Assembly: GCA_964016885.1 (NCBI GenBank)
Contig: OZ024762.1
Coordinates: 14,508,001-14,572,000, forward strand
DNA length: 64,000 nt
Reading direction: 5' to 3'
DNA from: Eledone cirrhosa
Lineage: Eukaryota
The notes beneath the pieces were generated by a model. The model did not search any database, was not told the origin of the DNA, and saw nothing but the letters and a program-made list of their open reading frames with translations. Positions 1 to 64,000 of the stretch are shown here, piece by piece. A program made the translations under genes and the position numbers. Position 1 is the first letter of the stretch; each line of letters starts with the position of its first letter.

Positions 1-3000
1 AGTATCAAATTATTCATCCTGAGCCACAAAAATTATAGGGTTAGCTTATGGTGAGTTTTTGTCCCCCCTGAGTATCAAATTGTTCATCCTGTGCCACAAA
101 AAATATAGGGTTAGCTTATGGTGAGAGTTTTTGTCCCCCCTGAGTATCAAATTGTTCATCCTGGGCCACAAAAATTATAGGGTTAGCTGATGGTGAGAGT
201 TTTTGTCCCCCCTGAGTATCAAATTGTTCATCCTGGGCCACAAAAAATATAGGGTTAGCTTATGGTGAGTTTTTGTCCCCCCTGAGTATCAAATTGTTCA
301 TCCTGGGCCACAAAAATTATAGGGTTAGCTTATGGTGAGAGTTTTTGTCCCCCGTGAGTATCAAATTGTTCATCCTGGGCCACAAAAATTATAGGGTTAG
401 CTTATGGTGAGAGTTTTTGTCCCCCCTGAGTATCAAATTGTTCATCCTGGGCCACAAAAAATATAGGGTTAGCTTATGGTGAGTTTTTGTCCCCCCTGAG
501 TATCAAATTGTTCATCCTGGGCCACAAAAATTATAGGGTTAGCTTATGGTGAGTTTTTGTCCCCCCTGAGTATCAAATTGTTCATCCTGGGCCACAAAAA
601 TTATAGGGTTAGCTTATGGTGAGAGTTTTTGTCCCCCCTGAGTATCAAATTGTTCATCCTGGGCCACAAAAATTATAGGGTTAGCTTATGGTGAGAGTGT
701 TTGTCCCCCCTGAGTATCAAATTGTTCATCCTGGGCCACAAAAAATATAGGGTTAGCTTATGGTGAGTTTTTGTCCCCCCTGAGTATCAAATTGTTCATC
801 CTGGGCCACAAAAATTATAGGGTTAGCTTATGGTGAGTTTTTGTCCCCCCTGAGTATCAAATTGTTCATCCTGGGCCACAAAAATTATAGGGTTAGCTTA
901 TGGTGAAAGTTTTTGTCCCCCCTGAGTATCAAATTGTTCATCCTGGGCCACAAAAATTATAGGGTTAGCTTATGGTGAGAGTTTTTGTCCCCCCTGAGTA
1001 TCAAATTGTTCATCCTGGGCCACAAAAATTATAGGGTTAGCTTATGGTGAGAGTTTTTGTCCCCCCCTGAGTATCAAATTGTTCATCCTGGGCCACAAAA
1101 ATTATAGGGTTAGCTTATGGTGAGAGTTTTTTTCCCCCCTGAGTATTAAATTGTTCATCCTGGGCCACAAAAATTATAGGGTTAGCTTATGGTAAGAGTT
1201 TTTGTCCCCCCCTGAGTATCAAATTGTTCATCCTGGGCCACAAAAATTATAGGGTTAGCTTATGGTAAGAGTTTTTGTCCCCCCCCTGAGTATCAAATTG
1301 TTCATCCTGGGCCACAAAAATTATAGGGTTAGCTTATGGTAAGAGTTTTTGTCATCCCCTGAGTATCAAATTGTTCATCCTGGGCCACAAAAATTATAGG
1401 GTTAGCTTATGGTAAGAGTTTTTGTCCCCCCCTGAGTATCAAATTGTTCATCCTGGGCCACAAAAATTATAGGGTTAGCTTATGGTGAGAGTTTTTGTCC
1501 TCCCTGAGTATCAAATTGTTCATCCTGGGCCACAAAAATTATAGGGTTAGCTTATGGTGAGAGTTTTTGTCCCCCCTGAGTATCAAATTGTTCATCCTGG
1601 GCCACAAAAAATATAGGGTTAGCTTATGGTGAGAGTTTTTGTCCCCTCGGAGTATCAAATTATTCATCCTGGGCCACAAAAATTATAGGGTTAGCTTATG
1701 GTGAGTTTTTGTCCCCCCTGAGTATCAAATTGTTCATCCTGTGCCACAAAAAATATAGGGTTAGCTTATGGTGAGAGTTTTTGTCCCCCCTGAGTATCAA
1801 ATTGTTCATCCTGGGCCACAAAAATTATAGGGTTAGCTTATGGTGAGAGTTTTTGTCCCCCCTGAGTATCAAATTGTTCATCCTGGGCCACAAAAAATAT
1901 AGGGTTAGCTTATGGTGAGTTTTTGTCCCCCCTGAGTATCAAATTGTTCATCCTGGGCCACAAAAATTATAGGGTTAGCTTATGGTGAGAGTTTTTGTCC
2001 CCCGTGAGTATCAAATTGATCATCCTGGGCCACAAAAATTATAGGGTTAGCTTATGGTGAGAGTTTTTGTCCCCCCTGAGTATCAAATTGTTCATCCTGG
2101 GCCACAAAAAATATAGGGTTAGCTTATGGTGAGTTTTTGTCCCCCCTGAGTATCAAATTGTTCATCCTGGGCCACAAAAATTATAGGGTTAGCTTATGGT
2201 GAGTTTTTGTCCCCCCTGAGTATCAAATTGTTCATCCTGGGCCACAAAAATTATAGGGTTAGCTTATGGTGAGAGTGTTTGTCCCCCCTGAGTATCAAAT
2301 TGTTCATCCTGGGCCACAAAAAATATAGGGTTAGCTTATGGTGAGTTTTTGTCCCCCCTGAGTATCAAATTGTTCATCCTGGGCCACAAAAATTATAGGG
2401 TTAGCTTATGGTGAGTTTTTGTCCCCCCTGAGTATCAAATTGTTCATCCTGGGCCACAAAAATTATAGGGTTAGCTTATGGTGAGAGTTTTTGTCCCCCC
2501 TGAGTATCAAATTGTTCATCCTGGGCCACAAAAATTATAGGGTTAGCTTATGGTGAGAGTTTTTGTCCCCCCTGAGTATCAAATTGTTCATCCTGGGCCA
2601 CAAAAATTATAGGGTTAGCTTATGGTGAGAGTTTTTGTCCCCCCTGAGTATCAAATTGTTCATCCTGGGCCACAAAAATTATAGGGTTAGCTTATGGTGA
2701 GAGTTTTTGTCCCCCCTGAGTATCAAATTGTTCATCCTGGGCCACAAAAATTATAGGGTTAGCTTATGGTGAGAGTTTTTGTCCCCCCTGAGTATCAAAT
2801 TGTTCATCCTGGGCCACAAAAATTATAGGGTTAGCTTATGGTGAGAGTTTTTGTCCCCCCTGAGTATCAAATTGTTCATCCTGGGCCACAAAAATTATAG
2901 GGTTAGCTTATGGTGAGAGTTTTTGTCCCCCCTGAGTATCAAATTGTTCATCCTGGGCCACAAAAATTATAGGGTTAGCTTATGGTGAGAGTTTTTGTCC

Positions 3001-6000
3001 CTCCTGAGTATCAAATTGTTCATCCTGGGCCACAAAAATTATAGGGTTAGCTTATGGTGAGAGTTTTTGTCCCCCCTGAGTATCCAATTGTTCATCCTGG
3101 GCCACAAAAATTATAGGGTTAGCTTATGGTGCGAGTTTTTGTCCCCCCTGAGTATCAAATTGTTCATCCTGGGTCACAAAAATTATAGGGTTAGCTTATG
3201 GTAAGAGTTTTTGTCCCCCCTCCTGAGTATCAAATTGTTCATCCTGGGCCACAAAAATTATAGGGTTAGCTTATGGTGAGAGTTTTTGTCCCCCCTGAGT
3301 ATCAAATTGTTCATCCTGGGCCACAAAAATTATAGGGTTAGCTTATGGTGAGAGTTTTTGTCCTCCCTGAGTATCAAATTGTTCATCCTGGGCCACAAAA
3401 AATATAGGGTTAGCTTATGGTGAGAGTTTTTGTCCCCCCCTGAGTATCAAATTGTTCATCCTGGGCCACAAAAAATATAGGGTTAGCTTATGGTGAGAGT
3501 TTTTGTCCTCCCTGTATATCAAATTGTTCATCCTGGGCCACAAAAAATATAGGGTTAGCTTATGGTGAGAGTTTTTGTCCCCCCCTGAGTATCAAATTGT
3601 TCATCCTGGGCCACAAAAATTATAGGGTTAGCTTATGGTGAGAGTTTTTGTCCTCCCTGAGTATCAAATTGTTCATCCTGGGCCACAAAAAATATAGGGT
3701 TAGCTTATGGTGAGTTTTTGTCCCCCCTGAGTATCAAATTGTTCATCCTGGGCCACAAAAATTATAGGGTTAGCTTATGGTGAGTTTTTGTCCCCCCTGA
3801 GTATCAAATTGTTCATCCTGGGCCACAAAAATTATAGGGTTAGCTTATGGTGAGAGTTTTTGTCCCCCCCTGAGTATCAAATTGTTCATCCTGGGCCACA
3901 AAAATTATAGGGTTAGCTTATGGTGAGAGTTTTTGTCCCCCTCTGAGTATCAAATTGTTCATCCTGGGCCACAAAAATTATAGGGTTAGCTTATGGTGAG
4001 AGTTTTTGTCCCCCCCTGAGTATCAAATTGTTCATCCTGGGCCACAAAAATTATAGGGTTAGCTTATGGTAAGAGTTTTTGTCCCCCCCTGAGTATCAAA
4101 TTGTTCATCCTGGGCCACAAAAATTATAGGGTTAGCTTATGGTAAGAGTTTTTGTCCCCCCCCTGAGTATCAAATTGTTCATCCTGGGCCACAAAAATTA
4201 TAGGGTTAGCTTATGGTAAGAGTTTTTGTCCCCCCCCTGAGTATCAAATTGTTCATCCTGGGCCACAAAAATTATAGGGTTAGCTTATGGTGAGAGTGTT
4301 TGTCCCCCCTGAGTATCAAATTGTTCATCCTGGGCCACAAAAATTATAGGGTTAGCTTATGGTGAGAGTTTTTTTCCCCCCTGAGTATCAAATTGTTCAT
4401 CCTGGGCCACAAAAATTATAGGGTTAGCTTATGGTAAGAGTTTTTGTCCCCCCCTGAGTATCAAATTGTTCATCCTGGGCCACAAAAATTATAGGGTTAG
4501 CTTATGGTAAGAGTTTTTGTCCCCCCCTGAGTATCAAATTGTTCATCCTGGGCCACAAAAATTATAGGGTTAGCTTATGGTAAGAGTTTTTGTCCCCCCC
4601 TGAGTATCAAATTGTTCATCCTGGGCCACAAAAATTATAGGGTTAGCTTATGGTAAGAGTTTTTGTCCCCCCCTGAGTATCAAATTGTTCATCCTGGGCC
4701 ACAAAAATTATAGGGTTAGCTTATGGTGAGAGTTTTTGTCCTCCCTGAGTATCAAATTGTTCATCCTGGGCCACAAAAATTATAGGGTTAGCTTATGGTG
4801 AGAGTTTTTGTCCCCCCTGAGTATCAAATTGTTCATCCTGGGCCACAAAAAATATAGGGTTAGCTTATGGTGAGAGTTTTTGTCCCCTCGGAGTATCAAA
4901 TTATTCATCCTGGGCCACAAAAATTATAGGGTTAGCTTATGGTGAGTTTTTGTCCCCCCTGAGTATCAAATTGTTCATCCTGTGCCACAAAAAATATAGG
5001 GTTAGCTTATGGTGAGAGTTTTTGTCCCCCCTGAGTATCAAATTGTTCATCCTGGGCCACAAAAATTATAGGGTTAGCTTATGGTGAGAGTTTTTGTCCC
5101 CCCTGAGTATCAAATTGTTCATCCTGGGCCACAAAAAATATAGGGTTAGCTTATGGTGAGTTTTTGTCCCCCCTGAGTATCAAATTGTTCATCCTGGGCC
5201 ACAAAAATTATAGGGTTAGCTTATGGTGAGAGTTTTTGTCCCCCGTGAGTATCAAATTGTTCATCCTGGGCCACAAAAATTATAGGGTTAGCTTATGGTG
5301 AGAGTTTTTGTCCCCCCTGAGTATCAAATTGTTCATCCTGGGCCACAAAAAATATAGGGTTAGCTTATGGTGAGTTTTTGTCCCCCCTGAGTATCAAATT
5401 GTTCATCCTGGGCCACAAAAATTATAGGGTTAGCTTATGGTGAGTTTTTGTCCCCCCTGAGTATCAAATTGTTCATCCTGGGCCACAAAAATTATAGGGT
5501 TAGCTTATGGTGAGAGTTTTTGTCCCCCCTGAGTATCAAATTGTTCATCCTGGGCCACAAAAAATATAGGGTTAGCTTATGGTGAGTTTTTGTCCCCCCT
5601 GAGTATCAAATTGTTCATCCTGGGCCACAAAAATTATAGGGTTAGCTTATGGTGAGTTTTTGTCCCCCCTGAGTATCAAATTGTTCATCCTGGGCCACAA
5701 AAATTATAGGGTTAGCTTATGGTGAGAGTTTTTGTCCCCCCTGAGTATCAAATTGTTCATCCTGCGCCACAAAAATTATAGGGTTAGCTTATGGTGAGAG
5801 TTTTTGTCCCCCCTGAGTATCAAATTGTTCATCCTGGGCCACAAAAATTATAGGGTTAGCTTATGGTGAGAGTTTTTGTCCCCCCTGAGTATCAAATTGT
5901 TCATCCTGGGCCACAAAAATTATAGGGTTAGCTTATGGTGAGAGTTTTTGTCCCCCCTGAGTATCAAATTGTTCATCCTGGGCCACAAAAATTATAGGGT

Positions 6001-9000
6001 TAGCTTATGGTGAGAGTTTTTGTCCCCCCTGAGTATCAAATTGTTCATCCTGGGCCACAAAAATTATAGGGTTAGCTTATGGTGAGAGTTTTTGTCCTCC
6101 CTGAGTATCAAATTGTTCATCCTGGGCCACAAAAAATATAGGGTTAGCTTATGGTGAGAGTTTTTGTCCCCCCCTGAGTATCAAATTGTTCATCCTGGGC
6201 CACAAAAATTATAGGGTTAGCTTATGGTGAGAGTTTTTGTCCTCCCTGAGTATCAAATTGTTCATCCTGGGCCACAAAAAATATAGGGTTAGCTTATGGT
6301 GAGTTTTTGTCCCCCCTGAGTATCAAATTGTTCATCCTGGGCCACAAAAATTATAGGGTTAGCTTATGGTGAGTTTTTGTCCCCCCTGAGTATCAAATTG
6401 TTCATCCTGGGCCACAAAATTTATAGGGTTAGCTTATGGTGAGAGTTTTTGTCCCCCCCTGAGTATCAAATTGTTCATCCTGGGCCACAAAAATTATAGG
6501 GTTAGCTTATGGTGAGAGTTTTTGTCCCCCTCTGAGTATCAAATTGTTCATCCTGGGCCACAAAAATTATAGGGTTAGCTTATGGTGAGAGTTTTTGTCC
6601 CCCCCTGAGTATCAAATTGTTCATCCTGGGCCACAAAAATTATAGGGTTAGCTTATGGTAAGAGTTTTTGTCCCCCCCTGAGTATCAAATTGTTCATCCT
6701 GGGCCACAAAAATTATAGGGTTAGCTTATGGTAAGAGTTTTTGTCCCCCCCCTGAGTATCAAATTGTTCATCCTGGGCCACAAAAATTATAGGGTTAGCT
6801 TATGGTAAGAGTTTTTGTCCCCCCCTGAGTATCAAATTGTTCATCCTGGGCCACAAAAATTATAGGGTTAGCTTATGGTGAGAGTTTTTGTCCCTCCCTG
6901 AGTATCAAATTGTTCATCCTGGGCCACAAAAATTATAGGGTTAGCTTATGGTGAGAGTTTTTTTCCCCCCTGAGTATCAAATTGTTCATCCTGGGCCACA
7001 AAAATTATAGGGTTAGCTTATGGTAAGAGTTTTTGTCCCCCCCTGAGTATCAAATTGTTCATCCTGGGCCACAAAAATTATAGGGTTAGCTTATGGTAAG
7101 AGTTTTTGTCCCCCCCCTGAGTATCAAATTGTTCATCCTGGGCCACAAAAATTATAGGGTTAGCTTATGGTAAGAGTTTTTGTCCCCCCCTGAGTATCAA
7201 ATTGTTCATCCTGGGCCACAAAAATTATAGGGTTAGCTTATGGTAAGAGTTTTTGTCCTCCCTGAGTATCAAATTGTTCATCCTGGGCCACAAAAATTAT
7301 AGGGTTAGCTTAAGGTGAGAGTTTTTGTCCTCCCTGAGTATCAAATTGTTCATCCTGGGCCACAAAAATTATAGGGTTAGCTTATGGTGAGAGTTTTTGT
7401 CCTCCCCGAGTATCAAATTGTTCATCCTGGGCCACAAAAATTATAGGTTTAGCTTATGGTGAGAGTTTTTGTCCTCCCCGAGTATCAAATTGTTCATCCT
7501 GGGCCACAAAAATTATAGGGTTAGCTTATGGTGAGAGTTTTTGTCCCCCCTGAGTATCAAATTGTTCATCCTGGGCCACAAAAAATATAGGGTTAGCTTA
7601 TGGTGAGAGTTTTTGTCCCCTCGGAGTATCAAATTATTCATCCTGAGCCACAAAAATTATAGGGTTAGCTTATGGTGAGTTTTTGTCCCCCCTGAGTATC
7701 AAATTGTTCATCCTGTGCCACAAAAAATATAGGGTTAGCTTATGGTGAGAGTTTTTGTCCCCCCTGAGTATCAAATTGTTCATCCTGGGCCACAAAAATT
7801 ATAGGGTTAGCTTATGGTGAGAGTTTTTGTCCCCCCTGAGTATCAAATTGTTCATCCTGGGCCACAAAAAATATAGGGTTAGCTTATGGTGAGTTTTTGT
7901 CCCCCCTGAGTATCAAATTGTTCATCCTGGGCCACAAAAATTATAGGGTTAGCTTATGGTGAGAGTTTTTGTCCCCCGTGAGTATCAAATTGTTCATCCT
8001 GGGCCACAAAAATTATAGGGTTAGCTTATGGTGAGAGTTTTTGTCCCCCCTGAGTATCAAATTGTTCATCCTGGGCCACAAAAAATATAGGGTTAGCTTA
8101 TGGTGAGTTTTTGTCCCCCCTGAGTATCAAATTGTTCATCCTGGGCCACAAAAATTATAGGGTTAGCTTATGGTGAGTTTTTGTCCCCCCTGAGTATCAA
8201 ATTGTTCATCCTGGGCCACAAAAATTATAGGGTTAGCTTATGGTGAGAGTTTTTGTCCCCCCTGAGTATCAAATTGTTCATCCTGGGCCACAAAAATTAT
8301 AGGGTTAGCTTATGGTGAGAGTGTTTGTCCCCCCTGAGTATCAAATTGTTCATCCTGGGCCACAAAAAATATAGGGTTAGCTTATGGTGAGTTTTTGTCC
8401 CCCCTGAGTATCAAATTGTTCATCCTGGGACACAAAAATTATAGGGTTAGCTTATGGTGAGTTTTTGTCCCCCCTGAGTATCAAATTGTTCATCCTGGGC
8501 CACAAAAATTATAGGGTTAGCTTATGGTGAGAGTTTTTGTCCCCCCTGAGTATCAAATTGTTCATCCTGGGCCACAAAAATTATAGGGTTAGCTTATGGT
8601 GAGAGTTTTTGTCCCCCCTGAGTATCAAATTGTTCATCCTGGGCCACAAAAATTATAGGGTTAGCTTATGGTGAGAGTTTTTGTCCCCCCTGAGTATCAA
8701 ATTGTTCATCCTGGGCCACAAAAATTATAGGGTTAGCTTATGGTGAGAGTTTTTGTCCCCCGTGAGTATCAAATTGTTCATCCTGGGCCACAAAAATTAT
8801 AGGGTTAGCTTATGGTGAGAGTTTTTGTCCCCCCTGAGTATCAAATTGTTCATCCTGGGCCACAAAAAATATAGGGTTAGCTTATGGTGAGTTTTTGTCC
8901 CCCCTGAGTATCAAATTGTTCATCCTGGGCCACAAAAATTATAGGGTTAGCTTATGGTGAGTTTTTGTCCCCCCTGAGTATCAAATTGTTCATCCTGGGC

Positions 9001-10868
9001 CACAAAAATTATAGGGTTAGCTTATGGTGAGAGTTTTTGTCCCCCCTGAGTATCAAATTGTTCATCCTGGGCCACAAAAATTATAGGGTTAGCTTATGGT
9101 GAGAGTGTTTGTCCCCCCTGAGTATCAAATTGTTCATCCTGGGCCACAAAAAATATAGGGTTAGCTTATGGTGAGTTTTTGTCCCCCCTGAGTATCAAAT
9201 TGTTCATCCTGGGCCACAAAAATTATAGGGTTAGCTTATGGTGAGTTTTTGTCCCCCCTGAGTATCAAATTGTTCATCCTGGGCCACAAAAATTATAGGG
9301 TTAGCTTATGGTGAGAGTTTTTGTCCCCCCTGAGTATCAAATTGTTCATCCTGGGCCACAAAAATTATAGGGTTAGCTTATGGTGAGAGTTTTTGTCCCC
9401 CCTGAGTATCAAATTGTTCATCCTGGGCCACAAAAATTATAGGGTTAGCTTATGGTGAGAGTTTTTGTCCCCCCTGAGTATCAAATTGTTCATCCTGGGC
9501 CACAAAAATTATAGGGTTAGCTTATGGTGAGAGTTTTTGTCCCCCCTGAGTATCAAATTGTTCATCCTGGGCCACAAAAATTATAGGGTTAGCTTATGGT
9601 GAGAGTTTTTGTCCCCCCTGAGTATCAAATTGTTCATCCTGGGCCACAAAAATTATAGGGTTAGCTTATGGTGAGAGTTTTTGTCCCTCCTGAGTATCAA
9701 ATTGTTCATCCTGGGCCACAAAAATTATAGGGTTAGCTTATGGTGAGAGTTTTTGTCCCCCCTGAGTATCAAATTGTTCATCCTGGGCCACAAAAATTAT
9801 AGGGTTAGCTTATGGTAAGAGTTTTTGTCCCCCCTCCTGAGTATCAAATTGTTCATCCTGGGCCACAAAAATTATAGGGTTAGCTTATGGTGAGAGTTTT
9901 TGTCCCCCCTGAGTATCAAATTGTTCATCCTGGGCCACAAAAATTATAGGGTTAGCTTATGGTGAGAGTTTTTGTCCTCCCTGAGTATCAAATTGTTCAT
10001 CCTGGGCCACAAAAAATATAGGGTTAGCTTATGGTGAGAGTTTTTGTCCCCCCCTGAGTATCAAATTGTTCATCCTGGGCCACAAAAAATATAGGGTTAG
10101 CTTATGGTGAGAGTTTTTGTCCTCCCTGAGTATCAAATTGTTCATCCTGGGCCACAAAAAATATAGGGTTAGCTTATGGTGAGAGTTTTTGTCCCCCCCT
10201 GAGTATCAAATTGTTCATCCTGGGCCACAAAAATTATAGGGTTAGCTTATGGTGAGAGTTTTTGTCCCCCCTGAGTATCAAATTGTTCATCCTGGGCCAC
10301 AAAAAATATAGGGTTAGCTTATGGTGAGAGTTTTTGTCCTCCCTGAGTATCAAATTGTTCATCCTGGGCCACAAAAAATATAGGGTTAGCTTATGGTGAG
10401 AGTTTTTGTCCTCCCTGAGTATCAAATTGTTCATCCTGGGCCACAAAAATTATAGGGTTAGCTTATGGTGAGAGTTTTTGTCCTCCCTGAGTATCAAATT
10501 GTTCATCCTGGGCCACAAAAAATATAGGGTTAGCTTATGGTGAGAGCTTTGACACCTTTACATATCAAATTGTTCATTGTCTAAAGTCTGTCTTAAGCCA
10601 TTACTCTATATTTACAATTGTATATTTACGGGAAGGGCTTTACCTCACATAATATTGAATCTATGAGATTTTGATATTATTTATTTTGAGAACAATACGT
10701 TAATGTCAGTATGAGTAGCCAGTTTGAATAGAAAGAGGTGAGAGAAACCTGGGCCACAAAATTAGGGTGTGCTTATGGTGAGAGTTTTTGACCCCTTTCA
10801 AATTGTTCATTATGGGCAACAAAAAATATAGGGTTAGCCTATGGTGAGAGCTTTTGCGCTCCCCCCTC
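1..10868. repeat. 72-bp (70-74 bp) satellite array, about 147 copies, intronic in CFAP45; truncated by the window start
   Basis: Unit AGTATCAAATTGTTCATCCTGGGCCACAAAAATTATAGGGTTAGCTTATGGTGAGAGTTTTTGTCCCCCCTG repeats continuously to about 10578. Degenerate units resume at 10748-10868 after a ~170-bp insertion. Confidence 0.99.
10597..10750 (-). mobile_element. Internal fragment of the piggyBac-type MITE family (see 32330-32506) interrupting the satellite edge
   Basis: Reverse-complement similarity to 32345-32490 (GATATTATTTATTTTGA.AACAATAC.TTAA..TCAGTATGAG...GTTTGAA.AGAAAGAGGTGAGAG); also matches 31221-31310. Confidence 0.75.
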
Positions 10869-10898
10869 CACACACCACCACCCCTCCCCCTTACTTAC

Positions 10899-11246
10899 CC
10901 TCAAAGCAATCTGTTTCTGCTTCCTCTTCTGTTCGTACTGCACCTCGTCTTTAACCAATTGCTCCAGCTTCTTCTCCACCTCCAGAGTTTCCCTCTCCTT
11001 CAGTTCCATCTGTCTCAGTTTCTTCTCCTCCCCCTTCGATATCTGCTCGCGCAGCTTCACGGCACCCATGTGCCTCGCTATCTTACGGGAGTTCGCGATT
11101 TCCTCCTGCACCAGAATGGCATTCTTCCGATCAATCTCCATCATCTGGTCCAGCCTCATCTCCTCCAATTCTGCATCTTTTTTTATCTTTTTCTTCTCCT
11201 CCAGTTGAGCATCTCTGATCGCATGGCACTTTGCTTCCTGAATCAC
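10899..11246 (-). CDS. CFAP45: CFAP45 (CCDC19) coding exon 5
   Basis: VIQEAKCHAIRDAQLEEKKKIKK...EEMRLDQMMEIDR matches the CFAP45 motif AKCHAIRDAQILEK...RLDQMMEVER as I recall it. Acceptor ctgacag, donor AGG|gtaagt, 348 bp, phase 0/0. Confidence 0.95.
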
Positions 11247-11366
11247 CTGTCAGGTGGTAGTTAGAAGGTGACATGTATTATTACTGTTTATAGCAGATAT
11301 CTGGCTACTCAGCCGTTGATATGCATAAGGTAAGTATATACGTTCAACAATCTGGCAGGAAGGTAT

Positions 11367-11409
11367 ACGTTGCTGATGATAGTTAATAAGCTTGAAACTA
11401 GTACAGCGT
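11367..11409 (+). ncRNA. Minimal type I hammerhead ribozyme
   Basis: acgttg CTGATGA t-agtt-aata-agct-t GAAA ctag TA cagcgt: stem I, intact core, palindromic stem III (ACTAGT), GUA triplet. Confidence 0.85.
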
Positions 11410-11786
11410 TCCTTTGTCAGTGTTGAACAAACGAGCAACGATGGTTGCTAGACACTACGGCTTAATACGGGATGTTTGTTTACAAACACACCAAGCATTA
11501 TAATAAATGTTCGGTGAATCCATACGTACATATATATATGTGTGCATGTATGTATGTATATATACATACTACTGTACGTCTGTATACATATATGTATGTA
11601 CGTGTACATACTTATATTTAAGTAACAGCCGTACTAAGAGTGGGAAATGAAATTTTGTTTCATTTTTTCCGTTTATCGTTTTCGGTGCACCCGGCCGATT
11701 GACCCACTCGATATACAGATTGGGCTACTCAGCCGTTAATATGCATAAGGTAAGTATATACGTTCAACAATCTGGCAGGAAGGTAT

Positions 11787-11829
11787 ACGTTGCTGACGAT
11801 AGCTAATAAGCTTGAAGCTAGTACAGCGT
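11787..11829 (+). ncRNA. Second hammerhead copy (GAAG variant)
   Basis: acgttg CTGACGA t-agct-aata-agct-t GAAG ctag TA cagcgt. The A15.1>G change probably impairs activity. Confidence 0.65.
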
Positions 11830-12032
11830 TCCTTTGTCAGTGTTGAACAAACGAGCAACGATGGTTGCTAGACACTACGGCTTAATACGGTATGTTTGTT
11901 TACAAACACACCGAGCATTATAATAAATGTTCGGTGAATCAATACGTACATATATATATGTGTGCATGTATGTATATATATATACATACTACTGTACGTC
12001 TGTATACATATATGTATGTATGTGTACAAACT

Positions 12033-12817
<785 letters not shown>

Positions 12818-12969
12818 TAGATTTTGAGTATATGTTGGTTGTATACCAACACCTCAGTATGCAGGCTGGAGCACTCGACGAAGTGCGCAGGTTGGTTTGG
12901 TTACTCCGGAGTAATGTAAAATAAAGTTAAATAAAAAGTCAAATGTTTAAAATTTAGCTTCGTTTATTA

Positions 12970-13022
12970 CTGCTATATATATTTCAGTGACAGCCATCTT
13001 TGGCTGTGACCTCTTCAGGCAG
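12970..13022 (-). ncRNA. Minimal type I hammerhead ribozyme, sense within a CFAP45 intron
   Basis: Minus strand: ctgc CTGAAGA ggtcacagcc-aaagat-ggctgtcact GAAA tatata TA gcag. Confidence 0.8.
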
Positions 13023-13323
13023 TCTGAATTAGTGTGGTATAGACAAGTACATATGTTGTTGAGGTGTTTAATATTGTCAATACTCTGATATGCCCAGTTC
13101 CTGGTTGGGTTCTTATTTCACTGAGTAACTGGAATCGTAAGATTCCAGTTCCTCAGTGAAATAACAACCCAACCATACTTATATATATATATACATATAT
13201 ATACATATATATATATATACATATATATACATATATATATATATATATACATATATATGCATTTGCATTCTTTATTCTATGTTCATACCTGCATTGTTTT
13301 GGCTTTATTATACATATACAAAT

Positions 13324-13384
<61 letters not shown>

Positions 13385-13459
13385 CACACACATATATAAA
13401 TATATATATATATATATATACACACATACATATATATATATAAATATATATATATACAC

Positions 13460-13501
<42 letters not shown>

Positions 13502-13636
13502 ATATGTATATATGTACACACATATATCTATATAAATATATATATACATACACACATATATATATATATATGTATATGTGTGTGTATGTATATATATATA
13601 CATATACATGTGTGTGTGTGTGTGTGAAAAATATAT

Positions 13637-13667
<31 letters not shown>

Positions 13668-13672
13668 CTCAC

Positions 13673-13843
13673 CCCATTCAGGTGTTTTATTTTATCTTCC
13701 TCCTCTTTACGTCTCTCGTTTGCCTTTTCCCGGAGGTTCTCAGCATTTAATTTCGCCTCCATGTCAAAGTCACACAGTATCTTATCAGACTCACGTTGTT
13801 TGTCGAGTTTTCTCATTCTTGCTTCACGTTCAAGTCGTTGTTG
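13673..13843 (-). CDS. CFAP45: CFAP45 coding exon 4
   Basis: [14 protein letters not shown]...[21 protein letters not shown] is coiled-coil-like and collinear with CFAP45. Acceptor aaaacag, donor GGG|gtgagt, 171 bp, phase 0/0. Confidence 0.92.
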
Positions 13844-13859
13844 CTGTTTTAGCAAAGAG

Positions 13860-14660
13860 AATAATAATAATGAAAATATTGTGTACAGTGCTCAGGTGCA
13901 CTACAACTCATCAAAAGTGTATGTATAGTACATAGGGTAATGTACAAACATCAGGAAAATGAACAGTGCATGAAATGAGTCATGATATACACATGTGTGC
14001 ATGTGTATGGAAGCGGGACATCAGGTGTAGTTTTGGCGTATTTCGGGAAGCATGAGGGTTTTAAATGATGCAGTGTCTCGACAGCTAACAACTGACGCAG
14101 GCAGTTTGTTCCATGGAGGTTTTAAAGGATGCAGTGTCTCGGCAGCTAACAACTGACGCAGGTAGTTTGTTCTATGGAGGTTTTAAAGGATGCAGTGACT
14201 CGACAGCTAACAACTGACGCAGGTAGTTTGTTCTATGGAGGTTTTAAAGGATGCAGTGTCTCGACAGCTAACAACTGACGCAGGTAGTTTGTTCCATGCT
14301 TCAGCAACTCTAAGCGTGAAAATATGTTTCCGAAAGTCATGGGAGCTGTGCTGTTTTCTGACTTTGTAGGCATGTCCACGTGTGTTAGACACATGGAGAT
14401 GAAAAAGGTGCTCAGGGTTGTTGTTGGGGTGATGGTTAATAACTTTGGGGGTGTTTACCACGTCCATTGCCAGACGGCGGAGCTTCAATGAATCTATGCC
14501 CAGGGAAGCAAAGCGTTCAGAGTATGGTAGGTGTCTGATGGAGGGTATGCGCTTGGTTGCACGTCTCTGAACAATTTCCAGGAGGTCAATGATCTGATCA
14601 AGATAGGGGTTCCAGACTGATGATGCGAATTCCAAGTGTGGTCGTACCATACAGCTTTAA
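13860..14660 (-). mobile_element. CR1-clade LINE 3' fragment (ORF2 C-terminus, 3' UTR, (ATT)n tail)
   Basis: [15 protein letters not shown]...LEIVQRRATKRIP...LPYSER...LKLRRL...AEAWNKLP. Internal ~60-bp tandem duplications at 14056-14295; the same tail occurs at 27470-27517. Confidence 0.9.
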
Positions 14661-14693
14661 ATAGATGGCTATATATAGATGGATATATATATA

Positions 14694-14772
<79 letters not shown>

Positions 14773-14799
14773 ATGTATATATATATATGTGTGTGTGTA

Positions 14800-14848
<49 letters not shown>

Positions 14849-14860
14849 GTGTGTGTGTAT

Positions 14861-15442
14861 AATAGTAATATACGCGAACGGCAAAGCATAAATGAATTGA
14901 GAGAGAGACTGAGCATAAGAGGAATCAAAAGCTGTGTGCAGGAGAGGCGGTTGCGTTGGTATGGACATGTGATGCGTATGAAGGATGACAGCTGCATAAA
15001 AAGGTGCAGAGCACTAAAAGTCGATGGAAACTGCGGAGTGGGGAGACCCAAGAAGACCTGGGATGCGGTGATAAAAGCCGACCTTACCCAATTACAGCTC
15101 TCAAAGGCGATGACACACGACCGTGACCTCTGGCGTCACGCAGTAATACAGAGTACCCAACTCCCCATGAGTACAAGCCGAAGCTGAAGCATATAGACAA
15201 TATGCCTCCACACCCTTCCACTGCAAAGTGGTCGTGGAGGTGCCACGGAAAAAAAGCACCCAGCACTCACTGTAAATGAGGTTGGTGTTAGGAAGGGCAT
15301 CCAGCTGTAGAAATCAAGCCAGAATCAGTTCCCGAGCAAGACAAGGTCAGCTGACCGGACACTGCCCACAATAGGACAACCCGTCTAACCCATGCTAGCG
15401 TGGAAGAACGGACGTAAAACGGTGATGATGATGATGATGATG
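14861..15442 (+). mobile_element. RTE-clade LINE 3' fragment with (TGA)n tail
   Basis: [15 protein letters not shown]...GRPKKTW...DRDLWR; the 3' end reads CCCATGCTAGCGTGGAAGAACGGACGTAAAACGG(TGA)n. Confidence 0.92.
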
Positions 15443-15458
15443 AAGATATATGTGTGTG

Positions 15459-15502
<44 letters not shown>

Positions 15503-16126
15503 TGTGTGTGTGTATATATATATATGTGTGTGTGTGTGTATATATATATATATAGTTTTATACTTGGGGAGGGTCATATTGTTATGATATTGCCAGAAAT
15601 AATAACAGAACACACTCACTGTTTGGTTTTGATTGGTTTTTGCTTTTGTATCTTTTATAACCCCATAGTTAATTTAGCTGGCAATCAATGATTATCATTG
15701 ATTGACCAACGGTTAAAATTACAGATATAAATATATTTATATATAGTCTATCAAAGTTCTTTCATCACACATCTGCGACATCATCAGTGGTACTACTACG
15801 TTTCCTTCCATTGTATTGTAATGTCTACGCCATTTTTATTTTATTTATTTATATATATATTTGTTTCTTCTTATATATATCTGTGTGTGTGTGTTCATAT
15901 ATATATGAAAAATTCAGGACCTCGATGGCTGAGCTCCTAACATTTCAACAACTGGATCCGAACTGGTCGGATCTAGCTGTTGAAAAAGCCGCAGCTCAGC
16001 CATCGGGGTCCCAAATCATATTACTCACTCTACTAGTATCGAGTACTCTGGTGAGTAATGGTCTAACTGGTTTTTACTGCATCCATTCTGATTTATATAT
16101 ATATGTGTGTGTATATACATATATAT

Positions 16127-16231
16127 ACAGGGTGTATACACCAAAATTGTATACACACATTTATTACCTGTAGAGGCAATATTTATTAGAATGCTGTTGA
16201 AGTATGTCTACATATTTTGGGACACCCTGTA
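16127..16231. mobile_element. ~100-bp Tc1/mariner-type MITE
   Basis: TA-CAGGGTGT...ACACCCTG-TA termini; related copies at 54990-55091 and 27399-27455. Confidence 0.7.
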
Positions 16232-16311
16232 TATATATATATATCATCATCATCATCATCATCATCATCATTTTACGTCCGCTTTTCCCTGCTTGCAAGG
16301 GTGGGATGGGT

Positions 16312-16345
<34 letters not shown>

Positions 16346-16646
16346 AATATATTACACAGAGAGAAGTGTGTTACACAGTGAGATGTGTGTAAAAAATTAT
16401 TACACGTGAGTTTTACCGTTACTGTATGGAGAACAATACCTACAAGTTAGCAATTAAATAGTAAAAAACTAAGTCAGAATCAAATCTCTGAAGTAGAGTT
16501 TTGTAATCATTTTTTACACACATCTCACTGTGTAACACACTTCTCTCTGTGTAATATATTTGTATTTGAGCTCAGATGAAAATTCTCTGTTCTTCTTCGA
16601 GCTAGTATTATTACTGTGAACTGCAGAATACTTTAATTCTGATCTT

Positions 16647-16711
<65 letters not shown>

Positions 16712-17115
16712 GTATATATATTGCCCCTTTCGGTACCAAACCCCTTGAAACTACCCCCTAGTTCTACAATACAAAACTGTTTATTTTAAAGTGTTTATAT
16801 TTATCTAAAAACCTTCCATCATAATTTTATGTTAAGTTAACCTTTGTTAAGTTATGTTCCAAACACCAGCTTAATCCTTTTTAATACTAAACCGTCTAGT
16901 TCTACAATACAAAGAGAGGTCAGTCGCTCTGCTTGAGTTACAGACTCGGTCAAGAAGATCTGTCAAACCCTTCCTATATATGTCTCAAACCATGAGTTAG
17001 ATGTAAACTGCCAGTGGCCTATAACAATTGACCAACAGCTGACCAATAAATGGATTTTCATGATTGTTATGTTATAATTACAGTTTCAATGAGTCCAAAA
17101 CGAGAGGAACAATCT

Positions 17116-17304
17116 GTGAAGGCACATGGCTTAGTGGTTAGAGCATTGGGCTTGCAATCGAAAGGTTATGTGTTCAATTCTTGGACCGGGTGATGTGTTG
17201 TTTCCTTGAGCAAGACACTTTATTTCACGTTGCTCCAGTTTACTCAGCTGAAGAAATGAGATGATAGGACTGGGGTCTCTATCATTAAATCACCCAAGAC
17301 ATAC

Positions 17305-17375
<71 letters not shown>

Positions 17376-17590
17376 GGCACATGGTTAGAGCATTGGGCTT
17401 GCAATCGAAAGGTTGTGAGTTCAATTCTCGGACGGGGTGATGTGTTGTTTCCTTGAGCAAGACACTTTATATCACGTTGCTCCAGTTTACTCAGCTGAAG
17501 AAATGAGATGATAGGGACTGGGGTCCCTATCATTAAATTACCCAAGACACCTCCATACCTTGGAGGAGGCCAGCTAAACCTGCATAGGTG
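17116..17590 (+). mobile_element. Two tRNA-derived CORE-type SINE copies
   Basis: A box TGGCTTAGTGG, B box GTTCAATTC, CORE-like TCCTTGAGCAAGACACTT. Relatives on the minus strand at 33300-33735, 34110-34230, 41860-42027, 50915-51132 and 55985-56197. Confidence 0.85.
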
Positions 17591-17665
17591 TGAGCTGTCA
17601 CACACACACACGCACACACACACACAATAAATGGATGCCATAGAATTGTGTCAAAGACCACTTAC

Positions 17666-17810
17666 CATGTCTCTTTCTTGTCTCTGTCTAAATTCATTTT
17701 CCAGCAGGGACTTCTCGTGGTTAGTAAGGAACTTGGCTCGCTCTTTCATCCTCATGAACTCGTGTGTGTCCAATACAACAGGGGAATTCTGTGGGTCTTT
17801 ATTTTGTACC
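17666..17810 (-). CDS. CFAP45: CFAP45 coding exon 3
   Basis: VQNKDPQNSPVVLDTHEFMRMKERAKFLTNHEK resembles human VPTEDPSGESLIISPEEFERIKWASHVLTREE (recalled). Acceptor catttcag, donor ATG|gtaagt, 145 bp, phase 2/0. Confidence 0.92.
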
Positions 17811-17819
17811 CTGAAATGG

Positions 17820-18055
17820 TGGAAGAGGGAGATTGCAGGAGAGGGAAGACCATGGAATAAGACCAATGCAGGAACTCAGTGGTCTTCTGGGAGCGGCTAC
17901 ACAGACACACTGGAAGTGGGAAACTGAGGATTACACATGTTGATGCCCTAATGACAGACACTGGTCTCTGGGAGGTGTGGGACATGGCAGCAATGATGAA
18001 GGACAGGGACCGCTGGAGAGAACTCGTCCAGGGATCTCAGGAATTTTACCCGCCA
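17820..18055 (+). mobile_element. Second RTE-family 3' fragment, abutting the exon 3 acceptor
   Basis: VFWERLHRHTGSGK.RITHVDAL..DTGL.....AAMMKDRDRWR; a related copy lies at 31015-31222 (-). Confidence 0.7.
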
Positions 18056-18061
18056 TATATA

Positions 18062-19190
18062 TCATCATCATCATCATCACCGTTTTACGTCCGTTCTTCC
18101 ACGCTAGCATGGGTTAGACGGGTTGTCCTGTTGTGGGCAGTGTCTGGTCGGCTGACCATGCCTTGCTCATACAGGAACTGATCTGGCTTGATTTCTACAG
18201 CTGGATGCCCTTCCTAACACCAACCTCATTTACAGTGAGTGCTGGGTGCTTTTTCGTGGCGCCTACACATCCACTTTACAGTGTGGGCTGGGTGCTTTTT
18301 TGCCGTGGCACCTCCACGACCACCTTGCGGTGGGGGGAGTGGGGGCATATTGTTTATATGCTTCAGCATGTACCCATGGGAGGTCGGGTACCCTGTATGT
18401 ATATATATATATGGCGGGTAAAAAACAAGGAGGTTATATCCATAGTAAGTAGAGCACTAAGCCCATAGGATGAGTTTGGTATAGAGTTGGTTGCACAACA
18501 TGTTAGCAAACCATACTCGAGGATGTGCATTTCATCCAACGGATTCTCAACTATATATACATCATCATCATCATCGTTTAACGTCTATTGTCCACGCTAG
18601 CATGGGTTAAACGGGAGTTGTCCCACTTGAGGCAAGATTGGTCGGGTGACCGTGTCTCGCTCGTACAGGACTATCTGGCAGGTTTTTACGGCTGGATGCC
18701 CTCCCTAACACCAACCACATTTTCAGTGTGGACTGGGAGCCTTTTACCATGTTACCTAGGCGACCACATTACAGCGTGGACTGTGTGTGTTTTTTTGTCA
18801 TGACACCTACACGACCTCATTAGTTTGGACTGGCTGTTGTGGTACCAACATAACTTTACAGAGAAAGGGTGGTGTTGGTGGGAGTGAAAGGATGGAGTAG
18901 GGGTAGTGGATTGGGGTGTATGTTAGGTTTTGAGGTGCCTACTGACTGTAGGTTAACTTTGCACGTAGGGAAGACAGGTCTTAGTATTACTGCGTGACGC
19001 CAGAGATCTCGGTCCAGTGACATTGTCTAAGAGAAGTGCAAGTGTGCAAGGTTGGAATTTATCATGTCATCCCAGGTTTTTCTGGATCTACCTACTCCGT
19101 AACTCCCATCAATTTTGATCGCCCTGCACTTTTTTATACAGCTGTCGTCTTTCATGCACGTCATGTGACCGTACCAACGTAATCTTCTGG
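18062..19190 (-). mobile_element. Two RTE 3' fragments
   Basis: (TCA)n tails at 18062 and 18560 are each followed by the reverse complement of the RTE 3' UTR; ORF remnant at 18960-19188. Confidence 0.85.
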
Positions 19191-19280
19191 AAAAGCTTGA
19201 AGAGGCACAAGTTGAAACTACTTCAGCCCACAGTGGAGTCTCTACTTCATTAATATATACATATATATATATGTGTGTGT

Positions 19281-19407
<127 letters not shown>

Positions 19408-19412
19408 TATAT

Positions 19413-19723
19413 AAAGAAAAAGAGATGAAATCGAAAATGCAACTGGAGTCTTATTTTTTAAAAAAATATATATATTTATTTGGTTCCTTTACCGGTTTCG
19501 CAGTTCTTCTGCTTTTCAAAAGGTGAGTTGAGATGGAGGGTCTGTGGTTTTTCTCACATCCGAGTGGTGTTGGTGGGAGTGAGAAAAACCACAGACCCTC
19601 CATCTCAACTCTCCTTTTGAAATGCAGAAGAACTGCGAAACCGGTAAAGGAACCAAATAAATATATATATTTTTTTTAAAAATAAGACTCCAGTTGCATT
19701 TTCGATTTCATCTCTTTTTCTTT
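19413..19723. repeat. Palindrome (~145-bp arms, 21-bp spacer) with a hammerhead variant in each arm
   Basis: The arms are near-perfect reverse complements. Hammerhead folds at 19486-19523 (-) and 19613-19650 (+). Confidence 0.93.
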
Positions 19724-19808
19724 CTACTTTCACTCGTGTAGGACATCTCGGTTATTTTTCATTTTGTAAAAAAAACCTCACTTTCTAATATATATATATA
19801 TATATATA

Positions 19809-21207
19809 TCATCATCATCATCATCATCAGGTTTAGCGTCCGTGTTCCACGCTTGCATGGGTTTGGACGGGGGTTTTCCCACTTGAGGCAAGAGTGGTGG
19901 TCTTGCTCGCATAGGACTGTCTGGCGGGTTTTCTACAGTTGGATGCCCTTCCTAACACCAACCACATTTACAGTGTGGGGCTGGGAGGTTTTTACCGTGT
20001 TGCCTACACGGCCACATTACAGCGTGGACTGTCTGGCAGGTTTTCTACAGCTGGATGCCCTTCCTAACACCAACCACATTTACAGTGTGGGGCTGGGAGG
20101 TTTTTACCGTGTTGCCTACACGGCCACATTTACAGCGTGGACTGTGTGTTTTTTGTCGTGACACCTACACGATCTCATTTGTTTCGGCCTGGATGTTGTG
20201 GGACCAACATAACTTTACATTGAAAGGGGCGGTGTGGGTGGGGTGGAGGTGGTGGGACGGGGGTGTGTTTTGATAGAGGTGCCTACTGACTGTAGTAGGT
20301 TTTTACTTTGTATTTAGGTAAGGCGGGTCTTCTCTATTACTGAGTACCGCCAAAGGTCTCGGTCCAGTGACATTGTCTTGGAGAGGTGTAAGCGTGTGAG
20401 GTCGGAATTTATCAGCTCGTCCCATGTTTTTCTGGGTCTGCCTACTCCGTGGCTACCGTCTATCTTTATTGCCCTGCACTTTGTTATACAGCTGTCGTCT
20501 TTCATGCGCATCACGTGACCGTACCAACGTAGCCTTCTCTCGAGTAAACAACATCTGATCCCTCTTATTTCTAATTTTTTCCTTAGTTCGTTTATGCTTT
20601 GCCGTTCACGTATATTACTATTGCACATCCAGCGGAGCATGCAAGCTTCGTTCCTCTCTAGTCTGCGTATATCCTCTGCACACAATGCCCAGGTCTCACT
20701 GCCATGCAGCATTGCTGTTCGTATGCAGGCATCGTATAACCTGCCTTTCATTTTTAGGGAGAACCCTCTAGCGGCTAATAGTGGTATAAGCTCTCTGAAC
20801 TTTTTCCATCCAGTTCTGACTCTAGCTACTGTACTTTCAGAGCACCCTCCCCCACTGCTGATTTTGTCACCCAGATAACGGAAGCTGTCCACTATTTCTA
20901 TAGAACCCTCTGCGCAGTTGAAGGAGCTAGTATTTTGTGGGCACTTGCTGCTACTTATTGCACCAGAGCACCGGCCACATGTAAAATCTATGTTCTTAGT
21001 TAGCTTACTGTGATCCCACTACATCTTTTATGCACCCATACTTTGCATTTGGGACATAAAATGGAGTTTCTACCTACGCCTTTCCTACACACTGAGCATG
21101 GCCATTTCCCCGATGGGACCGCCGCCTTATTTTCTTTCCTACAAACTAGAACTTTAGTCTTAGCCAGGTTAATTTTAAGGCCTTTTGATTCTAGGCCGTG
21201 CTTCCAC
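19809..21207 (-). mobile_element. 5'-truncated RTE LINE: RT C-terminal part with inserted PHD-like finger, frameshifted
   Basis: GLKINLAKTKV...CSVC...CPKC..WVHKRC...CGRC...FRYLG...LHGSETW...RRLRWYGHV; the 3' UTR has an internal duplication and a (TGA)n tail. Confidence 0.93.
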
Positions 21208-21516
21208 GTATATATATATATATATATATATATGATGATGATGGCTGCAACTTGATTTCAAGTAATGCCATCGCTTGATACTTAACCATGAGCATCACAG
21301 ACGTGGCTTTTTAGTCCTGCTAAGGACTTGCCTATGGCCAGCAATACGATGCATCACAAACAAATGTCACATATCAAGCGATGCCTGTGCATGGGGCCAA
21401 TCCCACTCTCTGAACATTGAATACATTTGCCCAAAAAGAAGAATTGGTCTACATCATTGGATGCAAACGAAGTCGCAGGTTTTATATCAGGATGACTTTC
21501 TCCTAAAGATATATAT

Positions 21517-22186
21517 ATCATCATCATCATCATCATCGTTTAACGTCCATTTTCCACGCTAGCATGGGTCTGGACGGGAATTGTCCCACTTGAGGCAAGA
21601 TTGGTTTCTTGCTCGTATAGGACTGTCTGGCGGGTTTTCTACGGCTGGATGCCCTTCCTAACACCAACCACGTTTACAGTGTGGGGCTGGGAGGTTTTTA
21701 CCGTGTTACCTACACAACCACATTACAGCATGGACTGTGTGTTTTTTTGTCGTGACACCTACACGACCTCATTTATTTAGGACTGGATATTGTGGTACCA
21801 ACATAGCTTTACATCGAAAGGGGTGGTGTCGATGGTGGTGGGGGTAGGGTTGGGACGGGGGTGTATTTTGGTTAAGAGGTGCCTACTGACTGTAGGTTTC
21901 GCTTTGTACTTAGGCAAGGTGGGTCTTCTGTATTACTACGTAGCGCCAAAGATCTCGGTCCAGTGACATTGTCTTGGAGAGGTGTAAGTGTGTGAGGTCG
22001 GATTTTATCAAGTCGTCCCACGTTTTTCTCTGTCTGCCTACTCCGTGGCTACCGTCTATTTTGATCGCCCTGCACTTTTTTATACAGCTGTCGTCTTTCA
22101 TGCGCATCACGTGACCATACCAACGTAGTCTTCTCGCGAGTAAACAGCATCTGATCCCTCTTATTCCTAATTTCTCACTTAGTTCA
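21517..22186 (-). mobile_element. RTE 3' fragment
   Basis: Closely similar to 19809-20590. Confidence 0.9.
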
Positions 22187-22502
22187 TATATATATATATA
22201 TATATATAAGAATTATAAGAGCCTACTTGTATAAGTATCTGTTGATCTTATACAAGCTTCTACATAACTTGGTATATTTTCACCCAACTTGTAGAAATCT
22301 TATAATGAAACGAGTCGTCTGGGAAATGATATATTTGATATATCTCATACAAAATAATACAGTCAATTATCCACACAATACAATATAGTTAGCACCCCAA
22401 ATGTTTAATTGGGAATATACTGAGGTATTTCCTAATGTTTGTTGAGTGAGTTGGAATTTGGCCGGAGTATCGCTATTAGCTTTCTCCGTTTATGTATTTA
22501 TA

Positions 22503-23376
22503 CAGAAGACCCCACTTCCCACGGGTACAAGCCAAACCTGAAGCATATAGAAAATATGACCCCACCCCCTCCCACTGCAAAGTGGTCGTGGAGGTGCCAC
22601 GGCAAAAAAGGCACCCAACACTCACTGTAAATGACGTTGGTGTTAGGAAGGGCATCCAGCTGTAGAAATCATGCCAGAATCAGTTCCAGTGTGAGCAAGG
22701 CATGGTCAGCCGACCGGACACTGCTCACAACAGGACAACCCGTCTAACCCATGCTAGCGTGGAAGAACGGACGTAAAATGGTGATGATGATGATGATGAC
22801 TGAAGTAAGAGTTAAGTGGCAATATCCAAGAGTAAGAGCACTCAGTCCATAGGACGAGTATAGTATAAATAATTTCAACAGTGGCATAAACAGGTACTCA
22901 AGTTTCGTTGGGTTCTGGGCCCCAATTCGTCACTGTTGTAATTATTTATATATATCATCATCATCATCATCATCATCACCGTTTTACGTCCGTTCTTCCA
23001 CACTAACATGGGTTAGACGGGTTGTCCTGTTGTTGGCAGTGTCCGGTCGGCTGACCTTGTCTTGCTCATACGGGAACTGATTCTGGCTTGATTTCTACAG
23101 CTGGATGCCCTTCCTAACACCAACCTCATTTACAGTGAGTGCTGGGTGCTTTTTTTCTGTGGCGCCTACACGTCCACTTTACAGTGGAATGATAGGCACC
23201 CCTCATATATATATATATATATATATATAAAAGCACCTGGCACACACTGCAAATGTGGTTGGCTTTAAGAAGGGCATCCAGCTGCAGAAACCTAACCAGA
23301 AACAGTCATGTATGAGTAAGACAAAGTCAAATGGGACAACACGGTAACTCATGCTAGTATAGAAAATGGACGTTAA
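22503..23376. mobile_element. Cluster of RTE 3'-UTR fragments in both orientations
   Basis: 22503-22799 (+), 22955-23187 (-) and 23232-23376 (+) share GGAAGGGCATCCAGCTG and the tail motif. Confidence 0.8.
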
Positions 23377-23870
23377 ATAATTGTTTCTACTTTGGGCACA
23401 AGGCCAGCAATTATCCCAGTGTATTACTGGTATTTTATTTTATCGACCTCGTAAGGATGAAAGGCAAAGTTAACCTCGACGGGATTTGAACTCACACCGT
23501 AAAGTGGACGATAAATAATGATGATGATGATGATGTATATACACACACACATCGCACATGTCTACACACACACACACACACACACGTGTCTACATACAGA
23601 CAGACAGACAATATACTAAAGTTTTTCTCTCACCAATTCACAATGCTAGTCCCCCCCCCCTCACTCCCAACCACTATCACCTCCCTGCAAGACAGGGGGG
23701 TGGGACATTACAGAGGTTATGGGACTGTGGGAAGGGCAGTGGGGGAGGGCAGGGGTTATGGGAACCTTGAGGGAACAATGAGAACATGTTTAAGGGGGAG
23801 GAGTAATGTTACAAAGGGAAATGGGACATTTATTGGGGGGGGGGTAGTGGAACAGTAGAGGGAGGGGTAT

Positions 23871-24890
23871 GTGGTGGTGGTGGTGGTGGTGTTGTTGTTG
23901 GTGGATATTGTGGTGGTTGTGGTGGTGGTAGTGGTGGTGTTGGTGATGGTGGTGGTGGTGGTGGTGGTGGTGGTGGTGTTGGTGGTGGTGGATATTGTGG
24001 TGGTTGTGGTGGTGGTAGTGGTGGTGGTGGTGGTGGTGGTGGTGGTGGTGGTAGTGGTGGTGGTGGTGGTGGTGGTAGTAGTGGTGGTGGTATAGTGGTG
24101 GTGGTGGTGGTGGTGGTAGTGGTGGTGGTGGTAGAAGTGTTGGTTGTGATAGTGGTGGTGGTGGTTGTTGTGATGTTGGTGGTGGGGTTGTGGTGGTGGT
24201 GGTGTTGGTGGTGGTGGTGGTGTTTGTGGTAGTGGTGGTGGTGGTTGTGGTGGTGGTTGTAGTGGTGTTGGTGGTTGTGGTGGTTGTGGTTATAGTGGTG
24301 GTGTTTGTGGTGGTGGTTGTAGTGGTGGTGGTGGTGGTGGTAGTGGTGGTGGTTGTGGTAGTGGTGGTGGTGGTTGTAGTGGTGGTGGTGGTTGTGGTTG
24401 TGGTGGTGTTGGTGGTGGTGGTTGTAGTGGTGTTGGTGGAAGTGTTGGTGGTGGTGGTGTTTGTGATGGTGGTGGCGGTGCTGATGGAGGTGATGGTGGT
24501 GGTGGTGGTGGTTGTAGTGGTGGTGTTTGTAGTGGTGGTGGTGTTGAACTAGTAAAGTAGTATCACTAACACCATCTATAGAACCCCCACTACCATCTCA
24601 GCCGTCATCACCATCATCATCACCATCATCATGGCCACTGCCAACACCAACACCACCACCAACACCACCACCACCAACACCAACAGCAACACCACCACCA
24701 CCACCACCACCAACACCAACAGCAACACCACCACCACCACCACCAACACCACCACCACCACCAACACCAACAGCAACACCACCACCACCACCACCACCAC
24801 CAACACCAACAGCAACACCACCACCACCAACACCACAACCTCCACCACCACCACCACCACCACCACCACCACCACCACCACCACCACCAC
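23871..24890. repeat. (GTG)n tract followed by (CAC)n tract
   Basis: The strand switch is at about 24550-24585. Confidence 0.95.
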
Positions 24891-25129
24891 TCTAAACATT
24901 CATTTACCTGTTCTAATTAATACCTTGATTTATTAATTATATGAGAGAAGGAAACAAAACAGAAATAGACAGGTCTGTATCTGTCTGTCTGTCTCTGTGT
25001 ATGTGTGTGTGTGTGTCTGTGAGCGTATGTCTGTGTGTGAGCATATGTGTGTGTGTGTGTGTGTGTGTGTCTGTATCTGCGTCTATCTGTATGTCTGTAT
25101 ATGTGTATGTGGGTGGGTGTATGTCTACA

Positions 25130-25785
25130 TACACACACACAACACACAGCTACACTTCAACACACACTCTCACACTTCCACACACTCACACAGCTACACC
25201 TCCACACACACACAACATACAGTTACATTCCCACACACACACACAACACAGTTACATTTCCACACACACACACAACACACAGCTACACCTCCACACACAC
25301 TTATACATACAACACAACACACACACACACAGCTACACCTCCACACACACACACAACACACAGCTACATCAAGCAACACACCTCTACACACACACACCAC
25401 ACAGCTACACCTCCACACACACTTATACATACAACACAACACACACACACACAGCTACACCTCCACACACACACACAACACACAGCTACATCAAGCAACA
25501 CACCTCCACACACACACAACACACAGCTACACCTCCACACACACTTATACATACAACAAAACACACAGCTACACCTCCACGCACACTTATAAATACAACA
25601 CAACACACACAACACACAGCTACACCTCCACACACAACACACAGCTACACCAAGCTACACCCCTCCACACACACACATACAACACACAGCTACACCTCCA
25701 CACACACACACATACAACACACAGCTACACCTCCACACACACACACACACATACAACACACAGCTACACCTCCACACACACAATA
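25130..25785. repeat. CA-rich compound minisatellite (ACACAGCTACACCTCC core)
   Basis: Repeated core abutting the exon 2 donor. Confidence 0.9.
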
Positions 25786-25799
25786 TACATACAACTCAC

Positions 25800-26083
25800 C
25801 TCAAATTCCTTATTGAGTCCAACATTATAACCTGGATATTGTCATTCTCTTTCTTTCCCTTCGTCTCAGCTTCATTGAAATGACCTGTCCTCTTCCAATT
25901 CTGATTTTCCTGCAGTGCTGAATCAGTTCTCCGGTTACCCTCGTTCCTTCCATTCCTCGGAGCTTTATTACCGAACAACGACTCATCCACATGAGAACAA
26001 TGACTGATTGTCCGGTACTGACGATGGAATCCTTTCTTTGACGAACTAGAATAGCTACTAGAACGGGTCTGGATACTCGTGGG
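25800..26083 (-). CDS. CFAP45: CFAP45 coding exon 2
   Basis: [38 protein letters not shown]...[14 protein letters not shown] matches the CFAP45 N-terminus (YRT...VDESLFG...IQLITRD). Acceptor tccacag, donor AG|gtgagt, 284 bp, phase 0/2, compatible with exon 3. Confidence 0.93.
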
Positions 26084-26104
26084 CTGTGGAGTTTATAGAA
26101 CAAA

Positions 26105-26556
26105 CATTACAGAGTGTACTGGGTGCATTTAGACAGAAGGTAGCTGATCTTGTGAAATTTTAGAATGTACTTGGCTATTTTTCCTCCCTAGCAATTTAGA
26201 GACTCATGCATTTTACAGAGTGTACTGGGTGCATTAGGTAGATGGAAGCTGGCCTTGTGCAATTTTAGAATGTACTTGGCTATTTTTCCTCCCTACCAAT
26301 TTATAGACTCATGCATTTTACAGAGTGTACCGGGTGCATTAGGAAGATGGTAGCTGATCTTGTGAAATTTTAGAATGTACTTGGCTATTTTTCCTCTCTA
26401 GCAATTTAGAGACTCATGCATTTTACAGAGTGTACTGGGTGCATTAGGTAGATGGAAGCTGGTCTTGTGAAATTTTAGAACATTCCTGTCTATTTTCCCT
26501 CCATATCAATTTAGTGACTCGTACATTTTACAGAGTGTACTGGGTGCATTTAGATA
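26105..26556. repeat. 105-bp minisatellite, ~4.3 copies with alternating A/B variants
   Basis: TTACAGAGTGTAC.GGGTGCATT occurs at 26107, 26213, 26318, 26423 and 26528. Confidence 0.93.
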
Positions 26557-27677
26557 GATCACAGGTTCTCAAAGTGAGAGCTACCACCCCACAAGGGGAA
26601 GGGGAGCGTTGAGATGATTCAGGGGGACAGTAAAGATGATATAATAGTATATTAAATATCAAACGATACATATTATATATAAATATAGTAAAATGAAATA
26701 TATATATATATATATATATATTAAAATAATAGGTCAAAGTTTAAGCAAAGAATCGCTGCTTTCACCCTTAACGGGATCTTCTAAAACTAAAAAAAAAAAA
26801 TCAATTTGTGGACGCAGAAGTAAATATTTCGAAAAACGTTGCAACCGTAGGCAGACAGGAAGACTATACTTTGGTTCGTGAAGACGTTCCCTGGCAATGA
26901 ACGGAAAACCTTATCGAGCTCTCTTCGTATTTATTATTACTATATATATATATAGTAATAATTGTTTCTACTTTAGGCACAAGGCCAGCAATTACCCAGT
27001 GCACTACTGGTACTTTATTTTATCGACCCCGTAAGGATGAAAGGCAAAGTCAACCTCGGCGGGATTCGATAGTAATAATAATAATAAACGTGAAGACTAA
27101 TATCCAAAGAGGGCTTGATAAGAATGAATATATATCAAATATATGAGAACCGTAGAGCAAATATTTATGAGTTTCAGAAGATCCCGTTAAGGGTGAAAGC
27201 AGCGATTCTTTGCTTAAACTTTAATCTGTTATTTTAATATATATATATATATATATATTGGGTCGACAAGTATGAAATTTATAGTAAAGCATATGGTAAA
27301 CTGTTTTTTTTTCTCCAAATTTCATACTTGACAACCCTATATATATATGTATATATATATATACACACACACACACACATATATATATATAATATACATA
27401 CAGGGTGCCCCCCCCCCCCCCCCCCCACAAAAATGTATACACATTTATTAGAAAATAATATATATATATAGTTGTAGTACACCTGAGCAGTATACACAAT
27501 ACTTTCATTATTATTATATATATATATATATATATATAGTTATGTAATAAACAACATAAGGCAATTATTCCATTTACCAGTGGTTTCTTTTTTCAGACGG
27601 AATTACTTCACATATATATATATATATATATATATACGATATTAAACAAATGGAAACTATATTTATAAAACCATATT

Positions 27678-27743
27678 TATTTCATTATACATATTTCAGG
27701 GATACCATATTAGAAATATGGGATGCCTTCTTCAGATAAAATA
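27678..27743 (-). ncRNA. Hammerhead of the TATTTTAT-stem family, sense in CFAP45 intron 1
   Basis: Minus strand: tattttat CTGAAGA agg...cct GAAA tatgta TA atgaaata. Confidence 0.65.
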
Positions 27744-27961
27744 CAATATATAAGCAGTTTTATAAATAAATTTGACGTACCATGAATATTGTTCAACTTC
27801 CATTTAAAAAAGTTGGTATGGTAGTATATATATATATTTGCGTGTGTACACATATATCAAATTTACAGTTCAATATTTTAACATTTAAAACAATAATTAT
27901 TACTAACACTTCATTAAATTTGATGAACTAGTCATAAATATTCTTTTTCTGTTTAACTTAC

Positions 27962-27964
27962 CAT
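27962..27964 (-). CDS. CFAP45: Putative CFAP45 first coding exon (initiator ATG only)
   Basis: Minus strand reads CAAACA-ATG|gtaagt in unique sequence. Splicing in phase 0 to exon 2 gives M-P-T-S, like human M-P-L-S. An X-box lies ~65 bp upstream. Confidence 0.75.
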
Positions 27965-28029
27965 TGTTTGTGAAACTTCAACAAATTATTTCCTTTCGAT
28001 GTTGCTAAAATAAAATTTAGTGTTCTCCG

Positions 28030-28043
28030 GCTGTCATGACAAC
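28030..28043. promoter_or_regulatory. RFX X-box-like motif in the CFAP45 promoter/5' region
   Basis: GCTGTCATGACAAC is one mismatch from the palindrome GTTGTCATGACAAC; a half-site GTTGCTA lies at 28001. Ciliary genes are established RFX targets. Confidence 0.65.
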
Positions 28044-28194
28044 CTTGTGTAACAAGTTTGCAAGAACGGTAACTCTCGGGAAAATTTATTTACAGTTACC
28101 TCCCTTGAAAATGAATAATAAATAAATAAATAAATAAAGAGAATATATTTATAATTATTGGATTTTTTTTAAAGTTTAAAGCGTTAACCAGAAC

Positions 28195-29090
28195 GCCGTT
28201 TGCCGAGGTTGAATCTCCGTTTAATCTCTCTCTCTCTCACGGTGGATTAGCAGAGTCGGATGGCATAGAGTTATGGCCCTTTAGTCCTCAGTTCAAATCC
28301 CGCCGAGGTTAGCTTTTGCTTCTTATTCTTACGGGGTCGATAAAATAGAAACAATTATTATCATTATTATTATTATTAGTGCAGTGGATTAGCAAAATCG
28401 GTAGAGTGTCTGACAACATCCTTTGTGGTATAGAGTTACGTCTCTTTACGTTCTGAGTTCAAATCCCACCGCAGTTAGCTTTGTCTATCATCCTTACTTT
28501 CTCCACCTCCTCCAAAATTCTTGGCATTGTGCCTAAATCAGAAATCATTATTTCCTTCCTAAAAGGGTGGTAGTTCGGCAGAATTGGTAGCGCGTCGAAC
28601 AACATTCTTTGCGACATAGAGTTATGGTCCTTTACGTTCTGAGTTCAAATCATGCCAAGGTTAACTTTACCTTTCATCCTTACAGGGTCGATAAAATGAA
28701 GTACCAGTTACGCACTGGCGTCGATCTAATCGACTTTCCCCTTCCCCCAAATTGCTGGCCTTGTGCCTATATAAGAAATCATTGTTAAACGCCGAGGTTA
28801 ACTTTGCCTTTCATCCTTACGGAGTCGATAAAATAAAGTACCAGTAATGCACTGGGTAATAGCTGGCCTTGTGCCAAAAAGTACAAACAATTATTAAAAT
28901 GAAGGGCGGTGAATTGGCAGTATCGGTAGAGGGTCAGGCGCCATGCTTTGCAGCACAGTTACGTCCCTTTAAGGACCGAGTTCAAATCCCGAGGTTAACT
29001 TTGCCTTTCATCCTCACGGGGTCGATAAAATAAAGTACCAGTAATACACTGTGGTAATTGTGTGTGCCAAAAAGTAGAAACAATTATTAA
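28195..29090 (+). mobile_element. Cluster of ~6 same-orientation tRNA-derived SINEs with a Nin/Deu-like central domain
   Basis: TGGCAG..TCGGTAG, GAGTTCAAATCC, GAGGTTAACTTTGCCTTTCATCCTTACGGGGTCGATAAAATAAAGTACCAG. Further copies at about 23380, 26960, 29396, 29910, 30810, 45329, 49120, 50010, 53250-53615 and 61337. Confidence 0.88.
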
Positions 29091-29120
29091 AATGATGTAG
29101 TTTGCTTGAAGTATTTTATA

Positions 29121-29378
29121 TCATCATCATCATCATCAGCTGGTGGTCTCAGTCGATATCGACCCAACAATTGATCTCCACGTGGGTCTGTCGGTCATTG
29201 CCATTGCCAAGTCCTGGATTTCAATACCAGAATTTCTGGAAATGACATTGGGATAGGAGAGCTTGCGCCCCCTGTTATTAGGGACTGCTTGTGGTTTCCA
29301 AAGCACTAATGGTGACACAGCCTCATAGGTGGCACGATGGCAGTGGCCAGCAAATCTTACTCTCCTTTTACGCACAAC
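29121..29378 (-). mobile_element. RTE-like LINE 3' fragment (third family)
   Basis: RRVRFAGHCHR...VLWKP...RGRK...AMTDRPTWR followed by (TGA)n. Confidence 0.8.
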
Positions 29379-30317
29379 GACAGATATACGTATATAATTG
29401 TTTCTACTTTAGGCACAAGGCCAGCAAATCACCCAGTGCATTACTGGTACTTTATTTTATCGACCCCGTAAGGATGAAAGGCAAAGTCAACCTCGGCGGG
29501 ATTTGAACTTATACGTATATAATATATGTGGAAAGTGATATAAGGCTAAATAATTGTTTCTACTTTTGGCATAAGGCCAGCAATTATTCCAGTGCATTAC
29601 TGGTACTTTATATAAGGCTAAATAATGCAAAATTAACGATAAGATGAAGGTAATGAAACAGTAAGTTACCTGGTAATCCATGTTTTGTCTTTTTGTTGTT
29701 GCTGTTGGTCCTTTCGTCCTAATATTTCGGGGTTAAAATTACCATCTTCGGAATATAAGGAACTCTCAGACAAAAAATGTTCCGGTTTCTTCTCATTGGG
29801 ATTAAATTTAGATTTTAATTTGTCCCACCCTTGCAAGCAGGGAACAAGCGGACGTAAAATGAAATGATGATGATGATGATTTAAATTTCTTAAACGACTG
29901 TTATTACCCACCGAGGTTAACTTTGCCTTTCATCCTTACAGGTTCGATAAAATAAAGTACCAGTAATTCACTGGGGTATTTGCTGGCCTTGTGCCAAAAG
30001 TAGAAACAATTATTATTATGGTGGGGGAAAAAGAATTAGCTAACGGAATTCGTAGGGTTTTTGTGCAGTTCTTAATCCAGCCCTCTGCCGTTTTCCTCCG
30101 CGAAATTGCAGATGATGCATCCCACCTGAGGAAATAGCCCTGTGAGGCAGAGTGGCCGATGTGGCGTGTTTCGCTGGCTGTTCTCTGCAGCAAAGCCTTC
30201 TGTATACTGCTCGCAAGGGGCAGCTGACATATACCACATAGACTGCCCGAGTGTCTGCTGCTCCCTCCTCGCTTTCTATTACCTTCATGTTTTTAATTAT
30301 ATTTCATTTCTTACATA

Positions 30318-30350
<33 letters not shown>

Positions 30351-30363
30351 CTATCTATCCATA

Positions 30364-30630
30364 ATCATCATCATTTTACGTCCGCTTTTCCCTGCTTGCA
30401 AGGGTTGGACGGGTCCTATTCAGCACAGCATCTCTCCACTTGTCACGGTCCTTCGTCATCTCCTCGATCTGAGGTCTGCTCTCACCACCTCCGCCCATGT
30501 GTTTCGTGGTCTTCCTTCTACTGGTATTTCTTGGCACTTCTTTACCCAGCGGTCATCCTCCATGCGCACCACATGTCCATACCATCTCAGCCTTCTCTCC
30601 TGCACACCACAACTTATCCCTCTTATACCA
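30364..30630 (-). mobile_element. RTE-like 3' fragment (CCCTGCTTGCAAGGG tail family)
   Basis: The reverse complement encodes [12 protein letters not shown]; the same tail occurs at 16245-16312, 29820-29880 and 30943-31014. Confidence 0.8.
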
Positions 30631-31404
30631 GTTTCTTTCTCAACTCGTCTATGCTTGGTCGTTCAGCTTGTTATAAAACAAAGATGTCCTCCGGTGGTTG
30701 AATCTGATTACTTTTCTGAAGATTATCGAGAATTCTAACAAAGGCAGGTAATTTCGAAAATAGTTATAAACAGCTATATACATACATACACACACACATT
30801 ATATTTACGATCTGAGTTCAAATCCCGCCGAGGTTAACTTTGCCTTTCATCCTTACAGGGTCGATAAAATAAAGTACCAGTAATGTACTGGCTATTTGCT
30901 GGCCTTGTGCCAAATGTAGAAACAATTATATATATATATATAATCATCATCATTTTACGTCCGCTTTTCCCTGCTTGCAAGGGTTGGATGGGTCCTATTC
31001 AGCACAGTATCTCTAGGGCGGGTAAAATTCCCGAGATCCATGGATGAGTTCTCTCCAGCGGTCTTAGTCCCTCATTATCGCTGCCATGTCCTGCATCTTC
31101 AAGAGACCAGTGTCTGTCCTTAGGGCATCAACATATGTTAAGCTCGGTCTTCCTCTTCCAGTGTGTCCATGCAGGGGCTCCCACAGGAGCACTGAGTGCA
31201 GTGTCAACTTTGGATGTCGGTGATATTATTTATTTTGAAAACAATACCTTAACATCAGTATGAGGGGCCGGTTACAGCCGGTTTGAACAGAAAGAGGTGA
31301 GAGGATTCTGACCGGATATGGCTAACCTGTCTCCACTGTGCTACTCTCGAACTGACTTTTGGGAGGCTCCCATACAGCTCCTAGTTCTTCATCCTCAGTG
31401 TATA

Positions 31405-31449
<45 letters not shown>

Positions 31450-31586
31450 TAATTTATTAAAATAACAGATTAAAGTTTAAGTAAAGGATCGCCGCTTTCA
31501 CCCTTAACGGGATCTTCTGAAACTAAAAAAATCAATCTGTGAACGCAGGAGTAAATATTTCAAAAAGTCTTCAAATTTATTATTAT

Positions 31587-31625
<39 letters not shown>

Positions 31626-31737
31626 TATATATATATAAATATATATGTATAAGCAAGGAGATATTTAATTTGTTGGTAATTCAACAAATTTATTTATAAC
31701 AGATTCGAAGCACTCAACAGTTTACCTGGAGTATAAT

Positions 31738-32051
31738 ATCAATGATATTAATAAATGGAAACTATATTTATAAAACCATATTTATTTTGTTATATATATT
31801 TCAAGGGTGCCAAAAACTTTGGTACGCTCTCATCAGATAAAATACAAAATTTGTTTCATAAATTGTGACATATCCCAGAAACCAGACGGAACCTGAACCG
31901 ATAAGGTCTGGTTTCTGGGGTATGTCACAATTTATAAAACAAATTTTGTATTTTATCTGATGAGAGAGTACCAAAGTTTTTGGTACCCTTGAAATATATA
32001 TAACAAAATAAATATGGTTTTGTAAATATAGTTTCCATTTATTAATATCAT

Positions 32052-32055
<4 letters not shown>
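31738..32055. repeat. Palindrome (~150-bp arms, 18-bp spacer) with hammerheads at 31783-31844 (-) and 31949-32010 (+)
   Basis: Plus arm: tattttat CTGATGA gagagtaccaaag-t-ttttggtaccctt GAAA tatata TA acaaaata. Confidence 0.92.
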
Positions 32056-32087
<32 letters not shown>

Positions 32088-32329
32088 TAAAATAACAGAT
32101 TAAAGTTTAAGCAAAGAATCGCCGGGATCTTCTGAAAAAAAAAAAAAAAAAAATACATATATATATATATATATATATATTTTCAGAAGTAATATATCAG
32201 TTTAACCCTTTAGCATTTAAACCATATATATATAGTCCAGCAGAATATATATATATATATATATATATATAGTCCAGCAGAAACAACAAGGCAAATGACA
32301 CAGTACAAGGAAGTAATATATCAGTTTAA

Positions 32330-32506
32330 CCCTTTAGCATTTAAACCAGAATCCTCTCACCTCTTTCTGTTCAAACCGGCCACTCATACTGATGTTAAGG
32401 TATTGTTTTCAAAATAAATAATATCAAATGTAAGACAATTATGTGAGGTAAAGCCTTTACCATGAAAATACAATAGTAAATATAGAGTAATGTAAATGCT
32501 AAAGGG
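32330..32506. mobile_element. piggyBac-type MITE
   Basis: TTAA on both sides (32326-32329, 32507-32510) and 14-bp TIRs CCCTTTAGCATTTA/TAAATGCTAAAGGG. Confidence 0.88.
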
Positions 32507-32774
32507 TTAATCTTTGATATGGGAGAATGTCTATTCCGTTATATATATATATCATGTGCACAAGTATAGCTCTTTTTACAAAACAGTTTTTTTCCATTTC
32601 AGGTAGACGTGCTCCATCATCCACTTTTCTAAAAAATAAATCATACACAAAACGCCAGCACCAACAGTTTTGCAAGAGATGTCAACATGAATGGACCTGT
32701 TATTTTTATCTAAAGACATTTTTTCCAATTCCAACCCTCCCGTCCCCTTAATCTATTTTATATTTCTCATTCTT

Positions 32775-32810
32775 TCTTCTGAGGAAGGACTAGCGTCCGA
32801 AACGTTAAGA
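32775..32810 (+). ncRNA. Minimal hammerhead ribozyme
   Basis: tctt CTGAGGA a-ggac-tagc-gtcc GAAA cgtt aaga. Stem III is palindromic; the cleavage triplet is suboptimal. Confidence 0.65.
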
Positions 32811-32891
32811 CCCTCTTCCTGCTATATCAAGTGTTAACCTAATATATACCTTCCATATACTGTACCGATTGTGTTATTTCTGTTTACCTTT

Positions 32892-32953
<62 letters not shown>

Positions 32954-32956
32954 CAC

Positions 32957-32999
<43 letters not shown>

Positions 33000-34231
33000 T
33001 AATGGACTGGTTGCCCGTTACAGCTTCTGTCCACCAAATACCACCCTGGAAAAACTGACACGTGGTTAGAATGTCTAAGGAAAGAATTACAAAACAAATT
33101 TTCATAGCTTCAGTTGGTCTCATTTGGAGATGTTTGCTTCCGGTGCCCCCCCCCCCCCCCCACACACACACTCCAAGACAATAGAAGAAGAACAACAACA
33201 ATAACAACACAAGACTTAGTGAAAGTAAAAATAGTTTTATTTCATTAGAAACTTGAACATAACATAATTTATCTTTTATTACTCTTGAAAATCATTAATT
33301 CTTAAATAACTTCATTGATTGATCAAATCAATTGACAAGATCTGACCTCATTCACTTACCACCTGAGGTGGGATCTGTCAAATTTGATCAAGGAAACAAT
33401 ATTTCCTTTGGTCTTTTTATTGCTGATACTATCTACTGGTCACAAACTCCTGGCAGAAAGAACAACATGAAATAAAGTGCCTTGCTCAAGGATATAACAC
33501 ATTGCTCGGTTCAGGAATTGAACTCGCAACCTTATCATTGCAAATCTAAGTGGGATGGAACTCATCAAATTGGACCAAGGAGACAATGTTTCCATTGCTG
33601 ATACACTATCTACTCGTCGAAACTCCTGGCAGAAAGAGCAGCGGGTAATAACTCATCACCCAGCCTGGGAATTAAACTCGTACCCTTATGATTGCGACTC
33701 CAATTCTCTAACCACAAAGCTACACACCTCCACAGTCAAATAACTTCATAGCAACTGATTATTCCATTGGTAGGTACAACGATGGAGCAAATATTTCTGT
33801 TGCTTATTCTGGTCTTCTGTAGATGAATGTAGACATACGCATGTGATAACAACAACAATAACAACAAAAACCGCTTCAACATTTTAAAGTCTGTCTCAAA
33901 CCAGAAGGCTTGTTTGGCCGGTGCTTATTCCAGTTTCATGGCATGAAGCGACTGAGAGTACAAGACTCGCCCCTGGACAGGACGGTAATCCATTGCCGGG
34001 TTAAAGTATGTCTGAAGCCAGAAGACTTGTTTGGCAGGTGCTTACCCCAGTTTCATCGCATGAAGCGACTGAGAGTACAAGACTCGCCCCTGGACAGGAC
34101 ACCAGTCCATCACTTTTGCTGGAACTCATTTTCAGCTGAGTATACTGGAGCAATGTGAAATGAAATGTTTTGCTCAAGAACACAACATACAACCCAGTCC
34201 AGGAATCGAACCCACAACACTATGATCTTGA

Positions 34232-34848
34232 CAGAGTACAAGACTTCCCCCTGGACAGGATGGCAGTCCATCGCAGGGTTAAAGTCGTCTCAAGCCAGTG
34301 TTTATCTCAGTTTCATTGCGTGAAGTGACTGAGAGTACAAGACTCCCCCTGGACAGGATACCAGTCCATCGCAGGGTTAAAGTTGTCTCAAGCCAGTGTT
34401 TATCTCAGTTTCATGGCGTGAAGTGACTGAGAGTACAAGACTCCCCCTGGACAGGATACCAGTCCATCGCAGAGTTAAAGTCGTCTCAAGCCAGTGTTTA
34501 TCTCAGTTTCATTGCATGAAGCGACTGAGAGTACAAGACTCCCCCTGGACAGGATGGCAGTCCATCGCAGGGTTAAAGTTGTCTCAAGCCAGTGTTTATC
34601 TCAGTTTCATAGCGTGAAGTGACTGAGAGTACAAGACTCCCCCTGGACAGGATGGCAGTCCATCGCAGGGTTAAAGTCGTCTCAAGCCAGTGTTTATCTC
34701 AGTTTCATAGCGTGAAGTGACTGAGAGTACAAGACTCCCCCTGGACAGGATACCAGTCCATCGCAGGGTTAAAGTCGTCTCAAGCCAGTGTTTATCTCAG
34801 TTTCATTGCGTGAAGTGACTGAGAGTACAAGGCTCCCCCCTGGACAGG
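34232..34848. repeat. 98-bp minisatellite (~6.3 copies) derived from the adjacent SINE tail
   Basis: GAGTACAAGACTCCCCCTGGACAGGA recurs at a ~98-bp period; the same motif is in the SINE at 33950-34110. Confidence 0.92.
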
Positions 34849-35011
34849 AAGATGAATGTAGACATACACATGTGATAACAACAACAACAACAACAACATC
34901 CACAAAAACAATTTTATTTGAACATAAGGAAATAATGGTAAAAGGGGGGGGGGGTTCTATGAAGAGGAGAACAAAGACTGAAAAGATGGTGTCAAACCCA
35001 GAAGATATTTT

Positions 35012-35096
35012 GGAATTATCTTTTAGATGAATGTTTACCCGGTGATGACCTTGAAAATACATTGACCAGGGTAAACTTCACCTAAGGGATAACCAA
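35012..35096 (-). ncRNA. mir-36: miR-36 family precursor hairpin; predicted mature 3p UCACCGGGUAAACAUUCAUCUA (35045-35024)
   Basis: Seed CACCGGG plus the UAAACAUUCAU body typical of lophotrochozoan miR-36 (recalled). The 5' arm UAGGUGAAGUUUACCCUGGUCA pairs with it, and the basal stem extends (UUAUC/GAUAA). Confidence 0.88.
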
Positions 35097-35119
35097 TAAA
35101 CTGGATATTTCTCATCAGG

Positions 35120-35146
35120 TGTGTATGTATATATATACATATATAT

Positions 35147-35177
<31 letters not shown>

Positions 35178-38100
35178 CATACACGCGCCTATATATATAA
35201 TTATATAAAATATATATATATATACACACACTTATATATACATACATACACACACCTATATATATAATTATATAAAATATATATATATACACACACTTAT
35301 ATATACATACATACACACACCTATATATATAATTATATAAAATATATATATATACACACACTTATATATACATACATACATACACACGCCTATATATATA
35401 ATTATATAAAATATATATATATACACACACTTATATATACATACATACATACACACGCCTATATATATAATTATATAAAATATATATATATACACACACT
35501 TATATATACATACATACACACCTATATATATAATTATATAAAATATATATATATACACACACTTATATATACATACATACACACACGCGCCTATATATAT
35601 AATTATATAAAATATATATATATACACACACTTATATATACATACATACACACACCTATATATATAATTATATAAAATATATATATATACACACACTTAT
35701 ATATACATACATACACAGACCTATATATATAATTATATAAAATATATATATATACACACACTTATATATACATACATACATACACACGCCTATATATATA
35801 ATTATATAAAATATATATATATACACACTTATATATACATACATACACACACCTATATATATAATTATATAAAATATATATATATACACACACTTATATA
35901 TACATACATACACAGACCTATATATATAATTATATAAAATATATATTTATACACACACTTATATATACATACATACACACGCCTATATATATAATTATAT
36001 AAAATATATATATATACACACACTTATATATACATACATACATACACACACCTATATATATAATTATATAAAATATATATATATACACACACTTATATAT
36101 ACATACATACATACACACGCCTATATATATAATTATATAAAATATATATATATACACACTTATATATACATACATACATACACACACCTATATATATAAT
36201 TATATAAAATATATATATATACACACACTTATATATACATACATACATACACACGCCTATATATATAATTATATAAAATATATATATATACACACACTTA
36301 TATATACATACATACAGACCTATATATATAATTATATAAAATATATATATATACACACACTTATATATACATACATACATACATACACACGCCTATATAT
36401 ATAATTATATAAAATATATATATATACACACACTTATATATACATACATACACAGACCTATATATATAATTATATAAAATATATATATACATACATACAT
36501 ACACACGCCTATATATATAATTATATAAAATATATATATATACACACACTTATATATACATACATACATACACACACCTATATATATAATTATATAAAAA
36601 ATATATATATACACACACTTATATATACATACATACACACACCTATATATATAATTATATAAAATATATATATATGCACACACTTATATATACATACATA
36701 CACAGACCTATATATATAATTATATAAAAAATATATATATACACACACTTATATATACATACATACATACACACGCCTATATATATAATTATATAAAATA
36801 TATATATATACACACACTTATATATACATACATACACACGCTTATATATAATTATATAAAATATATATATATACACACACTTATATATACATACATACAC
36901 ACGCCTATATATATAATTATATAAAATATATATATATACACACACTTATATATACATACATACATACACACGCCTATATATATAATTATATAAAATATAT
37001 ATATATACACACACTTATATATACATACATACATACACACGCCTATATATATAATTATATAAAATATATATATATACACACACTTATATATACATACATA
37101 CATACACACGTCTATATATATAATTATATAAAATATATATATATACACACACTTATATATATACATACATACATACACACGTCTATATATATAATTATAT
37201 AAAATATATATATATACACACACTTATATATACATACATACACACACCTATATATATAATTATATAAAATATATATATATACACACACTTATATATACAT
37301 ACATACATACACACGCCTATATATATAATTATATAAAATATATATATATACACACACTTATATATACATACATACATACACACGCCTATATATATAATTA
37401 TATAAAATATATATATATACACACACTTATATATACATACATACATACACACGTCTATATATATAATTATATAAAATATATATATATACACACACTTATA
37501 TATATACATATATACACACACCTATATATATAATTATATAAAAAATATATATATATACACACTTATATATACATACATACATACACACGCCTATATATAT
37601 AATTATATAAAATATATATATATACACACACTTATATATACATACATACACACACCTATATATATAATTATATAAAATATATATATATACACACACTTAT
37701 ATATACATACATACACACGACTATATATATAATTATATAAAATATATATATATATACACACTTATATATACATACATACATACACACGCCTATATATATA
37801 ATTATATAAAATATATATATATACACACACTTATATATATACATACATACATACATACACACGCCTATATATATAATTATATAAAATATATATATATACA
37901 CACACTTATATATACATACATACATACACACGTCTATATATATAATTATATAAAATATATATATATACACACACTTATATATATACATACATACACACAC
38001 CTATATATATAATTATATAAAATATATATATATACACACACTTATATATACATACATACATACACACACCTATATATATAATTATATAAAATATATATAT

Positions 38101-38515
38101 ATACACACACTTATATATACATACATACATACACACGCCTATATATATAATTATATAAAATATATATATATACACACACTTATATATACATACATACATA
38201 CACACGCCTATATATATAATTATATAAAATATATATATATACACACACTTATATATATACATACATACATACACACGCCTATATATATAATTATATAAAA
38301 TATATATATATACACACACTTATATATATACATACATACACACACCTATATATATAATTATATAAAATATATATATATACACACACTTATATATACATAC
38401 ATACATACACACGTCTATATATATAATTATATAAAATATATATATATACACACACTTATATATATACATACACAGACCTATATATATAATTATATAAAAA
38501 ATATATATATATATA
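35120..38515. repeat. ~60-68 bp compound TA/CA minisatellite, about 50 copies
   Basis: Unit CCTATATATATAATTATATAAAATATATATATATACACACACTTATATATACATACATACACA. Confidence 0.97.
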
Positions 38516-38813
38516 CCCATGCTAGCGTGGAAAATGGACGTTAAACGAAGATGATGAAGATGATGATGATGATGATACACAAGGGTAAGTAAAAAATGTA
38601 ACAGCAGCAAGAAAGTGCAATCCAGCTCAAACTTTTATCACGGGACCACAAAGGTACCAACCATGAGCAAACTTGAGCAGAAGGCAGCGTGACAAACCTA
38701 AAGATATGTTATGGTGAAAGTGGAGATCATTTTTGACTTACTCTCATATAAGCACAAAATGTAGACACCATCCCGAGGCCGAAGTATTTCGTACTTCTCT
38801 GTACTGTTATATA

Positions 38814-39706
38814 CGAGGTGTGTCAGAAAAGTTCCAGGACTGATGTCGCAAAAGATTTATTTCAAACCCAAACTTCACACTAAGAGTTTTTCTCCTTCAA
38901 AGTAATCCCCCTGGAGTATGTAACTGTAATCTTAGCTCTCTGCAGCAATCAAACTGTTTTCTTCATAATTTTATATACATGTCCTCTGTTTCAGGTCGTC
39001 AAGCAATGAGCACAGAGCAACGAACAAACTTGAAAACGCCGTCAGAAGCACTGGGGTTGCTGCAGCAAGTGTATGGAGATGAGACGATGTCACGCTCACG
39101 TGTTTTTGAGTGGTGCAAGAGGTTTAAAGAAGGACGCGAGGACGTGGAAGATGACCCCAAGAGTGGAAGTCCCTCAACAACCAGGACTGAGGTCAACGTT
39201 GAGCGTGTCAGGCAGATGTGCGTAGTGATCGTCAGCTGACTGTTCAACTGATGGCAAATGAGCTGGGCATGAATCGGGACAGCGTCTGGAAGATTCTCAC
39301 TGAAGATTTGGACATGTGGAAAGTCTGCGCGAAGATGGTGCCAAAACTGCTGAACGATGACCAGAAGGGTCGACGCATGCAAGTGTGCCAGGACATCCTC
39401 GAGCGTCTTGAAACCGAACCAGACTTGCTAGGGGACAGTCATCACCGGTGATGAGTCATGGATCTTCGAGTATGACCTGAAGGGGACCCGTTTTGAAGAC
39501 GTGGACGACATCAAAAAGGCCGTGAAGACGGAACTGCGGAGGATCCCTGAAGAATCCTTCCAGGAGTGCATGCAAGCGTGGCAGAAAAGGATCGAAAAGT
39601 GCATTAGACTCCAGGGGGATTACTTTGAAGGAGAAAACTCTTAGTGTGAAGTTTGGGTTTGAAATAAATCTTTTGTGACATCAGTCCTGGAACTTTTCTG
39701 ACCCAC

Positions 39707-39710
<4 letters not shown>
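38814..39710 (+). mobile_element. Internally deleted mariner element with ~100-bp inverted ends
   Basis: TA flanks; transposase remnants MSRSRVFEWCKRFKEGREDVEDDPKSG, AKMVPKLL, ITGDESWIFEYD joined directly to LKGTRF...KCIRLQGDYFE; frameshifts. Confidence 0.93.
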
Positions 39711-39763
<53 letters not shown>

Positions 39764-39768
<5 letters not shown>

Positions 39769-39950
39769 AACGAGTAGGACCCCGACGGCTGAGCTCAAGC
39801 CGTTTCGAGTCCAGAATTAGCTGTCAAAACGGCTTGAGCTCAGCCGTCGGGGTCCTACTCGTTCCTATTACCCACTCTACTACCCTACGTATTGAGTACT
39901 TTGGTGCGTTATGGTCCACCTGGTTCCTTACCACATTTCCTTTGTTATAT
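39764..39950 (+). repeat. Palindrome-headed repeat family carrying a hammerhead 3' half
   Basis: Inverted arms 39764-39868. Family members at 15915-16080, 45681-45900, 45905-46212, 52483-52645, 53118-53200 and 62317-62397. Confidence 0.85.
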
Positions 39951-40032
39951 ATATATATATATTTATTAAAATAAGGATTTATTTATCCTTATCAAGCCCT
40001 CTTTGGATTTTAGTCTTCAAATTTATTATTAT

Positions 40033-40090
<58 letters not shown>

Positions 40091-40364
40091 GTGTACAGAT
40101 ATTGTTGCATACACAATAACAAAATATAAACAAACGTATTTATTTCACGAGGCTCGATGAGGATAAATATATATCAAATATATAAGAACCCGAGGGACAA
40201 TCCCGAGCAACGCCGGGCCATTCTGCTAGTGTATGCTAGCTAAAGGGTTAATGGGTTCGGCCAAATGGTTGCAAAGTGAACTCCTTAACCACACGGCCAC
40301 AAGATGGAGATGATGGTGATGATGATGATGATGTGTTATAACGGGGTAGAAGATGTATGTGGTT

Positions 40365-40450
40365 TGAATTAAGCGAATGAATGTTCACCCGGTGATGCTA
40401 GGGTTCAAGAAACACACCTCCCGGGCAAACATCATCCACCCGAAACAACC
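40365..40450 (-). ncRNA. mir-36: miR-36 family precursor hairpin; predicted mature 3p UCACCGGGUGAACAUUCAUUCG (40395-40374)
   Basis: Same seed as the 35-kb copy; the 5' arm GUGGAUGAUGUUUGCCCGGGAG pairs with the mature arm. Confidence 0.88.
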
Positions 40451-40494
40451 TGATTAGAAAACCCAGCAAGAATTCTTGTGTAGGTGGCGCAGTT

Positions 40495-41018
40495 GTGGTC
40501 GTGGTCGTGACGATGGTGGGGATGATGGTTGGGGGTGGTCAGTGGTTACGATGGTTGTAGTGGTTGTGGTGATAGTGGTGGTGGTGGTGGTGGCGGCGAT
40601 GGTAGTGGTGATGATGCTGGTAATGGTGATAGTGGTGGTGGTCGTCGTCATAGTGGTGATGATGATGATGGGAATGTTGGTGATGATGGTAATGGTGGTG
40701 GTGGTGATGGTAATGGTGGTGGTGGTGATGGGAATGGTGGTGATGATGATGATGGTGATGATGATGGTGATGATGGTAATGGTGGTGATGATGATGGTAA
40801 TGGTGGTGATGGAGGTGATGATGATGGGAATGGTGGTGATGATGGTAATGGTGGTGGTGGTGGTGGTGATGATGGTGGTGATGGTGGTGATGATGGTAAT
40901 GGTGGTGATGATGGTAATGGTGGTGATGCTGATGGTGGTTATGGGAATGGTAGTGATGGTTTTGGTGATGACGATGATGATGAGGATAAGGATGACGATG
41001 ATGATGATGGTGGTGATG
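40495..41018. repeat. (GAT/GGT)n low-complexity tract
   Basis: Directly visible. Confidence 0.93.
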
Positions 41019-41264
41019 AAGAAATACATCACCCGTTGTTCTTCTGGAAGATTCTCTGGAAGTGCCTGGCACTGAAATAAAACAAACAGAAAAATTAATG
41101 AAAATTAAAATTATTCATTCATACAAATGAAACAGTTCTAGTTCCGTAGGAGTCATTTCTACATAAAATAAATAAATGAATATACCCAATCTCTATTAAC
41201 GTATTGAGTACTTTATTTATTTTCCAATAGCCTTCGGGATACCATTCTTTTATATATATATATA

Positions 41265-41668
41265 GACCCACCTTGCCCATGTACAAAGCGAAACCTAGTC
41301 AGTAGGCAAATATACACCCCAACCCACTACCCCTACTCCATTCCCCCACCAACACCACCCTTTCTCTGTAAAGTTATGTTGGTACCACAACATCCAGTCC
41401 AAACTAGAGAGGTTATGTAGGTGTCACGACAACAAAACACACAGTCCACGCTGTAATGTGGCCTTGTAGGTAACACAGTAAAAAGCTCCCAGTCCACAAC
41501 TGTAAGTGTGGTTGGTGTTAGGAAGGGCATCCAGCCGTAGAAAACCTGCCAGACAGTCCTATACGAGCGAGACACGGTCACCTGACCAATCTTGCCTCAA
41601 ATGGGACAACTCCCGCCTAACCCATGCTAGCGTGGAAGATAGACGTTAAACGATGATGATGATGATGA
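41265..41668 (+). mobile_element. RTE 3'-UTR fragment
   Basis: Reverse-complement match to 18560-18960, with a (TGA)n tail. Confidence 0.85.
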
Positions 41669-42023
41669 TTTATATCTATATATATGTATATATCAGTATA
41701 TAGTTGATGGCTGAGAGAAAGGAGTACTCAATACCGACGGGAACTGATGCTGGCTTGATTTCTACAGCTGGATGCCCTTCCTAACACCAACCTCATTTAC
41801 AGTGAGTGCTGGGTGCTTTTTTTGCCGTGGCAGCTCCACGACCACTTTGCAGTGGAATTATAGGGACCCCAGTCCCTATCATCTCATTTCTACAGCTGAG
41901 TAAACTGGAGCAATGTGAAATAAAGTGTCTTGCTCAAGGAAACAACACATCACCTGGTCTGAGAATTGAACTCACAACCTTTCGATTGCAAGGCCAATGC
42001 TCTAACCACTAAGCCATGTGCCT

Positions 42024-42141
<118 letters not shown>

Positions 42142-42503
42142 GAAGTTCAAGACAGAAAGAAAAAGACGAATTAGCCTGCTTCACATCACACGCAGCTACC
42201 CCTACACCCTAACATCTACCCACACAGCCACCCACCTTCATAGAGATACCCACACATTCATTCCTTTGTCACCTCCAACCACCACCACCACCACCACCAC
42301 CACCACACCACTCCACCCACTTTTATTGTCTGTCACCTTACAATGCCAACACCACTACCCCTCCCGACTCCACCCCCCCCACCCCCCCAACCACCACACC
42401 ACTACTCCCCCCCAACCACCAACCCACCACCACACCTAGTCCACTCCCAGGAGCGCCGCACCTCTCACTATGATCTACCTGAATCTCTTATATAATCTAC
42501 AAG

Positions 42504-43169
42504 CACACACACACACACATATATAATCTATGTATATATATATATATAGACACACAGTCCCACATGTATATATACACACACACACACACACATATAATCT
42601 ATGTATATATATATATATATATAGACACACAGTCCCACATGTATATATACACACACACACACATATAATCTATGTATATATATATAGACACACAGTCCCA
42701 CATGTATATATATACACACACACACACACATATAATCTATGTATATATATATATATATAGACACACAGTCCCACATGTATATATATACACACACACACAC
42801 ACATATATAATCTATGTATATATATATATATAGACACACAGTCCCACATGTATATATATACACACACACACACACACATATAATCTATGTATATATATAT
42901 AGACACACAGTCCCACATGTATATATACACACACACACACATATAATCTATGTATATATATATATATATAGACACACAGTCCCACATGTATATATACACA
43001 CACACACACACACATATAATCTATGTATATATATATATATATATAGACACACAGTCCCACATGTATATATACACACACACACACACACATATAATCTATG
43101 TATATATATATAGACACACAGTCCCACATGTATATATATATACACCCACACACACACATATAATCTATG

Positions 43170-43203
<34 letters not shown>

Positions 43204-43436
43204 GTCCCACATGTATATATATATATATACACCCACATGTATATATACACACACACAGTCCCACATGTATAGATATATATACCCACATGTATATATACAC
43301 ACACACACACATATAATCTATGTATATATATATAGACACACACAGTCCCACATGTATATATATACACCCACACACATATAATCTATGTATATATATAGAC
43401 ACAGTCCCACAGGTATATATATATATACACGCACAC

Positions 43437-43467
<31 letters not shown>

Positions 43468-43580
43468 TATCTATGTGTATATATATATATAGACACACAG
43501 TCCCACATATAATCTATGTATATATATATAGACACACAGTCCCACATGTATATATATATACACACACACATATATACACA
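42504..43580. repeat. Compound minisatellite (ATAATCTATG...AGACACACAGTCCCACATG), about 15 units
   Basis: Fixed cores separated by variable TA/CA runs. Confidence 0.93.
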
Positions 43581-43859
43581 CACATCATTGGCTCTGTACA
43601 GAGACTCATAAAAAAACCTGTCTTCTGGGACATGTGTGTGTATGTGTGATCATGTGACTGTCTGTATATGCATGTGTATGGTGTATATATATATATGTGT
43701 GTATATACATATATATATGTGTGTGTGTATGGTATGTATATGTGTATGGTATGTATATATGTATCTGTGTGTATATATATATATATGTGTGTGTATGGTA
43801 TGTATATGTGTATGTATCTGTGTGTATATATATATATGTGTGTGTGTATGGTATGTATA

Positions 43860-43910
<51 letters not shown>

Positions 43911-43967
43911 ATGGTATGTATATGTATCTGTGTGTATATATATATATGTGTGTGTGTGTATAGTATG

Positions 43968-44002
<35 letters not shown>

Positions 44003-44629
44003 CTGTGTGTGTATATATATATATATATATATGTATATATGTGTGTGTATGGTATATATATATATATACATATATATATGAGAGAGAGAGAGGGAGAGAG
44101 CAATAACAATAGCCATAGAAACCACTAGCTACCTGGGTGAGGGGACAATAAACTAGTTTATCTCCTACCACCACCACTACTACCACCACCACTACTACCA
44201 CTACCACTACCACCACCACCACCACTATTACCACCACCATTACTACGATCACTACTATACACTACCACCACTACCACTACTACCACCACCACTACCACTA
44301 CTACCACCACCACTACCAACATCCCCATCAACACCACCACTACTACTACCCCTACCACAACTCCTACTCACTACCATTTATCATCACCACCACCACACCC
44401 CCTATTACTACATACCGCCGCCCCCACCACTTGACTAACAATTGAAGGAGAGTGTGGTGGGAGGAGGGGGGTACAGGTGTATAAAATGTTGAATGAAAAG
44501 TATGTCTCTTGGTCATTGTACAGTATAGAGAGAGGGTGGAGAGAGAGAGGGATAGAAAAGGAGAAAGAAAAGGGTAAGGGTGAGAGACAGAAAGAAAAAG
44601 AGGACGAGGAGAGGTAGAAAGAGGGTGAG

Positions 44630-44960
44630 GGGGAAAGGGAGAGGCAGAAAATAAGAGGGTGAGAGGGAGAGGCAGAAAGTAAGAGGGTGAGAGGGAGAGA
44701 GGGAGAGGCAGAAAGTAAGAGGGCGAGAGGGAGAGGCAGAAAGTAAGAGGGTGAGAGGGAGAGGCAGAAAGTAAGAGGGCGAGAGGGAGAGAGGGGGGGG
44801 GGGGGGGTAGAAAGTAAGAGGGCGAGAGGGAGAGGTAGAAAGTAAGAGGGCGAGAGAAAGAGAGGGGGGCAGAAAGTAAGAGGGTGAGAGAAAGAGAGGG
44901 GGAGGTAGAAAGTAAGAGGGCGAGAGGGGGAGGCAGAAAGTAGGAGGGCGAGAGAAAGAG
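44630..44960. repeat. Purine-rich ~28-bp tandem repeat (GAGAGGCAGAAAGTAAGAGGG)
   Basis: Directly visible, about 10 copies. Confidence 0.88.
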
Positions 44961-45258
44961 ACGGTGAGAGAGAAAGGTAAAAAGATAGATAGATATATAG
45001 AGAAAGAATGAAAAACCAGTATATTTCACAGGCTTACACAAACTAGGCCCACACCTACCCCCACCACCTTCCCTCTCCACTACCCCACCACCTTCCCTCT
45101 CCACTACCCCACCACCTTCCCTCTCCACTACCCCCACCACCACATCAACCCCCACCCCGCAACCAACACCTCAGCTATCACTAAACCTCATAAGCCTTTC
45201 ACAACTACAACACCACTCCCGGCATTTACCTCGCCACCACTATATATATATATATATT

Positions 45259-45309
45259 GGCTTCCTGATGATTTCCCCCGAATGAAACAGTTCTAGTCCT
45301 GTAGAAGCC
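45259..45309 (+). ncRNA. Canonical type I hammerhead ribozyme
   Basis: ggcttc CTGATGA t-ttc-cccc-gaa-t GAAA cag-ttctagtc-ctg TA gaagcc: 6-bp stem I and GUA triplet. Relatives at 57471-57515 and 41128-41155. Confidence 0.85.
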
Positions 45310-46243
45310 TTTCTATATTATATAAAATGGCGGTGGATATCAGTGTCGGTAGACGGTCAGACGCCATGCTTTGCAGCAAAGAGTTACGCCCCTTTATGGT
45401 CTGAGTTCAAATCGCGCCGAGGTTGACTTTGCCTTTCATCCTTACGGGGTCGATAAAATAAAGTACCAGTAATACACTGGGTTAATTGCTGGCCTTGTGC
45501 CAAAAGTAGAAACAATTATATAAATATATATATATAAATAAAAGAAGAAACAGGGGCTGTGTAGTTGCGGGATAAGGTGTATTTAAGAGGAAAGCTTGAA
45601 CCGGAGAAAACTTTCCTTCGCCAGTTGTCTGCTGGGGTTCATGGATATTTCTACGGATTAATATATATATATATATATATATACTTAGGGTAGTAGAGTG
45701 GGTAATAGGAACGAGTAGGACCCCGACGGCTGAGCTCAAGCCGTTTTGACGGATAGTCCAGAATTAGCCGTCGAAACGGCTTGAGCTCAGCCGTCGGGGT
45801 CCTACTCGTTCCTATTACCCACTCTATTACCCTTAGTATTGAGTACTCTGGTGCGTTATAGTCCACCTGGTTCCTTACCACACCCTCCTTGTTATATATA
45901 TATATAACAAGAAGGGTGTGGTAAGGAAACAGGTGGACTATAACGCACCAGAGTACTCAATACTTAGGGTAGTAGAATAACAAGGAGGGTGTGGTAAGGA
46001 ACCAGGTGGACCATAACGCACCAAAGTACTCAATACTTAGGGTAGTAGAATAACAAGGAGGGTGTGGTAAGGAACCAGGTGGACTATAACGCACCAGAGT
46101 ACTCAATACTTACGGTAGTAGAGTGGGTAATAGGAAAATATCCAGGATCCCGACAGCTGAGCTCCGGCTGTTCCGACAGCTAGATCCAGTTCGGATCTAG
46201 CTGTCGGGGCCCTTACTCTTTTCCTAAATATGTATATATATAT

Positions 46244-47507
46244 ATATCATACTCCACGGCACCAAACCTTGAAGCATACATAAAAAAACTTAACTTAAGG
46301 CAATTAAACAACTCTACAAAACAAAACATTTTAGTAACAGGTGGGCAGAACGCAATATCTGCCTCCCAACCACTAAATGGGAGACGGATATTGCACAACC
46401 CACCTGTACCCGCTACCCACAACAAAGCATGTAACTGCCATCTACCTGAAAGATGTCCATTGCAGAATGAATGCCTAAAGTCCAACATTGTTTACCAATG
46501 CACGGTTGAATCGGACGACCAGAAATGGTATTATATCGGATCTACCACCACATCGTTTAAATCTCGCTGGTACCGTCATCGATTCTCAATCAAACATCAG
46601 AATCACCGTTTTGTGACCACGCTCGCCAACAAGACCTGGCAACTCCGTGAACACAACCAACAGTTCACCTTAAAATGGGATATACTTTCCAGCGCAAATG
46701 CATATCGGAGTGGTTTGAAGTACTGCAGGTTATGTAACCTTGAGCTATTTTACATACTAAAATCCAAAAACAAACAACTTAACGATAGAATTGAACGATC
46801 ATTATACTGCAACCACAAACTAAAAGCTAAATTCTCTCACTATAAAATAACTTAACATTCGAACCCGTAACTACAACACCACTTTCTAGCTAACAACCCT
46901 CTCTTCTCCCCCACACTACAAGACAATACACTGCTTATCACTATACATGGTAACTCAGTACAATTCCTAGATTACTACTACAAAACCAAAAGTTCACTCA
47001 CCACATATACTTTATCTGTCCCCTCTCTACCTATATATCTCTCTCTACATCCATTACACTCTCTCTCTCTCACCTTTGACCTACCTCCCTCTCAACATCT
47101 ATGAACTTGACCTCTGGGGCAATAAATAATTCCGACCTCAACTATCTACGCATCTCTCCAAAAGTAACTAATAAAACCCCTACCATAACATTTTGATTAA
47201 GATATCTACAAGCCACTCTCTCCTACTTCTCCAACCCCTGCATATCTTTCCTTCTCTCTCCATCTTCCCTACTTTTCTCTCTTCCTGTTCCACTCTATCT
47301 TCCCCAACAACCCCACTTAAGGGTTTTTACATTGTATATTTACCATTCTGCTCTGAGGAAACAGTGGTCACAGCATTGGATATTCGAGTTCTGCAAGTAC
47401 TTGTGAATTTGCACGTAGCGGAACTAGGCTGCAGTACCACCGTGGAAACACTTGTAAGCACACGGAATAAACTACCTTTTTATGATATCTACCTGTTATT
47501 ATTCATT

Positions 47508-47510
<3 letters not shown>
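46244..47510 (+). mobile_element. 5'-truncated Penelope-like element: GIY-YIG endonuclease region plus 3' UTR
   Basis: ISYSTAPNL...CNC....CPLQNEC...NIVYQCTV......YYIGST...FKSRW..H...CRLCNLE..ILK, stop at 46855; flanked by (TA)n. Confidence 0.9.
47349..47460 (+). ncRNA. Hammerhead with ~85-nt extended stem II in the Penelope 3' region
   Basis: tgct CTGAGGA aacagtggt...accaccgtg GAAA ca-ct-tg TA agca. Confidence 0.65.
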
Positions 47511-47554
<44 letters not shown>

Positions 47555-47560
<6 letters not shown>

Positions 47561-47752
47561 GTACTGCGCTGTTTCCTCAGTACGTCCTCATCAGATAAAA
47601 TAAAATCTGACATATCTCAACTGTGCTGATGGTTCAATTCCAGTCTTGGAATTGAACCATCAGCACAGTTGAGGTATGTCAGACATCAATTTATTTTATC
47701 TGATGAGGTCGTACTGAGGAAACAGCACAGTACCTCTGAAATATATAAAAAA
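47555..47752. repeat. Palindrome (~85-bp arms) with a hammerhead fold (CTGATGA at 47700, GAAA at 47738)
   Basis: The arms are reverse-complementary around CAGTCTTG. Confidence 0.88.
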
Positions 47753-48208
47753 CAATATATTTGATCACATGAATGTCTATATTTATTAATATTTTGAATT
47801 AATATTAATAACTCCAGAAAACTTCACTGTTGAGTGCTTCTAATCTATTGTAAAACTATATTCATTGATTAATCAATGAACCTTGTTTAACTTTTGGTCA
47901 TATATATATATATATATATACTATAAATTATGTCCATAGAATCATTTGATAAGATATATACTCCATTTCCTCTCCCAATTACCATAATCAACCACACAAA
48001 AAACAATTAAACTAGGCTACAAGATTAAAAGGCACCTATGAAGAAATAATAGATAAATAAACGACAGCCATCTATTCGCGATCAACAGCTATAGAATATT
48101 TACCCAGCATTTCAATAGCACGTGGAAATCGATTAAATATATCGTCAACCATACACAATTAGGTATAAAATTAAAGTTAGAAGAAAAAATGCATATACAC
48201 ATACCAGG

Positions 48209-48260
<52 letters not shown>

Positions 48261-48918
48261 CACACACACAGAAACTAGATACATGAACAGAAAGGCCGTA
48301 GAAGTGTGTATATATGTGTGTATGTGTGTGTGTGTCCGCCCCCTAAAAAAAGGGAGACACCATTCTCCCCACGATTGTTTAGGAGTGATTGAATACTGTT
48401 GTGGTGGTGATGGTTAGGGTGGTAGTGGTGGTGGTGGTGATGGTGAGGGCGGTGGTGGTTGTTGTTATGGGAGTAACGATGATAGTGGTCGTTGTAGTGA
48501 TGGTAGTTGTTGCCATAACAACCGTGGGAACGGACCCGGGGTCTCACTCGCATCCTTAAAAATAAATAAATATACAAATATACATAAAATAAAATATAAA
48601 AAAAAAAGGAAATTTAATTTACAAAGAAATAAAATGAAAAAAAAAAAATCAAAGTATTTTAAGGGAGTTTTGTCTGTCTGTCTGTTAGAAAAAAGGGGAC
48701 AGTTCCCATCCTGTTCTATTTACCTCTTATTTATGCCTACCTAATCCCCGCCCTATCACACAGTTACACACACACACATCTCATACCACATACACCACAC
48801 ACACATCACATCTCATACCACATACACCACACACACACATCTCATACCACATACACACACACATCTCATACCACATACACCACACACACACATCAACACA
48901 CATCTCATACCACATACA

Positions 48919-48954
<36 letters not shown>

Positions 48955-49075
48955 CACACCACCAAATACATCATTAATTGCTAGAAATAGCTGCCAAATC
49001 ACACAAACCCATCACAAAAGACGGAGGAGTCACGGTGGAACGCCTTTGCTCAGGTCTATTGAACACACACACACA

Positions 49076-49116
<41 letters not shown>

Positions 49117-49324
49117 ATGATTGTTTCTGATTTAGACACAAGGCCAGCAATTTCGGGGTAAGGGAAAGTCAATTAAATCGACACCAGTACATTACTGGTA
49201 CTTTATTTTATCTACCCTGTAAGGATGAAAGGCAAAGTTAACCTCGGCGGGATTTGAACTCAGAACGTAAAGGGACGTAACTAAATGCCGCAAAACAGGT
49301 TGTTTGATGTTCTACTGATACTGA

Positions 49325-49403
<79 letters not shown>

Positions 49404-49452
49404 TAGGATGGTTGATTGATCAAATGATACATTTAAACAGACACACACACAC

Positions 49453-49483
<31 letters not shown>

Positions 49484-49801
49484 TATATATATACACACAC
49501 ATATACACACATAACTTGTGTGAAGTGATGTGCATATCAGATAAGTCACATACACTGTCAAAATTAATGGGATAGGTTTCAAGGCGCAACTCGAAACATT
49601 TCCTCGAGATACGACTGGTGACATTCTCCTTCAGTAGCTAAATGACACCCCACCCCCACCACCACCACCACACAGTGTCATACGACGTATATTGGCACTT
49701 TAAACCTAGGGGAGGGTCATCTATCCGGTCTCCAGGTCTTAGCGTCTTAGCACAGAGGATTTCTTCCACACAGAGAGAGAGAGAAAGAGAGAGAGAGGGG
49801 G

Positions 49802-49851
<50 letters not shown>

Positions 49852-50581
49852 CGTCAACAGTACCTGACTGTTACTAATTTATTGACCTCGAAGGGGTTTC
49901 AACTCAAAGACCCCGAATGAACACCGCAAAGGGCTCTAACGATGTTTCGAAGCCAAGTTATTTTATTAAATTCCTTCAAATATTCTTCTTAAGGATGAAA
50001 GGCAAAGTCAAATCCCGAGGTTGACTTTGCCTTTCATCCTTACGGGGTCGATAAAATAAAGTACCAGTAATACACTGGGGTTATTTGCTGGCCTAGTGCC
50101 AAAAATTAGAAACAATTACTATATATTATTCTTCGCTCCCTTATTCCTGAGAGGGCCGTGGTGGGCCAGAGTCCTCAAACACTCCTTCCAGCGGGTCCCG
50201 TCAGAAGCTACCGTCTCCAACAAATCAGGTTGGCTCCCCAACCGTGACCATCCAAGCTCATGTATTATGACACCCAACGATCTGGCTCGGGTTAGAAATA
50301 TGATAATGTTTTCTTTATTAACCACAAGGGTTTACATAAAGTAGACATTATGATAATGAAAGTTCTAAGTCCGGGTGGCCACGGGTGGAATGGCACATGC
50401 CACGAGTCTGAAAGTTGCTTGACCTATAACTAAATGACCTCTATATATAACTACACACGGTGGAAAGGTGATTTTTTATGAGAAAATTCAGTCTGCCTTC
50501 TCACCTGCTTTTCAGGTTAATCAAAGGTGTCTATACACAGGTATATGTGAGGTTCAGGAGCCTTAACTATTCATTATATAT

Positions 50582-50635
<54 letters not shown>

Positions 50636-50684
50636 TAGAGTGGGTGTTTAAAATACCACTATATATATATATACACACATACAA

Positions 50685-50778
<94 letters not shown>

Positions 50779-51128
50779 CACACGTACATCTATATATATA
50801 TATATAACACACGTACATCTATATATATAACACACGTACATCTATATATATATATATACACATATATACATATACACACACATATCTCTCTCTCTCTATA
50901 TATATATTTTAAAGGATCGATCGACTTTCGTCAAATCGGACCGAGGAAACAATGTTTCCGTTGGTCTTTCCAGTTGCTAGTACTATCTATCGGTCGCAAC
51001 TCCAGGTAGAAGGAGCAACGTGAAATAAAGTGTCTTGCTCAAGGACATAACGCATCGCCCGGTCCAGGAATCGAACTCACAATCTCAAGAGTGTGAGTTC
51101 GATTCTCTAACCACTCAGCCACACGCCT

Positions 51129-51298
<170 letters not shown>

Positions 51299-51504
51299 TA
51301 CATATATATAAACATATACATATCTATATATGTACACGTACATCTATATATATACACATATATACATATACACACACAATCCGGAAAAAAATTATTTTTG
51401 GATTTTGTGAAGAAAATAAATTTGTTGAAAGCACAAGTGAAGCCATTTTTTTCTCTTCCCCCCTGTCTTAATATACCTAACTGTACCAAGGATTACACAC
51501 TTTT

Positions 51505-51611
<107 letters not shown>

Positions 51612-52431
51612 GTGTATGTGCGTGTGTGCATGAAGATCTATTGGTTTTATCAATGTCAATCAGGTAAGGTGGGGAGTTCCATGTGTGATATGATCGACTT
51701 AAAAAGACGGCACTCCATTATGACCGCAATCTAATGACTGAAGAATAAAAGAATGAAGATATAATCTTATAGTATACAGACTATTCTTTTATTCTTTACA
51801 ATCTATACAAAGTGGAGACATCGCTAAACAGGTTTGTACAATTTGCATAACACTTCATTCGCTGACAATGTAGAAAGTAGATTATTATTTAAATAATGTT
51901 CTATTGAAAGTTTATGTATTTTTCTGTCTCCTCGGAGTAATTTATCCAATTTTTTCTCAGCTATTATCTATAGTGGTCGATTGTTGTTACAGATATTTTC
52001 TGCATTTGGGACTCTCACGTGTTCAGTTTCCAAAACAATTCCAGAGTTTCAAAGATCCCTTCATAGCATTATCGTTAGTGAAAATCGGGTAAAGTACCCC
52101 TGGAAACGCGAAAAGACAAACAAAAGTGGACAGCCTGTCACATCCTCCCGTGGGGTCGAGTAAAGTATCTCTCGGGGACGCCAAAGAAAAAACAAAAAAC
52201 AATACAAAAGTGGACAGCCTGCCACATCCTCCAGCATGGGATGGAATGACTGATGGAACTTGGACATCGCTAGGTTTTCTTCGTCGCGTCACTTTCGGCC
52301 ACCTTGTCCCGGGGGTGGAGTGGGTAGAGCTGAGAAGATACACCACCTTGTGATAAAGTCTGGAGTTTGCCCCATCCCACACCACCCGCTACCATCCTCC
52401 ATTTTAACTTTTACTTCTCTCTCTCGCTCCT

Positions 52432-52485
<54 letters not shown>

Positions 52486-52642
52486 AAATGTTAAACCCCG
52501 ACGGCAGAGCTCAAGCCGTTTCGACGGCTATTCCAGAAATAGCCGTCGAAACGACTTGAGCTCTGCCGTCGGGGTTTAACATTTTCCTATTACCCACTCT
52601 ACTACGTTATGGTCCATCTGGTTCCTTACCACACTTCCTTCG

Positions 52643-52689
<47 letters not shown>

Positions 52690-52693
<4 letters not shown>

Positions 52694-52831
52694 ATATTAA
52701 TAAATGGAAACTACATTTATAAAACCATAATTATTTTATTATATATATTTCAAGGGCAACCACGGCAGTTTTGGTGCGCTTTCATCAGATAAAATACAAA
52801 ATTTGTTTTATAAATGTTGACATACCCGTAG

Positions 52832-52920
<89 letters not shown>

Positions 52921-54130
52921 CAATATTAGTAAATGGAAAATACCTTTATAATACCATATTTCAAGGACACAAAAATCAAATAGAATATAATATTTGGTGT
53001 TAAGATATTGACATACCTTAGCATAGATTTAAGAGTATAAATCACGTTAGCGAGCTTATACTATTAAGTCTGCGCTAAGGTATGTCAATATCTTAATACC
53101 AAATATTATATTCTATCAGAGCTCAAGTCGTTTCGACGGCTATTTCTGGAATAGCCGTCGAAACGGCTCGAGCTCTGCCGTCGGGGTTTAACATTTTCTC
53201 ATATATATATATGAAGGGGAGCGAGAGAGAGAAGTAAAAGTTAAAGAATGGTGGATTGGCAGTATCGGTAGAGAGCCGGACACCATGCTTTGAAGCATAG
53301 AGTTACGTCCCTTTATGATCTGAGTTCAAATCCCGCCGAGGTTAACTTTGCCTTTCATCCTTACGGGGTCGATAAAATAAAGTACCAGTAATGCACTGGG
53401 TAATTGCTGGCCTTGTGCCTAAAATAGAAACAATTAAAAGGGCGGTGAATTGGCAGTATCGGTAGAGGGCCGGACGCCTTGCTTTGACGCATAGTTACGG
53501 CCCTTGCCATTCTGAGTTGAAATCTCACCGAGGTTAACTTTGCCTTTCATCCTTACGGGGTCGATAAAATAAAGTACCAGTAATGTACTGGTGGTTTTTG
53601 CTGGCCCTGTGCCAATCTATCTGATGAAAGCACACTGAAATGTTGTGTCCTTGAAATACGTATAATAAAATAAATATGGTATTATAAAGGTATTTTCCAT
53701 TTATTAATATTGTTAATATATATATATATATAAATATATATATATATAAATATATATATAAATATATATATATATAAATATGTATATATATAAATATGTA
53801 TATATATATAAATATATATATATAAAATATAAATGTATATATATATAATTATAAATATAAAATATATATATAAATATATATATATATAAATATATATATA
53901 AATATACTGCCAAATCAACTTTTCAAATACAAGTCGATGTTGAACGGTATGTCAAATCTATTTATCTATAAAACTGTCTATATTGTATTTTGTCTGAGGA
54001 AGGCATAGCATATTGTTAATATGATATCCCTGAAATATATATAATGAAATAAATATGGTTTTATAAATATAGTTTCCATTTATTTAATATCGTAAATATA
54101 CTCCAAATACTTGTCGAGTGCTTTTATATC
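52690..54130. repeat. Several hammerhead-bearing TATTTTAT-family copies and a palindrome at 52980-53116
   Basis: CTGANGA...GAAA-TA(TA/CG)TA-TA folds at 52730-52796 (-), 53618-53672 (+) and 53986-54051 (+). Confidence 0.75.
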
Positions 54131-54390
54131 AGTTATAAATATTTACTAGTTGTAACCCAACAATTTAAATATAACTTTCCATATATAAATATAAATATAT
54201 ATAAATATAAATATATATATATATAAATATATATATATATATTAACAATATTAATAAATGGAAAATATCTTTACAATACCATATTTATTTTATTATACGT
54301 GTTTCACACAACCCCAACTCTCAAGCGTGAAACTAAAAACCATATCATTTGTACTGCCTCTGTTTTTTTGTTCTTTGTTCATTTATTCAA

Positions 54391-54456
<66 letters not shown>

Positions 54457-54479
54457 ACGCTAGAACGGTTTCATTATAT

Positions 54480-54594
<115 letters not shown>

Positions 54595-54902
54595 TGTGTG
54601 TTTGTGTGTGTGTTTGTGTGTAAAATCTTTCTCTCTCTCTCCCTGTGACCAGAAGATCTCATTTGAACTGAATTGAAATCAAATCTATTGAGCTGTCTTT
54701 ACCTGTGAGAAGTGAAGCAGGGTGGGGTATAGGTGAGGGAGGGGCGCAGGGTGGCAGATAAAAGGCGTTGGTTTCTAGATAGATATGTAGGTAGGGGGAG
54801 GAAGGGAGCAGGGTAGATACCTCAGTAGCTGGATAGTTAAGTAGTTAGGATGATAAACAAGTATCCAGGTAGGCAGGTAGGTAGATAAAGAGAGAGAAAT
54901 GG

Positions 54903-54968
<66 letters not shown>

Positions 54969-55109
54969 GTGTGTATGTGTGTGTATGTGTACAGAGTGTC
55001 CCAAAAAACATGGCTACACACTTTGATTTACCTGTACAGGTAATATTTATGAGAATACTGTTTAAGGGTGTATACATTTTTGGGACATTGTATATAAACG
55101 ATAGGTAGC

Positions 55110-55190
<81 letters not shown>

Positions 55191-55268
55191 ATATATATAT
55201 GTATGTATATATATACACACACACACATATATATACACATACATACAACATATATACACAATAATACA

Positions 55269-55336
<68 letters not shown>

Positions 55337-55345
55337 ATGTATACA

Positions 55346-55376
<31 letters not shown>

Positions 55377-55456
55377 GTATATATATATACACATATATAC
55401 AACATATATACACAATAATACAACACACACACACATATATATATCTGTCCATCTAT

Positions 55457-55526
<70 letters not shown>

Positions 55527-56199
55527 AAAGAGAGAGAGCGAGAGAGAGATAGAGGGGGATAGACAGACAAATAGATAGATTTCTTTATTAGCCACAAGGG
55601 CGCAACAAGAAAGGGGACAATACAAAGACATGCCGGGGATTTTACATACAGTCGTGTAAAAAATATAAAAACAAACAATTTCAACAGACAAATAGATAGA
55701 TAGATAGATAGATATAAATGGGTGGGGAATGTCTACCCGGATTAAATAGCTGTAGCTGTCCTCGGTCTCGGGTGACTGCACACACTACACATGCAGAGTG
55801 AACGTGTCTAACTTCTCTGTTTACTGCCCCCCCCCCCCCCCGACCCCGCCTCACCTGACTGAGATTGATAAACCTATCAAACTACCTGTACATTCCTGTG
55901 TAGACATACAATATATATACGTGTGCGTGTGTTGGCAGAAAGACGTTAAACGATGATGATGATGATGATGATGAATTATATATGAGGATCGATCGATCGA
56001 CTTTCGTCAAATCGAGGACCGAGGAAACAATGTTTCCGTTGGTCTTTCCAGTTGCTAATACTATCTATCGGTTGCAACTCCAGGTAGAAGGAGCAACGTG
56101 AAATAAAGTGTCTTGCTCAAGGACATAACGCATCGCCTGGTCCAGGAATCGAACTCACAACTTCACGATTGCGAATCCAATTCTCTAACCACTCAGCCA

Positions 56200-56283
<84 letters not shown>

Positions 56284-56314
56284 ATATATATGTGTGTGTG
56301 TGTATATATATATA

Positions 56315-56367
<53 letters not shown>

Positions 56368-56373
56368 ATATAC

Positions 56374-56467
<94 letters not shown>

Positions 56468-56551
56468 ATGTAAACATATATATATATATACATATATATG
56501 TGTATGTATATATATATTGATACAATTATATATATATGTATACATATACAT

Positions 56552-56603
<52 letters not shown>

Positions 56604-56646
56604 TATATATATTGATACAATTATATATATATGTATACATATACAT

Positions 56647-56711
<65 letters not shown>

Positions 56712-56792
56712 TATATATATATACACACACACACACACATGTATATACACACACACACATATATATATACACACACACACATATATATATAT

Positions 56793-56839
<47 letters not shown>

Positions 56840-56848
56840 TATATATAT

Positions 56849-56937
<89 letters not shown>

Positions 56938-57406
56938 GATAAATCTACCAAAAGTTTACGGCAGTGTCCAATCCGTATGAAGAACTCAATGTAATCCGGA
57001 TATCATGGAAAGAAAAGATGCATTAAAAAATCACTTTCGGTGAAAGATAAACGGAATACAGAGTCAAGATAAAATATTAAAAAAATATTAATATATACAC
57101 ACATATATATATATATTGTCAATAGCACTAATATAGTGTGCTCCATAAAGGCGTATTTGAGGCCATATTTGATATAAAGTGTGTCCCCGTAATTCGCGGA
57201 ATCGTAAATATCTCCCGCGAGTTTTGTTTTATGGCTTTTTTCCTGGCTATATATATATATGTGTGTGTGTGTGTGTGCGCGCACGTGTGTATGTATATGT
57301 GTGTGTGTGTGCGTGTGTGTGTGCGTGCGTGCGTGTGTGTGTTTACCCCGGGCTCAATCGGGGGTACCCACAGTAAGTAAGGTACTCAATACATAACATA
57401 GTATAA

Positions 57407-57533
57407 ATATTTAATATAGAAATGGCTTCTACAGGACTAAAACTGTTTCAGTCGAGAGAAATCATCAAGCCTGATGATTTCTCCCGAATGAAACAGTTCT
57501 AGTCCTGTAGAAGCCATTTCTATATTAAATATA
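57407..57533. repeat. Palindrome centred immediately 5' of a hammerhead core
   Basis: ...GAAATCATCA AGCC TGATGATTTC...; same family as 45259-45309. Confidence 0.88.
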
Positions 57534-57734
57534 TATTTAAAACGCTAAATTATTAATAACAATATACCGTATTTGCCGGCCTATTGGACGCACCTTCGCA
57601 TAAGACGTTATATTTTTTTGGAGCACGTCCAATATTCGCGAACTTTCACTCTTAGCTGGTGCTGTAGGATCGTAACCCGCCGCGAATACAGGGGGTCTAC
57701 TGTATTTTCCCCCCAGAGAAGCCCCTTCCCACAT

Positions 57735-58925
57735 CACACACCACTACTGCTGCTACCACAGCCACCACTACCACCACCACCACCACCATTACTAATATTA
57801 CTACGGCGATCACGATCATCACACCATCATCTACCCCACCGCCACCACCACCACCATCACCGCCACATCTACCCCACCACCACCACCGCCACACCACCAC
57901 TACCACCGCCACACCACAGCCACGCCACCACCACCACACCACTACCACCCACCACAGCCACGCCACCACCACACCACCGCCACACCACCACCACCACCAC
58001 GCCACAGCCACACCACCACCACCACCCCCACCACCACCACTACCACTACCACCACTACTACCACCCACCACCACTACTACCACCCACCACCACCACCGCC
58101 ACCGCCATGCCACCACCGCCACCACCACACCACACCACCACCACTACCACCGCCACACCACCACCACTATACCACCACCACCACCAGTCATACAAGTAGA
58201 TTGAATAATCATGTAAGCATAGCATTGCATTTCTTTTGATCAAAGAGAAATTAGGTTATTACGGCAGTAGTGGTAGTGGTGGTAATGGTGGTGGTAGTAG
58301 TGGTTGTAGTGGTGGTGGTGGTGGTGGTGGTGGTAGTGGTAGGAGTGGTGGTGGTAGTGGTGGTGGTGGTGGTGGTGGTGGTAGTGGTAGTAATGGTGGT
58401 GGTAGTGGTGGTTGTAGTGGTGGTGGTGGTGGTAGTGGTAGGAGTGGTGGTGGTAGTAGTTGTAGTAATGGTGGTGGTAGAGGTAGTAATGGTGGTGGTA
58501 GTAGTGGTTGTAGTGGTGGTGGTGGTGGTGGTGGTGGTAGGAGTGGTGGTGGTAGTAGTGGTAGTAATGATGGTGGTAGTGGTAGGAGTGGTGGTGGTAG
58601 TAGTGGTGGTGGTAGTGGTAGTGGTAGGAGTGGTGGTGGTAGTAGTGGTGGTGGTAGTGGTAGGAGTGGTGGTGGTGGTAATAGTAGGTGCTGGTAGTAG
58701 TGGTGGTTGTGGGGGTGGCGGTGGTAGCAGTAGTAGTGGCGGTGGTGGTAATAGTAGAGGTTCTGGTAGTAGTGGTGGTAGTAGTAGTAATAGTAGTAGT
58801 AGTAGTAGTAATAGGTAATAGTAGTGGTGGTAGTAGCAGTAGTGGTAGTAGTAATAGCAGTAATGGTATTAGTAGTAGTTTTACTGGTAGTAGTGGTGGT
58901 GGTAGTGGTGGTAGTAGTGGCGATG
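57735..58925. repeat. (CAC)n tract, 75-bp spacer, then (GGT/AGT)n tract
   Basis: Directly visible. Confidence 0.93.
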
Positions 58926-59121
58926 GAGATTAGCAACACACCACAAAAGAACTGTGTCCTATAAACATGTAGAGAGGGAGACACAGTGTTATACACACAG
59001 ACAAGTACATATACACCGACACCAGTCTATATATATATATATGGGTGTGTGTGTGTGTCAGCTCAGCCGTCGGGGTCCTGACTTTTCATATATATATATA
59101 TATATATAAAGAGAGAGAGAG

Positions 59122-59221
<100 letters not shown>

Positions 59222-59454
59222 GAATTGATCCTAGTACTAAACTGGTATTTTTTTTTATTGACCCCGAATAATAGTATAGAAAAACTCTGAATTTTAACTT
59301 ACCCAAAATAAGCTTGGATATGGATGAACGTCACAGAATCCTCTTTTTTTTTTGCAGTCTATAATGAACAAGCAAAACGAAAAAAAAAAATGATAATGAA
59401 AAAAAAATTACAAAAACGAACACAAAAATTTTACACATGCGTGGTGAGGGTAAA

Positions 59455-61708
59455 GGACTGGGTAGAACAGAGATCAGGAGTTGTGTAGAACTGTGGACAT
59501 CTTGAGGACTGGATGAGAAGAACGGAGGTCAAGTAATCTAGAGGTCAACAGTTGAGTAGAACTGTGGACATCTTGAGGACTGAATGAAAAGAACAGAGGT
59601 CAAGTAATCTAGAGGTCAACAGTTGAGTAGAACTGTGGACATCTTGAGGACTGAATGAAAAGGACAGAGGTCAAGTAATCTAGAGGTCAACAGTTGAGTA
59701 GAACTGTGGACATCTTGAGGACTGAATGAAAAGAACAGAGGTCAAGTAATCTAGAGGTCAACAGTTGAGTAGAACTGGACATCTTGAGGACTGAATGGGT
59801 AGAACAGAGGTCAAGTAATCTAGAGGTCAACAGTTGAGTAGAACTGTGGACATCTTGAGGACTGAATGAAAAGAACAGAGGTCAAGTAATCTAGAGGTCA
59901 ACAGTTGAGTAGAACTGTGGACATCTTGAGGACTGAATGAAAAGAACAGAGGTCAAGTAATCTAGAGGTCAACAGTTGAGTAGAACTGTGGACATCTTGA
60001 GGACTGAATGAAAAGAACAGAGGTCAAGTAATTTAGAGGTCAACAGTTGAGTAGAACTGTGGACATCTTGAGGACTGAATGGGTAGAACAGAGGTCAACA
60101 GTTGAGTAGAACTGTGGACATCTTGAGGACTGAGTGGGTAGAACAGAGGTCAAGTAATCTAGAGGTCAACAGTTGAGTAGAACTGTGGACATCTTGAGGA
60201 CTGAGTGGGTAGAACAGAGGTCAAGTAATCTAGAGGTCAACAGTTGAGTAGAACTGTGGACATCTTGAGGACTGAGTGGGTAGAACAGAGGTCAAGTAAT
60301 CTAGAGGTCAACAGTTGAGTAGAACTGTGGACATCTTGAGGACTGAATGAGAAGAACAGAGGTCAAGTAATCTAGAGGTCAACAGTTGACATCTTGAGGA
60401 CTGAATGGGTAGAACAGAGGTCAAGTAATCTAGAGGTCAACAGTTGAGTAGAACTGTGGACATCTTGAGGACTGAGTGGGTAGAACAGAGGTCAGGTAAT
60501 CTAGAGGTCAACAATGAGTAGAACTGTGGACATCTTGAGGACTGAATGGGTAGAACAGAGGTCAAGTAATTTAGAGGTCAACAATGAGTAGAACTGTGGA
60601 CATCTTGAGGACTGAGTGGGTAGAACAGAGGTCAGGTAATCTAGAGGTCAACAGTTGAGTAGAACTGTGGACATCTTGAGGACTGAATGGGTAGAACAGA
60701 GGTCAAGTAATTTAGAGGTCAACAGTTGAGTAGAACTGTGGACATCTTGAGGACTGAGTGGGTAGAACAGAGGTCAAGTAATCTAGAGGTCAACAGTTGA
60801 CATCTTGAGGACTGTGGACATCTTGAGGACTGAATGGGTAGAACAGAGGTCAAGTAATCTAGAGGTCAACAGTTGAGTAGAACTGTGGACATCTTGAGGA
60901 CTGAGTGGGTAGAACAGAGGTCAGGTAATCTAGAGGTCAACAATGAGTAGAACTGTGGACATCTTGAGGACTGAATGGGTAGAACAGAGGTCAAGTAATT
61001 TAGAGGTCAACAATGAGTAGAACTGTGGACATCTTGAGGACTGAGTGGGTAGAACAGAGGTCAGGTAATCTAGAGGTCAACAGTTGAGTAGAACTGTGGA
61101 CATCTTGAGGACTGAATGGGTAGAACAGAGGTCAAGTAATTTAGAGGTCAACAGTTGAGTAGAACTGTGGACATCTTGAGGACTGAGTGGGTAGAACAGA
61201 GGTCAGGTAATCTAGAACAGGCATGTCAAACAAGTGGCCCGCGGCCCACATGCGGCTCTTTACAAGCACACTTGTGGCCCGCACAAAGGTTTTTAGAGCG
61301 CGAGCATGTTTTATCTTCGTAATATAAAATTAAAATAATTGTTTCTACTTTAGGCACAAGGCCAGCAATTACCCAGTGCATTACTGGTATTTTATCGACC
61401 CCGTAAGGATGAAAGGCAAAGTCAACCTCGGCGGGATTTGAACTCAGATCGTAAAGGGACGTAACTATGCTGGAAAGCATGGCGTCCGACACTCTACCAA
61501 TACTGCCAATACACCGCGCTGTGGATATATAAAATTAAAATAATAAATTGTAATGTGTGGCCCTCAGACAACGCATAGGTGACCCAAGTGACCCTCAGAG
61601 GAGCCTCAGTTTGACATGCCTGCTTTAGAGGACAACAATTAAATAGTTTAATAGAACAGAGGACTGAATGAGAAAATCAGGTCAGGTAATCTAGAGGTCA
61701 ACAGTTGA
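59455..61708. repeat. 71-bp minisatellite, about 25 copies, interrupted by a hAT MITE
   Basis: Unit GTAGAACTGTGGACATCTTGAGGACTGAATGAAAAGAACAGAGGTCAAGTAATCTAGAGGTCAACAGTTGA. Confidence 0.97.
61218..61622. mobile_element. hAT (Charlie-like) MITE containing a nested SINE
   Basis: 14-bp TIRs CAGGCATGTCAAAC/GTTTGACATGCCTG; degenerate 8-bp flanks ATCTAGAA/CTTTAGAG. The SINE (-) is flanked by a direct repeat ATATAAAATTAAAATAA. Confidence 0.88.
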
Positions 61709-62596
61709 AAACCTCTTAACGACATGAAAATGTTTACATGCCTGGGTCTTGGACACAGTTGTTTTTTTGTTTTGTCATTTTAAATAGCCAGCCTAACTAG
61801 ATGACCACTCCAGGGTGTCTCCTACGCCGTTACTATGATCACTTGACCTGCCCAGAACAAAAACACGCTGGATGGCATATCTATCTATTGTATGTAAAAT
61901 CCCCGCCATGTCTTTGTATTGTCCCCTTTTCTTGTGCGCCCTTGTGGCAAATAAAGAAATATATCTATCTATTTATCTATCTACTTATATACCTGTAAAC
62001 TAATATTTTTTTGTATTTTATCTGATGGAGCGTACCAAAATACTGTTGCCTTTGAAATATATATAATAAAATCTCTAAGTTTATCATATTTGTGGTATAA
62101 AAACGTTGGGGGTTGGTGAAATAAATCACTGCCAATACTGGAATTGAATAATCAAAACCGTAGCGGTATGTAGCATATCCAATCTCTCATATAATTTATT
62201 TGATGAAAACGTACTTAAACACCATTGTACCTTTGAAATATATATAATAAAATATATATTTTGATTTATGAGAATATTTTTCATTTATTAATATTTTGAA
62301 TAATATATATATATATAACGAAAGAAATGTGGTAAGGAACCAGGTGGACCATAACGCACCAAAGTACTCAATACTTAGGGTAGTAGAGTGGGTAATATAT
62401 ATATATTAAAATAACAGATTAGACAGATTGACTTTGTTAGTTTCAGAAGATCCCGTTAAGGGTGAAAGCAGCGATTCTTTACTTAAACTTTAATCTGTTA
62501 TTTTAATAAATATTTGCTCTACGGTTCTTATATATTTGATATATATTTATCCTTATCGAGCCCTCTTTGGATTTTAGTCTTCAAATTTATTATTAT

Positions 62597-62678
<82 letters not shown>

Positions 62679-62861
62679 ATAGTATTAATAAATGCGCGCG
62701 TGTGTGTGTGTGTGTGTGTGTGTGTGCATGTAACTATGTGTAACTCTAAAATTTTCACACACACAATGCATTTCCTATCTCAGTCTTGTTACTGCAATAA
62801 GTTCGATTTCCACACACAAGATCCTGGATTCTAACCTACCCTACATTTATCCTTTTTATTA

Positions 62862-62966
<105 letters not shown>

Positions 62967-63088
62967 TTTGGTTATATGTAGAACAATAAGATCTGCAGGC
63001 GAAGGCAACATACCTGCCTATTATCTATCAACCAACTAACCTACCTTTTAATCTTTACCTGCCCAGACCTGCCAACCTCTAAAAACCT

Positions 63089-63527
63089 AAACGGGGAGAA
63101 ATGATGCAAAATGGCTGGATTTTACATAATGAAAGCTATACCCATTTTCACAAGAGAAGACATATCTCACCCACCCCAGAGTGGGTGGGAGACCTACCCG
63201 CGGACAGGGAGAGTCGACAGCTCTAATATATAAACAGTGTCTCATAAAAATTTATATATTTGATGATAAGATTTATACAAATTTCTCTTTGTCTTTCCCA
63301 TACCACACTATACATACATATATATATGTATATGTATACATACACATATATATATATATATATACACATTCTTAATCACATTCGCAGCCATGTATCGGCA
63401 CTTGCCCCGACAGACGAACAAAGGCATCATTATAATATAACTTTCATGTCTGCCTTGTTAGGGGACCACTGATCGATGTTGAGAGAGAGAGAGAGAGAAT
63501 GTGTGTCTGATGGTGTGTGTGTGTGAT

Positions 63528-63596
<69 letters not shown>

Positions 63597-63936
63597 TGGT
63601 GTCGTGTTGCAGGAAGCTCGTTCTACATTTAAAACATCTCATCTGTGCCTATCAATGGCAGACATTGTGTTGGTCATTGTTTTACCTGAGATATTCTCAT
63701 TAATCAATTTATCTGATCACAACCACAGCCGCACCTGTAGCAGTTTAGGGTTTGTTGTTGTTGTTGACGTTGGCCTCGTCGTCATGTCAACCGAAGTGAG
63801 CCTTCATGTGGCATGTAGGCAAACATGTCAACTCTCCCCGTCGGACGGGGACATCTCTCACCCACTCTGGGGTGAGAGATGACTTCCCTTGTGAAATGGG
63901 TATAGCTTTCATTATGTAAAAAAAATCTCCCCGTTT
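63089..63936. mobile_element. Element with ~130-bp imperfect terminal inverted repeats
   Basis: 63089-63220 is the reverse complement of 63825-63936 (AAACGGGGAGA...TTACATAATGAAAGCTATACCCATTT...CACCCCAGAGTGGGTG). Confidence 0.75.
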
Positions 63937-64000
63937 TGGGGCAGTGACACAGTGTATAGAACCCTAAGTGTAGTGACACAGTGTATACAGACCTAAGTGT

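What the first reader, a model, noticed from the sequence alone, without database searches (positions are those of the whole stretch)
35012..40450. Dispersed miR-36 cluster hidden among repeats upstream of CFAP45
Seen: two short unique islands 5.35 kb apart share similarity essentially only in the mature arm (UCACCGGGU[A/G]AACAUUCAU), and each folds into a pre-miRNA-sized hairpin on the minus strand. Established: the miR-36 family (seed CACCGG) is protostome, and nematode miR-35-42 are germline/early-embryo expressed. The copies are separated by a 3.4-kb minisatellite and a mariner. Co-expression with the axonemal gene is speculation.
Basis: partly seen in the sequence, partly recalled or inferred. 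Interest (0 to 1): 0.7.

Follow-up and report, generated by a model that had tools for sequence, protein, structure and literature searches.

The report
Tandem miR-36 pair of a cephalopod
Two hairpins 5.35 kb apart match, copy for copy and in the same order, the two neighbouring miR-36-type microRNAs sequenced in bobtail squid, so they are likely working microRNA genes of an ordinary, already catalogued kind, likely pushed apart by repeats, with no evidence found for a link to the nearby cilia gene.

Summary
Observation confirmed. Two minus-strand hairpins carry a 3'-arm 22-23-mer with the MIR-36 seed CACCGG (5' ends 35045 and 40395). Both fold far better than shuffles, with predicted 59- and 65-nt precursors and 2-nt overhangs. 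The window is likely from a coleoid cephalopod: CFAP45 is 64-66% identical to Octopus proteins.

This is a known arrangement. MirGeneDB 2.1 lists two paralogues (Mir-36-P14, -P15) in two octopuses and Euprymna, and one in Nautilus and oyster. A squid small-RNA table has two such hairpins 807 bp apart on one strand. The downstream one matches HP1's arm 22/22 and the upstream one matches HP2's 22/23, in the same order. A 3.4-kb minisatellite and a 0.9-kb mariner remnant account for 80% of the spacing here.

CFAP45 starts 7 kb downstream on the same strand, with an X-box-like site beside its ATG; no evidence for co-transcription was found. No RNA run of this species turned up, so expression here is inferred from orthologues. 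Side lead: miR-279 lies upstream on the same strand in squid and in 2 of 14 other animal loci. Ordinary; low interest.

The parts
35024..35082 (-). HP1, downstream pre-miR-36 copy (predicted 59-nt precursor: 5' arm 35082-35060, loop, 3' arm 35045-35024)
   Evidence: folds with 2-nt 3' overhang, z -4.5; ends predicted from geometry and agree with the squid downstream precursor
35024..35045 (-). Predicted mature miR-36-3p of HP1, 22 nt, seed CACCGG
   Evidence: 22 of 22 identical to the 3' arm of the squid downstream precursor (compared by eye)
40373..40437 (-). HP2, upstream pre-miR-36 copy (predicted 65-nt precursor: 5' arm 40437-40415, loop, 3' arm 40395-40373)
   Evidence: folds with 2-nt 3' overhang, z -4.0; lies in a low-depth contig with 0 differences, i.e. 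single-copy-like
40373..40395 (-). Predicted mature miR-36-3p of HP2, 23 nt, seed CACCGG
   Evidence: 22 of 23 identical to the squid upstream mature sequence, differing at position 10 (compared by eye)
35130..38511 (.). AT-rich minisatellite, unit about 69 nt, about 50 copies, 3382 bp
38814..39710 (+). Internally deleted, frameshifted mariner remnant, 897 bp, flanked by TA
   Evidence: inverted repeats, PF17906 HTH_48 E 1.5e-6, ends read
34913..34918 (-). Candidate poly(A) signal 106 nt past HP1, followed by a GU-rich tract; possible end of the primary transcript (inferred)
   Evidence: 4 such hexamers lie in unmasked minus-strand DNA between 28000 and 35020, so weak
27960..28043 (-). Likely first coding exon of CFAP45 (ATG 27964-27962 directly before a splice donor) with an X-box-like palindrome at 28030-28043
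   Evidence: only ATG-plus-donor site upstream of exon 2; exon 2 starts at the residue aligned to residue 2 of O. sinensis CFAP45; motif
10899..26083 (-). CFAP45 coding exons found by similarity (26083-25799, about 17833-17675, 13843-13670, 11249-10899); neighbour, not part of the miRNA locus
   Evidence: tblastn with O. sinensis CFAP45; PF13868; PDB CFAP45 hits

Best explanation
The two hairpins match the tandem miR-36-type pair of squid copy for copy and are likely its orthologues, likely cut from one minus-strand primary transcript into two microRNAs with the same seed. Shown: sequence, hairpin geometry, order and one-to-one similarity to the squid pair. Inferred from standard animal microRNA biogenesis: Drosha crops 59- and 65-nt precursors, Dicer releases the duplex, and the 3' strand (5' U, weakly paired end) loads into Argonaute and represses mRNAs with seed matches; the two copies would act redundantly and add dose. 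Inferred history: a local duplication after the split from Nautilus, then a minisatellite expansion and a mariner insertion stretched the spacer from about 1 kb to 5.35 kb. CFAP45 is likely a separately promoted downstream neighbour.
For: Squid Data Set S1 (PMC8125070): two precursors on scaffold SCSUXZT_338667, plus strand, starts 240282 and 241089, both called by miRDeep2 in two sample types. By eye: 3' arms HP2/upstream 22/23 and HP1/downstream 22/22, crosswise only 18/22 and 19/22; 5' arms 17/23 and 16/23 for matched pairs, 13/23 and 11/23 crosswise. MirGeneDB 2.1 Table 2 (PMC8728216): P14 and P15 in O. vulgaris, O. bimaculoides, E. scolopes; single Mir-36 in Nautilus and C. gigas. HP1 versus HP2: 17 of 17 consensus pairs kept, 5 by one-sided and 1 by two-sided change. 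Metagenome scan: 22 of 46 motif hits pair with the upstream flank at -17 kcal/mol or better, against 1 of 44 with the downstream flank. A model from 14 such hairpins ranks HP2 (48.4 bits) and HP1 (31.1) first, minus above plus (20.7, 17.5). Spacing: 5355 - 3382 - 897 = 1076 bp against 807 bp in squid.
Against: No RNA evidence for this species: of 24 listed runs only 2 hold most of the HP2 stretch, both from one sample and of unrecorded type. Rfam mir-36_2 scores are below its cut-off of 46 bits (22.4 and 17.7) and are not the top-scoring family for either hairpin. Optional processing motifs are incomplete: CNNC at +18 only in HP2 (+20 in HP1), no basal UG at -14 in either (canonical positions recalled). 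The 5' arm is listed as dominant for the squid downstream copy and arm abundance was reversed for oyster Mir-36 (PMC7488030), so 3' arm dominance is not assured. I saw only the names, not the sequences, of P14/P15. A single transcript across both hairpins is not shown.
Confidence: 0.93

Rival explanations
1. The hairpins sit in a long 5' UTR intron of CFAP45, or on a read-through transcript, and are co-expressed with it in ciliated or sperm-forming cells.
For: Same strand, 7.06 kb upstream of the ATG. A possible splice acceptor lies at 28006-28005 before the ATG, another at about 41072, and a second X-box-like site at 48509-48522. No Pfam hit in 63 ORFs of the unmasked DNA upstream of exon 2, so no other gene is seen in between.
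Against: An X-box-like palindrome sits 66-79 nt before the ATG, as a gene-proximal promoter would (pattern fitted after seeing the sites). A candidate poly(A) signal follows HP1. No CFAP45 match in 46 motif loci, but only 1 of the 21 hairpin loci held 7 kb or more downstream, so this is weak. No paper holds both terms.
Confidence: 0.1
2. Both are real microRNA genes, but the repeats have split the cluster, so that each copy is transcribed on its own or one is silent.
For: 4167 of the 5290 intervening bases are masked as repeat; the mariner and low-complexity tracts could carry start or stop signals.
Against: Both hairpins keep seed, pairing and length, and HP1, the copy downstream of the repeats, is identical to squid across its 3' arm. 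5.35 kb is within the 10-kb span usually taken as a cluster (recalled).
Confidence: 0.15
3. The hairpins are palindromic repeat elements or chance folds, not microRNA genes.
For: The window holds many hairpins, some far more stable (13090, 15915, 19524, 47596, 53002); Rfam finds nothing at its cut-offs.
Against: HP2 lies in a contig of depth 4.8 while the flanking repeats reach 1e5. The stems are imperfect with G-U pairs and share mainly one arm. Near-identical arms are sequenced as small RNAs in squid and snail (19 of 22 by eye; PMC7328434).
Confidence: 0.02

Closest known systems
MirGeneDB Mir-36-P14 and Mir-36-P15 (O. vulgaris, O. bimaculoides, E. scolopes)
   Same: Two MIR-36 paralogues in a coleoid genome (PMC8728216 supplementary table 2).
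   Different: Another species (CFAP45 only 64-66% identical to the two Octopus proteins found). Sequences and coordinates of P14/P15 were not seen, so which hairpin is which is not assigned.
E. scolopes miR_338667_31443 and miR_338667_31446 (PMC8125070 Data Set S1)
   Same: Same two 3' arms (22/23 and 22/22), same order and strand, similar precursor lengths.
   Different: 807 bp apart against 5355 bp here; one change at position 10 of the upstream copy; the 5'-arm seed of the downstream copy differs at 2 of 7 positions. The paper lists them as predicted, without a family name; calling them MIR-36 is my inference.
C. elegans miR-35-42 family; flatworm and snail miR-36
   Same: Seed CACCGGG (PMC3653858); clustered, redundant copies; snail miR-36a-3p matches each hairpin at 19 of 22 (by eye).
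   Different: Eight members in C. elegans, essential in embryos; two here, with no functional data in any cephalopod found by searches.
Rfam mir-36_2 (RF04298, clan CL00088)
   Same: Matches both hairpins on the minus strand over the whole model.
   Different: 22.4 and 17.7 bits, below the gathering score of 46.

Membership tests
MIR-36 (MirGeneDB) | Seed CACCGG at positions 2-7 of the mature strand | tested here: met
   Both arms; the 5' end is fixed by analogy to the squid mature sequence
MIR-36 (MirGeneDB) | Seed-bearing strand on the 3' arm, similar beyond the seed to family members | tested here: met
   22/22 and 22/23 to squid; 19/22 to snail miR-36a
Canonical animal pre-miRNA | About 60-nt imperfect hairpin, 16 or more paired bases, 2-nt 3' overhangs, loop of 8-40 nt (criteria recalled) | tested here: met
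   59 and 65 nt, loops 14-15 and 19 nt, duplex -22 and -23 kcal/mol
Canonical animal pre-miRNA | Reads from both arms with uniform 5' ends | not testable with these tools
   No RNA run of this species found; orthologues were called by miRDeep2 in squid
Canonical animal pre-miRNA | Processing motifs (basal UG, apical UGU/GUG, 3' CNNC); optional | tested here: inconclusive
   Apical UGU at 22-24 in both; CNNC at +18 in HP2, +20 in HP1; UG at -13 in HP1, none in place in HP2 (HP2 offsets shifted by one for the 23-nt arm)
Coleoid Mir-36-P14/P15 pair | One-to-one orthology with the two catalogued paralogues | tested here: inconclusive
   One-to-one match and order shown against the squid pair; the MirGeneDB sequences themselves were not seen (names only)
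Rfam RF04298 mir-36_2 | Score at or above 46 bits | tested here: not met
   22.4 and 17.7 bits
MITE or palindromic repeat | Many copies, near-perfect inverted repeats | tested here: not met
Intronic miRNA of CFAP45 | Lies between transcribed CFAP45 exons | not testable with these tools
   Upstream of the likely ATG exon; non-coding upstream exons cannot be excluded without RNA

The most novel reading that the evidence does not exclude
The pair is the tail of an ancient miR-279-to-miR-36 transcript, and its 3' arms are selectively destroyed in adult soma by seed-directed decay, as recalled for the C. elegans miR-35 family. That would explain three things: miR-279 lies upstream on the same strand in squid (33 kb) and in L015 (1.9 kb) and L018 (0.7 kb); miR-36-3p is about 10,000-fold rarer than miR-279 in snail; and the passenger arm outnumbers it in squid and oyster. 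It predicts a miR-279 hairpin beyond the window's right end on the minus strand. Against it: only 2 of 14 distinct loci show miR-279 in the DNA held, none lies in the 23.6 kb upstream here, and stage-specific transcription explains the counts equally well.
Probability: 0.15. Interest if true: 0.6.

Novelty: new member of a known kind. Interest (0 to 1): 0.15.

Why it matters
As it stands it adds one more coleoid with the two-copy miR-36 locus and shows that the spacer tolerates a more than six-fold stretch by repeats. That is useful for annotation, since Rfam's cut-off misses both copies, and as a marker of a duplication shared by squid and octopuses but absent from Nautilus. It would matter more if miR-36 proved to be co-transcribed with miR-279 and cleared after processing, because that would carry a nematode decay mechanism across protostomes, or if it shared a ciliary promoter with CFAP45. 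Neither is shown.

Tried and rejected
Whole genome: none held, so no genome-wide copy count or look beyond the window. Rfam at gathering scores: 0 hits in 64 kb; the many weak hits sit on AT/AC repeats. Further miR-36 copies: 8 CACCGG sites in the window, only 2 in a 3' arm; the next model hits at 34841-34912 and 33812-33895 do not fold (z 0.3 and 1.9). miR-279 in the window: no exact seed-extended match. CFAP45 synteny: tblastn with 4 CFAP45 proteins found nothing in 46 loci; 30 ORFs from 10 hairpin loci had no Pfam hit; flanks too short to conclude. MAFFT misregistered the 5' arms, so the 16-sequence consensus has only 9 pairs and I do not use it as covariation evidence. The identity of the window's arms to the 14 metagenome hairpins (18-21 of 22) is largely fixed by the search pattern and is not counted; L002, L004 and L030 were dropped for lacking a clean duplex, and 7 near-duplicate loci were collapsed. 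Zolotarov 2022 (PMC9699675): 'mir-36' absent from main text, PDF supplement and tables, and from the preprint text; its data archive could not be read and may hold coordinates or expression. Oyster supplement had no 'mir-36' row under that spelling. Earlier scan findings: none.
Full report
Observation. The shared motif occurs twice in the window, on the minus strand, with 5' ends at 35045 (HP1) and 40395 (HP2); shuffles give 0.02. The two islands align only over one 21-nt block in a local alignment, score 37 against at most 29 in 300 shuffles, although their 5' arms also share 13 of 22 positions. Both fold as long imperfect hairpins with the motif on the 3' arm (z -5.95 and -4.75). HP1 also folds on the plus strand, HP2 does not. 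Between them lie a 3382-bp minisatellite and an 897-bp mariner remnant with 83-nt inverted repeats and a Mos1 HTH hit. Folding alone is not diagnostic, because the window holds several stronger palindromes.

Organism and neighbour. The minus-strand gene is CFAP45 (PF13868; PDB hits). Its closest named relatives are from Octopus bimaculoides (64%) and O. sinensis (66%), with the next hits at about 50%, so the window is likely from a coleoid cephalopod other than those two. The exon at 26083 begins with the residue aligned to residue 2 of O. sinensis CFAP45. The only ATG directly followed by a donor upstream of it is at 27964, 7.06 kb past HP1, with an X-box-like palindrome at 28030-28043 (consensus recalled, pattern fitted afterwards, so its chance figure is not a fair test). 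The hairpins are thus upstream of the coding gene. None of 63 ORFs in unmasked DNA upstream of exon 2 had a Pfam hit (transposon ORFs left out of that call).

Hairpin anatomy. Predicted precursors are 35082-35024 (59 nt) and 40437-40373 (65 nt), each with a 2-nt 3' overhang. The 3' strands begin with U at a weakly paired end, and the 5' strands begin with a paired G, which would favour loading of the 3' strand (established asymmetry rule, recalled). Between HP1 and HP2, 17 of 17 consensus pairs are kept, 5 through one-sided and 1 through a two-sided change (two sequences only). An apical UGU is in place in both; CNNC and basal UG are only partly in place. In run X1, HP2 lies in one contig with 0 differences at depth 4.8 while adjoining repeats reach 1e5; X1 may be the source of the assembly, so this shows single-copy character, not independent support.

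Family. Rfam mir-36_2 matches both on the minus strand but below its cut-off and not as top score (22.4 and 17.7 bits against 46). A scan of metagenome contigs with the motif gave 46 loci. In 22 of 46 the motif pairs strongly with its upstream flank, against 1 of 44 with the downstream flank; 21 are clean hairpins, 14 distinct. A model from those 14 ranks HP2 and HP1 first in the window and prefers the minus strand (48.4 and 31.1 against 20.7 and 17.5 bits). The motif part of that score is circular; arm placement and strand are not. A snail miR-36a-3p matches each hairpin at 19 of 22 (PMC7328434, passage).

What is known. MirGeneDB 2.1 (PMC8728216; passages and supplement rows) lists Mir-36-P14 and -P15 for O. 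vulgaris, O. bimaculoides and E. scolopes, and one Mir-36 for Nautilus and C. gigas; I saw names only. MirGeneDB 3.0 (PMC11701709, supplement row) places MIR-36 at Protostomia. The decisive item is Data Set S1 of PMC8125070 (supplement rows and passages): two E. scolopes precursors on one scaffold and strand, 807 bp apart, called from small-RNA reads of juvenile light organ and adult haemolymph. Compared by eye, the upstream copy matches HP2 (3' arm 22/23, 5' arm 17/23) and the downstream copy matches HP1 (22/22, 16/23); crosswise matches are lower (18/22 and 19/22; 13/23 and 11/23). Order is conserved, since HP2 is upstream on the minus strand. Removing the minisatellite and mariner leaves 1076 bp, close to the squid spacing. 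The duplication therefore likely predates the split of these lineages, and the dispersal is likely a later repeat effect.

Mechanism. Most likely (0.93 for identity, lower for a single transcript) a minus-strand primary transcript is cropped into two precursors whose 3' arms share one seed and repress the same targets. Processing and expression in this species are inferred: no RNA run held the stretch. Related members are tied to embryos and stem cells: C. elegans miR-35-42 and schistosome eggs (PMC3653858, passages), planarian neoblasts (PMC3854530, passages). But the squid copies appear in somatic samples, the squid downstream copy lists its 5' arm as dominant, and oyster Mir-36 showed reversed arm abundance (PMC7488030, passages). 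The 5'-arm seed differs between HP1 and squid at 2 of 7 positions, which argues against a conserved guide role for that arm.

CFAP45 link. Unsupported but not excluded (0.1). For: same strand, possible acceptors at 28006 and about 41072, and a second X-box-like site at 48509-48522. Against: a gene-proximal X-box-like site, a candidate poly(A) signal 106 nt past HP1, no CFAP45 in 46 loci (weak, flanks short), and no paper with both terms.

Side lead. In squid a miR-279-type hairpin lies 33 kb upstream on the same strand. L015 and L018 have one 1.9 and 0.7 kb upstream; the L018 arm equals snail miR-279-3p. That is 2 of 14 distinct loci, with 51 to 10,001 upstream bases held; L013 (10 kb) and L029 (5.5 kb) show none, nor does the 23.6 kb upstream here. 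Snail table values are 2 and 5 for miR-36a-3p against 50,935 and 35,566 for miR-279-3p (taken as read counts, header not seen). PMC4238352 (section 7 and passages) describes an intergenic lophotrochozoan mir-279 and arthropod clusters joining miR-279 and miR-3/36-like members, but I saw no statement of this molluscan linkage there; one search was the only one aimed at it.

Other papers seen only as passages without bearing: PMC9699675 and its preprint (supplements, one archive unreadable), PMC11067994, PMC10435380, 10.1101/2021.09.01.458616, PMC8915122, 10.64898/2026.09.16.752239. bioRxiv supplements were not seen.

Verdict. Real, correctly identified, and an expected feature of coleoid genomes: new member of a known kind, interest 0.15.

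Noticed in passing
L015:1429 and L018:947 (plus strand); squid scaffold row: miR-279-type hairpins lie upstream of miR-36 on the same strand (1.9 kb, 0.7 kb, and 33 kb in squid); none in the window's 23.6 kb upstream.
   Followed up: partly
window 48509-48522: Near-perfect X-box-like site in a short unmasked island with no gene seen nearby, 8 kb upstream of HP2.
   Followed up: no
window about 41072, minus strand: Pyrimidine-rich splice-acceptor-like site 630 nt upstream of HP2, opening into the low-complexity tract; could be an exon of the primary transcript.
   Followed up: no
window 11373, 45265, 47571, 47700, 57471: Five matches to a recalled hammerhead-core pattern against 0.07 expected, three of them within about 1 kb of a GIY-YIG ORF at 46184-46855, as in Penelope-like elements; Rfam found none at its cut-offs.
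   Followed up: partly
window 13090, 15915, 19524, 39764-39868, 46330, 47596, 53002: Near-perfect palindromes of 80-100 nt; the 39764 type recurs near 45720, 52540 and 53140, so likely MITE-like repeats.
   Followed up: no
window 39442-39451: The mariner remnant between the hairpins holds a 10-base palindrome that contains the miR-36 seed and its match, within the codons of the transposase TGDE motif; it does not fold as a precursor. Likely coincidence.
   Followed up: partly
window 1-10550 and 59479-61216: Large tandem arrays (72-nt unit, 147 copies, inside a CFAP45 intron by position; 71-nt unit).
   Followed up: no
L001/L012, L029/L035, L013/L040: Several related metagenome assemblies hold two different miR-36-type hairpins on separate contigs; whether these are paralogues of one animal or two animals was not examined.
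   Followed up: no
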